Part shown: piece by piece, positions 1 through 64,000 of the stretch
Numbering within the stretch: the stretch's first letter is position 1
Layout of the letters: each line of letters opens with the position of its first letter
NCBI GenBank assembly: GCA_000091205.1
Contig: AP006502.2
From: Cyanidioschyzon merolae
Taxonomy: Eukaryota
DNA length: 64,000 nt
Strand: one strand, 5' to 3'
Notes under the pieces: model-generated
Seen by the model: only the letters and a program-made list of their open reading frames with translations
The model's database searches: none
What the model was told of the DNA's origin: nothing
Made by a program: the position numbers and the translations under genes

Positions 1-1683
1 CGTGCTATGGTGTGATTCCAAAAGGCGTTCATGTGCGCTGGGGCACGCTCCGCACTGAGCACTGAATGTGTCGAACGGCAGCCGATGATGACCCGCGCTT
101 CCGGAGCGTCCAGCTGATTTGTATGGCGCGAATGTTCAAGCGAATCGTTTCATAGCTCGTGTAGGCACTGTGGAAAATGCGGAGCACGGTCGAGAGCGTA
201 AAATTAGGGTGCCGGAGAGAAGGCACTGGATTCTCGCCTGGATCCAGGCAGTCGTGTAGACCGGTTCAGCAATCCATCAAGGCTGGGTCATCTTGTTTAG
301 AGATAAACCAGGGCGGATTTCCCTTTGGGAGACTGGTGAAACATCAAGGGATACGATTCCTCGATATTGGTGGGTATTCTGGCAGGATCCCGCTGAGCGT
401 CGAGCGCATGACGGCTTCTTTGAGGGTGTTTCCGCTTCGTTGTTCGCGTCATTGCTGCCCCGGCAAGTTCACTTAACCTTGCGCCACTGCACACCAGATA
501 GCAGTCGGTGCCCCGTTGGAAGCGATGTGCGTGGTGCGTAAAACACAGAAGCCTCAGCTCCTGGACCCAGAAACGCTCACTAATGCGTAATAGAGGCCAG
601 AGAAGCGACTAGCACTTCATCGCGCTCAACGCTTTTCTCTTTTCAAGATATCGATAAGGTGTTTCACGCAAACCAGTCGGAATGACATGCTACCCAGTGG
701 GGAGAAGTGGCAATTGATGCTCGACACGGCTCCCGAACGCCACCTGGATCCGGTGATGTGAAACCAAGTGCCGGAGCGCGTCCTGATAGAAGTTGCATCA
801 CATACCGATTGCGTTTCAGTTCAACGTATAGACGCACCTTGATAGCTCGTATCAGAATTCGTTCCATTCTAAAACGATGGCGTTACAGGTCGATGTATAA
901 ACGCACCCTGATACCTCATATCGGTATACGCTCTTATCATGTAATCGTTGCACCATGGCTTCCCTTGTTGTCTCATTCTGGTTGCTTATGGTGCTCATGC
1001 TCATGTCTAGCGTCGCCAACCGACTTTAAAGTGCTCCAGTCTCGCCGACAAAAGTGTCACGGACTGAGGCGAGCATCAGACTCGGCGTAACCACGCTGCA
1101 AGACGTACCGAGTCGCGGAAACTCCATGGACCATTTCTCGTTCAACAGTGATGACAAGACGGTGACTCAGGCACCTCATGCGCGTGCTTTGCTCATGATG
1201 CCGCCCAAGCGTTCCGCAACGTTATCGGCGAACATCTAGGCAGTGCGGCCACTGGACCCAGCGCTGGCACCTTCCCCGCCGACCCCTGTCTCTGTACGAA
1301 ATGCATAGAAGTGCGGTTCGCTGGAAAGTATGCCATACACACACAAACGCCCCTTTACCGAAGCAGCAGTCGCCAACACGACTCGATACCTCGTGAAGCA
1401 CACATCCAAGTCTCGAAACGTCCGCACGAGGTTCGCAGTAAGCCGGTGTCCGTGTCCGGCACAGAGCCCGAAGTCTCGGCCACTGGAGCGTCAGGGGAAG
1501 CAGCCGCATCGACGTTGCGACCATGAAACCATCGGTGGTATGTGGACCTCCAAGCGACCTCCAGCATCGCGTCACGACGACGAGATGAGGTGAAACGAGC
1601 GCTGCAATCATGTGTATTTCGGAGACAAGAAAAATGGAAATGCGAGACGCGTTCGCAGCACTCCAGTTACCCCGTTTCCCGCT

Positions 1684-3207
1684 TTACCGTCGTTTTTTCT
1701 TACTTGGTTTGCGTTTGGATTTCGTGGATGGATCTTCGGTATCCACAGCATCCCCGTTGGTCTCGCTGGTCCGCGGCGTGAATCCCATGGCCTCCGGGTT
1801 GAGGCGTTCGTCGACAGCACCGTCGAGGGTGCGCGGGGCGCCCACTCGTTCGGGCTGCTTCGATGCCAGGTAACGCTTGATGCCAATAGTTTGGATTGTA
1901 GAGACGATATTATTGGTGACCCAGTACAATCCCAGGCCGCTGGGCACGTTCAGAGAGAACCATCCTACCATGAACGGGAGGAAGCGCAGAATCGCATTCG
2001 CTTGTTGCTGCTGCGGATCCTGAACCGGTGGCTGCAGAATCTTCTGACTGATGGACTGTGAAACCACCAAGAGGCACGGAAGGACCAGATACGCGATTGC
2101 ATCATGCCAGCCTATAGGCGGTGCACCGTTCTGGAACGGAAAGAGCCAGCTGGAAAGCCCCTGGCCCTGACGCACGGGGCCCTCGAGACTCGGCAACCAG
2201 AAGAATCCCTGATCCAACCGATTATCAGCGGCGAGGTTCATGAGCGCTCGATAGAGGGCTATCCAGACTGGCAACTGCACAAAGACTGGTAGACAACCAG
2301 TCAGCGGGTTCACTTTGGCCTCCTGGTACAGACGGGCCGTCTCGAGGTTCAGCAACTGTGGGTTGTCCCGATACCGCGCCTGAAGTTCACGCACTTTCGG
2401 CGCCAGCGCCTGCATCGCCATCGTGCTTTTCATCTGCTTATAGTTGAGCGGAAAAGTGATCGCCTTGACAATAATGGTCAGAAAAATGATAGCGAATCCA
2501 TAAGAGCCAGGAACACCGAGCGCTGCCAGGGTATCGCCGGTGCCCGTGATGATCGTCTCAATCAGGTGCACGAAACCGTTCCAGAGGCCTGCTTTCTGGG
2601 CCCCAGCTGCCGCAGTCGCTGCAGCAGCTGCACTCGTCGAGCCGTCAGCAGCATCGACCAGCAGAAGTGATGCACTAGCCAGCGCAAACGTAACCGTATG
2701 CCAGCTGTCCTGCAGCGCAGCTAGCGATTGACTCGGGTCGACGAACTGTAAACGAAGGGACTGCACACCAACCGAACGCCGGCGCGGCGACATCAAGCCT
2801 ACACGTCGTCGGTTTGGTTCACCACCAGGCCGCAGCCTGCAGCGCCGCCACGCACCCCCGAGGCCGCACCCGGCTGCCGTGTACCCGCACTGCCGCGAAG
2901 CGGTTGCAAGGGAACGCACTGACCCTGTGCCTGACGCATAAAGTCCAGCAACAAAGCCTATTTTACACCCGCAACTTCCAGCAGTCGGTCCAGTCGCAAG
3001 CACTGGAACAAAACGAAACAAAAGCCGCTGCTCGCTACGAGCAATGCTGTTTGTATCGTTCGCCTCCGCCTCCGTGTCCAGCTTTCGCCCAGACACCTCC
3101 AGCAAACGACCGCATATCCGCTGCGTTGACAGGATCTGCAACGCTCCCATACCTGATCCCAGTAATTCGACCTGAAAACGGTCGCAGGTACTACGCAGCA
3201 ACGGCAA
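1684..3207 (-). CDS. YidC/Oxa1/Alb3-family membrane-protein insertase (probably plastid ALBINO3-like)
   Basis: 507-aa uninterrupted ORF. The translation carries the insertase core 'NPLTGCLPVFVQLPVWIALYRALMN...GFFWLPSLEGP...GLGLYWVTNNIVSTIQ' and a Lys/Arg-rich C-terminal tail. The family call is by motif recall, not a database search. The N-terminal extension could be a transit peptide. Confidence 0.75.
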   Translation of the reverse strand: MPLLRSTCDRFQVELLGSGMGALQILSTQRICGRLLEVSGRKLDTEAEANDTNSIARSEQRLLFRFVPVLATGPTAGSCGCKIGFVAGLYASGTGSVRSLATASRQCGYTAAGCGLGGAWRRCRLRPGGEPNRRRVGLMSPRRRSVGVQSLRLQFVDPSQSLAALQDSWHTVTFALASASLLLVDAADGSTSAAAAATAAAGAQKAGLWNGFVHLIETIITGTGDTLAALGVPGSYGFAIIFLTIIVKAITFPLNYKQMKSTMAMQALAPKVRELQARYRDNPQLLNLETARLYQEAKVNPLTGCLPVFVQLPVWIALYRALMNLAADNRLDQGFFWLPSLEGPVRQGQGLSSWLFPFQNGAPPIGWHDAIAYLVLPCLLVVSQSISQKILQPPVQDPQQQQANAILRFLPFMVGWFSLNVPSGLGLYWVTNNIVSTIQTIGIKRYLASKQPERVGAPRTLDGAVDERLNPEAMGFTPRTSETNGDAVDTEDPSTKSKRKPSKKKRR

Positions 3208-4304
3208 TAGGTGTGAGAATAGCGGGCGGTGTCGACGAGCGAACTCCGTCCAGCGCTTCAGCAGGCCACTGTGTGAAGGGCGATGACGTCGACGGCGGCG
3301 GTGACAGAATCGATCGCGGCAGTACGATCGTCTCTGGTGCGGCGGAGGCGATGGCGGATATGCTGCGGCGCTTTACATGTCGACAGATTCCCAGGATTTC
3401 AAAGACCCGGAAGGCAACACGTTCAAAGTTCGTTGCTATGAAGCATGAGCTTTGGAAAGCGGGTTACGAAAGGTAACTCGCGTCGGGCATACCGTTCCCT
3501 TGCGGGCGAAGCGCACGTCGGCAGCGGGCGACAGCCCCGCATGCTGCACAGCGCCGAGCCCCTGCCTGAAAGAGCGTCCGCTGCGCTCGGGCGTCGCTAC
3601 CCAGCAGTAAGTTCGCAGAGTAGGCCTGCACGTGCTGCATAGTGACCGGAGCCCGTTTCCAGCAATACTTTGCGCGACTCGCAGACCATGGTTCACCGAC
3701 TTGAGGTAGGCTTGCATCAGCGGTCTTCCCGTTCGCAGGCGAAACTGCACTGAGCTGCTCGTTCACCTTGAAAGGTCGCGATTGGCAAGCACGGTACAAT
3801 GCAGAACATTGAGGGGGAACGGTACCGCATGTGCAAAGTGCTCACATCGATCGGCGTGCGGAACGATATGTACATCCATTTTCACGCGATACATATCAAC
3901 CATCATCATGGTTTGGCTTCTGGTGCCTCCAGACCAAACCCCGTGCTCAGAGGATCGCGCTTCTTTCGACGCATGCTGGTGCACTCGCCCGAGGACAGCG
4001 GGAACAGCAAACGCATGTCGCCGCAGTGCATATACGCTGGATGGACGACCACTCGCTTTCGAGCAGTCGACGCTCGCGAGTATTCAGCAAACGTCTTCAT
4101 CATGACGATGTCGCAGTTCCGAGGAATACGCTGTGACACAGCGGCCGGTGTCGCGTTCCTGGCATCCCGCTCCCTTGTTGGCGCTCGTGCGTCCGCATGT
4201 GCACCGAAGGACGCACCAGTGCGCGTCTACGCATTCGGGGTACCAGCTGCGTTGCGACGCCACCGAAAACTCGCGAGTACGCGAAGCTTTGCTGGACGCA
4301 CACC

Positions 4305-4931
4305 CTAGTATTGCTCAAAACGAGCACCAAGTAGAGCAGCACCTGCCCATGGAGTTGGTACGACAACAATGTCGTGCGTGGTAACCGAGCATTCAGGTGC
4401 TGAAGCGCGCAAACCCGTCACAACCGAAAATACCACCGTCATCGCGAGCGTCTCGCAGACAGTGCAGGAGGCGACGCGTACAACCAGGTCGCCTTGTAGG
4501 AGGCCTCCCTGGGCCGCTGGTGACCCAGCCTCTACCTGCACCACCTTTGCGAACGGTCTCAGGTTCGACTGACCCAGACTCGTCTCAGTCCAGTCTAAGC
4601 TTTGTGCTGGCTGGTTGTCTCCGGGGCGGTGTTCCCGGCTCGAGGCAGCCCGCACCGCTGGTGCGCTCTCCACGACTCGTGACGCAGACGCTGTAGACGG
4701 TGCGGTTTGCGTGTGTGCTGGCCCGCTTGGAAGCATCTCCGGAAGCAGCCTTCCAGTTTCTTTCATTATCAGATAATAGTCGGTTTGCAGGCGCACGAGA
4801 CGTTGACGATACTGGCGGATCTGGTGTACATCGCAGTCCGAACGGGGGAAGCCGTCCTCGTGAACGAGTGGATCTCGCACCCCGGCAGGCGTGGCTTCTA
4901 AGCAGGATACCAAGTGTTCAATGTCACGCAC
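4305..4931 (-). CDS. 26S proteasome non-ATPase regulatory subunit 9 (PSMD9/Nas2/p27)-like PDZ chaperone
   Basis: 208-aa ORF. C-terminal PDZ-like block 'FAKVVQVEAGSPAAQGGLLQGDLVV' and terminal 'VVVPTPWAGAALLG' resemble the conserved W-x-G-x-GLLGC end of Nas2/PSMD9. The N-terminal region is helical. The match is moderate. Confidence 0.5.
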   Translation of the reverse strand: MRDIEHLVSCLEATPAGVRDPLVHEDGFPRSDCDVHQIRQYRQRLVRLQTDYYLIMKETGRLLPEMLPSGPAHTQTAPSTASASRVVESAPAVRAASSREHRPGDNQPAQSLDWTETSLGQSNLRPFAKVVQVEAGSPAAQGGLLQGDLVVRVASCTVCETLAMTVVFSVVTGLRASAPECSVTTHDIVVVPTPWAGAALLGARFEQY

Positions 4932-5769
4932 GAATTCTTCTTACTGTAGGGCTAGCGCTAGTAGGCGCTGTACGCTGTCGGAGGTCATTTGTTCGACGTC
5001 TCAGACAGGCGAACGACGGCGCGTAGCTCCAGGCGTTGCCCCGGGAACCTTTACGGACGAGGTCGTTTACGAGGCTCAGCGTCCGAAGACCATAAAACGA
5101 AAGTATCATCGGAACTTGGCTCGAAAGGAATCTGGGCAGAGTGCTGACGCTGTATACGATTTTTGAATGACGACAACAACAGCGACAACCGGCCTCATGG
5201 CATGGTCAGAAATCGGGACTGTCGAGCAGTGGGGCGCACGAAAACCGCACAATTCAAACCAGTTTCTCATTCCAGCGTCTGTGCAGAATGGACTGCAAGA
5301 AACGGGAATAAACGTGTATCCGTAGTCGGGAAGACTGCGGCGCATAGTTTGTTTATGATCAATAAAACGAACGAAATTCCTGTTGAGTAGGGTGATGCAT
5401 ACCTCGCCCGCACAAGCGTAAGATACTACAATGGCTACGCTTTTGATAGAGGCGTCGAGGGGTATCGTGCCAGGCCCCTGCATCCCCTTGTCTGTCGGGG
5501 CGGTACTGCGATGGGCAGTAGCGTCGGCACCAGCGACAGAACCTATAGCAAGAGTTCATTCTACGTGAGTTTCCGATGTACAATACGTTGTTTTGGCTGC
5601 AGTGCACCGGTGAGAGCACGCATGTGCCAATGCGGGGTGTCGGACACGTGTCCTTCATCGATCGGTGCAGCGTCTCGCGCGGTGCACGCATCGCGCTCAG
5701 TGCGCGCACCTAGGAGATCAGGCAGGCGTGAGACACGACGCGCATGCCGCCGTTGAAGGGAAACGTAAT

Positions 5770-8260
5770 CGTGATCAGCAGCGTCTAGCTCTCGTGTTAA
5801 AGTTGTATTTTCGTTGACTTTATGGGCAAGTATAGTTTTCAGTTCAATTGTGTTTGAAAACTCAAACAAGTGTATTCTAGTGTTTTGTCGCAGTATATAA
5901 GAGGAGCGTTCAAAGAGGGTTCTTTTTCAAAAAAAAAAACTAAACAAGGAAAGTTATGAAAAAGCAAGTCGACGATCCTGGAGGCCCAGTGTCGCCGGCT
6001 GCCAGAAAGAAAACAAAACACAGTGCCGAGTCCAGAAGAAGAGGAGAAGAAAAAGAAGCAAAAGGAGGAGGCTCTACGTCGAGGGATGCAAGAAAGACGA
6101 CTGTACGACGAGAAGGTGGTGAAAGCTGGTCTTCTTGGACATATCAAGGATCCCTACAGGGAAAATTTGCGAGACGCTATCAGAAACCGTGTCGACTCGT
6201 ACTCCAAGAGTATTGTCAAAGCGTCGTCAGGACTGATGCACTCGGCGAGGGAGATGTATCGCGACGTGACGCACATGCAAACAGTCGAGGTCCCAGACGA
6301 GTTGTTCGATACGACCTCTATTCGATACTTGATGCTCGGTACAGGGGAAACGCGGACGGAAAATGAGCGAGTGCATGCCCTCCACGAAAAACATCCCTTC
6401 TACAGCTTCGAGGGTACTCGATACAGGGTTGACTCGTGTATTTACGAATACGGAGCGATAAAGTACCCCACGAGCCTGAATAAACATTTGACCGTGAACC
6501 TCGAACGTTTCATGATACGCGCCGTGTTTGCACTCTACCCGGGCATCTCTCGCAAAGCGATATGGATCATCATCGATAGCATCAAAAACGATAGTAAGAA
6601 TGAACAGGAGATCGAACTTGTTCACGAGAAGACATCATGCAGGAAAACGAATGAAGCTTCTGTAATCCGTGCGGCTATACAAGAGCACCGTGCAGCACTG
6701 GGGCTGGCGAGTCCAGCAGAAAAGATATCAGAGTTGAAAAAAGATAAGAAAAGATACGATCGCCCTGTCCTGCGCTATTCCATATTCCTGAACGGAGAAC
6801 TGGCACGCAGGGCCGATATGGAGCAGGGTGTGGAAGCAAATGCAGTGCCGGAGAAACGGGAAGCTGCGCTTCTGGCGAGGCATTTCAACGTCGTTCGGTT
6901 ACGCGAGATCAAGTCCCATTTGTGACGATCGACTCCACAGTCTTTCAGGACATCATGAAGGAGATCTGTCCGGATTTCGATGTCAGCAGGGAGGTGTTCT
7001 CCGGCGAAAACCGGGAGACGTTTGAAATCGAAGATATTCTGCTTCGATTTCAAACGCCTCAAAGTGAGCAAGCAAAAGCTATCCGCGGGGATGATCGAAA
7101 CCGATGGCGTAGCCATGTGAGTTGACTATCGGCGGTTGAAAAGCGATCGTCCTGGCCCGTGTTCGATATTGCCCGTGACGAAGCATGAAGATGAGAAGGA
7201 GGCGGGTCCTGCGACGCAGGAGGTGGAGGATAACGGCTTTATCGTTGGCGCGGTGAAGCATGATGAAAACAAGAAGGCGGATCTTGCCACACAGAAAGTG
7301 CAGGATAACGACTTTGTCGTTGGCGCGGACCCTGGGAACACGAATATCATAGCCATCGCAGTACCGAAACGTGCGGAATATGGTCACGACGGTAACTTGC
7401 GCCAGAAGGACATGGGTCTGTCGAGATTCTCGACAGCGAGATACTATCGAGAATCCGGTATAATGAATGCGAGGAAGAAAATCGAGACATGGAATGCAGG
7501 AATGAAGGAGCACCTGGAAGCCTTGAGCGAGTTGACTAGCCGAGGAGCGGACTTTGAAGCTTTTCGGAATTTCATGGAAGTTCGTGTTGCGCATTGGGAT
7601 GCACTGTGGGAGGAGTATACAAAGCCCTGGTGGGATCGTCTACGTATTAATCTATACTGTCGGAAGCAAGCTGCATTCAAGAAAATTTTCGATGAGTTCA
7701 GCGCCTTGGAGGAGGATGAAAGTCAGAGGCTCGCATTAGCGAACGGAGCAGGGCGCTGGGCTCCGAAAAAAGGGTGTACACCAGCTCCAACTACACGAAC
7801 ATACAAGGAGTGCGCAAGGCGTTTCGCTACGATACCTGCAGATGAGTTCCGAACATCGTATACATACCATGGACTCGGGTGCACATTTCAAAAGGTCGAG
7901 ATGGGAAAGTGTTAACGGAGCCCTGAAGATATAAAAAAGTACGGACCGCTGACAGAAGAGCAACTGGAAAGAAAAGCGAAGGCTTGAGGGCTACTCGCAT
8001 TAGTAAGTACAACCAATGGCAAGAAACTTATGGGATTCCTGTATCGCGACTTTGAGGCCGCTATCAATATAAGGGCATGTGCGGTGCTGGAGCATAGACC
8101 TCCAGAGTTGACACGAGAGAATTTTATGGGGCAACCTGTCAAAGTGGGACTATATGAGAAAACTATGAAACCAGTAGCAGGTGGCCGGTCGAGAGAAACT
8201 GGGAGGCGTCTGCAGCTCAGCTGGCGACTTCGTGTCTAGGGCGCGGGTCACGCGCCACTA
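5770..8260 (+). mobile_element. AT-rich island carrying a disrupted TnpB/Fanzor-like (IS605 OrfB-family RuvC nuclease) gene, copy A
   Basis: Composition drops sharply relative to the flanks (A-runs, 'tataagag', a(10) near 5930-5945). It contains a roughly 2.2-kb reading frame broken by stops and frameshifts (see the pseudogene entry). The island ends just 5' of the ABC transporter ORF. Confidence 0.45.
6023..8239 (+). pseudogene. TnpB/Fanzor-like RuvC nuclease, frame-disrupted (ORF pieces 6023-6925, 6922-7125, 7136-7915, 8030-8239)
   Basis: Pieces 6023-6925, 7136-7915 and 8030-8239 share one frame (position mod 3 = 2). In-frame stops were read at 6923, 6956, 7118, 7913 and 7985, and piece 6922-7125 bridges the first gap in a +1 frame. 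Motifs: RuvC-I-like 'DFVVGADPGNTNIIAIAV', 'EFRTSYTYHGLGC' (the TSxxC position of TnpB), and after the stops 'FLYRDFEAAINIRA', which is the RDxNAAxNI RuvC-III signature of TnpB/Fanzor/Cas12. The ORF 7136 'start' is TTG, so the track uses non-ATG starts. Confidence 0.5.
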
Positions 8261-8385
8261 CTATACTTCCGACCGCAGCAACGTTTGGTGGGTGAAGGCA
8301 GCACGCCTCATTTCGAGTGCTGTGCTCGAGTTTATACCCCAGCTGCGGGAACTTTTGCGGATAGCCATTTCTCGCCAAGTGTCTC

Positions 8386-10536
8386 GTGTGTTCGCAGGTA
8401 CCTATGGCTCGTCGATGGAAACTAAAGCTTCCAGAGTTGCGTTTCCTCAACTGGCGGCGCTGGGAAGCCTACACGGACAGTTGGGAGACGTCCTCTTCCA
8501 CGGACGTGGAAAAGCTCGTCGAACCAGCACACCGTGAAACGCTGTCGCTTCCAGACACCAGCGAGGTGCGTCGTCTACTTGCGAGTCTTGCACCGTTCGA
8601 ACTAGAGCGTCTGCAGTCAGTTCAAGCTGTATTCTGGCTGCTGAAGCCGTTCCTGTGGCCGCGGGAGTGGCGCATCCGGTTCTACGTGGCGCTCACCTTC
8701 GTGCTCACTGTTGCGGGCAAGGTGCTGACGGTGCTCGCACCGGTAGCGCTGAAACGCGTCATTGACGCGCTCGCGTCAGCACCCGTTGGCTCGTCCACCG
8801 CTGCTGTTCGCAAGGCAGTCACCTACACCGTACTATATGCAGCGTCACGCTTTGGTATGCAGCTGCTGAACGACGGCCAACGCTATGCATGGCTAACTGT
8901 CTCGCAGACGGCAACTCGTGCCATAGCCTTGACGACTTTTGCGCATCTGCACTCGCTCTCCATCGATTTTCACTGGCAGAGACGCACTGGAGAAGTCATT
9001 CGCGTTATGGACCGGGGCGTCGCATCCCTCGGTGAAGTACTCTCGGTTTTCGTATTCACCGTATTCCCAACCGCGATTGAGCTCTTGCTAGTGCTCTGGG
9101 TTTTTTTCGCCATGGGAAGCTTCTGGATTGCCATCACGGTACTCGTGTCGGTCCTGGTATACGGTGTGTACAGCAAGCAGCTTACCGAATGGCGAACGTC
9201 GTACCGCAAACTGTACAATGAGCGCGATAACGCCGCGGAGGCGCGTATGGTTGATAGCCTCCTCAACTCGGAAACGGTGAAATTGTTTACAGCAGAGGCG
9301 CGAGAAGTCAACCGCTACACGGAAGCCTATGTAGCGCTGCAGGAGAGCGAACGCACCCTGATAGCTACGCTGGGGCTGTTAAACTCTGGACAGTCGGTGA
9401 TCATTAGTTTGGGTGTTGGTATCTCGATGGTTATGGCAACGAGGCGCGTGGCACGCGGCGAAGCGAGCGCCGGCGACCTCGTCATGGTGAACGCCTACAT
9501 CCTGCAGCTGTATCAGCCGTTGCGGTGGCTCGGTTCTGCATACCGGCAGATTATGAGGGCACTTACCGATCTGGACAAGCTCTCAAGACTTCTTGCCCTG
9601 GAACCAACCGTCCGAGACTTGCCTGGTGCGCCAGCGCTGCGCCGTCGACACGGACAAGTGGAGTTCCACCAGGTGACCTTTCACTACGATGTCCTGTGGA
9701 GCGGCACGGAACCGGGTGCAGCGACGCGGGCCCAGATGCCCAGTACCGCCACTGACACTGCCACTGCTACTAGTAGTAGTAGTGGTGGTGGTGGTGGTGC
9801 TGGTGGTGCTGGTGGTGTTCACAACCTGAGTTTTACCATTCCGCCCCAACGGGTCGTTGCGGTTGTCGGTCCGTCTGGAGCCGGAAAGAGCACCATCGTG
9901 CGTCTGCTGCTTCGTCTGATTGACCCGCAACAAGGTGCCGTCTACATCGACGGTCAGAATATTGCACATGTATCCCAGCAGAGTGTTCGGCATGCGATTG
10001 GCGTCGTCGCTCAGGATCCTGTCCTCTTCAATGAGACCATTGCATACAACATTGCATATGGTGTCGATGCCGCTGCCACACCGGCTTGTATAGAGGCAGC
10101 GGCACGAGCCGCCCATATCCATGACTTTATCACCAAGCTCCCTGACGGTTATCAGACGGTCGTTGGCGAACGCGGCGTGCGACTTAGCGGCGGCGAGAAA
10201 CAACGCGTCGCCATCGCTCGAGCGATTCTGAAGAATCCCTCCATTCTGGTGCTGGATGAGGCCACCTCGGCGCTCGATACCGCAACGGAACGGGCGATTC
10301 AAGCCAACCTAATGGAGATGCGGACGGGACGCACGACACTCGTGGTGGCACATCGCCTCTCCACTGTCATCGACGCAGATGAAATCCTCGTTCTGAACGG
10401 GAACGGTGAGATTGTCGAGCGTGGTGCGCACGCCGAACTGGTGTCGCGACCTCAGGGCGCTTACCGCGCCATGTGGGAAGCCCAGGCACGCGCCCAAGTC
10501 ACCACATCGGATAGCGTGCCAAGTACGACGGCATGA
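8386..10536 (+). CDS. ABC transporter, B-family half-transporter (TMD+NBD), ATM1/HMT1-like
   Basis: 716-aa ORF with a six-helix transmembrane domain followed by an NBD. Motifs: Walker A 'VGPSGAGKST', ABC signature 'LSGGEKQRVAIARA', Walker B 'ILVLDEATSALD', H-loop 'VVAHRLST'. A low-complexity insert 'TATDTATATSSSSGGGGGAGGAGG' is encoded by triplet repeats near 9745-9830. Confidence 0.85.
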   Translation: MCSQVPMARRWKLKLPELRFLNWRRWEAYTDSWETSSSTDVEKLVEPAHRETLSLPDTSEVRRLLASLAPFELERLQSVQAVFWLLKPFLWPREWRIRFYVALTFVLTVAGKVLTVLAPVALKRVIDALASAPVGSSTAAVRKAVTYTVLYAASRFGMQLLNDGQRYAWLTVSQTATRAIALTTFAHLHSLSIDFHWQRRTGEVIRVMDRGVASLGEVLSVFVFTVFPTAIELLLVLWVFFAMGSFWIAITVLVSVLVYGVYSKQLTEWRTSYRKLYNERDNAAEARMVDSLLNSETVKLFTAEAREVNRYTEAYVALQESERTLIATLGLLNSGQSVIISLGVGISMVMATRRVARGEASAGDLVMVNAYILQLYQPLRWLGSAYRQIMRALTDLDKLSRLLALEPTVRDLPGAPALRRRHGQVEFHQVTFHYDVLWSGTEPGAATRAQMPSTATDTATATSSSSGGGGGAGGAGGVHNLSFTIPPQRVVAVVGPSGAGKSTIVRLLLRLIDPQQGAVYIDGQNIAHVSQQSVRHAIGVVAQDPVLFNETIAYNIAYGVDAAATPACIEAAARAAHIHDFITKLPDGYQTVVGERGVRLSGGEKQRVAIARAILKNPSILVLDEATSALDTATERAIQANLMEMRTGRTTLVVAHRLSTVIDADEILVLNGNGEIVERGAHAELVSRPQGAYRAMWEAQARAQVTTSDSVPSTTA

Positions 10537-10828
10537 GCAGTTGCACTTGGTCTCGCGTTCCGTCTAGTCAGGTATAGGAATTGCAACGGGCGCTGAAGCA
10601 GGTCGCATTCGAGGCGCGTGTGTGGCAGCGTCGCTTGGATAAGTGTGTTCATCCGACGTTGCCGCCATGCAGCATATTGCAGCAGCGTATAGCACAGCGC
10701 AGTGAAGCAAAACTCGATCAACACGAAGCACAAACAAGTTGCCGTCAGTGTCATGGTCCGATGTAGCTGCGTCATTTGAGTGTGCTGCTGTTGCTGCTGT
10801 TGGCGAGACGCTCGTCCGACAAGCCGAG

Positions 10829-13486
10829 CTAGCTCAGCGAGCGTTCAAAATCCGGCTCTGTGGAGATGAACAGATCCATGAGGTTGCTGCCGCCAACGCC
10901 ACCGCTGCTGCTGTTGCCACAGATAGCTCTATCCCGAGTATGGTCCAGGAGAAGGCTCTCAACAGCCAGATCCTGAAGCAAGGGCGGCGACGGGCTTCGA
11001 GTGAGCGCTCCTCCGCTAACACAAGCCAACATACCACTAAAGCTACCGTCAAGCTCGTAATCTAAATGAAGCCCAGCGCCAACAGCACCTCGTCGAAATG
11101 GCGAGAAGCGTTGCACGCCGTCGATGAGCGGCGACGCGTACGGTGATGATGCTCGCCGAAGTTTAAGCGTCCCGCCCGGAGACACCGTTCCCGGGTGCAG
11201 CGTTTCTCCGCGTTCCTGTTGACGTCGAAGATTCAGCACTTCGCCATGAAAATCATCGACAGCATCCTCGCCAACGGCATGCAGGTGCTTGTACCTCGGA
11301 GGCGTAGTGTGGCCCTCTGGATCCGGAGCCCCGTACGCAACGTGCTCGGGTCGTGTCCGGTCGTCGACGTCGTCGCCCACGAAACGCGTCCGCAACGCCA
11401 CTGGTGATGCATCACGCCGCTCTGTGTTAAGTCGGGCAATACGCACGCCATGCTGACATGGAGCCGCGGACGACGCAGCGCCGGCAACTGCTGCCGATGC
11501 GACGGCGCTTGCGCTGCCGTTGCTGCGCTTTCCTGGGCCTCCCTGGCGAGCATTCGCAGCTGCTGTGTACATGAATGCTGCACTGGATTGCTCAATGGTA
11601 ACCGTCGTCGCGATGCTAGTGGCACTGCTTGCGTCAAGCGATGTCCTGATTCCTGGTTCCCGACAAACACTTCGCATGGGGAACGGTCGAATGCCGTCAT
11701 GTCCGGCCGAAGGCATCGTTGCCAACCCGCCGCCAGCCGTTGCCGCGAAGGACAAACGTGTCGGTGAGCTGCCGCTCGGTGCCATACATCGCAACGGCGA
11801 CGCCAGTTCGACAATACCATCCACCGCTTCGAGCGTGCGGCTGCTCCCGGTCGGCGATGCTGGAATGCTGAGCGGGGCTCCCGAGCCCCACGACGCGTAC
11901 GACTGCGCGGGTGCTTCGAACTCCTCGATGTCGGCACGCAGGGCCGCTTCATCGAAAGCAGAGGCCTCCACATCTGCATTGCAATCACGATTGTTCGCTA
12001 GTTGCGTATCAAACGTCAGGGCGGCTATTGGATTATGGCCCCGATCAGGCAATGCCGCCTGCAGACTGTTGTAAATCGCTGCTTCCGCTCCAAGTTTCTG
12101 TGGCGCAGCAGCCCGCCACGGGGCTGCATTTGCATCTGGCGGCACTCGGGGGTCTTTTTTGTGTGCCCGCCTGCGCAGCGCTGGTACCCAGGAGCCGTCA
12201 GCGACGTCCATGCCGTTGCGCTCTGCAACGGGCGCGCGTTCATTGCAAATCCGAGCCCGATCCGGTCCATTGCTTTGCAAAGAAAGATTCGATGTGAGCG
12301 CTGCACCTGCATGTCGTCGATGCTCTCCACCAATGCCGGCACTGAGCAGGTAACACTCGATCGCACCACCGCTCGAACGCACATGCAACTGGTAAACGAC
12401 CGCCTTGGAGGCTCGGTTTCTTGCTTTGGGATCGTCTCCCCAGAGTAACTCGGTTCCTGGGGGCGCTTGCACTGCGATAACCATGTGTTTCTGAAAAATC
12501 GACAAAGACAGAATATCTTCATCAGTCAGATAAGCATAGCGCATGACTTTCTCGGACGTACTCAAACGACGTAGATCGTCGCGCAGGATGCGAATCTGTT
12601 CATCAAGTAGACGGTCCGACTTCTCCAACTCGAGAATCTCCTCGCGCAGACGAAGGATCTCCTGGTCTGCAGCCAAGTCGACACCGCAGACAACGGCGTT
12701 TCCGTCGGTAGTGAGCCCTGCACGTTGGACGGTCGCTGTTTCGGTCTTGGCAGGTGCCTCCCCGGACGCGTCACGATTCACAGCAGCTAGTGCGGTCTTG
12801 CGGGTGCCGGGGTTCCCAGCAGCGGATTCTCCCATTCCTTTCCATCGGATGTGGTTCTTGCCTTGTTTCTCGATGATCCCGACGCCCTCAAGCACATTGG
12901 TAATGTCATATATCCGTCGCTTCTTCACACCCAAGCGTTCCGCTACTGCGTTCAAATCCAGTAAACCGTCGTCCGTTTTAAAGACTAGATCGAGAAACCG
13001 GCGCGTCAGCTTGAAGAGCGAGCAATCCTGACGACAACCGCTGCGCCGTTTCGCGACCTTGGCCCCCGACGCTCCTCCGCTGCTGGTACGCGGCGTGCGC
13101 CCCAGGTCCAGCTCGTCCTCCTGAAAACGATCGTCTGGCGAGCTACTGAGTCCATCGTTCGGGGAACGAGCCTGCAACGGAGCGTCCGCACCGCCAAGCA
13201 AGGCCGACGTTACGGGCGACGTCAAACAGGTCTCACTATCGAGCAGCGGGCGACCCAGCCAACGCTTGACGGGAGTCGTCGCCGACTCACTCAGCTCCAA
13301 GGTGCCATGACGACCAGAGCCTCCGTCGGTTTTCGAAGTAGACCGCGACTGCCGGCCGCGCGGCCTCGCCGTACTCGCGCTCGGAAGCGCATCGTCGAGG
13401 ACGGGCGAGAACTCCACACTCCCCCGAGGATAGAGCGTCGATCGCCGGCTGCGCGCCTCGGGCGTAGCGGCAGCAGATTCGCTCAT
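10829..13486 (-). CDS. E2F-family transcription factor
   Basis: 885-aa ORF. Winged-helix DNA-binding domain 'SLFKLTRRFLDLVFKTDDGLLDLNAVAERLGVKKRRIYDITNVLEGVGIIEKQGKNHIRWKG' (E2F_TDP signature RRIYDITNVLEG), followed by a leucine-zipper/coiled-coil 'LRLREEILELEKSDRLLDEQIRILRDDLRRL'. The flanks are long and low-complexity. Confidence 0.8.
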   Translation of the reverse strand: MSESAAATPEARSRRSTLYPRGSVEFSPVLDDALPSASTARPRGRQSRSTSKTDGGSGRHGTLELSESATTPVKRWLGRPLLDSETCLTSPVTSALLGGADAPLQARSPNDGLSSSPDDRFQEDELDLGRTPRTSSGGASGAKVAKRRSGCRQDCSLFKLTRRFLDLVFKTDDGLLDLNAVAERLGVKKRRIYDITNVLEGVGIIEKQGKNHIRWKGMGESAAGNPGTRKTALAAVNRDASGEAPAKTETATVQRAGLTTDGNAVVCGVDLAADQEILRLREEILELEKSDRLLDEQIRILRDDLRRLSTSEKVMRYAYLTDEDILSLSIFQKHMVIAVQAPPGTELLWGDDPKARNRASKAVVYQLHVRSSGGAIECYLLSAGIGGEHRRHAGAALTSNLSLQSNGPDRARICNERAPVAERNGMDVADGSWVPALRRRAHKKDPRVPPDANAAPWRAAAPQKLGAEAAIYNSLQAALPDRGHNPIAALTFDTQLANNRDCNADVEASAFDEAALRADIEEFEAPAQSYASWGSGAPLSIPASPTGSSRTLEAVDGIVELASPLRCMAPSGSSPTRLSFAATAGGGLATMPSAGHDGIRPFPMRSVCREPGIRTSLDASSATSIATTVTIEQSSAAFMYTAAANARQGGPGKRSNGSASAVASAAVAGAASSAAPCQHGVRIARLNTERRDASPVALRTRFVGDDVDDRTRPEHVAYGAPDPEGHTTPPRYKHLHAVGEDAVDDFHGEVLNLRRQQERGETLHPGTVSPGGTLKLRRASSPYASPLIDGVQRFSPFRRGAVGAGLHLDYELDGSFSGMLACVSGGALTRSPSPPLLQDLAVESLLLDHTRDRAICGNSSSGGVGGSNLMDLFISTEPDFERSLS

Positions 13487-13566
13487 GTGTTCCGGTTAAC
13501 GAGCAACAGCCCGGTAAACAGTTAGCGTCTAGGTTGTGCACCTGCACAATAAGCGACTCAATCGTG

Positions 13567-13595
13567 CACACACACACACACACGCAAACACACCG
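13567..13595. repeat. (CA)n microsatellite
   Basis: Directly visible run 'cacacacacacacacacgcaaacacac' in the intergenic region between the two E2F genes. Confidence 0.8.
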
Positions 13596-13797
13596 CGCAC
13601 CAGGGCACTGTATCGCAGGCAGACCCTCCGTGGAGCACGCAAAATGTAACGGCCTTGCGGGAGCACGTCACACACGTGCTGCCGCCAGATGTGTACCGAG
13701 GCGGCGCTCCGACGAACGCCGCGCGCAGATCATCCGCCACCGAAGGCGGCAACGGCGATGCAGCGTATCGACGCTTCGATGCACGCATCGCCGCCAA

Positions 13798-13926
13798 TTT
13801 CCCGCGCTTTCGCTACGTGGCGCCGCGCGTCACGAGTTTCGTTACTGCAGCGGGCGAGCGGGCGCGCGTGCGCCTGCCCTACAGCGTGTGTCCGTGCTCT
13901 GGGAAGGATCGATGGCGGTTTCCCGC
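13798..13926. promoter_or_regulatory. Two TTTCCCGC motifs (E2F consensus TTTSSCGC) upstream of the E2F gene at 13486
   Basis: 'tttcccgc' occurs at 13798-13805 and 13919-13926, which is 312 and 433 bp upstream of the minus-strand E2F start codon. A third copy at 1675-1682 is not in a promoter context. An 8-mer in GC-rich DNA is only weakly significant. Confidence 0.2.
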
Positions 13927-14187
13927 TTGCTTTACGCTCGGATCATGGGATGCACGATCGCGTCGATCTTGACCGTTGATACGCGAGCAGTGCATGAACG
14001 GACACGTGTCCGCTGTATGGAGCGCTACAGAGGCACGGCGTCGATACCGATGCATGCACACTGGAATCGCGTGCGTGTGCGTGCCACCTGGCGCTGCATG
14101 CAGCGGACACGTGTTCGTTTGGGCATATCCCTACGTCATCGCCTTGGCGTTCGGCGCTGCGAGCATTCGCCCGTCGAAGGCGATGAC

Positions 14188-15972
14188 TCAGCGGTATCGC
14201 TGACGCTTCACCGGACGCATGTCCGCGAGGCAACGGTTTGGATCCAGGCTCTGGAGAGGCCCGTCACGGCGATAGGATGCCTTGCGTACCGACGCTACAG
14301 ATACCGGTGTGGTGGCCTCAATAGCGGGGACCGGGATGAGTTGCGCGGCTGCCGGTACACGGAGACGGCATTGCAGAGCAGCGCTATCACCAGTGCCGAT
14401 GTGCCTCTCTGCGCTCAGCGGCGGGTGCGAGCTCGCCCAGAATCCCGTCAAGCCACTGTTATCGCACGGGCGTAGTAGGAACCAGCGCTTCTTCGATGTC
14501 GCATGCTGATGTCCGCGTTCGTCGAGCTCCGAAGCCACAACCGTGGCCGTCTCCAGGGCGCATGTCACGGTGCTTCCGGGGCGGTAGAGAAGCTGGCGGA
14601 GGAGGTCTCGTAGTCGACAACGCAGGTTATGCAAATCATCGTCTAATTCAGAGCTGATGTTTGCAAGATCTTCCAGTTGTCTTTCGAGATGCGCGCGCTG
14701 CGCACGAGCGCCTGTCGCTGCGCTCAGCAGTCGGCTCGGGGTCAGACTTCGTAAACGAATGCGCATCGAGGGTGTTTTGTAGTTACCGCCGCGCGCTTCT
14801 CGCTCGAGAATGCCGATCGCCTCGAGCACGCTGATGACGTCGTAGATTCGACGAGGAGCTACCTTCAACGCTGTCGCTAAGCTCGAGCACGTCTGGTGCT
14901 CGGCGTACGATGCTTTTCCTTCGGCCTGCGGAGCAAACAGTCCCAGCAAATGCGCCGTCAGAAATCCAATGCTCCGCGCATAGCGACCCGAGGTACGTGG
15001 CGAGTCTGGGTGGCAATCCTCACCGGTCGCAGGACCTGATCCATGCAAATGCTGGTCATGCGGTCGCGGGTGGTACGGGTGGAAATGCTTCAGCAGAAAC
15101 GATGGATTGGTCATAAGGATTCCGATATCTATATCGGGGTGTGCAGCGTACGGGCTCGACGGCGTGTCTGCCGCCGCGGCGCTCGGCGATGCCTGTTCCG
15201 CCACGGATGCTGCAATGCACTGCCGCACCGTGAGTTGCTCGGATGCGACGTTCCTGCGGCCGAGCGTCTGCTTTTCTCGGGCCCCTGAAGCTTCGTACAA
15301 CGCATCCATCAGAGAGCGGGGTTGCAGCGGTTGGTGCTCTGTTCCACGGATTGGGCGGCGAGGTTGTGGTCGTCGTCCTGGCGATCCAGCGCTCGGCGCG
15401 TTCAGAACTGTATCGCCTCTGTCCGCAGCGAGTCGATCAATCTGCTCGGTGCACCAGCCCGGCCACTCTTTGTCGGGTGCCTGCCCCAGGCACGCTCTCA
15501 GCGTCGGTGAAAATGCCGATACGCCGAGCGGCGAACTCGACACGCCCTGCGACATACGCCGATAAGACACCGGCGTCTTCGGAATATCTGGGCTCACATA
15601 CCACAGAAAACTCTCAATGCCCCCGAATGAACACGGACTCTGGGGAACAGCCGTTGCTTGCGTCACTGGTCGGGCCGGTGCGACCGCACTGCCGCTGTCT
15701 GTGGCCTCGACAGCTCGAAAGCGACTATTCCTCGACCAGGGTATGAGGTCATGTGGTGACCACTCTGAAAGCGGCAGCCACGGCGGTGCTCCTCTGGAGG
15801 TCGGCTCGGGTGAGGCGGCCCGCGTCCGCCCAGCGGCTCCGTCAGCAAGTGCTTGGCTTGGTGTATCGGGGTGTTCCTTGGCGACGCGTTGCGCGTTGCC
15901 CGCGCTAGCCACGCGCTCGGGGAAAGCGGCCACCTCATCGCATAAGAGCGCTTTCCAGTCGATGTCGTCCAT
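14188..15972 (-). CDS. E2F-like winged-helix transcription factor (second, divergent paralogue)
   Basis: 594-aa ORF. 'RYARSIGFLTAHLLGLFAPQ...SLATALKVAPRRIYDVISVLEAIGILERE' follows the E2F DNA-binding pattern (R.DtSLG.LT..F..L....RRIYD...VLE.IGLI). A coiled-coil 'LERQLEDLANISSELDDDLHNLRCRLRDLLRQ' lies downstream. It is on the same strand as, and adjacent to, the E2F gene at 10829-13486. Confidence 0.65.
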   Translation of the reverse strand: MDDIDWKALLCDEVAAFPERVASAGNAQRVAKEHPDTPSQALADGAAGRTRAASPEPTSRGAPPWLPLSEWSPHDLIPWSRNSRFRAVEATDSGSAVAPARPVTQATAVPQSPCSFGGIESFLWYVSPDIPKTPVSYRRMSQGVSSSPLGVSAFSPTLRACLGQAPDKEWPGWCTEQIDRLAADRGDTVLNAPSAGSPGRRPQPRRPIRGTEHQPLQPRSLMDALYEASGAREKQTLGRRNVASEQLTVRQCIAASVAEQASPSAAAADTPSSPYAAHPDIDIGILMTNPSFLLKHFHPYHPRPHDQHLHGSGPATGEDCHPDSPRTSGRYARSIGFLTAHLLGLFAPQAEGKASYAEHQTCSSLATALKVAPRRIYDVISVLEAIGILEREARGGNYKTPSMRIRLRSLTPSRLLSAATGARAQRAHLERQLEDLANISSELDDDLHNLRCRLRDLLRQLLYRPGSTVTCALETATVVASELDERGHQHATSKKRWFLLRPCDNSGLTGFWASSHPPLSAERHIGTGDSAALQCRLRVPAAAQLIPVPAIEATTPVSVASVRKASYRRDGPLQSLDPNRCLADMRPVKRQRYR

Positions 15973-17427
15973 TATGAGAGCATAAACTCGAGATCAGGTG
16001 CCCAATCACATCTAGTCTCTTTAGAGCTGACCCAGTATACTCGTTGAGTGCAGCACGTGCAAGAATTGAAACCTGGTGGCGGGAAAAATGTCGAGTTGGC
16101 GAGTGGCGCCGAGTGCGGCGTACCACGTGCTGCCGGTCGAAGCGATGGCATCTTGAGTTGTCCTTTAGGTTCACGTTTGAGCAAAAACTACTCGATGCCA
16201 TCCGCAGGCCCTTCGCCAGCTGCAGCTCAGCGTTGGCATCCTGCGTTTCATACGAGCAGTAGGATCCTGCTATGGCTGGGGCTCAGCGTCGGGGAATTAG
16301 CGGATGTTTTGTCGAGCAAGGCTCTCTGGTACGTAGCAGCGACCTGTAAGCGGTGCTATGACGGGTTGCTCGTGCCAGGAGCGGCCGTGATCGGTTCGTA
16401 CTCCCGAAATAAAATGCCGTGTCAGATTACTACAGAATAGGAGCTTCTCGCAAAGTTCTTACCTTTCGATACTGCTTGAACATTTGTTGAGATTTAGTAC
16501 TTCGACAACCCAGGTATAGCTATAAGGGCTTATAGATTCGTGAGTCGTTTCGGGATTATCGGTTGGGGTGTCGGCGTGGCGCCTTTAGCGATTTGCAGCT
16601 GGAGTTCCTTAGGTTATTGGAAACAAGATGATTCGCGATGCCTGCGAACACGCGCACTTACAATAACCGATGTCATTGACCAGTGCACTCGTGCAAGTTT
16701 TCATGCTTTCCCTTTGGATACCGTGGAGCAGGCGCACATCACGCAATCCTCGGTTTTCCCGATCTTTGTTTCTTGAGGGAGCTCGTGCGCGCAGCAACTT
16801 GCACAGCTGGACTGGCGATGAACAATATTCGACGGTGTCATTTGTCGACTTGTTGACAAGTTCATGCCGAAACACCACTGAAATTTTCACGTCAAATAAT
16901 CCGTTTTGTTCAAAAGACGAGTCCTGCTCTCTTTCTAGCCATCGACGTAACCGCATTCGATACCACCAGCAGCAGCAGCAGCATGATACCTGTCAGGGGA
17001 TGTGCTCCCAGATGCGTCCATTTCATCTCTTTCCATGGAAAAGAATATTTGACTCGGCATTCTGTCATTGCGACGATGGCCTAGTTTCGACAGATTGTCA
17101 TCACTTTGCACGAGGTGAGCGTAGATGGATCGAAATTTTTCGACTTGTTCCCAAGCATAGATCATACTTCCCATGCTTGGCGCATGATGATAAACATCGC
17201 TTGCCACAAATCCTTTATCGAATCGTGCAGCGTGCGCCTCTACGTGTCGCAAGCAGCATATTCGCCACGGACGTTGCCCGGAAGAGGCCCGTAATTGTAG
17301 CGTATGGCACCGGGCGTAGAAACTGAGCAGGGCTTGCACGGGAGCCCTCAGAATCCGTCAAGGGCATGAACGGAACGTTAACGAAATTCTTTCCTCGCGA
17401 CAGGAGTCCTTCGAATGAGAGATTGTA

Positions 17428-17670
17428 GTGGATCCCTACGTAAACATGACCAGCGACAAGCGTCAACACTGCGACGGGCGCACCAGCGCTGTATTCAGAT
17501 GGGATGCACATCGTAAGCGACGTGTAGATCGCAACTATCGCCTGTGCATGAAATGCGTCGACCAGCGCCAGGATCAGCAAAATCGGGATTTGAACGCAAC
17601 CATCAACATCTTTCGACAACTAGCAACGAAGCTGTACGAGTACGAGAGACCGGCGCATTCAAAGCCATAG
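17428..17670 (+). pseudogene. TnpB/Fanzor-like C-terminal remnant (copy B) inside an AT-richer island (about 16400-18180)
   Basis: 80-aa ORF ending 'TSAVFRW...NYRLCMKCVDQRQDQQNRDLNATINIFRQLATKLYEYERPAH'. This is a CxxC zinc-finger remnant plus the RDxNAxINI RuvC-III motif, closely similar to copies C and D. No intact upstream RuvC-I/II region was identified. Confidence 0.4.
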
Positions 17671-18455
17671 ATAACAGAGTGGACTATGAAGCACTCGCCG
17701 AAGCAAGGCCCAAATCCTGGTTTTCATACCATGGCGATTTACCCAGACTATAGTATGTACGCCCGGGCTGGTTAAATGGACCGGTTCCTCTTTGCCCTAA
17801 AGTACGCAGAGAACACAGACACGCTGAGCGATTCTGAGCAGCACTGGAGTGACTTCTCGGAAAGTGGAACCGTCGTTGGATCCCCGAACTCCATGTCCAT
17901 ACGTTTCCCTTAGATTTCATATTTCTTCAGATGAACGCAATTCGTACATATCTGTTATAATCCGCGAGAAAGCATTTGATTACATGCATCTCGAACTGGA
18001 ACCCAATTCAGCCGAAAAACTGGAAATGGGCATACGAGATCGCCCGTGCGTCCGCAATCCTAACGACCGCATCGACGAAGGTGATCCAACAATGGACAAA
18101 AGATATCTTGCACATCGCCTCGCACACGTCGCATGCTAAATACTCAATCATAGTCATTTAGGCATATTTATATCCTAAAAGTACACAGTGTTTCCGATCG
18201 CCCCCAAGCTGATGCGCACTGCCCGCGTCCCCGCAGACACGCGAAAGAGCGCGCGCGCGCGCGGCTGAAGGCTCGCGATCTCCGCATACCCGCAGTAGCG
18301 CCCCATGGGCGGTGGCGGCAGCGCTCCTTGGCGCCAACGCTGATCCCGCGCATGCATGCGAGCGCACGCACTGTAGCGCGTCACGCTGTGACCTGTAGAC
18401 GCCATAGCATTTCGGGTCCTGAGGCAGTGGAGCAACACGCTCAACATCGACTGAA

Positions 18456-20282
18456 ATGCGTTCAAGTCCAATGTTCATTCTTCAGCGTTCAAGCTTCGTC
18501 ACTTCGGATGGCAGCCTATTTGGCAAGGTCCAGGGACAGCGACAAGCTCGCAAGTGGCGTGGCGGCGCTGTACGGCAGCTGCAGGCGTCAATGGAAGCGG
18601 GGAACGTGGCTCGGCGGCGCTGGGCGTTCCAGCAGGCGAAACGGCAGGCAGAGGAAACTATTCGTAAAGTGCAAGAAGCTCGCAGGAAGCAAGAAGAGTT
18701 GATGCAAGCCCTCGATATGCCGGTTAGAGCGCCCCCGCCGCCTCCAACGTCCGTGGTTCGGGATACCTCCCACTTGGAGGCTGTGCGGCGAGAAATCGAG
18801 GCCAATCGACAAGCCGCCCAACGCGCCGCCGAGCTGGCAAGAGAAGAAAGCAAGGCGACAGGGCGTGCGGCTGGAGCAGCGACAAGCACTGCAACCTCTT
18901 CAGGGGTGACGGCGGGAAGCGGCCGGGACTCGACGGCGGGGCGGAGTGCTGCTGCGGCCGCTGGCTCGGTTTCAGCACCTAGCACCGCCGCTTCTAAGGA
19001 TGCGAAGGGCGCGGCGGGCTCTGGAGATGCGGGTACCGCTGCCCCAAAAGCAGCAGGCAGCGCTAGTACCCCTACATCGCCATCTGCATCAGCCGGCGCC
19101 ACAGCGACGAATCGAGCGAGCGGCAGCATGCCTGCTACAGGGTCAGCAGCATCGACCAAGTCGAGTCCAGCACCGCCAGCGAGTGAGACAAGCGGTGGTC
19201 GCACTAGCCAACCGCCGAAAACAAGCGCATCAGCGAGCGAGCCGGGATCTGGCGGTGCTGATGGCCCTACGAAGACCGACCGTCAGGGCAAGCAACCAAG
19301 CATGCTTGCGTCGACAACAACGACGACGACGACGACAAGTCCCTCATCGTCTCCGAACGAGCTGGGAAGGCACCGCTTGAGTGAGCGCGAGCTGCGACCG
19401 AGCTTTACAACACCAGGCGAATCGGATCGAGAACTTGAAAGCTTGCGACGCGCACGTGATGAAGCATTGCCACAAACGAAACGGGGCGTCTCTTTCGGTG
19501 ATGATTCTACACGAGACGACTCGGGGTCGGCACAGCCGTTCGTCCCCGAATGGACATCGCCGGGGAACGCATCTGCACCATCGTCTGGTCCGAACAGGGC
19601 GCCGTTGGGGTCCCGCGTTCAGCCGTCCGACGGGGCTGTAACCTACTCCGCGCCACGTGACGCTACGTACATCGCCTCAGAGACGGAATCAATAACTGCC
19701 CCTAGAAGTACCACAGCGTCTGTGACTCCGTCATCCGCTGGTTCGGAAAGAAACGCCCAGGATCGGGACACAGGCCTACGGAACGGAACGCGTTCCGAAA
19801 TGGACATGCCTTCCAACGACAGGGATGCCAGCAGAAGCGCTGCACCCAAGGGTTTTGGGATGTATATTCGCCGGGCCGGCCGCGAAAACAAACAAACCCA
19901 ACATGGTGATTCGCCGGCAGATGGGTTACCGATGCCTCAAGGCTCCCTCGGAGACGAGTCTTCAACCCGCGATGCCTCCCGGAACCCAGGTGGCGAGTCA
20001 CCGGTGCCAAATGCTCGAATTCATGGAAGCCGCGCACCAGTGACGACAACGAATGGTGTCGCAGGGAGCCCGGCTACCTCGTCCCGAAACACCCCGAATG
20101 TGGCGGCAGACCTGGAACACAAAGTGATCGATCATCTGCGTTCGGGGACGCTGACCACCTTGACGGTACCACAATTGCGCTCGTTTCTGCAGCAGCAGAA
20201 ATTGCCAACCACGGGTAAGAAGAAAGACCTTGTCGAGCAGGTGGAGCGCTGGTGGCAAGCAGCGCATCACCAAATTCGCTGA
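18456..20282 (+). CDS. Low-complexity nuclear protein with C-terminal SAP motif
   Basis: 608-aa ORF. It has an N-terminal coiled-coil, then long Ala/Ser/Thr/Gly/Pro-rich sequence including poly-Thr encoded by (acg/aca)n near 19315-19345. The C-terminal 'LTTLTVPQLRSFLQQQKLPTTGKKKDLVEQVERWW' fits the SAP helix-extension-helix motif. Confidence 0.55.
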   Translation: MRSSPMFILQRSSFVTSDGSLFGKVQGQRQARKWRGGAVRQLQASMEAGNVARRRWAFQQAKRQAEETIRKVQEARRKQEELMQALDMPVRAPPPPPTSVVRDTSHLEAVRREIEANRQAAQRAAELAREESKATGRAAGAATSTATSSGVTAGSGRDSTAGRSAAAAAGSVSAPSTAASKDAKGAAGSGDAGTAAPKAAGSASTPTSPSASAGATATNRASGSMPATGSAASTKSSPAPPASETSGGRTSQPPKTSASASEPGSGGADGPTKTDRQGKQPSMLASTTTTTTTTSPSSSPNELGRHRLSERELRPSFTTPGESDRELESLRRARDEALPQTKRGVSFGDDSTRDDSGSAQPFVPEWTSPGNASAPSSGPNRAPLGSRVQPSDGAVTYSAPRDATYIASETESITAPRSTTASVTPSSAGSERNAQDRDTGLRNGTRSEMDMPSNDRDASRSAAPKGFGMYIRRAGRENKQTQHGDSPADGLPMPQGSLGDESSTRDASRNPGGESPVPNARIHGSRAPVTTTNGVAGSPATSSRNTPNVAADLEHKVIDHLRSGTLTTLTVPQLRSFLQQQKLPTTGKKKDLVEQVERWWQAAHHQIR

Positions 20283-21222
20283 ATGAACACCAGCAGCAAC
20301 AGCAGCAGCAGCAGCATCAAGGCGAAGTGCACCTGACTGGGGCGATGCGCTGCGACCCCGAGCACCGCATCGTCGGTGACTGGGTCCTTGACGCAGAGCG
20401 ACGCAAGCATACGAACTGTTAGCATCCGGGGAGGGAGCGCTCTGTTTGTCAATACGTGGGCGCAAGTATGTTGTTCCGTTGCAAATGGACAGGGAACGGG
20501 TTAAGGGCACACAATAGAAACACAGCTAAAGGGCTCGAACCATTTGTGTGGTTCCTTGGCAACGCCAGGGACTCGAGGTTCAGCACAAGTGACGCTTGCG
20601 CTCGTTGCCAATCAGTTCACCGACCGGGACTGGGTATCTCGGGGGACCCTCAAAGCGCCCCAGTAACCGGCAGACTCGACGCGACGTATCGGGATCGTAA
20701 AAGACTCGCAACCGGGAACGCGTATACAGTACACTCGCCCGAACCGCTGGACGTTGATTCCGATCTTTTTTTCACCCGTACGCCAACATAGTTCCGCGCA
20801 AGTTTCTACAGCGTTTCTCATGGCACCAAAGTTTTCAAAGCACGGCTCCTGGCGAGGTTTCCGCAAAACACAACTGCAGGCCGTCGAAAGGTGGCAGGGC
20901 GACAGAGACCTGTTGCCTTTCGGGTGCCAGCATACCGTGCTTCATATACCTGCCATGAAACCTGTAGAGCCTCTTGGTCAGATACGGGTCCCATACGCCC
21001 GTCCAGCTCCGCATGTAACAATAATCAGAACACGAATCGTGTATCTGTTTAGCGAACGCAGAAAAGCAATGCAAAAACGCATCGCATCGCTGCCGCTGCC
21101 AAGCCAAATCTCCAACAGTACCGCCCGGGTACGGAGTTCAGGTCGCTGTACTCGAGGCAACACTGCCGAGCGGGTCTGCGCTCTCTACGAAAACCAACAA
21201 CCCATTCATCCGCTACGCGAAT

Positions 21223-23031
21223 GTGCTGAACCAGTACGCGTTAGAGATAACGTGTTTCATGCGGCCTTTCGGTTCCGTTCGTCTTTGGCGAGGAGCTGCT
21301 GCGTTCCCGCTAGCCGCGTGGTTGCCAGCGTTCGCTACACGGCGGCTAGCTTCGTCACAGTCGCGAAACCTTGCCGAGCCTCCCAAACAACCCGTTAACG
21401 CTAACCAGGTCTTACAGAATGAATATGAACGTTTAATGGTACTGGCAGAGCAAGGAGGCGGACCCAGTGCCCGCAAGCGTCACCAGGCACGGGGCAAGCT
21501 ACTGGTGCGGGAGCGCCTCGCTGCGCTGCTCGACCCGGGCTCGCCGTTCCTCGAGCTGAGCGCTCTCGCTGGAGCTGGCGACTACGTGTATGCAGGTGCC
21601 CCGGATGACGACAGCGAGACGAAAATGCCGCCAGGAGCAGGACTCTTAACCGGTATAGGTCTCGTAGCCGAACGCTGGTGCATGATCATTGCGAACGACG
21701 CAACGGTTAAAGGCGGTACCTACTTTCCGCTGACGGTGAAGAAGCACCTTCGTGCACAAGAAATCGCTGCGGAAAATCGTTTGCCCTGTATCTATCTAGC
21801 AGACTCGGGTGGTGCCTATCTCCCGTTGCAGCATCGAGTTTTCCCCGATCGTGATCACTTTGGTCGAATCTTTTACAATCAAGCTCGAATGAGTCGGGAT
21901 GGCATCCTGCAGATCGCAGCAGTGCTCGGCAGCTGCACTGCTGGCGGTGCATACGTTCCAGCCATGTCCGATGAGGCGATCATGGTGCACGGCACGGGGA
22001 CGATTTTCCTGGGAGGACCTCCGCTCGTGAAGGCGGCTATCGGCGAGGACGTGTCCGCGGAGGAACTCGGTGGAGCGCTGGTACACACCCAGCAGAGCGG
22101 TGTCGCCGATCATCTCGTGGAGAACGACGCTGAGGCGCTGCTGCGAGTGCGAGCAGCGGTGAAGCGGCGAGCGCTGCCAGCGCGCCAGGCCTCTACCAGC
22201 CCCCTGATGGAGTCCTTTCCGGCACCGCGAGCGTCGATAGGGGATCTAGAGCGTACCCTCGTTGGGGAAAACCCTCGAGCTGACGAATCAAGCGCCCGTC
22301 TTATCGGTGGAGCTGGTGCTGGTGGTCTGGATATGTATCAACTGATCGCATGCCTGGTGGACGGCTCCGTCTTTGATGAATTCAAGGCGCAATACGGAAC
22401 AACGCTGGTAACTGGCTTTGCGAGCATCTATGGTCAACAGGTGGGCCTTGTCGGGAATCAGGGGGTGCTCGTGAGTGATGCGGCGAAGAAAGGGACGCAT
22501 TTCATCCAGTTATGCGAGCAGCAGGGTATCCCGCTTGTATTTCTACAAAACATCAGCGGTTTCATGGTTGGAAAGCAGGCCGAGTGGGGCGGTATCGCCA
22601 AGGACGGCGCCAAAATGGTCAATGCCGTAGCGTGTGTTCGCGTTCCGAAGATCACCGTCATTGTTGGTTCCAGCTACGGAGCCGGCAATTACGGTATGTG
22701 TGGGCGTGCGTATGGGCCTCGTTTCCTTTTCACTTGGCCCAGTGCCCGAATTGGAGTCATGGGCAGCGAGCAGGCCGCTAACGTTCTCCGTCAGGTGCAG
22801 GGGGGGCGTTCCGATCCGGCGGCGGAGGCAGGTATCAACGCCCTAACCAAGCGCTACGCGTTCGAGAACAGTGCCTGGTTTGCAACAGCGAACCTCTGGG
22901 ACGACGGTGTCGTTTTACCACGCGACACACGGCAGGTCCTGGGCATTGCACTGCGAGTCGTGGAGTCGGCATCTGAAACGGAAACCTCAGTAACTGCACA
23001 ACGGGGTCGCTACGGCGTCTTCCGCATGTAA
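21223..23031 (+). CDS. MCCC2: 3-methylcrotonyl-CoA carboxylase beta subunit (carboxyltransferase)
   Basis: 602-aa ORF, near-colinear with MCCC2 as recalled: '[22 protein letters not shown]', '[49 protein letters not shown]', '[18 protein letters not shown]', '[16 protein letters not shown]', '[22 protein letters not shown]'. The N-terminus '[17 protein letters not shown]...ATRRLASS' is Arg-rich, consistent with a mitochondrial presequence. Confidence 0.9.
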
Positions 23032-23860
23032 ACCCTTGGCCTCGTAGTGGCACGAATCCTGTCCCCGGAGGCGCCTTGTCGCGTCGTGGGTCAGCGCCCA
23101 TCCGCTGCTCTCCATGGCATAGAATCGATGCTGAGAGCCGGATTATCGCCGAGTTCGCGAACGCTGCTGGTTATCGAGGCACCCATCGCAAGAGTCTTCC
23201 GGGAAGGCTACTGCATTCCACCGCCTCCAGTGCAGTGTTTTCGCATAGAAGCGAACTTGCATCGATCATCCCCGTGACCCTCTTACGCCAACGAGAAAGC
23301 GCACATGCATATGAATGCGGATGTGCCTACGGGGAGCATCGGCAACATCCAGCTAGCCGATACCTCTCTTCGAGTCATTTGCTTGATGATCGTCGACCAA
23401 GGAGCGGGGAAACCACCACCATGATGTGGTATGCGGGAGACGCTCACGCGAATCCAGTGCCCCGGAGAGCGTTTGCCAACTATTGCGGTGCACCAGCAGT
23501 GATTGCCACCCGGAAATAGCGCTTCGCTCTGTGACTTGCGTGCAGTGCGCGAACCTAAGCTCTTCGTTTCTGAATCATGAGCACTACTTTTCGCACCAGT
23601 CGTTACAGCGCGCTTGCAGACGACAGCACCGCATTCGAAGCATCACTTTACCGGGTTTTTCGTCGAAAGCATGCATCCAGCAGTTGTCGTATCTCGCGAG
23701 AAGATTCACCAGGGCGCCTCGCACATATCAGGGTACGATACCACGGCAGTTTTTCACGCTTTACATTCGCATATATTCGAGGTTTTATCTGGCCGGTGTC
23801 AAGTCTGGTTATCGCCGGTCCACTTGGGAGACGTCCAGCGCATTCGTGCTTGCGCTCTGC

Positions 23861-25762
23861 TCACTTGGTTGCATGCGATGCCTCGTAGAGTTCACGCCCG
23901 ATCAATATCCGGCGAATCTCGCTCGTCCCTGCCCCGATTTCATAGAGTTTCGCATCTCGCAACAGCCGACCCGTTGGGTAATCCGAGATGTACCCGTTTC
24001 CACCGAGCGCTTGGATAGCTTGCAATGCACACTGCGTTGCACGCTCCGCATTCTGGAGAATCACAGAAGCGCAGTCCTTGCGAAAGCGACGCAGCTGGGG
24101 ATTCAGGCCGCCGTGCTTGCTGCTCGCAGGAGGCGTAGGCTCGCCTATTTGCCTCGTGAGTTTGTCCACCGATGCCGCAACGCCAAAGGTATGCGCCCGA
24201 CTCGCTGCTAATGCCCCGTACATATCCGCAAGCTTTGCTTGCATCAATGGAAAGGTGCCAATGGGGCTACCGAATTGTTGACGTTCACGAACGTACGGCA
24301 AAACGACATCCAAACAGGCCTGCATAATACCGAGCGGTCCTGCGCTCAGCACCAACCGCTCTGCATCCAAACCGGCCATGAGAACAGTGGTGCCAAGGCC
24401 GGGCTCACCAAGGACCGCGTCATCCGGCACCCAGACGTCATCGAAGACGAGTTCGCAGGTATTACTCCCGCGCATACCCAACTTGTCTAGTTTCTGTGCA
24501 ACGCGATATCGCGGACCCAGCTGCGCCGTCTCCAGCACAAACGCCGTGAGTTTCGGCTTGCTCTGCTTGGGTAGCGACGAACTCGAAGCGCTCTCCACCG
24601 CCGCCAGTGTCGATGTCGATGCGGAGTGCGACTCCAGCTCCGGGGTTCGCGCATACACCACGACTACATCGGCATCGGGGCCGTTCGTAATCCACATTTT
24701 CGTTCCCCGAATACTCCATCCTGAACGCAACTCTCCGGCGGCAGTAGTACGCTTGCGCTGATAAGCGCTCGTTCGCATGGAGCCAAGGACATCAGAGCCA
24801 GCGCCTGTTTCGCTCATGGCTAGCGCACCGACCCAGACGCCGCTGCACAGAGGCGGCAAAAGTCGCTCCTTCTGAGCAGCGCTACCATGTCGCTCTATCT
24901 GCATCATACAGAGATTCGAATGCGCTCCATAGGAGAGCCCGATACTCGGTGATGCTCGACTTAGCTCTTCCATGACGAGACAATGCTCGACGAGGCCTAA
25001 ACCGAGTCCGCCATAGGCGTTTGCAGTCGCCACACCGAGCACACCAAGGTTGCCCAGTTCTGTCCAGAGTTGCTCACGTGGAAAGCGGTTTGCTTCGTCG
25101 ATAGCGGCAGCGTAGGGTGCAATGTACTCGTGCGCGAAAGCACGAACGGTGTTCCGTAGTCCCGAGCGATCCGAGTCCAGCACGGTGCCGAGGAGAACCT
25201 CGTCGGCATGCGTATGCCGCCCGTCGTAGTAAGTGGGTCCAGGGGCGGTCCACCAAGCGCTGGTGGACGGTGCGCTCGCCGAGTGTGCCGAAGCGGGTCC
25301 CGCTGACGCGACAGTGCTTTGCGGCGGTAGCGACGATGATGATGATGAGGATGATGATGAGGATGATACCTCGCGTCGAAAGCGCTTCCCTGGCGACAAG
25401 ACCCCCGTTCGTTCACGGTTCCGCTGCAGCCCAGACGGCAACGGCACCTCGAGTCGCGTCACTGAAGCAACTGCACCCACTTGTTCACGTTTTAGCGCAT
25501 GCTCCACCGTACAATACCCGTGCTGGCGAGAGAAAACGCGCAGCGGTGTCCGCGCGTCCGGGCACACCTCAGTGTAGCGTTCGCGAGACTCAAAGCGCCA
25601 CTCGCTCCCCGTCCTATGGTCTGCAATGCAGCCGCAGACACAGTCACCGGGATACCACTTGCGTGCGTGGTGGTAGCAGCACCGCCACCAGAGCCGCGAA
25701 AGCACGTCACTGTGCTTGGGGGCTTCACGAAAGCCAAACGCTCGGCCAAGCCAAAGCATCAC
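23861..25762 (-). CDS. IVD: Isovaleryl-CoA dehydrogenase (acyl-CoA dehydrogenase family) with a long N-terminal extension
   Basis: 633-aa ORF. From about residue 190 it is colinear with IVD: 'QLWTELGNLGVLGV', 'LVMEELSRASPSIGLSYGAHSNLC', 'GALAMSETGAGSDV', 'MWITNGPDADVVVVYA', 'LDKLGMRGSNTCELVFDD', 'RLLRDAKLYEIGAGTSEIRR'. Two low-complexity inserts are visible, including poly-Ser. The roughly 190-aa N-terminal extension contains a run 'SSSSSSSSSSSS'. Confidence 0.9.
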   Translation of the reverse strand: MMLWLGRAFGFREAPKHSDVLSRLWWRCCYHHARKWYPGDCVCGCIADHRTGSEWRFESRERYTEVCPDARTPLRVFSRQHGYCTVEHALKREQVGAVASVTRLEVPLPSGLQRNRERTGVLSPGKRFRREVSSSSSSSSSSSSLPPQSTVASAGPASAHSASAPSTSAWWTAPGPTYYDGRHTHADEVLLGTVLDSDRSGLRNTVRAFAHEYIAPYAAAIDEANRFPREQLWTELGNLGVLGVATANAYGGLGLGLVEHCLVMEELSRASPSIGLSYGAHSNLCMMQIERHGSAAQKERLLPPLCSGVWVGALAMSETGAGSDVLGSMRTSAYQRKRTTAAGELRSGWSIRGTKMWITNGPDADVVVVYARTPELESHSASTSTLAAVESASSSSLPKQSKPKLTAFVLETAQLGPRYRVAQKLDKLGMRGSNTCELVFDDVWVPDDAVLGEPGLGTTVLMAGLDAERLVLSAGPLGIMQACLDVVLPYVRERQQFGSPIGTFPLMQAKLADMYGALAASRAHTFGVAASVDKLTRQIGEPTPPASSKHGGLNPQLRRFRKDCASVILQNAERATQCALQAIQALGGNGYISDYPTGRLLRDAKLYEIGAGTSEIRRILIGRELYEASHATK

Positions 25763-26166
25763 AAAGCCAAAAGCCTTTCCACGTCACAAGCCCGCAAACC
25801 TGTACACACGAAACACCTGTTCAGTCACACACTGGGAGTCAACGACGCTTCCAGGGCACTGCACACGAACACACACCCTAGACGAGCAGGCGGGTACGGG
25901 TGCTTGCGGTTGTCCAGGGCGTCGCTGGGCGCTGAACGTGCCAGCGCAGGCAAGGCCGTTTCTGCCAGGCCAGATACAGGAAATCGCGGCATCGATCTCC
26001 CGCGTATGCCCCGTCGAATCGACAGGCAGGAGAAAGCACGCCTTGTTCGACAAGCGAGGTCCCTTAGGCGTGTACCGACACGCGCACACTGGATACGTAC
26101 TCGTAAAGGCCTTGGAGTGGTCGTGTTTGAAAGCTCCTGGAGCGGGGAACCACAAGTCGGCGTGGT
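25763..26166. promoter_or_regulatory. Roughly 400-bp divergent intergenic region between IVD (minus) and MCCA (plus); putative shared bidirectional promoter
   Basis: The start codons of the two ORFs face away from each other across 404 bp. The promoter call is an inference from gene arrangement only. Confidence 0.3.
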
Positions 26167-28920
26167 ATGAACTCGGCAGCAATAGCACTTGACGCTGTTT
26201 TTATAGCGAACCGAGGCGATGCCGCACTCCGAGTCATTCGTACGGCGAAACGACTTGGACTCGTGACAGCGGTAGCTTGCACTCGCGCTGAACTCGTGCG
26301 ACCCACAGCAGCGGTCGACGCTGCCGACTACGCTGTGGAACTCGACGGGGCACTGCCCGCCGCTGGTCCAGCCACAGCGCCCTACGTCGACGTGGAACGC
26401 GTCGTACTGGCAGCGGAACGCTTCCGAGAGCGACTCCTGGAACGTAAACCTGATGCTCGCAAGTCGGTATCCGCTCTGCAGGTGGCGGTGCATCCAGGCT
26501 GGGGGTTTCTTTCGGAGCGCTCCGACTTTGCGAACGCTGTGCTGGAGCGCGGCTTCCGGTGGTGCGGGCCGTCGGCACACGCCATGCAGGCCATGGGCGA
26601 GAAGGTGTCTGCGCGGGAGACCATGTCCAAGGCGGCGGTACCTGTGGTGCCCGGCCTGCGTCTCGCTCAGGTAGCGTCGCAGTCAACGGAGGTGCAACGC
26701 CTCGGAGAGATGCTCGTAAGCCAGGTCGGCTTTCCGCTCATCCTCAAACCTGTTTACGGCGGCGGTGGCAAAGGCATGCGCGTTGTACGACATCCCAGCG
26801 AGCTGCCGCGTGCGCTGCAGGCCGCTCGCCGCGAAGCACGTATCGCATGTGGCGATGATACGCTCCTGGCGGAGCGATACCTCGAATCTGTTCGCCACAT
26901 TGAATTTCAGATATTCGGAGGCTATCGGGATGGAGCCTACGAAGCCGTGCATCTTTACGAACGCGACTGCTCTGTGCAGCGACGTCATCAGAAGATCGTG
27001 GAGGAGTCACCGGCCCCTGGTCTGCCGGTCGCTACCCGCGAAAAAATGGCCCAGTGTGCGGTGCGAGCCGCCCGGGCCGTCGCCTACGAGGGCGCTGGCA
27101 CCGTCGAGTTCCTCTATGATCCCGTCCGGGAGGATTTCTTCTTCATGGAGATGAATACGCGCCTGCAGGTAGAGCATCCGGTCACCGAGATGATCGTGCG
27201 CACCAGGCCCCTGAACGTCGGCACGCTCCAGAACAGCAGAAGGACGCTGGACGGGAGCCCCGGAGACCGGTCGGAGGCCGCCCCAGTGGACCTTGTCGAG
27301 TGGCAGTTTCGCGTTGCTGCTGGCGAGCCGCTCCCAGTTGCCAGTCAGGATGCGCTCTCGATTCGTGAACCAGCACATGCGATGGAGTTGCGTGTGTACG
27401 CTGAAACACCCGATGAACAGGGCAACTGGCTGCCCCAGCAAGGCCGTCTGGAGCGGTTCGCGATCGACGGTCTCGATATCGAACAGCACATGCCAACGGA
27501 TACGCTTCGTGTTGATGCAGGTATCCGCACCGGGGACGAAGTCTCTATCGAGTTCGATCCGATGATTGCGAAAATCATTGTGTGTGAACCGGAACGCCCC
27601 CAGAGCATTTCAGCGTTGCAACGGCTGCTCGAATCGAGTCAAATATGGGGTGTTTCGACGAATGTTCCTTTTTTGCAGGCTTTACTCGCCGACGAAGAGT
27701 TCCTGCATGGAGTAGGTGGACGTGGTCACGGTGTTCCGGTTACCTGGTTGGAGCACCGCTTGCCGTTGCTGCTATCGCGTACCGTCTCCGCGGGTGCAGT
27801 GCGGTCGGAAACCGCACCGCCGGGGACGCGATCGGTGTTGGAAACATCCAGCACGCTGCAAGGCGCCTCTTTGGAGACATATGCATCTGCACGAGAGACG
27901 CAGAAGCGTCCCGATGAACAGGGATGTCCTCTGGACCTCGAGAGTCGTGGCGACGGGAGCGATGTCGCCCGACTTGCCTCGTCTGCAGTGCCGGTGTGGA
28001 GAGCGCTGGCGGCAACCGCCTGGGCTGCTACCGAGCCCTACTGGCTGCTGAGTCGACCTTTCGGCGGCTTTCGTAATGATGGACGCGGCAATCGATTCGA
28101 ATGGTACCTGGAGTACCCGGTGCTGCAGCAGATGCAGCAGCGAGCACCATTGCAGCGACCTACAAACGAGTCGATGCTTCCGTCGTTCTACCGAGCGCTG
28201 CTTCGACTGGGGCGTGCACCCGCTACCGTTTGTTTCTTTCCGAGCGCTGCGGATGCTGCGCCCCGAACCGGCCTGGAAAATCACCCCGAGCGCGATGATC
28301 TTCTCGACTGGGTAGTGGAAATACAACAGGTCTGGCCGGCTGCCTCAGAGTCAGCTGTTGTGCCTTTGACGCTCTATCCGGATGAACGACTCGCGATCGA
28401 CGGTGTGGTCGCTCCGGTTGACGCGTATTGTGTGGAGGCGCCTTTGGAAGCGACCGATCATGAAGAGCTAGCCCCGCAGTGGTGCTTTCGCCTCGCGGAC
28501 GGGACAATTGTTCGCGTCCATACACCGCTCTCTTTCGCGCTGTGGCGTCTCGGGAGGCGGGAACTTACCAGCACCAGCACCAGCACCAGCGCCAGCACCA
28601 GAGTAGCACAAGCGGAGACCGGGTTGCATCGCCGTCCGGCAGGCAAAGCCGCTGTCGAGTCGCTCCCGGGTCAGGTGCTGAGTCCCATGCCCGGTCGACT
28701 CCTGGAACTCCTCGTGCAGAAGGGCCAAATGGTGCATCACGGGGAGCCACTCGCTATTCTCGAAGCCATGAAAATGGAGCATACGGTTCGAGCACCCATG
28801 GATGGCGTCGTGACTCGTGTCACAGAGCTTCCGTGTGGTGCTTATATGCCCGCTGGTACGTTTCTCTGCATGCTGCGGGATCTGCGGAAGGAGCCTTCTG
28901 AACAAGCAGACAAGGTTTGA
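26167..28920 (+). CDS. MCCC1: 3-methylcrotonyl-CoA carboxylase alpha subunit (biotin carboxylase plus biotin-carboxyl-carrier domain)
   Basis: 917-aa ORF. Biotin-carboxylase hallmarks: 'IANRGDAALRVIRTAKRLG', 'LILKPVYGGGGKGMRVV', 'HLYERDCSVQRRHQKIVEESPAPG', 'EMNTRLQVEHPVTEM', 'DPMIAKIIV'. A C-terminal biotinyl-lysine motif 'ILEAMKMEHTV' is present. Inserts relative to MCCC1 include 'RTRPLNVGTLQNSRRTLDGSPGDRSEAAP' and a 'TSTSTSASTR' tract. Confidence 0.9.
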   Translation: MNSAAIALDAVFIANRGDAALRVIRTAKRLGLVTAVACTRAELVRPTAAVDAADYAVELDGALPAAGPATAPYVDVERVVLAAERFRERLLERKPDARKSVSALQVAVHPGWGFLSERSDFANAVLERGFRWCGPSAHAMQAMGEKVSARETMSKAAVPVVPGLRLAQVASQSTEVQRLGEMLVSQVGFPLILKPVYGGGGKGMRVVRHPSELPRALQAARREARIACGDDTLLAERYLESVRHIEFQIFGGYRDGAYEAVHLYERDCSVQRRHQKIVEESPAPGLPVATREKMAQCAVRAARAVAYEGAGTVEFLYDPVREDFFFMEMNTRLQVEHPVTEMIVRTRPLNVGTLQNSRRTLDGSPGDRSEAAPVDLVEWQFRVAAGEPLPVASQDALSIREPAHAMELRVYAETPDEQGNWLPQQGRLERFAIDGLDIEQHMPTDTLRVDAGIRTGDEVSIEFDPMIAKIIVCEPERPQSISALQRLLESSQIWGVSTNVPFLQALLADEEFLHGVGGRGHGVPVTWLEHRLPLLLSRTVSAGAVRSETAPPGTRSVLETSSTLQGASLETYASARETQKRPDEQGCPLDLESRGDGSDVARLASSAVPVWRALAATAWAATEPYWLLSRPFGGFRNDGRGNRFEWYLEYPVLQQMQQRAPLQRPTNESMLPSFYRALLRLGRAPATVCFFPSAADAAPRTGLENHPERDDLLDWVVEIQQVWPAASESAVVPLTLYPDERLAIDGVVAPVDAYCVEAPLEATDHEELAPQWCFRLADGTIVRVHTPLSFALWRLGRRELTSTSTSTSASTRVAQAETGLHRRPAGKAAVESLPGQVLSPMPGRLLELLVQKGQMVHHGEPLAILEAMKMEHTVRAPMDGVVTRVTELPCGAYMPAGTFLCMLRDLRKEPSEQADKV

Positions 28921-29089
28921 ATCATCTCTTGCGGAGCACTGGACCTATTTTGGTAGCGATAGCGCGACGTGAACTTGTGCTTTGGCTGCTTGCTGCAGCT
29001 GCATTCGTTACGGGCTGTGCACAGCGGCAGATGCCTTCGAGAAACGTATGGCGCACGGTAATGAAACCTGAGCGCACTGCAACATACCC

Positions 29090-29975
29090 GGAGCTGCTTG
29101 TAGAGCGTACAGCCACTGCAGCAGCTGGTTGATCCGGAGAAAACAGTTTCCAGTTGCATTGCGGATTGCAGGGCGCTGCATCCATCGCAGGGAAGAGTGA
29201 AATGGGGTTCCCTCGGCTGACTCGGGGACACACGTATTCGTAAGGTTAGGGTCTTTTTCACTAGCCATTAGACTGAGCCTACACGCGCTTTTTCTTCAGT
29301 GACTGCTCCCTTTTCCTCTCTGTTTTGAATCAGGATTTACGCGTGCCGGTCTCCGATGTCCATCAAGGTCCGTTGTCAGCCGTAGAACGGTATTCACGGG
29401 AGTGTTCGGGTCCCGGTAGCGCCGCTTTCGGCTGTTGTCGACGCATTTCACTCACAGGAGGTAGTTGCCATCTAGGCTACGCTTGCCATGTTCACCTTTT
29501 TTATGGACAGCCTCGGGGCGCGCTTCGCACCCGTGACACTTGTGCATGCTCGGGTTGGCGCTTACGTTCATAAGACCCCTCGCTTCCAAGGGCCGTTCCG
29601 TGAAGTGCGAGCGCTTCCCTCGCCACGCTTTCATGGTCCTTGACGAGTGCAGAACATTCCGCTCCATACTCTGTATTGTTCCCGCGCCTGATGCCGTACC
29701 CTACCGTCACGGGCTTCTTCTTGGCGTTGTCGTCTGCATGGGGGCTCTCCGCTGGATTGCCCGCACACGCTGTACAGTTCGATAGAAGATCTGTTGAACG
29801 CGAGCGTGTTCATCATAGAACGAGTATCCCAAGGAACATCCAGACAGGAGCCCAAGTCGATAAATTCCAAATTGTCTACACTTCTTTCATGCAAAGCGAT
29901 GATGAACGCTCGACTCGAGGTTATCGCTGCGATGACTACATTCCGATTCAACGATCCCTTTCCATGCAGATACAA
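29090..29975 (-). pseudogene. Decayed TnpB/Fanzor-like remnant (copy R29), internally deleted
   Basis: Minus-strand ORF 29631-29975 translates to 'SLNRNVVIAAITSSRAFIIALHERSVDN...SSIELYSVCG'. This aligns with copy A's N-terminal region 'SLNKHLTVNLERFMIRAVFALYPGIS...EIELVHEKTSC'. At nucleotide level it is about 70 percent identical, in inverted orientation, to 49400-49580 (copy D). ORF 29008-29268 (minus) holds a possible degenerate 'IRNATGNCF' relic of the NATINIF motif. It lies in an AT-richer island between MCCA and AUH. Confidence 0.35.
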
Positions 29976-30485
29976 CAGAATAGACGAAAGCTTTAGCGAG
30001 CATGTCCCGTGCCGCGATCCACCATGTCGTCAAAGATCGTTTCTTCGATGACCATAAAGAGAAGAGTAAGAGTGTCCCACACGTAATATATTATTTGACG
30101 TGAAACGTTTCTTATGGTCTCTGCTTCAGCTTGTGAACGAGTCGACAACGGACCAGGTCGACTTACTTTTCCGATCCAAGCTCCGGGCGCGTAACGCTTC
30201 GCCCCGCGAGTCGCCTTGAAACAGAAAGACAAAAAACCTGACGCATGCGTGATATGGGTATGCTGTAGGCGAGTACGGAAGGCGGGAGCCTAGAGGCTCG
30301 AACGTTTGAATTTGAAAACGATGCTGGTTATTTCACCAGCCATTGGTCGAGGGCACCGCGACTCACGTTGATTCTGTTACTTGATGAATCCCAGCAGCAA
30401 AGAGTCTACGGAGCCAGCCCCGAAAACATGACCAAGTATCCTGAAATGACGTTTGAGTCCGTAATCTCCTGATGCTGCACTTGGA

Positions 30486-31529
30486 ATGTCGAGCTTGTCA
30501 TTCTGTAAACAAAAGTTTCGAAGAAAAATCTCAGGATTCGACCAAAACGCGTATCTCGTAATTCCGTGGCAATCTGCCACGTCAAGAAGGTGCCTCGTTT
30601 CACTGGACTCCGCAGGAAGCGGTTGCTTTCAACCGCGCCCTAGCAACGGGATGCGACCTCTCACTCGTTTGGCTCGGTTTTGGCACAGAGGCTTCTGCGA
30701 GAAACGAACCTCACTGGTGCTTTGGAATGAACCCATAGAGCGTACCGTTGTCTTGACCCTGAACCGGCCGGAACGAGCAAACGCGCTTAGCGCCGAACTT
30801 GTCGAAGAGCTCAGAACGCACCTGCACCGCGTGCTCGAGCTGGCCTCTGCTCGTCCGGTGCGGTGTGTGATGCTTATTCTGGCATCAGCGCATGAACGCA
30901 TATTCTCTGCTGGTGCGGACTTGAAGCAACGAGCAGCCCAGAGCCCTGACCAGCAGCGCGACTTTACGCGAAGACTGCGCGAAACGCTGCAAAGCCTCGC
31001 AAAGTTGCCGTGCTTCACTGCTGCAGCGCTCCGTGGTGGTGCCTACGGAGGTGGACTCGAACTTGCCCTCGCGTGCGACTTTCGAATCGTTCAGGAGGGC
31101 GCGATCCTGGCACTTCCAGAAACTGGACTAGGAATTTTACCGGGAGCGGGCGGCACCCAACGACTTCCGCGACTCATAGGCGTTTCTCGGGCGAAGGAAG
31201 TCATCCTTCTGGGCCGTCGACTTGACGCCCGACAGGCACACCACTACGGACTCGTTAATGTGGTCGTTCCAGATGCCGATGCGGGAACAGCGGCAACGGA
31301 CAACACCCTGGAGGAAGCGCTGCAACTGGCTGCTTCTCTGCGGGAGCGCAGTCCGATGGCGCTCCAGTTGGCGAAACGAGCGATCGATGAGGGTATAGAT
31401 GCGAGTTCACTCGCCCGCGGTCTAGCGATCGAGGACAGCTGTTATGCGGAGACGTTTGGAACCAAGGATCGAGCAGAGGGTCTGCAAGCGTTTGTTGAAA
31501 AACGATCTCCGCGGTTTACCGGTGAATAA
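30486..31529 (+). CDS. AUH: Methylglutaconyl-CoA hydratase (enoyl-CoA hydratase/crotonase family, AUH-like)
   Basis: 347-aa ORF. The crotonase fold is colinear with AUH: 'IFSAGADLKQRA', 'AAALRGGAYGGGLELALACDFRI', 'ETGLGILPGAGGTQRLPRLIG', and C-terminal 'KDRAEGLQAFVEKRSPRFTGE' (AUH ends ...[21 protein letters not shown]). An N-terminal extension of about 80 aa is present. Confidence 0.85.
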   Translation: MSSLSFCKQKFRRKISGFDQNAYLVIPWQSATSRRCLVSLDSAGSGCFQPRPSNGMRPLTRLARFWHRGFCEKRTSLVLWNEPIERTVVLTLNRPERANALSAELVEELRTHLHRVLELASARPVRCVMLILASAHERIFSAGADLKQRAAQSPDQQRDFTRRLRETLQSLAKLPCFTAAALRGGAYGGGLELALACDFRIVQEGAILALPETGLGILPGAGGTQRLPRLIGVSRAKEVILLGRRLDARQAHHYGLVNVVVPDADAGTAATDNTLEEALQLAASLRERSPMALQLAKRAIDEGIDASSLARGLAIEDSCYAETFGTKDRAEGLQAFVEKRSPRFTGE

Positions 31530-32319
31530 GGGATGAGCTGGGATAACCAGAGGGGTTTTCTTCTCCGGTTGTAGCAGCGCACGTGCATGGCGACGCATGC
31601 GAATGCCCTGGTTCTTGTCTGGGAAGCGTACACGTCGGGCGCCCAGCGCTGCACTCGGTAGATTCGCAAGTCGTTTGGGCAACTTTTCATCCATTGGGGG
31701 CGTACCACTCCAGAATTCCTTCGTTTACGGTCGTCGCGGGTGCGTCTAGGAACGTGGTGTGTGATAGCGTGGCCCACATATCCGCATCTGAACGCGAACC
31801 CTCTTGTGTGGCTGTTGGGGAGCGCTCCCGTTCTCGGTGGCGTGCGCGCTTCTTCGCAGCATCAGAGGCTGTCGATGTATTTGCGTCGCGGGCTGGGAAC
31901 GACTGCTCCTTACATCCGAAGCGCGTAGGCGTGGCATCTTTAGAGGAGCACTCACAGGTTTTCAACTGCGAGTCCTAGTCTCGAGAAGAGACGCGATAGC
32001 CGTCCAGAGAGGCTACGCTTCAGCGATCCCCGGTGATCATGTGTCCGTTGCTCTCTCTCTATTTGCGGTTTCGCATTGATGTGCGTTTGTGTGTATGTGT
32101 ATCCCAATCGATCTTGTTCGGATGGTACGGCAGCAATACCACCATCATCATCGCCATCACCGCCAGCCGCAACAACAGCAGCAACGTTCCGCGACGCTTC
32201 CTCGCAGCAGCGTCCTATGCAGAGCCATCCCCGCGAAACAAAGCACCGACCGTTGTGATCCCGAGCTTACCACAGCCGACTACGGAAGCGCAAACAACAA
32301 GACGTGTCCAGCGCTATAC

Positions 32320-33831
32320 CTATTGGGAGCTGCTCAATTTCACCTGAAGCTTCACTAGGTTGCGTGGATCGTTTCCCCGAATGACCTCCAGAGTCACAAC
32401 CTGGCCCGGTTTCTTCTCCTCGAGGACGCGGAACAGGTCTGCTTCGTTTCGGATCCGCTCACCGTCAAGACCGACAATAATATCACCGAGCTCCAACTGA
32501 CCAAACGTGGAGCGACGCGTACCCTGGAGACCCGCTTTTGCGGCTTCGCTCCCTTGAGGAACGTCGAGAACAAGAACGCCCTCATTAATACCTAGAATCT
32601 GCGCTTGGCTGCTCTCCAGGTACGAGATGCCTATCATCGGACGCGTTACCTTGCCGTATTTAATCAGGGTGTCTACCACTGTCTTCAGGGTATCGATGGG
32701 AATGGCGAATCCCACACCAGCACTTGCGCCGCTCGGTGAGTAGATGGCTGTGGTCATGCCGATGACACGTCCTTGCGAGTCGAGAAGCGGTCCACCCGAA
32801 TTACCCGGATTGATGGCGCTGTCGGTCTGTAGCACGTTCGTGATCGGTCGCCCAGTGGGTGAACGTATTTCCCGCCCCAGACCACTTATGATGCCTTGCG
32901 TCATTGTCTCATTGAGTCCAAAAGGATTCCCGATTGCGTACGCTCGCTGACCTACATGTAATCCCGCCGAAGAGCCCAGGGTAACCGGACGAAGCGTCTC
33001 CGTTGGAGCGTCTATCTTGAGAACGGCCACGTCCTTGTCGGCATCGTAGCCCACCAGACGAGCCGGGTAGGTTTTCCCGTCGGCCATGGTCACCCGCGCA
33101 GCCTCCGCTTGGCGCACAACGTGAAAGTTGGTCACCACGTGACCGTCTTTGTCCCAGATAAAGCCTGAGCCGTTCCCAGACGGGACCTCCATGATATTCA
33201 AGGAGGAAAAGTCGCGTCGCTCGATCAACGTGGTGACCAGTACCACCGAGTCCCGGTTCCTTTCGAAAAGCGCAACTGTGGCTTTTTCCTCAGGACTCAG
33301 GTCGCTTTCCGTATACGTCGCTGACTGCGTTGCCGCGACCGCCTCAGTCACTGGAAGCACATAGTTCGGGGCACTGGGCAGCGAGAGCGCCGACACTGCA
33401 CTGTGATCGCCAGGTGCAACGCACCATAGGGCAGCACCAAGGAGACTCGCAAAAGTCCGACCCAAGCCTCGGCTCAGACAAGTTGAGCTCAAAGCGCGCA
33501 GGTGCTTCTGACTCGCTCTTAGTTTCCGAATCCCGGGCACTGTATCAGCAGTAGCAGTAGCAGTAGCACCAGCCGCAGCAGCACTCGTACCTGTCCGACC
33601 AGCTACACTCCCGCAGCGCAGCCTCGACATGAGGAAGCGACGAGGCAAAGCTCGCAGCTGCCACTGCTCCCGCACCACCGGCAACAGAAACCCCACGTTA
33701 AAAGCGTTGCTCGGGTTTCCTGAAGGTAACGTCTCGCGCTCCATAATACGCTGGGGTACGTCCGTATGCCAAGTGCAGGCACCGGATCGCCATGCAGTCA
33801 TCCATTCATCCATCTTGATCCCGATGCGCAT
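32320..33831 (-). CDS. HtrA/DegP-family serine protease (trypsin domain plus PDZ; plastid Deg1-like)
   Basis: 503-aa ORF. 'SPEEKATVALFERNRDSVVLV' matches the Deg N-terminal motif. The catalytic His is in 'GHVVTNFHVV' and the catalytic Ser in 'GNSGGPLLDSQGRVIGMTTAIYS'. A PDZ-like C-terminus 'KPGQVVTLEVIRGN' is present. The N-terminus is long, Ala-rich and targeting-like. Confidence 0.85.
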   Translation of the reverse strand: MRIGIKMDEWMTAWRSGACTWHTDVPQRIMERETLPSGNPSNAFNVGFLLPVVREQWQLRALPRRFLMSRLRCGSVAGRTGTSAAAAGATATATADTVPGIRKLRASQKHLRALSSTCLSRGLGRTFASLLGAALWCVAPGDHSAVSALSLPSAPNYVLPVTEAVAATQSATYTESDLSPEEKATVALFERNRDSVVLVTTLIERRDFSSLNIMEVPSGNGSGFIWDKDGHVVTNFHVVRQAEAARVTMADGKTYPARLVGYDADKDVAVLKIDAPTETLRPVTLGSSAGLHVGQRAYAIGNPFGLNETMTQGIISGLGREIRSPTGRPITNVLQTDSAINPGNSGGPLLDSQGRVIGMTTAIYSPSGASAGVGFAIPIDTLKTVVDTLIKYGKVTRPMIGISYLESSQAQILGINEGVLVLDVPQGSEAAKAGLQGTRRSTFGQLELGDIIVGLDGERIRNEADLFRVLEEKKPGQVVTLEVIRGNDPRNLVKLQVKLSSSQ

Positions 33832-34180
33832 TCAGATTCCGGGCGCGTTCGACGGCCCTCTGCTCGAGCGCGCGCAGAGGCACCTACTTCAGAAGCGGGG
33901 CCTGCGTCTAGGCGTCGCTTCGACCCGATGATTCCTTTGTGTTGAATGGGATTTTATATGGACCAGGGATCCCAGATTACGGGATGGGTATTGGCATTCG
34001 GGAAAGCGTCCATCACGCCCCAGCACACTGTCACGTTGCATCAACAAAGACGCCGACTGCTTCGTTTCGGAGCTAGATACAGGATGCATCGGCATCGACG
34101 GGTGATCATCGACATCCGTGAGCGCGTCCTGTGCGCTGCACTGTGCGTTGAAGATCCGCGACCACCAATGACGATAACGA

Positions 34181-35329
34181 ATGTTTGCGCTCGTAGACTC
34201 ATGCGGTGTGTGCGTACGTGTAGGTGTGTGTGTGTGTGTATGTGTGTGTGGGTGTACGCAGATGCATCACCAGCCGAGACTCGGTGGTAAACGAATCGGC
34301 ACTGGGAGCGTTTCCGGATCCCGCGCCTCCAAGTGCACCAGCACGCCGATCAGGGGCCAGTCCAACGGACTCGAGTCTCTGGTGGAGCACCGTGGTCGTT
34401 TCCGTAACTACCGATCGCCATCGCCAATATTCAGGAGATATCGATTTGATCCATGGATTGCATCAAATGCGTTTCGCGAGTCCACGGCGGGTGTGGATAC
34501 GGGGCAGTGCTGTGGCAGCGCGAGGGCGGCGACGCTGGCTGCCCGAGGATCCCCAATCATCGCTTCAGCGTTCGCTGCGCGTAAACGATGGATGGATGAA
34601 CAATGCTGTCAGATTCGTTGCTGTTGGTGTTCTTGGGTACTCATGCAACGTTTGCAGGCAAGGGAAATGATGGCAATCGAGCGTTCAGGTTGTAGCCGCG
34701 AACACACAGCGTTTGTACCAACTTTCTTGAAACCGAATTTCTCAACCTGCGTGCGTTCCAGAACGTGGAGTCTCACAGCTGAACGCGTGACTCGACAGGC
34801 ACGTTGCCCGGCCGGTGTACTTCCCGTCAAAAAACTGGGGCTTCGCTGTACACTGACAAAGTTCGAGCCCTTCACAGTCCGACCGAGTCTGAAGTTGCCG
34901 GTTACGGTTTTGGGGATTGCGGGTGTGCTCGCTGGGGCCGGTGGAGGTGCCGGCAAGGTTTTCGCTGTCCCTGTCGGCCTTCTTGGTGTTTTCCTTGTCG
35001 TGAACGCCGGCTTTCTGCTGAGGTTCCGTTTTGGGCCCGATGCGATAGAGGTCTGGAAACGGGGTGCAGCCGACTCCGTACAACCAACGGCTGGTGACGA
35101 TGCCGCGCTTCGGGGCTATCGTTACGTCCGCGGCTGGCACTACGACCGCATCGAATACTGGAAACTGTGGTGGCCGCGCTTTCCGGTATTGTTTTATTTT
35201 CGAGAATCGGAAAGTTACGATGGACGCGGGAGCATTCATTTTCTACCGGTCGTTTTCGACGCCCAACAGTGGTTGCGGGGCTTCTCGGAGCGCACGCAAC
35301 GAAAAGACTCGGGGCGTTTTCGGTACTGA
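34181..35329 (+). CDS. Membrane protein resembling the cyanobacterial/plastid DUF3119 family; true start probably the ATG at 34667
   Basis: The C-terminal half has two hydrophobic helices 'LPVTVLGIAGVLAGAGG...VPVGLLGVFLVVNAGFLL', then 'IEVWKRG...YWKLWWPRFPVLFYFRESESYDGRGSIHFLPVVFDAQQWL'. This matches my recollection of the DUF3119 signature (W..FPILVYFKE....G..HFFPiifD..QL). The 5' part of the track ORF overlaps a (GT)n microsatellite and is probably not coding. Confidence 0.45.
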   Translation: MFALVDSCGVCVRVGVCVCVCVCGCTQMHHQPRLGGKRIGTGSVSGSRASKCTSTPIRGQSNGLESLVEHRGRFRNYRSPSPIFRRYRFDPWIASNAFRESTAGVDTGQCCGSARAATLAARGSPIIASAFAARKRWMDEQCCQIRCCWCSWVLMQRLQAREMMAIERSGCSREHTAFVPTFLKPNFSTCVRSRTWSLTAERVTRQARCPAGVLPVKKLGLRCTLTKFEPFTVRPSLKLPVTVLGIAGVLAGAGGGAGKVFAVPVGLLGVFLVVNAGFLLRFRFGPDAIEVWKRGAADSVQPTAGDDAALRGYRYVRGWHYDRIEYWKLWWPRFPVLFYFRESESYDGRGSIHFLPVVFDAQQWLRGFSERTQRKDSGRFRY

Positions 35330-36377
35330 GCATGCGGTATACATGGAGTCGTGCCGCCAACGCGTCTGCGCCTCGTTGTCATGCTTGCACATATGCATCA
35401 GGTTGAGGGCTGGTCGTCCGCGCTAGTGCAGTGCGAACAGCGCGAACCGGCACGCTGCTCACTGTACACGAAGTGATAGCATCGATGGGTGCTCTGCAGA
35501 TGCATCAGCGGTGCATTTGCCCAGGCGTCGGGATACGTTGCGCTCAGCATCGCTGGTGTCGAAGATCACCCAAGCGTCTCCCCGAAAGCAGTGTTTCATC
35601 TGCGGACTTTTTGTTTGGAGTGCCGTTGCTTCTCAACGCTTGTCAAGGTGAGTTGTATAAAGATCACGGGAATCACGTGTTCTGATTGTAAACAGATCCA
35701 GAATAACAAACGCAGACTTATCACTAGCGCTATAGACGTCCTGTGCACGCCTGAGCGTACGAAGCGCACGCGATTCGTAGAAGCAGCGTCCGTGCTTTGC
35801 AACGCTAGGGCATCCTGAGCGCGTGTACACCCATAGAGGCATGCCTCTATGCAATTGTACACAGCATACATACATACACGAACGTCGCTTTGCGCTGTCG
35901 ACGCGAACGATGCATTGTGACGTACGCCGAAGTGTATGTGTGTGTCTAAACGTCTGTATATGTATGTATGTTTGTACGAGAATTGCGTGCACTTGATAAA
36001 CAGCGCGGTACAGGCGGATGTGTTGCATCCGCTGGCATCAGCTGAGGAGGTCACCGCCCCAGCACGTGATCTACCCATGGACGCCGCGTGGAAAGGCCCG
36101 TGCAATGCTAGTGCAACCTGAGCGTTCTCTTACAGGGGCACAGCATATACACCACCCGGGGTCCGCCAGATACGCATCCAGCGTTCCTGGAAGAGGGCGC
36201 ATGCGCGTTGCGCGAAGACCTTATCGAGACGGGGTTTTCCCTTTTGTGCCAGTCGGAAAATCCGAGAGTCGTTGACCAAAAAACATCTCCTGGCGACAGC
36301 AGCGGATACGTCAGGCATATCCAGCGTACGCTTCACCCGTCAGCGATATCAAGTGCTGCACCAGGTATACCGCAGCG

Positions 36378-37985
36378 TTGGCACCTCTGCAGCCGCCTTT
36401 CAGGCGATACATAGAACGCGTCCCTGTGGCAAGGCGCCGGAGCGCGATACGCGAAGCGATATTGCATTTCCAGGCTTATCCGGAGATCGACTTTGGAGCA
36501 CGCGGGACTGCGGATCAGTTGACTGGTTGGGTTTTGGGGCTGGTTGTTGGATTCCATTCTCCACGGCGTTGTGCCCAGGGTGCAGTGCACGTGCTGGCGG
36601 TAGCGCCCAGGCGTTCCCTGCTTGGTCCGACGTGGCAGGCGTCGCACTCGCTGCACCGCTGCCTGCGAGAACGCACGGACGTGTCGCTCCCGAACATGGG
36701 ACAGTGCCTGAGCTGCACCCGAGCTAGGGGTCACCGCCGTGCTAACTTTGCCCCGACGGTAGCGGCAGACGGTACATCGACCGGCACGGGGGAGCAGGAG
36801 GAACCAGAGGAGGAGGAAGAGGCCGAGTCGCTCCTTTTCCCTCGCTTCAGTCGGGCAAAGGTGGACACTGAGAGCGTTGCACGCTTGCTTGATGACTCCA
36901 AGGCGGACGCAAAGGCTCGTATGGAACAGAGCCTGAAAACAGAGAGCAAGCGCGAGCGTTCCTCTACCCACAGCTCGTACACAGACGCGCAAGAAGAGTC
37001 GCAGGGGTCGTTTCGTCTCTCGAGAAGCACAAGCCGCTCCTTTTCGACGTCATCCGAAGTTGATGCCCTCAAGAGCACGCTCGCTGACCTGGAGGAACAG
37101 GTGAGCGTGGTCGAGTCTGAGGACGATGCCATTGAACTGCTCTGTCATATGGCGGATCTGCGACGAGAGATGCAGATCGTCGCAGCGCTCCGACACCCGC
37201 ATCGCGCCCAGAAGATTCACAGTTTGCTCATTCGTCTGGAATCCTTGATTCATCGCTTGCAGGCGTACGTGCTGCGGAGTCCTTCTCCTGATGGCTTTCG
37301 TCGAGTCCGTGAAAGCAGCCGAGGCGTCCTCTTCCAGCGCGGTGCTGCAGCTCGAGTGCGGCCAGTCACAGAAAGGGAACGTCACGCTTTACCCCATCGG
37401 TATCTGAGTTTCAACAGCGCCACTTTTTACGATTCGGGGGCCGTTCTTAAGAGGGAATCAACGGTGCGAGACCAGTCGGGGCAGCTGCGTATCGATCCAA
37501 CGCGTGGTGACGGCCGTTGCCTCTTCCGTTCGGTAGTACGGGGTCTTGCATTCTACGCAGGCCTCTACCCCGGGTCGAAATGGTCGGAACGACGTGAACG
37601 GCGCGAAGCAGATATCTTGCGATATCTCTGCGTACGAGAGATGCGAAAGCATCGAGACCTGTTTCTGAGAGACCAGGTCGTTGAAGAAGACTTTGATGAA
37701 CATCTGCGACGCCTCGTGCACAGTGATGAGTTCGCTGGCGAACCCGAGTTGCTCATTCTGGGACCGCTCTTACAGACACCAATCTGTGTCTATATGAGCA
37801 CGGGAGATCAAGCGGACGCCAATGCTGCTAGAAGCTCGTCCAATGAACGGACCAAGTCGAGTGATCTATTTCTGGTTGCCGTCTATGGTCGCAGTTTCAT
37901 CGCTGAACCTGTGAGTTTGCGGTATCAATCGATGCATTATGATCTGCTGCTTCCGCGAAGCGATCATGAACTCGGGAAAACTTAG
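36378..37985 (+). CDS. OTU-domain cysteine protease (deubiquitinase-like); probable true start at 36697 (MGQCLSC)
   Basis: The C-terminal region 'IDPTRGDGRCLFRSVVRGLAF' carries the OTU catalytic Cys motif (DGNCLFRA), and 'SMHYDLL' is the OTU His motif. An internal in-frame 'MGQCLSC' at 36697 is a classic Gly2 myristoylation / Cys palmitoylation start. The acidic tract 'EEPEEEEEAE' and a coiled-coil lie between. Confidence 0.65.
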   Translation: MAPLQPPFRRYIERVPVARRRSAIREAILHFQAYPEIDFGARGTADQLTGWVLGLVVGFHSPRRCAQGAVHVLAVAPRRSLLGPTWQASHSLHRCLRERTDVSLPNMGQCLSCTRARGHRRANFAPTVAADGTSTGTGEQEEPEEEEEAESLLFPRFSRAKVDTESVARLLDDSKADAKARMEQSLKTESKRERSSTHSSYTDAQEESQGSFRLSRSTSRSFSTSSEVDALKSTLADLEEQVSVVESEDDAIELLCHMADLRREMQIVAALRHPHRAQKIHSLLIRLESLIHRLQAYVLRSPSPDGFRRVRESSRGVLFQRGAAARVRPVTERERHALPHRYLSFNSATFYDSGAVLKRESTVRDQSGQLRIDPTRGDGRCLFRSVVRGLAFYAGLYPGSKWSERRERREADILRYLCVREMRKHRDLFLRDQVVEEDFDEHLRRLVHSDEFAGEPELLILGPLLQTPICVYMSTGDQADANAARSSSNERTKSSDLFLVAVYGRSFIAEPVSLRYQSMHYDLLLPRSDHELGKT

Positions 37986-38295
37986 ACTCGCAAGAGCGCG
38001 ACTGCTGCGCAACGTTCGTGCTTGCAAGGTAGTTGCAGGCGCGGGACGAAGCCGCTAGACTCGTCCGCAAAAGCGCGGCAAAGCGCGGTTTTCATCGGTT
38101 TGTGCGTTGCGCCTTGCACGTTTCGTTGCGAGGGATGCTCAGCGACTTACAGGAAAGGATTTTTCCGAAACCCTGTAAGCAATCAGCAATGAAAAGCGTG
38201 GGGTTTAGGCGCCAGCGTGCATACGTCAGCGCTTTGCGATCAGTGGCACGGCGTTTATCCAAGACACCAGATGAGGTCGGGAAATCAGATTCTCA

Positions 38296-40989
38296 TCAAG
38301 ACATAAGCCACTGGGATACGCATTCCTCAAGCACTCGAGCTGCTCGCTGGATTGCCGCTGCAGTAGCCGCCAGGCCCTGCGAAGCATTTGTCGCCGTCGA
38401 GCCGTACAAGAACGGAAACGCAACCGCGCTGTAGCCCTTGTCGGGATGCGGTGCAACGGCTGTGTGGCGATACCAAGAACGACCAGGAATACCGTCCGAG
38501 TGGATGAGTGCGCGTTCCACGTTCATGAGCGCCTGGTTCAGCGCTGCGTACTTGGCAACGTCCCGGTCCAGGAGGCGACGACTAGCGCGGTCCGAAAGCG
38601 CCGCACGACACTCGCGCAGTGCCCAGCATTGCGCAACCGTGAGCATCCGCTGTGCCGAAAACCTCTGCGCAGCGCCTGCGAATGCATCCATCGCTGGCTG
38701 CAGTTGCTGCTGCACGACACTGAGAAGGTCTGGGCGGCTTGTCTCTAGCAGCCGCAGATGATAGCGCAACCAGTGTGCGTAGTCTGTGACATTCATCGGC
38801 AGCAGAGGCGCATCGACCAGATCCAAGAGCAGCGTGCTCACCAGCTGCGTCGCAACAAGATGCAGTCGGAAATCCGGATCCGTGAAGCCAAGGAAGTACG
38901 CTTCGTCGTCGTAGATTGAGTGGTACACTGGATACGACGGGTGATCAAGCTCATCGAAACCGATGTCGAGGCTGCTGACCCCCGCATGGTGCAGAAAAGC
39001 GGTATGATCGCTACCGCCTCCCAGAAGATCCAGGAGCGGTATCCAGTTCGCAGTCGCTGCCCGATTGTGCAGCGGACCTGGAGGCTCGTCTCGAAAGTCC
39101 GTACCAAGATGGGGCGCCTCGTTCGGCGAGCTTCGCTGAAGCGCTCGCTCCGAATCAATTGCCTGCTGTCGACGAGCTTTCCAGTCCTCTACCAAAGCCT
39201 TCGATGTGATTGGATCCGTGAGACCACGCATAGCCTGCTCAGCAGCCTGCGTGAGCAGCGGAGAACCCGCAAGACCCAGTCGAGCAGTAGAACCGCTCAC
39301 AATCACATCCGCGTTCACGTAGACGAGTGTGCGTCCCCGAATACGACTCTCTAGATTGGTTTCCACGTGTTCCACCGATCCAATGGTGCCCCATTCCTCG
39401 GCATCCCATGAGGCGAAAACTAGAGTTCTGCGTGGTCGCCATCCGCGTCGTAGAAGCGCTCCAAACGCTCGAACGCTTTCCATCTGCACCAGGGTGCCGG
39501 TATGCGGATCTACAGCGCCATAGATCCAGGCATCATGATGATTCCCAAAGACAATCTCTTTGTCACTCTCCAGGTCGCCATGCGCGCCCGGTATCACGCC
39601 AATGACGTTGTAAATCGGTTTCAACGCGTACTCGTGGACAACCTCAAGATCAAGACGCACGTCATCGTTTCCGCTGAGAACGTAGAGCTTCGAATCCAGG
39701 CCGCCGCGGAAGGCCTCCGGTGCCGTCATCAACGATACCAGGGTATCGTTCTTGGAACCGGCCCGCTGCCAAGACTCGTGCATGCGACGGAAGAGGATCT
39801 CAGCACCAGCAGCCGATATTGGTACCGAGGGAATCGAAGGCAGGCAAGACTCGCGCACAGCCGCCTCGTAGGTGCGTCGCGGGGCCGCCTCTGTCGACCC
39901 GTAGCCCGGTGTTGACGGATCCCCGACACAAAGTGCATTAAACTGGACAGAGCCGCGCTGGACGGCCTTTGCTGGCCGCCAGGGTCCGTCGGGATACGTC
40001 GACCCGCGTGCTGCCCCGTCATCCCCGGGGTCCGAGTAAATGAGCACGGCAGCTGCCTGCCGGACTTGTGCGTGGAATACTTTCAAACCGCGGAAGAGTT
40101 GCCCGTAGCGAACGAGTACGACCTTTCCCGAGACGTTGATCCCTCGGCGCTCCAGTTCCGCGTAGTCCTCTGGACGACCATAGTTCACGTAGACAATGGG
40201 CGCTGAGCGAACCTTTCCCGATGCAGCATAGCCGTGGAACGTGGTAGCGTTCGACACTGCCTCGGTCGCAGCGTCTCCGCGGATGCTCGGCTCGGTGAGA
40301 TCCATGATAGAGGTTTCCGGTGCGCTGGGGTCGGTTTCACTCCAGCGAATGACGAGATGAGATGGTTGACTGCCCAGGAGCACCTGAAACGTCTCTATCT
40401 GAGCCGGGATTCCCGCAGCAACCCACTCGTCGCGAATCAGCTCTGCAGTGCGCTTTGCGGCATGTGTTCCGCTCATATGCGGCTCGGACGTCAGCCGATG
40501 CAGCAAGTTTCGCATACGTTTCGGGTCCGGTGCACGCAGGAGCAACGCATGCCAGTATGGATGTCCCATGAACTGCGCTTTTTGCGACAACGCATCTGTG
40601 GGGGCGTCGGTCGGTACGCGCTCGCCACTTGAGCTCCAGCGCGATAACAGAAGGAGCACGAGCGACAACGCCAGCGCACCGAGCGCTGTGTACGCCCATA
40701 TTCGCCAGTGGTCTCGAATGCACCAGAAAACCCGGCTCTTTAACGACTCACGGAAGGGGTTCCCGCTCAAGCGACTCCGACGCTTGGGATGACGTACAGC
40801 GACAGCGCCGCGCTCTGTGCTGTCTTCTTCGTTCCGCCGAAAAAACGGGAGTCGATCCTGAACCACTTCCTCGTGCTCCGCGGACTCCACGTCCATAACA
40901 AAGTCATCAATGATCTGCTCATCGTCGCTGAGCTCTCCGAGTGTAGTCTGGAGCCCAGCGCTCTCCGTAGACGCACCCTCGGCAGGCAT
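38296..40989 (-). CDS. Glutamate carboxypeptidase II / transferrin-receptor-like M28 peptidase (type II membrane protein; plant AMP1-like)
   Basis: 897-aa ORF. N-terminal signal-anchor 'IWAYTALGALALSLVLLLLS'. PA-domain region present. M28 metal-binding core 'TLVFASWDAEEWGTIGSVEHV' (cf. GCPII ASWDAEEFGLLGSTEW) and 'GGGSDHTAFLHHAGVSSLDIGF'. A C-terminal TfR-like dimerisation region follows. Confidence 0.8.
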   Translation of the reverse strand: MPAEGASTESAGLQTTLGELSDDEQIIDDFVMDVESAEHEEVVQDRLPFFRRNEEDSTERGAVAVRHPKRRSRLSGNPFRESLKSRVFWCIRDHWRIWAYTALGALALSLVLLLLSRWSSSGERVPTDAPTDALSQKAQFMGHPYWHALLLRAPDPKRMRNLLHRLTSEPHMSGTHAAKRTAELIRDEWVAAGIPAQIETFQVLLGSQPSHLVIRWSETDPSAPETSIMDLTEPSIRGDAATEAVSNATTFHGYAASGKVRSAPIVYVNYGRPEDYAELERRGINVSGKVVLVRYGQLFRGLKVFHAQVRQAAAVLIYSDPGDDGAARGSTYPDGPWRPAKAVQRGSVQFNALCVGDPSTPGYGSTEAAPRRTYEAAVRESCLPSIPSVPISAAGAEILFRRMHESWQRAGSKNDTLVSLMTAPEAFRGGLDSKLYVLSGNDDVRLDLEVVHEYALKPIYNVIGVIPGAHGDLESDKEIVFGNHHDAWIYGAVDPHTGTLVQMESVRAFGALLRRGWRPRRTLVFASWDAEEWGTIGSVEHVETNLESRIRGRTLVYVNADVIVSGSTARLGLAGSPLLTQAAEQAMRGLTDPITSKALVEDWKARRQQAIDSERALQRSSPNEAPHLGTDFRDEPPGPLHNRAATANWIPLLDLLGGGSDHTAFLHHAGVSSLDIGFDELDHPSYPVYHSIYDDEAYFLGFTDPDFRLHLVATQLVSTLLLDLVDAPLLPMNVTDYAHWLRYHLRLLETSRPDLLSVVQQQLQPAMDAFAGAAQRFSAQRMLTVAQCWALRECRAALSDRASRRLLDRDVAKYAALNQALMNVERALIHSDGIPGRSWYRHTAVAPHPDKGYSAVAFPFLYGSTATNASQGLAATAAAIQRAARVLEECVSQWLMS

Positions 40990-41220
40990 GAACCAAGCCT
41001 ACACCAGACCCAACGTCGTACTGCACTCTAGTGGACTGTACTGTATTACACTGTACTGGACTGCCTTTTTAGGCGCTGTTGCGCTCGCCGATCGTGCCGG
41101 AAGAGAAGCAAACGCGGCAAGGGGTGCGCGTACTCACCAGCAGCCTAGCAGCGGATCGAATCGGTGGCACTGCTGGTAGCCGGTATCGTCCTCGATGTCG
41201 CTGCTTGTTACTGGTGTTCA

Positions 41221-41435
41221 GAGACAGGGCGTTTATTCCGTTGTGTTTCATGGCGTCGAGTCTATGCGTCGAGCTAGAGATGCATTGAATACGGGACGGG
41301 TCCTGATGTTCATAAACAGAGCGTTTATTCCGTTGCGTTTCATGGCGTCGAGTCTATGCGTCGAGCTAGAGATGCATTGAATACGGGACGGGTCCTGATG
41401 TTCAGGGATATTGCATTTATTCCGTTCATCCGGTC
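41221..41435. repeat. Tandem repeat, about 92-bp unit x 2.2
   Basis: 'cgtttattccgttg[t/c]gtttcatggcgtcgagtctatgcgtcgagctagagatgcattgaatacgggacgggtcctgatgttca' occurs at 41230-41312 and 41322-41404, with a partial third unit 'catttattccgttcatccgg' at 41415-41434. It lies in the intergenic region upstream of the GCPII-like gene. Confidence 0.9.
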
Positions 41436-42316
41436 ATTCTAGGGGTATCTTGAATCAATTCTAGATCACGGCACCAGACAAGAGAGTCTCCAAGGTGAAA
41501 CTCTTGCGTGATCCCGGGCGTGTAGACGTGTCCGCGCAGCAGCTCCTTCTACAATACCGCATCGAAGGACCAACTCTTCTGTTCGGATTTGTGGTGGTAT
41601 GAGCACACGAGTCACAGCATAAAAGACCGCTTCCGCTGCATAAAAAGATGGGACAGTTATCGTAGAATAAGTCCCGACGCTAGATCTATGTAAAAGTAAA
41701 CCCTGAAAGAGCTTCCGATTTACGTACTGAACTACCCACTTACGGGCTCTCCGACGAACGCACGCAACTTATTACCAACGGGTGCCTGGCCAGTGATTAT
41801 TCGGTCACGAGAGGACCTCTCTGGTGCTCATCTGGGCGTCATGCATATCCGTGAAGAACAGGTGCGTCAGGTTATCCGAGGCTACGAGATCAGTGCGCCT
41901 GAACAGGCGCCCTCGCGAAAACCGAGCGTGCTTATGGTAACACTGGAAGAGGCCAAGGCTCCTGCGCAAATGCTTCTAGGTTCCGAAAATGCAGCCCAAT
42001 CTTTGTCGTTCTAAGAGCGCTCGAGTGATGCAGGGCTCACGGGCACCGAACATGTCATGCGCGTTTGCGGCATATTGTACACCCAAGTCAGGAAAACATA
42101 GAAGAGCTCCACGCACTTACCGTGGACGTATGTATTGAGGTTTGGGCGGCTTAACACGCTTATCAACACCAACTGTTACAGGCTGGTTCTGTGACTGCTT
42201 CTTATTCTCTCTCTCTCTTGTATACAGCTTTGCATTTGCCAGTCTATCGTTTTCCATCAGCATCATTGCAACCAGTCGAGAGATGCTAATGGCAGCTATA
42301 AAGTCAAGATTGCACA

Positions 42317-42469
42317 AAATCTACCCAAGCACTGGACATGGCATGCTCGTAGGAAATACCCATACAGTATCCTTTAGTGCTAAATCTACCCAAGCACTGG
42401 ACAAGGCATGCTCCCTAGCAAAGACCCATACAGTAACCTTTAGTGCAAAATCTACCCAAGCGCAAATCC
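42317..42469. repeat. Tandem repeat, about 65-bp unit x 2.3
   Basis: 'aaatctacccaagcactggaca[t/a]ggcatgctc...cccatacagta[t/a]cctttagtgc' occurs at 42317-42381 and 42382-42447, with a partial third unit at 42448-42469. Confidence 0.9.
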
Positions 42470-42695
42470 GCCTCCATCCACAGGATATGCCCTCAAGAAC
42501 GGTGGCGGATCGAGTGTCTGTGGGGCGCCCCTGCGGGGCTACCTCCATATGCGGAGACGCTGTGCGGATACTGCCGAGCGGAACTCGCTCCGTCGAAACT
42601 TGCCGTTGACCCCAAAATCATAACAGACATTTGGTGCAGGGTGCGTCTCCTTCAGCGACTGCGTACTGGTTTCTAGTTGCTGGACGAACGCGTTC

Positions 42696-45599
42696 ATGCA
42701 GGGCACAGACGTCCTGGTTCTGCTGCGGGTTTGGAACGCTGAACTCGAGCGAAACGCATCGTGGCTCACACAGCCTCAGGGTGCTCCGGCTGTACCCAAG
42801 TCGGAGGGTGAAAGTGTGGCTGCAGCTCACGCAAAGTACGGCTGCCGAGAACCGGGAGTACACGGCGTACAACGTTCGAGTGAAGGTTGTGGAACGCGGC
42901 CTGCGGAATTCCCGCGAAGGACGTGGCGGAACGAGTGCGGCGCGCTCGGTGGTGGTGGACTCGGGTCGGCGCTTACCACGGCAATCACGGAACAGAATGA
43001 ACGTAGTGAATCTGTGGTGTTTCAGCAAATCAATTCACAACGCCAGTCCGAGGGCTTGGCTCGGGTAAAAGCGGACTCGGGAACGCGTACGCGACCGGGG
43101 AAAGCTGCTACTGTTGCTGCAGCGACCAGTGGACGTCGCACGCCGCGTGCAGAGACTGAGCGTCTGACAGCGTACCAAGAGCTGAAGACTGAAAGCTATA
43201 CTTCCCCGAGCGCTACGCGAGTACCACTCTCCAGACAAATTTTGAGTGCATTGCGTAGCCATGTGAAAGCGATCCCGATGTCTGACGTTCATCGATCCCA
43301 TCGCATGAGATTTCTGCGCCTCTCCAGGGTGCCGCCATGCCCATTAAAGTGCAAGACAGAGGATCTACCGTGGAATATGGGCATCGAGAGAGCGCTTTGC
43401 ACGACCGAGTCCGGTTTGGTGATGCCGCCCGTGGAACCACGCGACAGGGAAGCATTGGGCAGCCCGGAACAGCGCTGGAACTCCAGCGAATCGTATCCTC
43501 CCTTGACATATCGCACGGTACGGGATCCCCAGGTACAAGAGCGATCCAGTTCTGTTGCTGATGCTCGTCGTCGAGTGGTACCGCCGCGGGCAGACTCTGC
43601 GGCGGAGTCGCCCGAGGGCCTCTGCGGTCACAGTGCGCCGCTTCTTGCGGATGATTCGAAGCCGTCTCGACGGGAGATTGCACCGGAGTCCTCGCATTTC
43701 CAGAGAGAGCGGATAGATTTCATCCACGAGTATAATGGTGCGCATGGTGTAGATGGAGCATGTGTCGGTGGCTGCCTTGGGCTAGAAAGAGCACGCGGCC
43801 ACGTGACTGTTACTGGAAGAGAGCATCCGGGGATTGCGCCTCGACCAATTCCTGGAGAGAACAACCCGTGCAAACGCCGCCGCATGGCGGATGACCTTGC
43901 GCAATCCAAATGTCACCGACTCGGAGACATGCTCGGTAATCGTTACCTCTTTATGGATGCCATGGACGCAGAATTGCCGCGGTACATCCTGCTGCTTCCC
44001 CTTTTGGCCCGAGTGTTGGCCGTATCGTGCCCCGGTCTCCACTGCGTGGTGCAGTTTCCGCTCAAGTGGCAACTGGATTTGGCCATGATACAGCGTTCGT
44101 GGTCCGTTGGAGAGGGAAACGCCGGTGATCGCTCGGGCACCATCACATCCCAAATCGAAGGAGAGAACCGGCATCGAGCGTGCGTTCCCAAGAGTTGTAC
44201 ACCGGGCATTTGGCGGGCGCCAAGCCAGCATGCAAGGGCACGAGGAGCAGCTGCACCAACCTGCAGTGCAAGACGATCAGCAGTGCCGCAGCCAAACGAT
44301 TCCGAACGCTCGCCGGACACGGCATCATTCCAAGAAGCGCTGATGAATGCTCTACTTTTACGTGGCTGGCAGCTGCTTGTATTGCCAGCCTCAGATTCGG
44401 AATCGCCACAAGCAGACACGGCAACACTCTCCCTCGCTCAGGTTCATCCACATAGCTGGCGGGTATCCAGTCTACAGGATGGCCAGCTGCTTAGCGGTTG
44501 GCGACGAAATGATGGAGCACCATGCGAGCCACCGTCTCGCTTGCCGTCTTCTGTGTGGAGGCGAGTTCAGAAATTACGCACACGAATCGGGGGCTTCGGC
44601 GCGGAGGTCTCGGCTCCGGACGCCGGATGGTCATACGCTTCGCATTCGAAGCACACCGGCATTCTGAGCTGTGATAATGTCGCTCAACATGTAAGGCCCA
44701 GCTGTGCCGACGACTTGAGATTCTACGTCGCGTACGATAACGGCTCGTCGGTAGAGCTGGTGACCTGCGCCGATCCAGTGCTCTACGGTGTGCGCAAATC
44801 CCGTGTGAACGGTTGCCAGCCAGTGCTGGTTTTTTGTTTCAATCAGCATCATGCTAGTATTGAGCTTGCCGATCTCGTGCTCCCGCTGACCGAAAGCGTA
44901 TATGCGCACGCTCCTGCGTGCGTACCACGTGCGACACGTTTGCCATCACAGCCTAGGCGGTTGCCTTCAAAGGGCATGCGTTCCCATGAGAATGTTCTTG
45001 TCGTCGATATTGGTGCACAACCCGTGGATATGCGGATGGCATTCGACGCCCATCGGGAATCGACTGCTTCGACGAAATCTTCCGCAAATTCGACTCCGTC
45101 TGAAGCGTTGATCACGGAAAATCCCGACACAGATACCGAAAGAAAGATGGAAACCGCTGCGGATCGTCAGAGTCCGTGTTTTAACGGCGATATACCATCG
45201 CGTGGAGGCCCCGATCTGCTCGACCCTGCACGTCGAGCGCAGAGCGCAGATCACGGTCCATTATTGGCCGCAGACGAGCGCCTCGACCATGCGCACATGG
45301 AACGTGTTCATTTTGATGGGAATCCCAACGAGGATGTGTCGGCAGTCGCGAGCGGACAAGAGTCCAGGCCTGTGCAGCCGCGCTCCGACCATCACCGCAG
45401 TTCTACGCAAGAGCACGATGCTGCGCTGCAGCGTACCTCTATGGACTCCCAGCGCGCCGTACCCCAGGCTCCAGATGTGCATCGAGCGCAACGAAGCACC
45501 GAGACCCGCTTTGAGCAGTCCACCGGCTGCGTCTACAAACCATCACTGGGCCAGGCGCTGAATGACACATTCACAACGTGCCGAATGCGACGCACCTGA
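42696..45599 (+). CDS. Hypothetical protein (967-aa ORF, largely low-complexity; no recognisable domain)
   Basis: It is the longest ORF in a 3-kb stretch with no competing gene on either strand. No motif was recognised by eye. GC-rich DNA also yields long spurious ORFs, so coding status is uncertain. Confidence 0.25.
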   Translation: MQGTDVLVLLRVWNAELERNASWLTQPQGAPAVPKSEGESVAAAHAKYGCREPGVHGVQRSSEGCGTRPAEFPRRTWRNECGALGGGGLGSALTTAITEQNERSESVVFQQINSQRQSEGLARVKADSGTRTRPGKAATVAAATSGRRTPRAETERLTAYQELKTESYTSPSATRVPLSRQILSALRSHVKAIPMSDVHRSHRMRFLRLSRVPPCPLKCKTEDLPWNMGIERALCTTESGLVMPPVEPRDREALGSPEQRWNSSESYPPLTYRTVRDPQVQERSSSVADARRRVVPPRADSAAESPEGLCGHSAPLLADDSKPSRREIAPESSHFQRERIDFIHEYNGAHGVDGACVGGCLGLERARGHVTVTGREHPGIAPRPIPGENNPCKRRRMADDLAQSKCHRLGDMLGNRYLFMDAMDAELPRYILLLPLLARVLAVSCPGLHCVVQFPLKWQLDLAMIQRSWSVGEGNAGDRSGTITSQIEGENRHRACVPKSCTPGIWRAPSQHARARGAAAPTCSARRSAVPQPNDSERSPDTASFQEALMNALLLRGWQLLVLPASDSESPQADTATLSLAQVHPHSWRVSSLQDGQLLSGWRRNDGAPCEPPSRLPSSVWRRVQKLRTRIGGFGAEVSAPDAGWSYASHSKHTGILSCDNVAQHVRPSCADDLRFYVAYDNGSSVELVTCADPVLYGVRKSRVNGCQPVLVFCFNQHHASIELADLVLPLTESVYAHAPACVPRATRLPSQPRRLPSKGMRSHENVLVVDIGAQPVDMRMAFDAHRESTASTKSSANSTPSEALITENPDTDTERKMETAADRQSPCFNGDIPSRGGPDLLDPARRAQSADHGPLLAADERLDHAHMERVHFDGNPNEDVSAVASGQESRPVQPRSDHHRSSTQEHDAALQRTSMDSQRAVPQAPDVHRAQRSTETRFEQSTGCVYKPSLGQALNDTFTTCRMRRT

Positions 45600-45767
45600 G
45601 CTGAGCGAAACTGCGCCCAGCGTCGTTCCGCTCCACATCATCGTTGTTCGCTGCACCTATCGACGTTATCCACGGTGCACGAAAAACAGTCTCTCTAAAT
45701 AGGGTAATCTGAACGCAGCTCCAACTCAATGACAATGTCGCTTTGGGGGTCGCGCGCATTACCCGAA

Positions 45768-46838
45768 TCATTGTCGTTGACGCTTCTGAGCGAGCGGTGT
45801 CGGTCGGGTGTCCGGTACTCGTACGAGCTTTTGTTTGGTTTGGCGACTGCGACGTCGACGACGCTCAGGTGACCACATTGTAAAGTTGGAGCGTACCGGT
45901 GCACTCGCTGCGAGCACCTGCGTTGTCCGATCCGCCACATAGAGCGGAATCGGGACCCGCGCTCTCGTTTTCAGGTAGATACTGAGAACGCCCCGCCGAA
46001 TACCTCCTGGAATGAACGTTGGCAACTGGTGCAGGACTTGCTCCACGTTCGTCTTGAGTGCCTCCGGCGACATGGAGAGCCTTCCGACTCGGATGGCACA
46101 GCAGGTGCCCGCCGCTAGCCCCGGATACCAAACAGTGCTATCGCGTACGCGTTCACATGCTCGAATCACCCGCTCCGCCACCACGGAAGTACACTGGTCT
46201 AAACCAGAAAAGTTCACAGGCAGAGGGTATTTCTTACGTCGAAAGAACTCTTTTCCGAGAAGATCCGGCAGTAATGGCCACACGCGCGTATCGGCGAGGA
46301 ACAGGTCATGCTTGGCAGCAAGCCGGCGACGTTGCTCAAACTGGAGGTAGTCTCGGCGAAGCTGCCTTACCGACAGCACCTCGGTGACGCGTAAGGATCG
46401 AATGCGCTCACGCCACTGCGCTGGCGGTGACTCGACCAGAAACCGGCGGTACGGTCGCACGGGGTCTGGGCACACCACACACACCGACAGCGACGCGCTC
46501 ACAGCGTCACCTGGCTCCGTCGATCGATAGAGAGGGTTCGGCAACGGTATCAATCGGGGCCGTCGCGGCATATTTTCCGGTATACACTGCAGGGTCAGCA
46601 CCAAAAATACCCAATCCGTTGCACCGTCCGGCTCTGACTCACTACCCGAGTCCGCGTCCAGAAGGTCCCGTGTACGGCGTCGATGCTTCCTGCACCGCTC
46701 TAGAAGAACTTTGATCGCGCTTTCGATGACGGGCGGCCTCTCTTTCGTGTCCCCTTGAGACGCACTTGGATTCGAAACGGATTGCGTTACAAGTTCTGAC
46801 ATTGGCTTTGTTGCCAACAAACGTACCAAGTACCGCAC
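45768..46838 (-). CDS. Ribosomal L1 domain-containing protein (RSL1D1/Cic1/Utp30-like ribosome-biogenesis factor)
   Basis: 356-aa ORF. 'WVFLVLTLQCIP...RPRLIPLPNPLY', 'AKHDLFLADTRVWPLLPDLLGKEFFRRKKYPLPVNF', 'GTCCAIRVGRLSMSPEALKTNVEQV' follow the conserved layout of L1-domain proteins. The C-terminal tail is basic. Confidence 0.65.
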   Translation of the reverse strand: MRYLVRLLATKPMSELVTQSVSNPSASQGDTKERPPVIESAIKVLLERCRKHRRRTRDLLDADSGSESEPDGATDWVFLVLTLQCIPENMPRRPRLIPLPNPLYRSTEPGDAVSASLSVCVVCPDPVRPYRRFLVESPPAQWRERIRSLRVTEVLSVRQLRRDYLQFEQRRRLAAKHDLFLADTRVWPLLPDLLGKEFFRRKKYPLPVNFSGLDQCTSVVAERVIRACERVRDSTVWYPGLAAGTCCAIRVGRLSMSPEALKTNVEQVLHQLPTFIPGGIRRGVLSIYLKTRARVPIPLYVADRTTQVLAASAPVRSNFTMWSPERRRRRSRQTKQKLVRVPDTRPTPLAQKRQRQ

Positions 46839-46983
46839 AAGTATCGATTATATGTGTAGTATGTGTGCCTGGTCGCGGGCGTGCACGCCCGCCGTCGGCG
46901 GTGTCCGGCGAAGGCGCACCCGCGGCTGGCGTCCCCAGCGACTTGTAAGCCAACTCGTTCGCGCTCAGCAGAGGCGAGGCTAG

Positions 46984-47994
46984 TTGCCCGTTGCTTCGGT
47001 TTCCATGGCACCCAGGTACACACCGAAAGTGACTGGTTTTGTCGAAAGCGCGAGCTGGTCGTTGAATGGAGGAAGCAACACGCACCACCTGCTGGTCAGC
47101 GGGCGAGGAGAGGCTGCGGTGCTGGAGGCCCCAGCAAGGAAGTCGCGGTATCAGACGGCCGCTGGCGTGCGTACTCCGACCGTCCGACACGTCGCTGCGG
47201 TGCGACACCTCCGCTGTACCCAGGAGGCGGGCCCTGGCAGTCGTTGGAACGCCTCTTCTGGAGCGTCCCGGCCAGCGGACGATCGTTTCGCTGTGCGTGA
47301 CTCGAATGTGGTCGAGATACCGGGACGCACGCTATCCGTGTCGGAGCTGAAAAGCGAGCTCTTGCGATCCGTGGCTGAACAGAACCGGGGTCTTGCGTCC
47401 ACCAGCTCCAGTCGAAAAGAGACACTTGAGCTGGTACGCGCTCTGGAACGTGAGCAAGCGCAAGGAAGCAGTCCGTCGACGACGATTGCGGCACCATGTA
47501 ACCTCGGCTGGGCGGAGCAAGCGTCCAAAGTATCCGGTGACTGGAAGCTGTTGTTTACAACCGCCCTTGATGTGCTTCTATTGGGATGGAGTGTCTTACC
47601 ATTCACTCCGCAGGTCGGATCGATCTATCAGAATATTCGTGTCGCGCTATCCGCGGATGCGATGGAATTCACGCTCGAGAACGTGGTGCAGTTCGCTGCA
47701 CCAGCTAGTTTCCTGCTAGCCCAGTTTGGTATAGAGGATTCCGACGCTACGCTACGGGTATTTGCACGCGGACAATGCGACCGCAGCCGCCCACAGCGAC
47801 TGTATCTGCGTTTTGAGCGTGCGCGGCTGGAGCCGAATCGCTTTCTGGGACGCCGCATAGACGAGACGCTACCACCGCTGCAGTTGCCGCTTCGAGGAAC
47901 TGCCGTTGGGTGGACAGAACTGACATTCCTGGATGAAGATCTGCGAATCATTCGAACTGCAGTGAATGATGTGTTTGTGCTGTGGCGCGTCTGA
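46984..47994 (+). CDS. Fibrillin / plastid-lipid-associated protein (PAP) family
   Basis: 336-aa ORF. N-terminal fibrillin motif 'ELKSELLRSVAEQNRGLASTSSSRKETLELVRALERE...SGDWKLLFTTALDVLLL'. C-terminal hallmark 'WTELTFLDEDLRIIRTAVNDVFVL' (fibrillins end ...TYLDEDLRISRGDKGNLFVL). An N-terminal extension fits a transit peptide. Confidence 0.75.
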   Translation: MPVASVSMAPRYTPKVTGFVESASWSLNGGSNTHHLLVSGRGEAAVLEAPARKSRYQTAAGVRTPTVRHVAAVRHLRCTQEAGPGSRWNASSGASRPADDRFAVRDSNVVEIPGRTLSVSELKSELLRSVAEQNRGLASTSSSRKETLELVRALEREQAQGSSPSTTIAAPCNLGWAEQASKVSGDWKLLFTTALDVLLLGWSVLPFTPQVGSIYQNIRVALSADAMEFTLENVVQFAAPASFLLAQFGIEDSDATLRVFARGQCDRSRPQRLYLRFERARLEPNRFLGRRIDETLPPLQLPLRGTAVGWTELTFLDEDLRIIRTAVNDVFVLWRV

Positions 47995-49315
47995 GCTGCA
48001 GCGCATGGAATTCGTTCGGGTCCAGGATCGATGGCGCTGATCCAGGGCTTTTGAAGGCCCGCGTGCCGCTGGCAACCGTGTCGAACATAATACCAAGCTT
48101 TCACAAAGGTTTCGATACTCCACAAACTCCATGCAAGCATTCTCGAGCGGCGTGGAGGCTTGATCCAACGCGCCACGATGTGTCGATTCTACCGTGGACG
48201 CCTCTTGCAACACTGGATATGCGCCTGCACAGTTGCCGTGCGCGATGTCTGGGCCTCTTCGCCGTGCCGCTGGGTGTATCCGGTCAAGGCGGCGCTTGCA
48301 ACGAAGGTGTGCTAACCACAACCAGAGCTTTGTTACCAGAACACGGTAATCGTACAGACACTTTTCCAGCTGCCTTATTCCATCGTGATGCGCAGCTACC
48401 CAGAGTAGTGCGTGCCAGCGGCAAACAGAGGCCTTGGATAGGCGGCGCTGCATGCATGCATGCATGCCGCGGGACACGATTTGTGACAGCGAGCGTCACG
48501 TTTCTCTGTGGACGCTCTGCACCAGGCGACACATGCCTCTCGCTGACCTGGTCCGCATGCAAATTGATGCGCACTCGGTATAGCGGCATGCGGCCGGCGG
48601 AGATGATCTCGCCACCCTAGCGTATGAGCTTAGGGTGCCCTACGACACGGCTTCGTTCATGAGAAATACGTTGGGCAGTCACGAATGAACATGATACGTC
48701 GAACGCTAAGCATCGGTCGCAAGAGCTGACAAGCGAATGCTTCTGTGTTTGCCTAGACTCGTGTCCGATGAGCATGGAATACCGCATTGCTGGATCAGCT
48801 CCTGCCTTGCGTTTTTTGGAAGTTTTTTCTGATGTATAGCCTCGACGTTTGAAGTGTAGAAATCAGGGGTTGAAGGGTTCATTCGCAGTTTTAGGATCCT
48901 CGGTTGGATGCTTTGCAGTGGATGCGTTCACGCGTTGCCGCTGGAACTCGTTGCATCATCGTGATGAAGGTGATGATTCTCGACGCCATCGAAGGGGAGT
49001 TCGTAAAATATTCGACATTCATACCCGATGCATATATACACGCCTCGACTTGTCTTCGTTCCATAGGTGTAACATGCTCAGATCACGCATGCTACAAGTT
49101 TTTGATTTTTCTGTTTTAATGCAACTCGAGGGTGCATAAATTTGCACCACTGGATTGACGACGAAAACGAAAATCGATGTCGTATCTTGACAGTTTGTGT
49201 ATAAGCTCATGCCAGAACTTCACTGAACCTGTCTCGGTAAACAGTCAATGCCGTTCGTCGTACGAATATTCCTCGCTTTGTCGTCATCGACGAAGCAGCA
49301 TTCGACGGCACCGCT

Positions 49316-49960
49316 ATGACAAGGCTCATGCGATGCGCTTCCAGATGCTCCTGTCTCTTCTGTTTACATACAAAAGGATCTTGGACAGGGACTAGAGTTC
49401 GTGCAGCGACCGCTTCCAGTGGGGCGTGCGTCATTGCTTTGTACGAAGGAAGCGTAGACAATTCGAAGTTGCTCGACTTGATCTCCAGCCTTGAATTACC
49501 TTTTGGTACCTGCTCCGTCATGGACAAGATCGCGTTCCACAAATCCTCCATCGAATGGAACAGCGTGCAGCGGGCAGCGTACTCGTCGAGGGCCTCGCCC
49601 TAGAAGAAGCTCGGCATCACAGAGAACAGTACCGGTCGTGGAAATGGAAGCGTACATCCAGGGGCGCTTTCTGCATCTGGTACGGGCATATACCGAGCAG
49701 TGAAACACGCCTTCATGCGCGGCAGGGTGGCACTCAGATCGGGAGGTATCGTAGACATGCTGGAATACCTGACCGCATCCAGTTGTCAGTAGTGCGAAGG
49801 ACGCGCCGAGGCTACATACAACGGAGATGACAATGGGAAGCGAAGCTTGGATTGCAACTTCCGCCTGTGCATCGAATGCTTAGAAACAAAGCCGGAAGGT
49901 GCAAAGTCAGGACCTCTACGCCGCCATCAACATCTGTCAACTGTATCCAATGGAGCTTGA
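49316..49960 (+). pseudogene. Decayed, internally deleted TnpB/Fanzor-like remnant (copy D)
   Basis: ORF 49316-49603 has 'GACVIALYEGSVDNSKLLDLISSL...SSIEWNSV', homologous to copy A's N-terminal region and to R29. In one frame at about 49847-49875, 'NFRLCIECLETKPEGAK' (CxxC) appears. After a frameshift, 'QDLYAAINICQLYPMELEGKERRAH' (RDxNAAINI-type) appears at about 49905. Compare B 'YRLCMKCV...NRDLNATINIF' and C 'FRVCMKP...KELHAAINIF'. It lies in an AT-richer, gene-less stretch (about 48.6-50.5 kb). Confidence 0.4.
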
Positions 49961-51665
49961 GGGAAAGGAGAGACGGGCGCATATCAATCCGGAGATAGGA
50001 GAGAAGCACAGGAATCAGTTGCAGAGAAATCGCGCAGTGGCTACTGTTGGCGACAATAAGAAGGCTACCCAACTTTCATGTATACGCCCGAGTCAAGGTA
50101 CCCGTTCCATTTTATTCCGTCTTGGATGTCTCGCAATGTCGAAATGTTTGCGCAGGGCATCGTCCGAATCGCGGTACTTTTGAAACCTTTATCTCATTAG
50201 AGCGCGCTGCTTGATTAAGATAAAACCTAGTCGACGTATCTTCCTATCGCATCTGACGAATTGCTGTATTGTTGCAGCCTCTCGCCCATAACAGCGCGAT
50301 TCTCGAGCGAAATAGACCGAGAACGCGCCGCCAGGAGAGCTGCGCTTTTTGCCCTGCGTACCAGAAACCGACTTTTCTTTCTACATTCTCCGACGATTCG
50401 CTGGATGGATCTGCCACCCATCGCATAGGCATGGATGGCGCTGCGAAGTATGGAATATAGAAGCATGTCCAAAAAAACTGCGGTTGCTTTCCTTCTGATC
50501 CTCGGAAGCGTTCACGCTCCCGTACAGTTCAAACGGCACATTTCAATCGCGTTGCGCTGAGCAGCGCGAGTCTGACACAGCGGCAGGCGCCGGTTTGCTC
50601 ACGAGTTTGTACAGAGCACGACGAAGAGCACGCTAGTGCAACTTTAACAGTCGCGAGGCAAAAACCGGGGTATGCGTATGCGCTGAAAAACACGGCTGGA
50701 GAAGTGTGAGCTGAACGGCCAAACAGCACGGCGAACAGGCCGCAGGGCTCGCTGGAGCCCCTGAACTACGCTACGCACTGGGGTCTCTTCCGTGCTCGCT
50801 GGCTACTTGGAGCGTACTTCCGATCGCTTTCAAGTCGTCGTTCAACCATCACTTACGCCCTACACGCTTAACTGGTGGTGCAGGCACCGGCGCGGCGCGT
50901 ACTGACCTCCGCAACGCGTACTGACCTCCGCAACGCGTGCGCTTATCGGCCTCGCCTCTGACGTGCGCTGCGTTCGGAGACATCGGAAAAAGCTTATCAC
51001 ACGCCGAGCTGATGCAGAGCTCCAACGAACCCGACGGCGCTGCGCTTCGAGCTCCGCGACCGCACTTTACGGCTCAGATTCTGTACAGTGTCCGACTGAC
51101 TACAGCAGGTCATGACGACGACGACGACGACGTCCCGACGCCACCAAAAAGTGACCAGATACGCGAAGCGCTTTCCCGAGTCGATGCCTTGCTGTCGCAG
51201 AAACCAACAACAAACGATACTGCACGGACTCGGTCAACGGAAACGTTTTCAACGCAACTGAACCAGGACAGGGTGACCCCCGAATACCTTGCTCAGCAAC
51301 GTAGGCGTCCTGCACAAGCATATGAGGAGGGTGCACCATGTCAGCGTGCTGAAAGCGTTGCTAGAGCGACACTCGCATCACCGTCGCCAAGCGCGACGGA
51401 TGCAGAAGGGCGGCGCGTCACGGCAGACCATGCGATGCTTTCGGCGTATGCGGCGTGGCGTGCACGAGAGCTTGCCCGCAAAGCTCGCGACGAGGCAGAG
51501 AGAGCCCATTTCCGACGACAACCGTAGCGCGTTTCCTCGTTTGCGTTGTTGCTGGTGGAGCGTCTCGCATGCTACAATGAAGGCATGTGCGGAGCGGTAC
51601 ACATGTTGGATCGCATGCAACGGCACTGGATGGTATGCTCGAACGCGGCGCACGCCCGGTGCCTC

Positions 51666-53003
51666 TCAAAGGAATAGTTGACGCACTTGGGCGTAAACTT
51701 CATCCACAGAGCGTTCTGCTGGGATGCGATGCACGCGCATGCGGCGTTCTAGAAACTCTATGACTGGCATGGTCGTCTCTATAAAAGTGCGAAAGCGCTT
51801 GCGAATAGATTCAGGATTATCATCGGTACGGCCGCTGCTGCGACTGCGCTGCAGGAGGCGGCGCTCCATTTCGGCTTCGGAACACTCGAAGAAAAGGCAA
51901 AAATCAGCGCGGCGGAGTAGACACTCAAAATCTATGGCTTGATCCAATGCACGAGGGAACCCATCGATCAACACACCAGGCACTGCGAGGGTGCTACCCG
52001 CATCAACTAGTTTCTTCCGTAAAAGTTCCAACGTGATATGACCGGGCACAATGGCGCCTTGGCGAATCATCTCGTCAATCAGCTGGCCCTGTTCGGACTG
52101 AGTCTGGATCTCAGCGCGCAGCAGATCACCTGCTGAAACATGCCAAAAACCAAACTCGGCGACGAGTCGGGCGCACTGGGTACCCTTGCCGGCGCCTGGG
52201 CCGCCGAGTACGAAAACCAACCGAGGCGGCAGACGCGCATGACCCTGCAACGAGGCAGCTTCCTGGAGGTACGCACCAAGCCACTCCAAGGGCTGCGCTG
52301 GCTGCGCCATACAAAGTCGGGATAATGCGGTCGTAAGCGTCTCTAGTACGGTGGAGCTCAAGTACGACTTTGCAGCGGAGCCTCCACCGGCCACTTGCTC
52401 GCCGACGACGCGCACTCGTTCGTATATGCGCTCCACTTCTGTTGCATCGTGGAAGCATTTCGCAAGATCACTCGTAATTTGCGTTACATCCCGACTGGTC
52501 CAGACCCCACAGTGCGCCTTATCCACGCCGAAAAGCGCACGAAGGCTTCGGGGCGCCAGGGCGCGGGCTTCAGCGGGGTCTACGGGTCCGCACAACTCGA
52601 GCCACCGTTTCCAGTCTGTCGCCGAAGTCTGCTCCAGAGGCGTTGCCTCTTCGTTCGACAGGAACACCATCTCGACAGGCGGAGTCGCTCTGCGAAGCAC
52701 GACGATCTCAGAACGCCCTTCACACAGCGCAGCGACGTGTTGTTCGTTGTGCACCTCATCGTCTGGGGCAGGCGTCGTGGTCTCGGCGGGCTCAGGTGAA
52801 AGCAGCGCACGCGCTCGTTCGGGCGTCCAGACGACGGTCTGCCGCGCAACCTCGGTCCAACCGTCTGTCTTTCGTGCGTACGCCAGAATCGGATCTTTTC
52901 GATAAAAAGCTTCCGGCTGAATAACGAGCAGCACAAAACCCGGCCAAGTCGTTCGTTGCGTCATATGCAGTGCAGCTTTGTGGCTGGAGCAGAAATACGG
53001 CAA
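51666..53003 (-). CDS. NME5-like nucleoside-diphosphate-kinase domain + Dpy-30 motif + adenylate/UMP-CMP kinase domain (flagellar-type multidomain nucleotide kinase)
   Basis: 445-aa ORF. The N-terminal region follows the NDK fold pattern: 'GFVLLVIQPEAF', 'WLELCGPVDPAEARALAPRSLRALFGVDKAHCG' (cf. LLGPTDP..A....SLRA.FG.D..NAVHGSDS). Then 'VLETLTTALSRLCMAQPAQPLEWLGAYLQE', a Dpy-30-like motif. Then a complete P-loop kinase: 'VFVLGGPGAGKGTQCARLVAEFGFWHVSAGDLLRAE', 'GAIVPGHITLELLRKKL', 'LIDGFPRALDQAIDFE'. Confidence 0.7.
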   Translation of the reverse strand: MPYFCSSHKAALHMTQRTTWPGFVLLVIQPEAFYRKDPILAYARKTDGWTEVARQTVVWTPERARALLSPEPAETTTPAPDDEVHNEQHVAALCEGRSEIVVLRRATPPVEMVFLSNEEATPLEQTSATDWKRWLELCGPVDPAEARALAPRSLRALFGVDKAHCGVWTSRDVTQITSDLAKCFHDATEVERIYERVRVVGEQVAGGGSAAKSYLSSTVLETLTTALSRLCMAQPAQPLEWLGAYLQEAASLQGHARLPPRLVFVLGGPGAGKGTQCARLVAEFGFWHVSAGDLLRAEIQTQSEQGQLIDEMIRQGAIVPGHITLELLRKKLVDAGSTLAVPGVLIDGFPRALDQAIDFECLLRRADFCLFFECSEAEMERRLLQRSRSSGRTDDNPESIRKRFRTFIETTMPVIEFLERRMRVHRIPAERSVDEVYAQVRQLFL

Positions 53004-53101
53004 GTGCTGTAGGCGTCGCTGTGTTGCCTAGTTGCTCGTTTGAAGTCAGTAGCGCATGCGACGCGCGTCATTCGAGCGACTCGCATCGATGGACACGGGA
53101 C

Positions 53102-53270
53102 AGCTATATCCCGTTTTGTACTGTATCGCATTCGCGCATCCCCGCATGCGCAGCGTGCATCCCCGGCATGTTGAGTTGATTCCTGAGATAGCTATATCCC
53201 GTTTTGTACTGTATCGCATTCGCGCATCCCTGCATGCGCAGCGTGCATCCCCGGCATGTTGAGTTGATTC
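53102..53270. repeat. Tandem repeat, about 88-bp period x 2
   Basis: 'agctatatcccgttttgtactgtatcgcattcgcgcatccc[c/t]gcatgcgcagcgtgcatccccggcatgttgagttgattc' occurs at 53102-53182 and 53190-53270. It lies in the divergent intergenic region between the NDK-AK gene and the LysM gene. Confidence 0.9.
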
Positions 53271-54634
53271 TTGGATCGTGCGCGGCACCCGGTTCATCCG
53301 TATGTTCTCGAATGGTTCATTCTACGTAGACGTCAGCGTGGGCGCACAGACGCTGGATCGCAGAGACGTGCATCGCATCGCTGTCGTGGAGGTGTCGACG
53401 TTTCACCAGCACCTCTGCAATGCTTTGCTTGGAAACAGGCACTCGATTCCCCGAAGCGCCGGGTCGCGCGTAGCAGCTTCATGCAACGCCGTTCATCGCG
53501 CATAAAGATGAAGTCAGCATTCGATGACGAGTGTGCGTATGCAGGTTCTGTCGAGAGGGTAGCATCCCCGGAGTCACGACTCGTACACAGCGACATGGTG
53601 ATCGGGGCGTCCATCATTGATCGCTGAGCGTACTCGTAGAGGTGATTAGGTCACGATGACTCGCTCAGTGGAGCGAGCATGAGAGGCGCGGCGCTTCCAG
53701 GACCTTTACGACAGAAAGGGACCGGGACGGAATGTGCCTCAGCGCCTCGTCAACAAATTCGCTGGGTCCCCATATAGCATCCATCCGGGGTCGTTCGTGT
53801 CATTGCGAAATGCACGCCTCCAGTCCCAGTGTGACTGCTCAATCGCAGCATGGCGCATCTGGTTCGAGCAAACGCTGTCCAACGGTGCGAATGGGATGTA
53901 AGACATCACGCCGGATTCGGGTTTTGCTGTTGTCGTGTGATCCGCCGTGTCGTTTCACGTCACATGCATGATCTGACACATGCGGATGAAATGGCCAGTA
54001 AACAACCGGAAAGCGTTCACTTTCTCCGGGTTTCTCATGCCAGCAAAGCTCTTGTTCTTCAGTGACAGGGAACTCCGCATGTGTACCACCCGCAAGCTTC
54101 GAGACGCCAAACTCCGCGCCTCATTTCGTCATCGCGCACCATTGCAGGCTCACAGCGGCACTGCAGCTGTCGCCTGCCCAGCATGGTAAGCAGCGAGGCG
54201 TCCGTGCGTCGCAGCACGTCGCTCTAAGCGGACGCATAGCGCCAACATACGGAGCCTGTGCGCGCCACCGCTACAATGCACGCCGCGCTCGTCCATTGAC
54301 CATGCGCGATGCACTAGACACACGCACGAGGCTACGAAACGACACCACTGCGGCGCGCCACGTAGACACGTGGCGCTCGTGCAGGCTCGCGCAGATGCGC
54401 CAGCGCATGCGATCCGTTGCGTCCGTGATGTTCCACATTATTCCTATTTAGTACATTCATGAAATAAATGGACAATGCACAAAGAACACAGCGCTGGGGT
54501 GGCATGGCGCGCAATTTGGCGCGAAGTCAGCGATGGCGCGCAAACTGGTTGAATACCCGCAACAGCTTCAAGCGCGTTAGGACTCGCCACCACGTATACG
54601 ATACTGTGGTTGCGTCAGTGTTCGTACTCGCGAC

Positions 54635-57010
54635 ATGTGGGTGGTCTTTGTGAATCAAGTAAGGCGCACGCATGATGGAATTGATGTATCGAGCCGTGGA
54701 CGCTGGTACTTAAATGCGAACAAGCTCCGGTGCAAGCGGGCTCGGTCGCTTGCGTATATGACTGTTGTTCGCAGCTTGCCACGGCCACCGGGCTTCTACG
54801 TGACGACGCAGGATGGTGACACGCTTGCGAGTATCGCGTCACGCTATGGCATTGACGCGAAACGTGTTTGGGAGCTGAATAACCGCGCTTCGCGTTTAGA
54901 GTTTAAGCGTGGCAAGTTCCCATTTCTCCCTGGTTTGAAACAGCACGAGGTTTCGAGGCAAGCGCCTTCAGGTGGCGTATCCCTAGAGGAGGCGCTGGAG
55001 CGGCCACTATGTTCTGGGCAACGCATCTTTGTACCGAATGAAACAGTTGCACAGACTGCAAAAGGCGGTAACCTCCATGGGGCTTCCTTGCGCCAAACGG
55101 CACCTCCAAAAACAGTCGAAGCACCTCCGGTTACCCGGACGTTTGTTCCTCCCAAGGCACAGACCACTCCGCAACAGAAATCTTCAGCAGCGATGGGTGC
55201 TCCATCCGCGCCACCGGCCAAGGGTGTCCCGGTTGTAGAGCAGCAGGCACTGCCGCCGTCACCACCATTACAGGGTACGCTCGTTGGCTCGGTTGGGACA
55301 ACGGATTTCTTCCTGGGCGTCTTCGCGGTGCTCGTTGGATTTTATTCGGCGAAGATGATGCTGCCGCGGTCGAATACCGAACCCGGAACGCAGCCAAAGA
55401 CCTCACTCCTAAAGGCCTTGTATAAGAGGCTCGTGGGCTTTCTACAGGCCATGATTACTGTTGCTGTTTTGATTGGGCTCGCGGCAGGCGCGCTAGGCGC
55501 TCGCCTCCGAGCGGCGCTGCTGTTCATCTTTAACGCCTGCACGATACTCTTACGTGGCGTATCGCAGATGATCGTCCTCTTCGGCCAGTTCATGTGCGGC
55601 ATGCTCGGTGTCGTGGCGCTTGCGGTTCAGGGTGTCGTTCAACTGTTCCAACGGCTTGCGCAGGCGGCATTCTTGCTGATCGCGTCGATTTTTTTGGTTA
55701 CGTGGCAGAGCGCGGTACGTCTCTGGTCGGCAGCCTCTACGCGTTCGAGCGCAGTACTAGAGAACATCACCCAGCGCGGGCTGTCACCATCGCTGCCCTC
55801 GGCGGAAACAGGATTGTGGTCTGTACCAGATGAGCGCTCTTCCTCCGTCGACCAGACGGCATCCGAGTCGTTCTTTGGGCTCATTCGGCAATTTTTCTCG
55901 CGGGATTCGGGAAGCGATCTCATTCGCTGCGTTCTTCGTGAACGCACCCAGATCTCGGACGCCTTCGTTCGAATGCGATTCGATCTTCCGGGACCCGACG
56001 ACCAGCTAGTTCTCCAGATGGGTCAACGCATCGAAGTGCATGTTCAGAAAAGCCGCCAAAGTCTCTGGAGTGACGTTCAGCCCCTTGATCAAGCGGAATC
56101 TTCTTGTGGGCTTGGAGCAATCAGGCCGCACCTGCTAGCGGTCGCCAGTGATCGCCATCAGCCTGGTAGCTTCGAGATCATAGTGCCCGTGTCGCACGCA
56201 CTGCAGCAAGTGCTTTGGGAAGCGAGCGACGCAGATAATGCGACGCATTCGGCTGCCGCTGCTCCAATGGACGCCGAGTACGATGGTGCTTTCAGTACAG
56301 GAAGCGATGTCCAGGTCCTGGAGCGGCCATCTACCTCCGACCACGTATTCTCGGCGACGTGCAGTGCAAACAATGACGAGTTCGACGAGCATTTCCTAAT
56401 CGCGCTTGAATCCCTTGTGGAAGGTGTTGATGCTATCCGCGTTCGACCAGCCCCGAATACGGAGCTCATCTACCGTCGCGCGATGAATCCCTCCGCTGGG
56501 ACCGTTGTGGTGCATAACGTTGTGCTCTTAGCATGCGGTCTGGGCATTGTATCCGCGGTGCGCATCGCCGACGAACTCCTACAAGACTCCGAGTCCGCGG
56601 TGAGCCGCATCACGCTAATCTATTATAACGAGCGCGCCCGAGATTTCATCCTCCTCGACGACTTGGAGCGCATGAGCAAAGACCATGGTGAGCGATTCCG
56701 CCTCCATTGTGTTTGGAATGAGAACGCTGGCGCGTACCTTGCCAGCACAGGATTCCCCCGAGCTGCAACGGCTTCCGCTGGTGCGGGTACAAGCGCAACC
56801 GTCGCTGCCGCCGCAGCCAGACGCAACGGCTACGGCCGTGAAAGACGCGCGGCACAGCCGGTGCCTGCTACCGTCCGGGTGATATCGGCCATACCAGCGT
56901 GGACGGAAGGTACAATGGCCATTATCAGCGGGAACGAGTCATTCTCCCAAGAAATGTGGTACGCCTTGGGGGACTCGGGTTACCCGGAGGACGCGATCAC
57001 CTTCATATAA
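54635..57010 (+). CDS. Multidomain membrane protein: N-terminal LysM, polytopic TM region, C-terminal FNR-like FAD/NAD(P)-binding oxidoreductase domain
   Basis: 791-aa ORF. LysM: 'YVTTQDGDTLASIASRYGIDAKRVWELNN'. About four hydrophobic helices lie between residues 230 and 370. C-terminal NAD-binding-like 'TVVVHNVVLLACGLGIVSAVRIADELLQDSE..RITLIYYNERARDFILLDDLERMSKDHGERFRL' (cf. cyt-b5-reductase MIAGGTGITPM...LLFANQTE.DILLR.ELE) and end 'MAIISGNESFSQEMWYALGDSGYPEDAITFI'. No His pairs typical of ferric-reductase heme domains were seen. The FNR call is moderate. Confidence 0.55.
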   Translation: MWVVFVNQVRRTHDGIDVSSRGRWYLNANKLRCKRARSLAYMTVVRSLPRPPGFYVTTQDGDTLASIASRYGIDAKRVWELNNRASRLEFKRGKFPFLPGLKQHEVSRQAPSGGVSLEEALERPLCSGQRIFVPNETVAQTAKGGNLHGASLRQTAPPKTVEAPPVTRTFVPPKAQTTPQQKSSAAMGAPSAPPAKGVPVVEQQALPPSPPLQGTLVGSVGTTDFFLGVFAVLVGFYSAKMMLPRSNTEPGTQPKTSLLKALYKRLVGFLQAMITVAVLIGLAAGALGARLRAALLFIFNACTILLRGVSQMIVLFGQFMCGMLGVVALAVQGVVQLFQRLAQAAFLLIASIFLVTWQSAVRLWSAASTRSSAVLENITQRGLSPSLPSAETGLWSVPDERSSSVDQTASESFFGLIRQFFSRDSGSDLIRCVLRERTQISDAFVRMRFDLPGPDDQLVLQMGQRIEVHVQKSRQSLWSDVQPLDQAESSCGLGAIRPHLLAVASDRHQPGSFEIIVPVSHALQQVLWEASDADNATHSAAAAPMDAEYDGAFSTGSDVQVLERPSTSDHVFSATCSANNDEFDEHFLIALESLVEGVDAIRVRPAPNTELIYRRAMNPSAGTVVVHNVVLLACGLGIVSAVRIADELLQDSESAVSRITLIYYNERARDFILLDDLERMSKDHGERFRLHCVWNENAGAYLASTGFPRAATASAGAGTSATVAAAAARRNGYGRERRAAQPVPATVRVISAIPAWTEGTMAIISGNESFSQEMWYALGDSGYPEDAITFI

Positions 57011-57344
57011 ATCCAGCGTCTGCAACGGCGACGCCGTACGCAGCGGTTTTCGCCCTAACGCGACACATTGATTGGGGGTTTGTCCATTATATGCATGGCT
57101 GATTATTCCATTTAAATACAAGTCATTCCGCGTGCTCGTTTTCGCCTCCGGGTTGCGCTGCCCGAATCGTTTGCGTTGCCCGCATCAAGCGTCCTTCAAT
57201 GCCTCGTTCTGTCGTCATCCGGAGTTGCAAGACAGTCCAACAGAACGCTTCTATCTGGATCTCGAATTCCGCGATCGACAGGCAAGTAGACTACAGAGAG
57301 AGCGCTTTTGCGTACGCTGCTCACTTGTAGCCGTATTCAGGATC

Positions 57345-57415
57345 ACGACGGACACGCATGCAGACACGCATACATGCAGACACGCATGCATGCAGACACG
57401 CATACACGCATACAT
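57345..57415. repeat. Imperfect (ACGCATRCAG)n microsatellite
   Basis: 'gacacgcatgcagacacgcatacatgcagacacgcatgcatgcagacacgcatacacgcatacatg' in the convergent intergenic region at 57.0-57.6 kb. Confidence 0.8.
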
Positions 57416-57577
57416 GTTTGAACACGTGTCCTCTGATGCTGTCCAACAAGTCCACCTTCGTTCCACGCGACGCAGTGCGCCCTGTTCCAGGCCAGCTTCC
57501 CACCGGACCCAGTGATCCAGGACGCCACGGACCAAGACAATAACGAAACCACAGGTGCCACGCGCGTTGCTTTATCT

Positions 57578-60500
57578 CTAGGAATGCGTTCGAGTGGGCG
57601 GCATCGCTGCCCCATTGTTGCCGCGCGGCGGAGAAGAAGCCATCTGCTCGAGCGCTTCAAGCTCCGCTACGGTGTTCACGCCCTCTAGACGCCAGAGAAG
57701 ACCGCTTTCTTCACGAACACAATAAACATCGACGTCATAGCCACAGTCCACTGCCATCTGAACGAGATCAGTGGCGTAGTATTCGAAGCGCTCAGGTACA
57801 GGACTCGAACTGCGCACCCGCTGGTTGCCTTTGTCGACTCGATGCGGTAGCGACGCTGCAAGGAGCTGCATCGAAAGCGCACGATCCACCACCATGATGC
57901 CGGAGTAGAATTCTCGAATGGCCAGGATCTGGGCGCCGTCTGGTCGCTGCAGGGCCTCGCGATACTCCACAATGGCGCGCAGGGCGCCGCTCTGGGCGTC
58001 GCGAACAACGCGTCCATAGGCGCCCGCGTCTCTGGACGTATAGCATCCGCTCAAAATGACGCCGAACGTCTGCGATGGCCCGTTTGGATGGGCCGCTGCC
58101 TCACGCTGACGGCTTCGTTGATCTAGCAGTGGTTCCAGAATCGCAGAATCTACCCCTGGATTATCGCCGTAGAGCACGAGTATGTCACCGGAGAACGTCG
58201 AAAGCGTCGAGCACAGGGCCGCATAGAGGGCGTGGCCGGTCCCGAGCGGCTGGCTCTGGCGAACCAGGAGGTACGGGAGCGCGTCAAGCGCTGTTCGGAT
58301 AGCGCCTTCGACAGACTCGTTGCCGACCACGACAGTCGGTATTCCCATGGTGTGGAGCGTCTCCACCACATGTCGAAGCATGGGTTTGCCACAGAACGAA
58401 TGCACGACCTTGGGGTACGCAGCGCGGAACCGAGTACCTCGTCCCGCGGCGAGCACGATACCGACCACAGCAGCACTTTGGAGTTGCGCTTGCCAGGCGG
58501 ATGCTGGCCCCAACTCGCCAGCGTCTGCCTCAGCCAAAAGCGCACCAGCTACTTCCAAATCGCCCAATCTCGAGGTTTCCGCCAGGCGAATGCCGAATGA
58601 ACCACTTTCAAGGTGTCGGAGTTCATTCTCTGACAGCGACGTGGCCACCTGCTCCAAGATTTGTCGAAGCCGCGACCGCAGCAGCCTTTCTAGCCGACGG
58701 GCGAGCGTTTTGGCGACCTCACCCTCCAGGGCGGTTGAACTGACTTCCACGCGTATCCGCCAGAACGGCTGTGTGCGCGACGGACGTACCAGCACGCTCA
58801 CAGCGTCCTCAATCGACACATCTGGAAATTCCAGCTGAATCCGTTGTAGTTGCTCATCGATGAGGGCCGTTTGCACCCATTCCGGATCTAAGACGCGAGT
58901 TTCGTCTGCAGTGTAGCGCCAGTTTGCTGCGGCGTAGCGACTCGCCTGGCGCAGAAGCGGTGTTTCCATGTCATGCTCTGTGAGCTGCGCGTTCACCACT
59001 TCGCTGTGTCCAGCCGAAGCAAACACCTCTAAACGTTCTAATAAATGCGTGACTGGCTCCGTACGAAGCAGCGCCTCCATCGTAAGTAAGGTGGCAACGC
59101 CGTCGCTGCCCGCGGGGTTCGCCAATCGCGCCAACGATACGATGCATTCAGCAGCGTACCGCGCTTCCCGCGTCAGGGGCGTGCTCACGTCCCGCAACAA
59201 CAACTCGTAGAGCTGACGCTGCACCAGAGGTGCCACGTAACAACCAACATGTCCATTCGGCTCGGCATAGACGGCGAGATTAAAGCAGCGCTCGACGATA
59301 TCGCGGCCGTACTGAGCGCCTGTGGGCACCAGCACCAGGTTGCCATCGCAGAGCGCACGGATTCGCTCGCGATACACACGTCTGCAGTAAGCTGTTAGCG
59401 CACAGCCGAACGATAGTCGGGGCAGTACTTGTATGGGTGTAGTTGTTGTTTCCGGGGCCGCCACGAGCAACTGGACGCAGCGGCGCAGGAATGCAACCAA
59501 ACAGAGCGCTATCCAGTCACCGTCGTAGACTACGATGGATGAAATCGATGATGCCTCTTTCGTTCGACCCGCTGAACGCTGCTCGGATGATGCGTAGTAG
59601 ACCAGGCGATCCGCATCGCCGTCCAGAGCCGCCATGCGGTCGCCCGACACGAGACAACGGAAGTCATCGCCGTGTCCAGCGTGCTGGTGGATGTACTCAG
59701 CCCCGCAGCGCTCGTTCACGGCCTGCGACTCCTCATGTCGATGCGTCGTGCTCAGCGGAAACGATAATAGCGATGATACCTCCGCAAGCACCACCGAAGC
59801 TGATCCATATGCGCAATCAACTCGAAGTCTCGTCGTCGAGTCGACTGCGCCCGATCCAGTCACCTCGGGATCCCGTTGCAGCGCTCGACAAAGCGCATGG
59901 TACCCTTTGACGAGCCGTTCGTGGACATAGGCATCAAAGGTACTCAATCGTCCATTTTGCGATGCCCAGACTGCGTACTGCGTGAATGGTGTGGTGGTGA
60001 GGCCCAGATTTCGCACCCCCGAGCACTGCGTCGCTCGTAGCAAGACTTCTAAAGCTACCTGTGCGAGACGAGCGGAACTCGGACGATTGTCGTAGCCGAG
60101 GATGACGACACCACCGCGCCCGGACTTGTCGTCGATGCTTGAGCCTGCCGCTCCCGGGAGAGTCGCGGTTTTCTCGGCGGCGGCCGGTTCCCTGCCATGA
60201 AGCATTCGATGCGCTAGGCGGTGGAACAGGGAACCAAGAGCCACAGCCCTCGGTGCATGAATCGGTACCGTCAGCGTTTCCACGTTCATTCCGTCGAAAG
60301 AGTCGTTATTCGCGGAATCTGTTGGTGGTGCCAGCGTCTCCTGCAGCAGGTCTGCGAAGAACTCTCCCAGCAAGGGGTGCGGCGTATCCTGGAGGTGCGC
60401 TTGCAACAGACCCCCGTCGCTGCGCACAACCTTGACGCCGTTCTCACTTGACGGGTTGTGGGAAGCAGTTATCATCAGGCCCAGTACACACTTTCGAAAA

Positions 60501-61372
60501 GAAGCGACCAGCGCGACGACAGCTGCGGCTCGGGCGACAACAGCGTCCAAAGCGGGTCCGTCGCGTACGCGGACGCCTGCACCGGTATAACGCACGGCTT
60601 CTGTGAGCGGGTATCGATTGGAAAGCCAGTTTGCGAGCTCGTGAAAGGGATAGGGAGAAGCATCGGTCGTGTTTAGACATTGACCGGCTTCGGAACGTTC
60701 CCCTAACGAGCAGAGCGTGGCACGTCCGACACCGCCAGCGAGCTTGCAGGGTCGCAACCGCACGCTGCGAGGCGGTGCGCGACCACGGAGCCTAGTTTGG
60801 TGCCTCGTTATAGGACGAAGCTGAGGCGAAACCGTTCGTCGACTTGCAACCAGGGCCAAGTCAGGGACCAGGCCGCTTGCCCCGAACATGAAGTGTACTC
60901 GGTGCGAAAAATCGATGGCGAGCGTCATCGCCTGTGCGCACAAGCTCACTGGCGATGTTCGCTTAGGACCCGTCCCGTTCCGAATAACTTCCTGTTGGGT
61001 TCCGCATGAAAGATTTCCTGCTGGACGCTGTGATCTTCGTTGTGTCGAGAGGGTTCCGTGGGAGCTTGGACTTTGGGTGCAGTTATGGAATACGGAGACC
61101 AGTGGGGCTATGCATAGACCCCTGCAAACAAGTGCTGAGCATTTCCAGGAGGAATCGTATGCGCGCGCAGTCTGTTGCAGGTTCGGTGGACGCCCATTCG
61201 TGGTCAGCGCTTTCTCGGGTATGAGTAGCGTCGCATGCTGCCCGTTCGCCCTTGTTGAAGAGCCGGAACTCGACACGCGAGGAAGCGTCGACTCAACGAT
61301 GGATCCGATTGTTCTGAAAACGTACATATATGTACAATGGACAGATCGCTGTACTGTAATGCGTGCGCGCAC
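57578..61372 (-). CDS. Fusion protein: phosphoacetylglucosamine mutase (AGM1/PGM3-type) + GlmU-type N-acetylglucosamine-1-phosphate uridylyltransferase domain (no acetyltransferase LbH domain)
   Basis: 1264-codon uninterrupted ORF. AGM1 part (about residues 240-900): 'RYTGAGVRVRDG', phospho-Ser loop 'GLMITASHNPSSENGVKVV', 'ERCGAEYIHQ', 'ALDGDADRLVYY', 'YDGDWIALCLVAF', 'AVYAEPNGHVG', 'SVLVRPSRTQP'. C-terminal part (about 935-1230): 'VGIVLAAGRGTRFRAAYPKVVHSFCGKPMLRHVVETL', 'RQSQPLGTGHALYAAL', 'GDILVLYGDNPGVD', 'DAGAYGRVVRD', 'EYYATDLVQMAV', 'LEGVNTVAELEALEQM', which is the GlmU N-terminal nucleotidyltransferase fold. The first 150-240 residues of the track ORF may be 5' read-through; alternative starts are near 60928. 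Confidence 0.8.
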   Translation of the reverse strand: MRARITVQRSVHCTYMYVFRTIGSIVESTLPRVSSSGSSTRANGQHATLLIPEKALTTNGRPPNLQQTARAYDSSWKCSALVCRGLCIAPLVSVFHNCTQSPSSHGTLSTQRRSQRPAGNLSCGTQQEVIRNGTGPKRTSPVSLCAQAMTLAIDFSHRVHFMFGASGLVPDLALVASRRTVSPQLRPITRHQTRLRGRAPPRSVRLRPCKLAGGVGRATLCSLGERSEAGQCLNTTDASPYPFHELANWLSNRYPLTEAVRYTGAGVRVRDGPALDAVVARAAAVVALVASFRKCVLGLMITASHNPSSENGVKVVRSDGGLLQAHLQDTPHPLLGEFFADLLQETLAPPTDSANNDSFDGMNVETLTVPIHAPRAVALGSLFHRLAHRMLHGREPAAAEKTATLPGAAGSSIDDKSGRGGVVILGYDNRPSSARLAQVALEVLLRATQCSGVRNLGLTTTPFTQYAVWASQNGRLSTFDAYVHERLVKGYHALCRALQRDPEVTGSGAVDSTTRLRVDCAYGSASVVLAEVSSLLSFPLSTTHRHEESQAVNERCGAEYIHQHAGHGDDFRCLVSGDRMAALDGDADRLVYYASSEQRSAGRTKEASSISSIVVYDGDWIALCLVAFLRRCVQLLVAAPETTTTPIQVLPRLSFGCALTAYCRRVYRERIRALCDGNLVLVPTGAQYGRDIVERCFNLAVYAEPNGHVGCYVAPLVQRQLYELLLRDVSTPLTREARYAAECIVSLARLANPAGSDGVATLLTMEALLRTEPVTHLLERLEVFASAGHSEVVNAQLTEHDMETPLLRQASRYAAANWRYTADETRVLDPEWVQTALIDEQLQRIQLEFPDVSIEDAVSVLVRPSRTQPFWRIRVEVSSTALEGEVAKTLARRLERLLRSRLRQILEQVATSLSENELRHLESGSFGIRLAETSRLGDLEVAGALLAEADAGELGPASAWQAQLQSAAVVGIVLAAGRGTRFRAAYPKVVHSFCGKPMLRHVVETLHTMGIPTVVVGNESVEGAIRTALDALPYLLVRQSQPLGTGHALYAALCSTLSTFSGDILVLYGDNPGVDSAILEPLLDQRSRQREAAAHPNGPSQTFGVILSGCYTSRDAGAYGRVVRDAQSGALRAIVEYREALQRPDGAQILAIREFYSGIMVVDRALSMQLLAASLPHRVDKGNQRVRSSSPVPERFEYYATDLVQMAVDCGYDVDVYCVREESGLLWRLEGVNTVAELEALEQMASSPPRGNNGAAMPPTRTHS

Positions 61373-62713
61373 GGAAGCAGTGCACGCTTCGACCGAGTCT
61401 TCGGTGCGTTCGATTCTTCGCGAAAAATAAAGATATTTATCATTTACAATTCACTGGACTGCACGCGTGCACAAGGGCGCAGCATCGACAGCGCGCCGTT
61501 CAAATCGCCGGGTCAAGCGCCGAGCGCTCCGGGTCGCCCGCTTCAGCAGCGCGTTTTTCTCACTGTTCGCCGTTGCCGCAGCGCTGCCTCCAAATGGGCG
61601 AGACAGGGCGCTCCGAAATGTACCGACTGCTTGCGTTCGAAATGAGTAGACTCAAACTGACTATGGAACGGTTGGGTGAGACTCTGGACCGTACCGATGC
61701 AACGACAGCGGCAGCGATAGGTTTTGTGTTGTTGGGCACGCAACTGAGCGTGGGCGCGCGCTGTGCTCTCCAGACAGCCCCAGCGCAACGATCCGTCGAG
61801 TCCACGTCACAGGACGCCTCTGAGCTGGCAACTGAGGAGTAAACGCGTTGTGTGCGCGCGATTACGACTTAAAAAAGTGCCATGAACGCGTTGCATCCCG
61901 CAGAGGATATGCATCGGAGTGTAGGCGGGTCGAATGGGCGGTGCTTCCGGCTTGTTTGTAAGCGGGGGCGCACCACTGCGCCGCCCAGCTCTGAACAAAG
62001 TGCCAAGATCGTGCGGACACCTGCCGCTGTTATTGGAGGTGCAGAATCGGGCGACTCGCTGCAGCCGCACCGGGCCGGCATTCCCCGGAAGAAAGCTCCG
62101 CCAGCGCATCCACCAAAGCGAGGTCGCGTGGCGTGCGAGCTCCGCGCCCCAAGCCACAGAGGTTTGAAAATCCTTCATGGTCTCGTCAAGCGTGCTGCTC
62201 TCTGGTGAAAGCCGGTCGGCATGTACGCAGTCCACCTCCGTGTTGTTCTTCAAATCGCGCCTGATAACATCCATAGTTTACGGTGACGAGGTGCCTTTGC
62301 CAGAGTCGGAACGCTGGCGCACTGCCAGAATGTTTCCCTGGGCCATGCATTGCTTAAGAGCAGTCATCCTAGAATAAATCCAAGACCCAGACTTTGAGCC
62401 TCGCTTCACAATGAATCAAATGCAAGTATCGTCTCCAGAGCATCTTGCAGCGCTCGATTCGCGGGAGCTTGTTTCCGCTGACGGACGTTTTCGGTCGACC
62501 GACAACAAGTGACGCAGCATAGTCTCTGTTCCAGCGACTTTGTGCGATACGAACGGGCTTAACAAACGAGCACCTCATCGTCGAACCTGATGCGGTGTTA
62601 CCAGAACTGTCTCTGAGGCAGTCCGGCGTCTCTATGTAAAACACGCGCCTCCACTTCGCTCATTGGCAGTGTGAAAAGTCTACGAGCAGCGCTCGGTTTT
62701 CACGTCGCTTTCG

Positions 62714-63370
62714 ATGACAGCGAACCTGGCGGCAACCGACGACTGGGGTGAGCTCCTCGACGTCCTGGACCCGGGGGATCCAACCGGCTCCCGGGTGATA
62801 GCACGCTACGATCGGTTACGCGTTCACCGCGAAGGGCTGCTTCACCGTTCGGTGCACGTGTGCGTGGTACGCTCCGTGCCCGACTGGCCCGCCCAGGTGC
62901 ACGGTCTGCGCAATACCAACTACAAGCTTCTGCTTCAGCGACGGAGCGAGTCCAAGGCGATTGCTCCCGGCTGTTGGGACCTATCCTGCGCAGAGCACTT
63001 GCGCGCCGGCGAGTCCTTCGAAGGAGCTGCTGTGCGGGGCCTGCAGGAAGAGCTCGGTCTAGCGCTTGCACCGGACCAGCAGACGACGCCAATACATGCC
63101 CTTGACGACGGAGAGCCGGCCTTGCAGCTCTACGACTATCCGAGCGTCGGCTTAACGGACTATGAATGGAATCGAATTTACGTAGTGTTCGTTACGGACC
63201 AGGCTGATGAGGCCCTGGCCAAACTCAAACTCGATTCCGCGGAAGTTGCTCAAGTTCGGTGGATTACCCGCGAGTCGCTCCAAATGGAACTTGCAGAGAA
63301 TCCATCGCATTTCACTCCGTGGTTTCGAGATCAGGCTCGAAAGCATCTCTTACCCAGTGCGTACAACTGA
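62714..63370 (+). CDS. Nudix-superfamily protein resembling type-1 isopentenyl-diphosphate isomerase (IDI)
   Basis: 218-aa ORF. 'EGLLHRSVHVCVV' (IDI GLLHRAFSVFLFN), 'KLLLQRRSESKAIAPGCWDLSCAEHL' (IDI [25 protein letters not shown]), Nudix-box-like 'AGESFEGAAVRGLQEELGL', and C-terminal 'FTPWFRD' (IDI ...TPWFK). The IDI versus generic Nudix hydrolase call is not verified. Confidence 0.55.
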   Translation: MTANLAATDDWGELLDVLDPGDPTGSRVIARYDRLRVHREGLLHRSVHVCVVRSVPDWPAQVHGLRNTNYKLLLQRRSESKAIAPGCWDLSCAEHLRAGESFEGAAVRGLQEELGLALAPDQQTTPIHALDDGEPALQLYDYPSVGLTDYEWNRIYVVFVTDQADEALAKLKLDSAEVAQVRWITRESLQMELAENPSHFTPWFRDQARKHLLPSAYN

Positions 63371-63571
63371 GCATGGTTCGTGAGCGACTTGTTGCTATCA
63401 CACATGCTGCGGATCGTCGGGTTATACCCGTGTCAGAATAAAGTGGAAAGGGTCCATTTCGCTGATACAGGCGCAAACGCTCAGGTTGGGGTCTGTTCCC
63501 GTTGCCGTCAATAACGGCCTTTGCTGGCTTTTTCTGTGCATGTTTTCTTTTCCTCTGTCTGAACGCAAGCT

Positions 63572-63859
63572 TTACATGGACCGGTGTCTCGCTTCTCCCT
63601 GTAGGTCCGTTGTCAGCGGGTAAAAGATATTGATGGCAGCATGAAGTTCCTTATCGACGTGCTGCTGGCTGTTGTGGATGGGTTTCATGCACACGCGGAA
63701 GTTGTCATCTAAGCGTCGTAGGCCGTTTTCACCCTCTTTGGACACAGCGCCCAATAGCCCGTTGCAGGTTGACGCTTCACTGCGATTGGATGCTCGCATA
63801 TATCCGCTAGAGCTCCTACTCCGAAAGCTGTCCTGGAGCGTGCAAAACGATTGCTTCAT
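63572..63859 (-). pseudogene. TnpB/Fanzor-like C-terminal remnant (copy C), catalytic Asp lost
   Basis: 95-aa ORF ending 'DDNFRVCMKPIHNSQQHVDKELHAAINIFYPLTTDLQGEARHR'. This aligns with copy B 'YRLCMKCVDQRQDQQNRDLNATINIF' but has KELH in place of RDLN. Any upstream part would run off the window end. Confidence 0.4.
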
Positions 63860-64000
63860 CGCCGTCGAGAGGTGCCGTCGAAGAGTGCAACAAAAGCTCC
63901 AGTCGATGCCGTCCTCGATTTCCGTACCTGGTGTCGTACTCTATGATTCCAGGCTTGTTCTGGGAGATTTTCTAAGCGAGTGCTCTGTTTGGTGCACACG

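Follow-up and report, generated by a model that had tools for sequence, protein, structure and literature searches.

A LysM domain joined through a membrane region to a divergent cytochrome b5 reductase-type module in the Cyanidiophyceae

CMT084C is a conserved multidomain protein of the Cyanidiophyceae

The window analysed here comprises 64,000 nt of contig AP006502.2 of Cyanidioschyzon merolae. Positions 54635..57010 of its plus strand carry an uninterrupted ORF of 791 aa that ends in a TAA stop, and the translated sequence matches CMT084C of C. merolae 10D at 100% identity along its entire length. This protein is annotated as a hypothetical protein, and a search of the literature and supplements found no mention of it. 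C. merolae is genetically tractable via homologous recombination. The features of the ORF are as follows.

54635..57010, plus strand: whole ORF, CMT084C (ORF translation and identity match)
54635..54757, plus strand: N-terminal extension, residues 1-41 (MWVVFVNQVRR...RSLAY), a putative organellar (plastid-type) presequence
54791..55042, plus strand: LysM domain, residues 53-136, β-α-α-β (Pfam LysM and AF2)
54884..54994, plus strand: insertion of ~37 aa in the α2-β2 loop of the LysM, residues 84-120 (splice test)
55043..55294, plus strand: linker rich in Pro, Ala and Thr, residues 137-220, poorly conserved and predicted to be disordered
55298..55363, plus strand: TM1, residues 222-243 (TTDFFLGVFAVLVGFYSAKMML), followed by a conserved 'LPRS' (conservation and hydropathy)
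55421..55726, plus strand: hydrophobic block, residues 263-364, with 2-4 further membrane or amphipathic helices, weakly conserved and with no cofactor-ligand pattern
55727..55915, plus strand: Ser-rich juxtamembrane linker, residues 365-427, with a conserved 'LWSAASSRS' at its start
55916..56464, plus strand: FAD-binding-type β-barrel subdomain, residues 428-610 (FAD_binding_6, AF2 and Foldseek)
56264..56371, plus strand: disordered insertion 1, residues ~544-579, Cyanidiaceae-specific (pLDDT <50; absent in Galdieria and ochrophytes)
56492..57007, plus strand: NAD(P)H-binding Rossmann-type subdomain, residues 620-791 (NAD_binding_1 at 17.2 bits against a cutoff of 22; profile against PDB)
56735..56857, plus strand: disordered Ala/Arg-rich insertion 2, residues ~701-741, largest in C. 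merolae

These features are best explained as a basic N-terminal presequence, a LysM domain with a loop insertion, a disordered Pro-rich linker, a membrane anchor and a divergent cytochrome b5 reductase (b5R)-type module, in that order. An initial annotation of the locus had proposed the order LysM, membrane region, FNR-type module; this order is real and conserved, being found in Cyanidiococcus, Cyanidium, one further Cyanidiaceae sequence and Galdieria (GJD07951.1). When 1.84 billion representative proteins were searched exhaustively with a profile, end-to-end matches with this architecture were confined to the Cyanidiophyceae. The initial annotation had also allowed that the ORF might be a chimera of two genes; we rejected both this and a mis-assembly, since five orthologues share its architecture. 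We conclude that CMT084C is a genuine protein confined to the Cyanidiophyceae.

An ncbifam scan of the protein returned only far-sub-threshold matches, to FNR-type reductases (PaaE, BenC) and LysM proteins. No relevant paper emerged when the literature was searched for LysM in combination with cytochrome b5 reductase; this pairing appears to be undescribed, although each domain belongs to a textbook family. In both C. merolae and Cyanidium, the gene neighbours a UDP-GlcNAc pathway fusion gene. Functional coupling between the two was considered and rejected, since their adjacency lies within a wider block of synteny (TGT, MCM8, NDK-ADK) and was not seen in Galdieria.

The LysM domain is complete but interrupted

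The N-terminal LysM had been described as canonical. It is genuine, scoring 24.9 bits against the Pfam PF01476 gathering score of 20.9 when the whole protein is searched (residues 57-83), but it is split by the insertion of ~37 aa. The score is 29.2 bits for the isolated region and 36.3 bits with the insertion excised, and only with residues 84-120 spliced out is the full profile (positions 2-43 of 43) covered. The last LysM strand, 'LCSGQRIFVP' at residues 125-134, follows the insertion. A full-length AF2 model built from five sequences has a mean pLDDT of 42, and we used only its LysM part, which shows, with moderate confidence (pLDDT 63-81), a strand at residues 53-57, helices at 64-70 and 75-83, and a strand at 130-134. 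Cyanidioschyzon, Cyanidiococcus and Cyanidium share the insertion, which Galdieria lacks; the Galdieria LysM scores 18.5 bits, under the 20.9 cutoff, yet covers profile positions 2-43 of 43. The plant LysM1 and LysM3 Pfam models match the CMT084C domain weakly. We conclude that the LysM of CMT084C is a complete but interrupted unit. In LysM domains, the α2-β2 loop borders the usual glycan groove.

Genes for peptidoglycan synthesis, including Mur genes, were not found in C. merolae (PMC3398972). Peptidoglycan is therefore an unlikely target, and a LysM inside a red-algal plastid would be without an obvious ligand. Strain 10D is a wall-less haploid whose life cycle includes a walled diploid (PMC13353863), so a role at the cell wall must still be weighed.

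The membrane region has one conserved helix and no histidine

The membrane block consists of hydrophobic residues 222-364. TM1 is its only strongly conserved membrane helix, with invariant columns from D224 to R245 across five Cyanidiaceae sequences. The count of 'about four' TM helices that had been proposed is uncertain: the C. merolae protein is ambiguous between 3 and 5, comprising the one conserved helix (222-243) and 2-4 weakly conserved ones. The Galdieria orthologue and the ochrophyte relatives described below have a single TM. The count bears on topology, since four TM helices would place the LysM and the FNR module on the same side of the membrane; a single TM, as in Galdieria and the ochrophytes, would set the reductase module across the membrane from the N-terminal region. 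A positive-inside analysis yielded no orientation claim, because the charges on either side of the TM disagree between C. merolae and Galdieria and indicate no consistent orientation. Residues 216-372 of CMT084C include no His. The membrane block is thus His-free, in agreement with the earlier remark that the bis-His heme motifs of NOX/FRE are absent.

The C-terminal module is predicted to adopt a b5R-like fold

A C-terminal FAD/NAD(P)-binding module of the ferredoxin-reductase type had been suggested for this protein, and both profile and structure searches bear this out. Pfam FAD_binding_6 scores 21.3 bits, barely above its cutoff of 21.1, and NAD_binding_1 falls under its cutoff (17.2 bits against 22); the Galdieria orthologue exceeds both, with 32.2 and 43.6 bits, respectively. 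When the family profile was searched against PDB sequences, an FNR-family match was present: solved cytochrome b5 reductases were matched at E 5e-7.

An AF2 model of the C-terminal module (pTM 0.74; pLDDT ≥90 in 186/370 residues) contains the two-domain FNR fold, with a six-stranded β-barrel and a Rossmann-type domain. In Foldseek, the model best matches cytochrome b5 reductases, along with the FAD fragment of nitrate reductase, at E 4e-14 to 1e-11 and a target-normalised TM of 0.70-0.77. Every one of the best 21 matches is to a b5R or a nitrate-reductase FAD domain (E 4e-14 to 3e-11), with TM values of 0.53-0.77, or 0.68-0.77 without the longer two-domain Ncb5or entries; the SpNOX dehydrogenase domain appears at rank 31. 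The model thus identifies the module as a divergent two-domain FNR fold, predicted to be nearest to NADH-cytochrome b5 reductase. Disordered insertions number three in the Cyanidiaceae proteins.

NAD(P)H motifs are retained and flavin motifs are lost

The Rossmann-type subdomain carries G635-L-G-I-V-S640 at the GxGxxP site, 'YNERARDF', 'SGNE' in place of CGPP, and a C-terminal GYPEDAITFI. The Gly-rich nucleotide-binding turn noted initially is indeed the GxGxxP motif, but in C. merolae alone its Pro is replaced by Ser; the orthologues have GLGIVP. The 'terminal aromatic' noted with it is not a family feature, the final Phe being Leu in orthologues. Motifs were counted across 57 relatives. GxGxxP is well kept (first G 49/57, second G 54/57, P 53/57), as is the Asn of 'NE' (55/57).

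The flavin motifs RxY(S/T) and GxxS are absent from CMT084C, which does carry the NAD(P)H motif GxGxxP. At the RxY(S/T) site C. merolae has R497-P-H-L-L, or H-x-L-A by an alternative alignment, and Galdieria has G-S-Y-L-L. Across the relatives, Arg is found in 3/57, Ser/Thr in 1/57 and an aromatic in 50/57; this aromatic, which stacks on the isoalloxazine ring, has His as its equivalent in Cyanidiaceae, and the Pro that follows it is kept in 41/57. The equivalent of the pyrophosphate-binding GxxS motif in C. merolae is D/E-E/H-F-L587; its glycines are not conserved, and Ser/Thr occurs in 12/57 relatives. In the family, Ser or Ala mostly takes the place of the Cys of CGxxxM. We had considered 'VPVSHALQQVL' as the GxxS equivalent and rejected it, since alignment to nitrate reductase, like the secondary structure of the AF2 model, puts the equivalent helix at residues 583-592, after the insertion.

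We conclude that the family retains its NAD(P)H motifs (GxGxxP, NE) but no longer has RxY(S/T) and GxxS, the flavin motifs. The degenerate flavin motifs, together with the Ser that replaces the Pro of GxGxxP in C. merolae, make catalytic competence doubtful. The 'flavin reductase' of the initial annotation is not assured: RxY(S/T) and GxxS are degenerate family-wide, while the NAD(P)H motifs are retained.

The module has ochrophyte relatives, and the N-terminus resembles an organellar presequence

The nearest relatives of the C-terminal module are TM-anchored b5R-like proteins (E 1e-24 to 1e-10) from Phaeothamnion, Tribonema, Ectocarpus, Helicotheca, Mallomonas and Fibrocapsa. The best explanation is that the CMT084C module is a red-algal member of an N-terminally membrane-anchored b5R-like clade that is otherwise seen in ochrophytes with red-derived plastids. 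A bacterial ancestry had been raised as a possibility. The relatives of the module lend it no support: the nearest, first those of ochrophyte algae and next cytochrome b5 reductase and nitrate reductase, are eukaryotic, and among 1.84 billion representative proteins there were no bacterial matches beyond generic LysM repeats.

The N-terminal extension is exactly 41 aa long and begins 'MWV[VI]F' in three Cyanidiaceae species, with no stop or frameshift, and the conserved core of CMT084C starts at M42. The N-terminus of the C. merolae protein is basic, with 9 K+R against 2 D+E in residues 1-45, and has a Phe at position 5; the Galdieria orthologue has an early Phe at position 2, and the Cyanidium N-terminus has no early Phe. 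An N-terminal Phe motif is typical of red-lineage plastid precursors (PMC2222254). Neither a signal peptide nor a signal-peptide-like hydrophobic region was found ahead of the LysM in the Cyanidiaceae proteins. By its sequence, the extension resembles a red-algal transit peptide and is a putative targeting element, although a basic N-terminal extension cannot by itself separate mitochondrial from plastid targeting.

In the ochrophyte relatives, a junction of a small residue and Phe directly follows the N-terminal hydrophobic region in at least 17/42 proteins, against a background of 15.5%. Since 'ASAFAP' is a plastid signature (PMC4329603), a signal peptide followed by an 'ASAF'-type junction points to the plastid rather than the mitochondrion. 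The phyletic pattern, red algae together with algae that have red plastids, also fits a plastid-associated protein.

Proposed function and alternative explanations

We infer the localisation, membrane orientation, activity and ligand of CMT084C as follows. Our favoured reading, which we hold tentatively, is an organellar, probably plastid, membrane-tethered NAD(P)H-binding module of the b5R type with a LysM on the opposite face of the membrane. After import into an organelle, of which the plastid is the most probable, the protein would be inserted in a membrane, with the NAD(P)H-binding module on the stromal, nucleotide-containing side and the LysM on the other side, in the intermembrane space or lumen. 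The module would bind NAD(P)H and hand electrons on to an acceptor associated with the membrane, by way of a flavin bound in an atypical manner; alternatively, it might serve as a redox-state sensor. The LysM may tether or position the protein through a GlcNAc-type glycan or a protein partner.

The flavin-motif losses counted above, set beside the retained NAD(P)H motifs, could instead mark a pseudo-reductase, that is, a flavin-free b5R-like module that binds NAD(P)H or serves as a scaffold (a redox-state sensor or adaptor) and transfers no electrons. The marginal FAD_binding_6 score and the large disordered insertion in the loop ahead of the helix that replaces GxxS point the same way. However, most relatives keep the isoalloxazine-stacking aromatic and its following Pro, and the β-barrel is modelled with pLDDT >90 and superposes on FAD-bound b5R structures. 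Other branches of the FNR superfamily have variant flavin motifs, such as HPFT in NOX, so loss of the motif is no proof of loss of the flavin. We regard a pseudo-reductase as unlikely, though a serious contender.

The initial annotation had envisaged a carbohydrate-sensing extracytoplasmic LysM coupled to a cytoplasmic reductase. The domain order would indeed suit a plasma-membrane or ER protein whose LysM senses a wall or environmental glycan outside the cell and whose cytosolic reductase gives a redox output, perhaps in the walled diploid stage; Cyanidiophyceae have such a phase, in which wall-related redox enzymes (RBOH) are diploid-biased (PMC13353863), and the neighbouring UDP-GlcNAc pathway fusion gene could be taken to fit. 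However, that adjacency reflects the wider synteny noted above, the wall is reported to be largely proteinaceous, and CMT084C is absent from that study and the supplements searched (PMC13353863). Moreover, there is no signal peptide, and the ~220 residues, including a folded domain, that precede the first TM are unfavourable for N-out insertion at the ER. The lack of a signal peptide and the resemblance of the N-terminal extension to an organellar presequence argue against a plasma-membrane receptor, as do the plastid-type presequences of the module's relatives. We consider this reading improbable; what had been called the extracytoplasmic side is more likely the far side of an organelle membrane.

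The explanation to which we give least credence places CMT084C in a mitochondrial membrane, as an anchored Mcr1-type NADH-cytochrome b5 reductase to which this lineage has added a LysM. In its favour, yeast Mcr1 likewise has a presequence together with a hydrophobic anchor and a b5R domain; no solved structures are closer than those of NADH-cytochrome b5 reductases; and the basic extension alone is compatible with either organelle. The signal peptide and 'ASAF'-type junction of the ochrophyte relatives (PMC4329603) and the distribution in red algae and red-plastid algae favour the plastid instead, and the canonical b5R flavin motifs are absent.

The plastid reading can be carried further, to a version that we think quite improbable. 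CMT084C might be an unrecognised membrane redox component of red-lineage plastids, in which a stromal NAD(P)H module derived from b5R would, in Cyanidiophyceae, be linked through the membrane to a LysM in the intermembrane space or lumen. The LysM could then be a relic of cyanobacterial wall binding, kept by a plastid devoid of peptidoglycan and repurposed for another envelope glycan or partner, and would link stromal redox to envelope or division structure.

Apart from the domain combination, the new points are the b5R-like clade shared with ochrophytes, the loss of flavin motifs with retention of NAD(P)H motifs, and the presequence-like extension of 41 aa. If the organellar reading is true, the redox inventory of red-type plastids, still poorly known, would gain a lineage-specific membrane-tethered NAD(P)H module, and the question would arise of what a LysM binds in a plastid lacking peptidoglycan. 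Related proteins span ecologically important ochrophytes, diatoms and brown algae included. The family is a natural case of an FNR fold in which the pyridine-nucleotide site is kept and the classical flavin motifs are lost, and is useful for asking how this fold tolerates drift of a cofactor site or becomes a pseudoenzyme.

Comparison with known systems

Animal LysMD3/4 are type II membrane LysM proteins. CMT084C resembles these, and the plant LysM receptor kinases and receptor-like proteins, in having a single LysM N-terminal to a TM segment. It differs from them in having neither a signal peptide nor a kinase, in its C-terminal reductase fold and in the 37-aa insertion in the LysM loop.

NOX/FRE proteins (Ferric_reduct, FAD_binding_8 and NAD_binding_6) likewise have a polytopic membrane region and, at the C-terminus, an FNR-type dehydrogenase module. 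Unlike these, CMT084C has a His-free membrane block, hence no bis-His heme site, and no match to Ferric_reduct or FAD_binding_8, and its predicted structure is closer to cytochrome b5 reductase.

The ochrophyte 'cytochrome b5 reductase domain-containing' proteins, which are uncharacterised (for example, Tribonema minus KAG5190314.1, Ectocarpus CAM9434211.1 and a Helicotheca MMETSP transcript), share with CMT084C the motifs CTLRER, GxGIxP, NE..DF and a C-terminal GYPEDxIxxL, the same degenerate flavin motifs and a TM helix upstream of the module. In contrast to CMT084C, they lack a LysM and large insertions, have a conserved 'VSLDRPLLP'-type motif ahead of their single TM, and carry bipartite signal and transit presequences, many of the plastid-type 'ASAF' form.

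NADH-cytochrome b5 reductases (CYB5R3, yeast Cbr1/Mcr1 and Physarum b5R; PDB 1i7p, 1umk, 7rom and 2eix), together with their homologue, the FAD fragment of assimilatory nitrate reductase (1cnf, 5yly), share the two-domain FNR fold with CMT084C and are its best matches in sequence and structure, although sequence identity is only 12-17%. As in b5R, a catalytic-type module lies C-terminal to an N-terminal membrane anchor and carries GxGxxP and the 'N-[EQ]' strand motif. Unlike b5R, the module does not conserve RxY(S/T) and GxxS and has Ser for the Cys of CGxxxM, and Pfam NAD_binding_1 stays under its cutoff; CMT084C also differs in the three disordered insertions of Cyanidiaceae, the extra hydrophobic helices of C. 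merolae and the N-terminal LysM.

CMT084C is a single conserved gene

The open reading frame at 54635..57010 on the plus strand (791 aa, TAA stop, uninterrupted) is identical over its full length (100%) to CMT084C, annotated as 'hypothetical protein'.

Segments of CMT084C (residue numbers; all on the plus strand)
1-41: basic N-terminal extension (MWVVFVNQVRR...), from the alignment of Cyanidiaceae
53-136: LysM domain, above the Pfam gathering score
137-220: Pro/Ala/Thr-rich linker, unconserved and predicted to be disordered
222-364: hydrophobic block, from hydropathy and alignment
428-791: FNR-type module, from Pfam, profile, AlphaFold2 and Foldseek
~485-491, 544-579 and 701-741: Cyanidiaceae-specific insertions in the module, disordered in the AlphaFold2 model

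Relatives at 38-51% identity occur in Cyanidiococcus yangmingshanensis, Cyanidium caldarium and a further Cyanidiaceae sequence. Because all of them have the same module order, a chimera or assembly artefact is excluded, and the initial annotation correctly read the locus as one gene joining LysM, membrane and FNR segments. In the 477-aa Galdieria sulphuraria protein GJD07951.1, a LysM-like segment without interruption (18.5 bits across the full profile length, just below the Pfam cutoff) is followed by one transmembrane (TM) helix and a reductase-like module; judged by these sequence comparisons, the architecture spans the whole class Cyanidiophyceae. The Galdieria gene occupies 1587 nt for 477 codons and evidently contains intron sequence; the C. 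merolae ORF is intronless. The literature searched contained no publication on CMT084C or on a combination of LysM with cytochrome b5 reductase (b5R).

Genomic neighbourhood

Features flanking CMT084C
51666-53003, minus strand: NDK-like segment, Dpy-30 motif and adenylate kinase domain (445 aa)
53102-53270: 88-bp repeat unit, 1.9 copies, 98% identity, upstream of CMT084C in an intergenic region that is unusually long (~1.6 kb)
57351-57414: microsatellite-like short array, (GCATACAC)n / 16-bp, in the 570-bp tail-to-tail spacer downstream of CMT084C
57578-61372, minus strand: phosphoacetylglucosamine mutase (PGM_PMM_I, AMG1_III, PGM_PMM_IV) fused to a C-terminal MobA/GlmU-like nucleotidyltransferase (NTP_transf_3), 1264 aa

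The mutase-nucleotidyltransferase fusion, which would place two steps of UDP-GlcNAc synthesis in one polypeptide, lies tail-to-tail with CMT084C, and in Cyanidium caldarium the same fusion (1089 aa; locus L001, 10550-13819) adjoins the CMT084C orthologue. We draw no functional meaning from this adjacency, given that the whole surrounding block (NDK-Dpy30-ADK kinase, TGT, MCM8) is syntenic and that the Galdieria neighbour is MCM8. The microsynteny of TGT, MCM8 and NDK-Dpy30-ADK outlasts the deep Cyanidium/Galdieria split (L001 and the Galdieria locus L002). The NDK-Dpy30-ADK ORF is also kept in Cyanidium (L001 896-2161); such an architecture is usually tied to ciliary or flagellar kinases, yet red algae are not known to have flagella. 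ARAGORN found no tRNA genes in the whole window (1-64000). GC content varies fairly little (50-62%), and the CMT084C locus lies in no compositional island.

A split LysM domain and a variable membrane block

The N-terminal extension is exactly 41 aa in three Cyanidiaceae species, all beginning 'MWV[VI]F'; its remainder diverges freely among them, without stops or frameshifts, and the strongly conserved core starts at M42 ('MTVVRSLPRPPG'). The LysM domain recognised in the initial annotation passes the Pfam gathering score, yet the match spans only profile positions 2-28. Because splicing out residues 84-120 in silico raised the score from 29.2 to 36.3 bits and extended the match to positions 2-43 of 43, we infer that the domain is whole, its alpha2-beta2 loop being interrupted by an insertion of ~37 aa. 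A low-depth AlphaFold2 (AF2) model gives the region a beta-alpha-alpha-beta arrangement (pLDDT 63-81). Mur genes are absent from C. merolae (PMC3398972), and peptidoglycan is therefore an unlikely ligand.

About four TM helices had been proposed. TM1 (222-243) and the adjoining 'LPRS' are nearly invariant among Cyanidiaceae, but the following ~100 residues of the hydrophobic block are weakly conserved and could hold two to four more helices.

The C-terminal module belongs to a red-lineage clade with degenerate flavin motifs

Taken alone, the CMT084C sequence gives marginal evidence for an FNR module: FAD_binding_6 scores 21.3 in single-sequence Pfam (cutoff 21.1), NAD_binding_1 17.2 (cutoff 22), and phmmer against PDB reaches b5R at E 1e-3. 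A four-sequence profile improved the b5R match to E 5e-7. An AlphaFold2 model built from a 25-sequence family alignment was confident (pTM 0.74; pLDDT of at least 90 in 186 of 370 residues), and the top 21 Foldseek matches in PDB were all NADH-cytochrome b5 reductases or the homologous nitrate-reductase FAD fragment (E 4e-14 to 3e-11; target-normalised TM 0.53-0.77, or 0.68-0.77 without two longer Ncb5or entries). Because of this agreement, the model-based assignment of an FNR / b5R-type fold is solid, in line with the ferredoxin-reductase-type module initially suspected.

An exhaustive HMM search over 1.84 billion representative proteins returned end-to-end matches in Cyanidiaceae only. In a second tier (E 1e-24 to 1e-10) the C-terminal module alone matched; named members are Galdieria sulphuraria GJD07951.1, Phaeothamnion, Tribonema, Ectocarpus, the diatom Helicotheca, Mallomonas and Fibrocapsa. 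Unlike the Cyanidiophyceae members, the ochrophyte proteins have no LysM and run from a conserved 'VSLDRPLLP'-type motif through one TM helix to the module. All members share CTL[RQ]ER, GxGIxP, [WY]xNE..DF and a C-terminal GYPEDxIxxL. The form '[VL][SA][LI]D[RQE]P[LV][LI]' lies shortly N-terminal of the single TM in nearly all non-Cyanidiophyceae members (ochrophyte proteins P0009, P0013-P0015, P0020 and others); possible roles are marking the start of the mature protein or a site of processing.

Cofactor-motif residues kept in 57 non-Cyanidiophyceae members, relative to P0148, a canonical nitrate-reductase module recovered by the same search
G of GxGxxP: 49/57
Second G of GxGxxP: 54/57
P of GxGxxP: 53/57
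Asn of the strand after GxGxxP: 55/57
Arg of RxY(S/T): 3/57
Ser/Thr of RxY(S/T): 1/57
Aromatic of RxY(S/T): 50/57
Ser/Thr of GxxS (Gly residues not retained): 12/57
Cys of CGxxxM (usually replaced by Ser or Ala): 9/57

The C. merolae counterparts are R497-P-H-L-L for RxY(S/T), where the R497 alignment is ambiguous by two residues, E-H-F-L587 for GxxS, G635-L-G-I-V-S640 for GxGxxP and S765-G-N-E for CGxxxM. The Pro-to-Ser change in GxGxxP is confined to C. merolae, its orthologues keeping Pro; the terminal aromatic Phe singled out initially is Leu in the orthologues. The pyridine-nucleotide half of the module thus looks functional and the flavin half atypical: the FAD/NAD(P)-binding module first proposed keeps its NAD(P)H motifs, whereas its flavin motifs RxY(S/T) and GxxS are degenerate. 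We conclude that the reductase-like module is part of a red-lineage clade that has yet to be characterised and whose flavin motifs are degenerate. This motif state across the 57 members also makes a pseudo-reductase, which would bind NAD(P)H and transfer no electrons, a serious rival to an active enzyme.

Localisation and topology

A small residue plus Phe directly follows the N-terminal hydrophobic region in at least 17 of the 42 relatives that have such a region (background 15.5% per 15-mer), a lower bound, since several more junctions missed by a simple script are visible by eye. These junctions correspond to the 'ASAFAP' signature, which marks protein import into secondary red plastids (PMC4329603). 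Red-lineage plastid precursors have an N-terminal Phe motif (PMC2222254); Phe stands at position 5 of the extension in Cyanidiaceae and 2 in Galdieria, both extensions being basic with few acidic residues, but the Cyanidium N-terminus has no such early Phe. The named clade members are all either red algae or algae whose plastid is of red origin, as expected of a plastid-associated protein inherited via secondary endosymbiosis. Presequences and distribution together suggest that the family is probably plastid-associated. A mitochondrial Mcr1-like role for CMT084C is possible, although it fits the ochrophyte presequences poorly.

In the Galdieria and ochrophyte members, a single TM puts the membrane between the N-terminal part and the reductase module, and C. 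merolae would keep this arrangement if its helix count were odd. Flanking TM charges, examined for orientation, were not decisive; a stromal position for the NAD(P)H-binding module would follow from NAD(P)H availability. The initial annotation considered an extracytoplasmic LysM in a possible surface sensor. According to a 2026 study, strain 10D is the haploid, wall-less phase of a life cycle in which the diploid has a wall, and wall-related RBOH redox enzymes are diploid-biased (PMC13353863). We therefore dropped the lack of a wall as a case against any surface role, and the sensor reading stays alive. It is nevertheless weakened by the N-terminal extension of CMT084C, which has no signal-peptide-like hydrophobic stretch, by the ~220 residues ahead of TM1 and by the plastid-type presequences of relatives.

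Comparison with known reductases

Three features set CMT084C apart from an ordinary lineage-specific hypothetical protein: its domain fusion is unusual and ancient, its LysM is probably organellar, with no peptidoglycan present, and its cofactor site has partly degenerated. The initial observation holds, and the interpretation given with it is borne out in part. We conclude that CMT084C is a new architectural variant inside the FNR / cytochrome b5 reductase superfamily, confined to Cyanidiophyceae. Canonical b5R and nitrate reductase scored only ~1e-6 in the HMM search, far worse than second-tier family members, and classical FNRs, phthalate dioxygenase reductase, NqrF and the NOX dehydrogenase domain ranked below b5R in Foldseek. 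NOX/FRE proteins carry bis-His heme sites in their membrane region, whereas CMT084C, as noted at the outset, lacks them, because the hydrophobic block 222-364 contains no histidine.

What the first reader, a model, noticed from the sequence alone, without database searches (positions are those of the whole stretch)
57578..61372. One 1264-codon ORF fuses phosphoacetylglucosamine mutase (AGM1) to a bacterial GlmU-type uridylyltransferase: two consecutive UDP-GlcNAc steps in one polypeptide
The minus-strand ORF reads without a stop from a eukaryotic AGM1/PGM3 module into the N-terminal nucleotidyltransferase half of bacterial GlmU. AGM1 marks: 'GLMITASHNPSSENGVKVV' (active-site phosphoserine loop), 'ALDGDADRLVYY' (metal-binding loop), 'VYAEPNGHVG'. 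GlmU marks: 'IVLAAGRGTRF...PKVVHSFCGKPMLRHVV', 'QPLGTGHALYAA', 'ILVLYGDNPGV', 'EYYATDLVQMAV', 'GVNTVAELEALE'. The left-handed-beta-helix acetyltransferase half of GlmU is absent. That fits a eukaryotic pathway in which acetylation happens earlier, on GlcN-6-P. As far as I recall, eukaryotes normally use a separate UAP1-family pyrophosphorylase. A mutase-uridylyltransferase fusion would channel GlcNAc-6-P to GlcNAc-1-P to UDP-GlcNAc. I do not know this architecture as a described one. The roughly 240 residues upstream of the AGM1 module have no recognisable domain and may be 5' UTR read-through or a targeting extension.
Basis: partly seen in the sequence, partly recalled or inferred. Interest (0 to 1): 0.8.

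Follow-up and report, generated by a model that had tools for sequence, protein, structure and literature searches.

The report
Red-alga AGM1–GlmU fusion enzyme gene
This is a real gene of the red alga Cyanidioschyzon merolae that joins two consecutive UDP-GlcNAc-making enzymes in one protein, but the public genome annotation already names it as this fusion, so it is untested rather than new.

Summary
The minus-strand ORF 57578-61372 reads without a stop from a eukaryotic AGM1-type phosphoacetylglucosamine mutase into the N-terminal uridylyltransferase half of GlmU. No hexapeptide acetyltransferase domain is present. From its first ATG the ORF is 100% identical to C. merolae 10D protein XP_005539139.1/BAM83103.1. 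That record is already named 'UDP-N-acetylglucosamine pyrophosphorylase fused with phosphoacetylglucosamine mutase', so the architecture is known at annotation level. I found no paper that characterises it. The fusion is kept, in conserved synteny, in Cyanidiococcus and Cyanidium at 36-53% identity. It also occurs in Rhodelphis marinus and Cyanophora paradoxa. Galdieria, Porphyridium and Timspurckia carry the same GlmU-N-type enzyme as a separate protein. Catalytic loops of both halves are intact, except that GlmU Asn169 is Tyr. Codon statistics show coding signal straight through the linker. The first 161 codons look non-coding, so the likely start is M162 (window 60889). An Arg/Ser-rich, disordered extension of about 80 residues follows and resembles an organelle-targeting peptide. 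The most likely function is GlcNAc-6-P to GlcNAc-1-P to UDP-GlcNAc in one polypeptide. Channelling, localisation and the absence of a UAP1 gene remain untested.

The parts
60890..61372 (-). ORF codons 1-161. This is probably 5' UTR or intergenic sequence that happens to be open. The reference gene model starts at M16, window 61327.
   Evidence: The codon log-odds in frame is -0.06, no better than the other frames, against +0.17 to +0.25 in the enzyme body. In the orthologous loci L002 and L004 the frame is open for only 63 and 56 codons upstream, with no similarity. JGI gene calls for near-identical contigs start at MFGASG.
60653..60889 (-). Likely true start (M162, MFGASGLVP...) followed by an N-terminal extension of about 80 residues that is Arg/Ser-rich and almost free of acidic residues. 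It is a candidate organelle-targeting peptide.
   Evidence: There is no other Met before the AGM1 active-site loop, so the extension must be translated. Composition over 75 residues is 12 Arg, 12 Ser/Thr and 3 Asp/Glu. AlphaFold pLDDT is about 22 over residues 1-80 of the 1103-aa protein. Comparable extensions with a Phe near the start occur in Cyanidiococcus-like, Cyanidium and Cyanophora (MPFVSLLHP) orthologues. Targeting itself is an inference.
58637..60652 (-). AGM1/PGM3-type phosphoacetylglucosamine mutase module (ORF aa 241-912). It is divergent and carries insertions. Phosphoserine loop TASHNP is at 60452-60469, metal loop DGDADR at 59606-59623, sugar loop EPNGH at 59249-59263, and phosphate loop RPSRTQ...R at 58745-58789.
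   Evidence: Pfam PGM_PMM_I, AMG1_III and a weak PGM_PMM_IV match. PDB 4bju/5o9x/2dka match by sequence. By fold, Foldseek gives E 1.8e-24 and a target TM-score of about 0.7 over the whole AGM1. All four loops are invariant in five orthologues that are 39-53% identical.
58478..58636 (-). Linker (ORF aa 913-965). It includes a short conserved pre-domain element (L-x-x-F/Y/L) that also precedes the stand-alone GlmU-N proteins.
   Evidence: The coding signal is +0.245, as high as in the domains. The stretch is continuous in frame in three genera. One Leu is invariant across 13 family members. The region is modelled as helices with low confidence.
57623..58477 (-). GlmU N-terminal-type GlcNAc-1-P uridylyltransferase domain (ORF aa 966-1250). 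It ends inside the helix that in GlmU leads to the acetyltransferase domain. The signature LAAGRGTRFRAAYPK lies at about 58412-58456.
   Evidence: NCBIfam TIGR01173 glmU matches at E 1.6e-34, covering model positions 4-236 of 452. PDB GlmU alignments show Arg18, Lys25, Gln76, Gly81, Thr82, Tyr103, Asp105, Glu154 and Asn227 kept, with Asn169 replaced by Tyr. Foldseek aligns the GlmU N-domain only, about 280 columns.
57578..57622 (-). Short non-conserved C-terminal tail (aa 1251-1264) and the stop codon. No left-handed beta-helix follows.
   Evidence: There is no Hexapep hit. The alignment ends here in all orthologues. pLDDT is low.

Best explanation
The gene encodes a bifunctional enzyme of UDP-GlcNAc synthesis in Cyanidioschyzon merolae. 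The N-terminal AGM1-type mutase converts GlcNAc-6-P to GlcNAc-1-P, using a phosphoserine and a bound divalent metal. The C-terminal domain is derived from the uridylyltransferase half of GlmU and lacks the acetyltransferase half. It condenses GlcNAc-1-P with UTP to give UDP-GlcNAc and pyrophosphate. Acetylation must therefore happen earlier, on GlcN-6-P, by a separate GNA1-type enzyme. What is shown here: domain identity, intact catalytic residues, a continuous coding frame, and conservation of the fusion in three cyanidialean genera, Rhodelphis and Cyanophora. What is inferred: the actual substrates, any kinetic advantage or channelling from the fusion, and the role of the basic N-terminal extension of about 80 residues, which looks like an organelle (plastid-type) targeting peptide.
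For: Catalytic loops of both halves are conserved across orthologues that are only 36-53% identical. Coding signal runs through the linker. The same single ORF sits in the same MCM8-NUDIX-fusion-FNR-like neighbourhood in L002 and L004. The exhaustive profile search finds the same architecture in Rhodelphis marinus (P0142; its EukProt record name, Rmarinus@m.940, looks transcript-derived) and Cyanophora paradoxa (P0143). The reference annotation independently reached the same reading. From my own memory of Pompeo et al. 2001 (J Biol Chem), not checked here: the isolated N-terminal fragment of E. coli GlmU keeps uridyltransferase activity, so a domain without the beta-helix can be active.
Against: No biochemical or expression data were found. 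The AGM1 half is very divergent in Cyanidiaceae: AMG1_III scores 28.5 bits against a cut-off of 27.1, AMG1_II is not detected, and the branch is long. GlmU Asn169, which I recall as a GlcNAc contact, is Tyr in Cyanidioschyzon and Cyanidiococcus, so sugar specificity could differ. The structure model is too weak (mean pLDDT 56.9) to say anything about domain packing or channelling. I could not check whether C. merolae also has UAP1 or has GNA1.
Confidence: 0.8

Rival explanations
1. The enzyme works inside the plastid or another organelle, not the cytosol. On this reading it descends from an ancestral Archaeplastida module that supplied UDP-GlcNAc to plastid peptidoglycan synthesis, and red algae kept it for another plastid glycoconjugate.
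For: The extension is obligatory, basic, hydroxylated and disordered. Phe lies near the N-terminus in all Cyanidiaceae orthologues (MFGASGLVP, MILLFGAC, MEGRVGFVAS), and Cyanophora starts MPFVSLLHP, which from my own knowledge resembles glaucophyte and red-algal transit peptides. The plastid-type PAP-fibrillin in the same window has a similar GFVES start. A review reports a transit-peptide-like N-terminus and partly chloroplast GFP signal for Arabidopsis AGM (PMC10951099).
Against: No targeting predictor or localisation data were available. To my knowledge red algae lack peptidoglycan, and cytosolic UDP-GlcNAc is needed for N-glycosylation and GPI anchors. The Rhodelphis fusion has no extension. 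The Galdieria stand-alone enzyme has an N-terminal hydrophobic helix instead.
Confidence: 0.35
2. The long ORF is an artefact: two adjacent genes, or a gene plus an open spacer, read through as one. The products would then be separate AGM1 and GlmU-N proteins.
For: In Galdieria, Porphyridium and Timspurckia the GlmU-N enzyme is separate. The 5' 161 codons of this same ORF do appear to be spurious read-through. No C. merolae transcript data were examined.
Against: The linker has full coding signal. The junction is in frame and alignable in three genera despite 36-53% identity. There is no Met near the start of the GlmU-N domain to restart translation: the last Met before it is in the AGM1 body (ORF sequence). 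The Rhodelphis sequence, whose record name looks transcript-derived, spans both halves.
Confidence: 0.04
3. The C-terminal domain is a nucleotidyltransferase with another specificity, such as a different NDP-sugar or a MobA/IspD-like reaction. Alternatively, one half is a catalytically dead scaffold.
For: The best Pfam hit by E-value is the generic MobA-like NTP_transf_3. Asn169 is Tyr. The AGM1 half is highly divergent.
Against: The 11 best NCBIfam hits are all GlmU, aligned over the whole uridyltransferase domain, while MobA, IspD and RmlA models score far lower and only over the glycine-rich loop. Nine of ten GlmU active-site residues checked, and all AGM1 catalytic loops, are kept under long-term purifying selection.
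Confidence: 0.1

Closest known systems
C. merolae 10D protein XP_005539139.1 / BAM83103.1 (UniRef100_M1VMA7), 'UDP-N-acetylglucosamine pyrophosphorylase fused with phosphoacetylglucosamine mutase'
   Same: It is the same gene. The window ORF from M16 is 100% identical over 1249 aa.
   Different: The reference model starts 146 codons upstream of the start I favour (M162), in a stretch with no coding signal and no conservation. I found no published characterisation.
Bacterial bifunctional GlmU (for example E. coli, PDB 1hv9/1fwy/2oi5)
   Same: The N-terminal Rossmann-like uridylyltransferase domain is shared, with the LxxGxGTxxxxxxPK signature, Arg18, Lys25, Asp105 and Asn227. Like GlmU, it fuses two consecutive steps of UDP-GlcNAc synthesis.
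   Different: It lacks the left-handed beta-helix acetyltransferase and trimerisation domain. The fused partner is the preceding mutase rather than the acetyltransferase. Identity is only about 27-39%. Asn169 is Tyr. It scores below every GlmU equivalog cut-off (119.5 against 366.85 bits).
Eukaryotic AGM1/PGM3 (A. fumigatus 4bju, C. albicans 2dka)
   Same: It has the four-domain alpha-D-phosphohexomutase fold with AGM1-specific domain III and all four catalytic loops.
   Different: It is about 670 aa against about 540, with several insertions. Identity is 16-20%. AMG1_II is not detected. It carries an N-terminal extension and a C-terminal enzyme domain.
Stand-alone eukaryotic GlmU-N-type enzymes (Galdieria, Porphyridium purpureum, Timspurckia, and about 30 unnamed eukaryote-type sequences)
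   Same: They are the closest relatives of the C-terminal half. They share the family motifs YEYYATDFV, YADNPGVD and EFNSGIV, and the pre-domain element.
   Different: They are not fused to AGM1, and no AGM1 lies within 2-4 kb upstream. Galdieria has an N-terminal hydrophobic helix.
Eukaryotic UAP1/AGX1/QRI1 UDP-GlcNAc pyrophosphorylase
   Same: It presumably catalyses the same reaction, EC 2.7.7.23.
   Different: It belongs to an unrelated subfamily (Pfam UDPGP). No such hit is found in this protein.

Membership tests
AGM1/PGM3 phosphoacetylglucosamine mutase (alpha-D-phosphohexomutase superfamily) | Phosphoserine loop T-A-S-H-N-P in domain I | tested here: met
   TASHNP lies at ORF aa 302-307. 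It is invariant in five orthologues and aligned to the AfAGM1 Ser69 loop.
AGM1/PGM3 phosphoacetylglucosamine mutase (alpha-D-phosphohexomutase superfamily) | Metal-binding loop D-G-D-A-D-R in domain II | tested here: met
   DGDADR lies at aa 584-589 and is invariant.
AGM1/PGM3 phosphoacetylglucosamine mutase (alpha-D-phosphohexomutase superfamily) | Sugar-binding loop E-x-N-G-H in domain III, and a Pfam AMG1_III match | tested here: met
   EPNGH lies at aa 704-708. AMG1_III scores 28.5 bits against a cut-off of 27.1, which is marginal. The Rhodelphis and Cyanophora fusions score 171 and 188 bits.
AGM1/PGM3 phosphoacetylglucosamine mutase (alpha-D-phosphohexomutase superfamily) | Phosphate-binding loop R-P-S-G-T-E plus a downstream Arg in domain IV | tested here: met
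   RPSRTQ lies at aa 863-868 with Arg 9 residues downstream. R, P, S, T and R are invariant. PGM_PMM_IV is only weak, at 15.9 bits against 23.1.
AGM1/PGM3 phosphoacetylglucosamine mutase (alpha-D-phosphohexomutase superfamily) | Four-domain fold | tested here: met
   Foldseek places AGM1 structures on top, with E 1.8e-24 and a target TM-score of 0.66-0.72. The model has moderate confidence.
AGM1/PGM3 phosphoacetylglucosamine mutase (alpha-D-phosphohexomutase superfamily) | GlcNAc-6-P to GlcNAc-1-P mutase activity | not testable with these tools
   This needs an enzyme assay.
Bifunctional GlmU (bacterial) | N-terminal uridylyltransferase domain with the L-x2-G-x-G-T-x-M-x4-P-K signature and catalytic Arg18/Lys25 | tested here: met
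   LAAGRGTRFRAAYPK is present. Arg18 and Lys25 align to ORF R981 and K988.
Bifunctional GlmU (bacterial) | Mg2+ ligands Asp105 and Asn227, and sugar/uracil contacts Gln76, Gly81, Thr82, Tyr103, Glu154 and Asn169 (residue roles recalled from the GlmU structure papers, not re-derived here) | tested here: inconclusive
   All are kept except Asn169, which is Tyr in Cyanidioschyzon and Cyanidiococcus but Asn in Cyanidium and all other family members.
Bifunctional GlmU (bacterial) | C-terminal left-handed beta-helix (hexapeptide-repeat) GlcN-1-P acetyltransferase and trimerisation domain | tested here: not met
   There is no Hexapep hit. GlmU models match only positions of about 4-240. The protein ends 14 residues after the domain.
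Bifunctional GlmU (bacterial) | Score above the NCBIfam equivalog cut-off | tested here: not met
   The score is 119.5 bits against 366.85 for TIGR01173.
UAP1/AGX1 (Pfam UDPGP) eukaryotic UDP-GlcNAc pyrophosphorylase | UDPGP-family domain | tested here: not met
   There is no UDPGP hit at E <= 0.1.
Eukaryotic GlmU-N-only clade (defined operationally here) | GlmU-N domain without Hexapep, carrying the shared motifs [YF]E[YF]YATD[FL]V, Y[AG]DNPG and EF[NY]SG, and scoring well above bacterial sequences with the family profile | tested here: met
   The Cyanidiaceae, Rhodelphis and Cyanophora fusions and about 30 stand-alone proteins score 394-486 bits, against 176 or less for bacteria. This is partly circular, because the profile was built from family members. 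No GTDB species genome carries the motifs in a true relative.

The most novel reading that the evidence does not exclude
The AGM1-GlmU-N fusion is an ancient Archaeplastida invention, shared by glaucophytes, Rhodelphis and cyanidialean red algae, that originally supplied UDP-GlcNAc inside the plastid for peptidoglycan synthesis. Its transit-peptide-like extension in Cyanidiaceae would then mean that red-algal plastids, thought to lack peptidoglycan, still consume UDP-GlcNAc for an unrecognised glycoconjugate. The conserved LysM-domain neighbour could be related to this.
Probability: 0.1. Interest if true: 0.7.

Novelty: already known. Interest (0 to 1): 0.33.

Why it matters
If the annotation is right, cyanidialean red algae, and apparently Rhodelphis and Cyanophora, make UDP-GlcNAc with a GlmU-derived uridylyltransferase fused to AGM1, not with the canonical eukaryotic UAP1 as a separate enzyme. 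UDP-GlcNAc is the essential donor for N-glycans and GPI anchors. The gene is a clean natural example of two consecutive steps fused in one protein. It also shows that the GlmU uridylyltransferase half works, or at least persists, without its trimerising beta-helix. The fused or unfused state could serve as a rare genomic character for early Archaeplastida evolution. The practical value is modest. It is a ready candidate for a one-protein GlcNAc-6-P to UDP-GlcNAc biocatalyst from a thermo-acidophile, and the 5' end of the reference gene model probably needs correcting.

Tried and rejected
1. I scanned 185,579 bacterial and archaeal species genomes with the family motifs to look for a bacterial donor of the GlmU-N half. 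Of 21 pattern hits, none was a true relative. The donor stays unresolved, and the best bacterial identities are about 35-39%.

2. I scanned JGI metagenomes for further fused lineages. Only C. merolae-like contigs (L006, L007) were fused. All other eukaryote-type loci had no AGM1 upstream.

3. I asked whether all fusions descend from one event. In an NJ tree of GlmU-N the fused forms make a basal grade, without bootstrap. In an NJ bootstrap of the AGM1 halves the five fusions are never monophyletic (0 of 100), and Rhodelphis plus Cyanophora group in 31 of 100. The result is inconclusive and long-branch effects are likely.

4. An AlphaFold model of the 1103-aa protein from a 5-sequence alignment had mean pLDDT 56.9 and pTM 0.49. 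That is adequate to recognise both folds but not to judge domain packing or channelling.

5. Eight full-text literature searches found no paper describing this fusion.

6. I could not name the organisms behind about 30 unnamed eukaryote-type GlmU-N proteins. The cluster look-ups gave no names. One contig, L005, is clearly eukaryotic.

7. I could not test whether C. merolae has UAP1 or GNA1.

8. I considered and rejected the idea that ORF codons 1-161 are a domain or a long targeting sequence.

Full report
**Observation.** The window has a minus-strand ORF at 57578-61372 of 1264 codons with no stop. Pfam assigns PGM_PMM_I (aa 284-325), AMG1_III (617-771) and a weak PGM_PMM_IV (859-891). These are followed by NTP_transf_3/NTP_transferase (971-1107), and no hexapeptide-repeat family appears. 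The eleven best NCBIfam hits are GlmU models, each matched only over model positions of about 4-240 out of about 450. PDB sequence searches return the GlmU N-domain for the back and fungal AGM1 (4bju, 5o9x, 2dka) for the front. An AlphaFold model has only moderate confidence (mean pLDDT 56.9). Foldseek nevertheless matches it to AGM1 structures over the whole four-domain fold (E 1.8e-24, target TM about 0.7) and to the GlmU N-terminal domain over about 280 columns.

**Source and prior annotation.** From its first ATG (M16) the ORF is 100% identical to P0129, which is BAM83103.1 / XP_005539139.1 / UniRef100_M1VMA7 of Cyanidioschyzon merolae 10D, on a 1,621,617-bp record. That record is already named 'UDP-N-acetylglucosamine pyrophosphorylase fused with phosphoacetylglucosamine mutase'. 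Eight full-text searches found no paper that characterises or discusses it.

**Is it one gene?** Four lines of evidence say yes.
- The same single ORF is found in a Cyanidiococcus-like metagenome contig (P0002, 51% identity), in Cyanidiococcus yangmingshanensis (P0003), and in Cyanidium caldarium (P0004/P0005, 36-38%).
- It sits in the same neighbourhood in each case: MCM8, NUDIX, the fusion, then an FNR-like gene.
- A codon-usage log-odds trained on other genes of the window is as high in the linker (aa 901-965, +0.245) as in the two enzyme bodies (+0.17 to +0.24).
- There is no Met near the start of the second module. A Rhodelphis sequence whose record name looks transcript-derived spans both modules.

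**Where translation starts.** Codons 1-161 have no frame-specific coding signal (-0.06). They have no counterpart in the orthologous loci, where the frame is open for only 63 and 56 codons upstream. Gene calls on near-identical contigs start at MFGASG. I therefore place the start at M162 (window 60889), giving 1103 residues. The reference model, which starts at window 61327, is probably too long by 146 residues.

**The N-terminal extension.** No further Met occurs before the active-site loop, so about 80 residues ahead of the AGM1 fold must be translated. Over the 75 residues counted from M162 they contain 12 Arg, 12 Ser/Thr and only 3 acidic residues, and they are predicted disordered. Extensions of similar character exist in the Cyanidiococcus-like and Cyanidium orthologues, each with a Phe within the first seven residues.

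**Catalytic competence.** In the AGM1 half, four loops are invariant in five orthologues:
- the phosphoserine loop TASHNP;
- the metal loop DGDADR;
- the sugar loop EPNGH;
- the phosphate loop RPSxT(Q/E) with an Arg nine residues downstream.

In the GlmU-N half I aligned the sequence to E. coli and H. influenzae GlmU. The roles of these residues are recalled from the GlmU structure papers. Arg18, Lys25, Gln76, Gly81, Thr82, Tyr103, Asp105, Glu154 and Asn227 are kept. Asn169 is Tyr in Cyanidioschyzon and Cyanidiococcus (REFYSGI) but Asn in Cyanidium and in every other family member. The domain ends within the helix that in GlmU leads into the beta-helix. From my memory of Pompeo et al. 2001, such N-terminal fragments of E. 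coli GlmU retain uridyltransferase activity.

**Relatives and distribution.** With the C-terminal 303 residues as query, the best hits are stand-alone proteins without Hexapep from Galdieria partita and G. sulphuraria, an unnamed sequence, and Porphyridium purpureum (115-131 bits). Full-length bacterial GlmU comes next at about 35-39% identity.

An exhaustive profile search of 1.84 billion representatives found two further true fusions. One is Rhodelphis marinus (P0142, 866 aa). The other is Cyanophora paradoxa (P0143, 925 aa), whose N-terminus MPFVSLLHP... looks like a glaucophyte transit peptide. The same search found stand-alone members in Galdieria yellowstonensis, Timspurckia and unnamed contigs.

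A family profile separates about 30 eukaryote-type proteins (394-486 bits) from bacteria (176 bits or less). This separation is partly circular, because the profile was built from family members. The family motifs are not found in any true relative among 185,579 prokaryotic species genomes. In Galdieria and in other unfused loci no AGM1 lies upstream. A JGI metagenome scan added no new fused lineage.

The 'bacterial' half therefore belongs to a distinct and apparently old eukaryotic clade of GlmU-N-only enzymes. A bacterial origin is plausible, but the donor is unresolved.

**One fusion or several?** Simple NJ trees do not settle this. Fused forms make a basal grade in the GlmU-N tree. The AGM1 halves of the fusions are never monophyletic (0 of 100 bootstraps), and the Cyanidiaceae AGM1 sits on a very long branch.

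**Most likely mechanism.** The protein is a bifunctional enzyme that carries out GlcNAc-6-P to GlcNAc-1-P (mutase) and GlcNAc-1-P + UTP to UDP-GlcNAc + PPi (uridylyltransferase). Acetylation is supplied upstream by a separate GNA1-type enzyme. Domain identity, intact active sites and single-gene status are shown. Substrates, any channelling and the localisation are inferred.

The main open alternative concerns location. The extension suggests organelle, plastid-type, import. This would fit a peptidoglycan-precursor role in Cyanophora, and a review reports a transit-peptide-like N-terminus and partly chloroplast GFP signal for Arabidopsis AGM (PMC10951099). Against it, red algae need cytosolic UDP-GlcNAc, Rhodelphis has no extension, and Galdieria has a hydrophobic N-terminal helix instead. 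I could not test whether C. merolae also has a UAP1 or a GNA1.

**Verdict.** The fusion is already annotated under exactly this description, so it is not novel. It is uncharacterised experimentally. Its occurrence in Rhodelphis and Cyanophora, the separate GlmU-N clade in other red algae, the probable mis-annotated start and the targeting-like extension are modest additions. Interest is about 0.33.

Noticed in passing
window 54635-57010 (+): The convergent neighbour is a 791-aa ORF with an N-terminal LysM domain (aa 57-83, E 1.9e-5), a long hydrophobic middle, and an FNR-like FAD_binding_6/NAD_binding_1 C-terminus. LysM domains bind GlcNAc-containing glycans. The gene stays next to the UDP-GlcNAc fusion gene in Cyanidiococcus-like (L002) and Cyanidium (L004) contigs. 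This may be no more than general synteny.
   Followed up: partly
window ~61612-61776 (+), inside ORF 61363-61842: A short plus-strand ORF is conserved by tblastx (55 aa, 42% identity, E 1e-8) with a called 81-aa gene in L002 (3783-4028). It has no Pfam hit. It lies between the NUDIX gene and the fusion gene, just upstream of the reference model's start at window 61327.
   Followed up: partly
window 57896-57916 (-), ORF aa 1153-1159: REFYSGI: the residue equivalent to GlmU Asn169, a GlcNAc contact as I recall it, is Tyr in Cyanidioschyzon and Cyanidiococcus. It is Asn in Cyanidium, Galdieria, Porphyridium, Rhodelphis, Cyanophora and bacteria. This could indicate a change in sugar specificity.
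   Followed up: partly
P0007 / P0006 / P0291 (Galdieria; locus L001 10001-11259): The stand-alone Galdieria GlmU-N proteins begin with, or contain, a hydrophobic helix followed by basic residues (MMLFWGSLALFGIYGFIALSRRKK). This suggests a membrane-anchored enzyme. The gene is not next to AGM1.
   Followed up: no
L005, L008, L017 and proteins P0145, P0147, P0148, P0302-P0329: About 30 unnamed eukaryote-type GlmU-N proteins come from SRA and metagenome assemblies. Some have N-terminal low-complexity extensions of 220-400 residues starting MTHEAPP.... L005 is clearly a eukaryotic contig, with TBCA, DBR1 and WD40 genes. The organisms could not be identified.
   Followed up: partly
window 1-64000: Other genes in the window include a Dpy-30/adenylate kinase fusion (51666-53003 -), a PAP-fibrillin (46984-47994 +), a ribosomal L1-family protein (45768-46838 -), an M28 peptidase with PA and TFR_dimer domains (38296-40989 -), an OTU protease (36378-37985 +) and a DUF3119 protein (34181-35329 +). 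All look ordinary for C. merolae.
   Followed up: no
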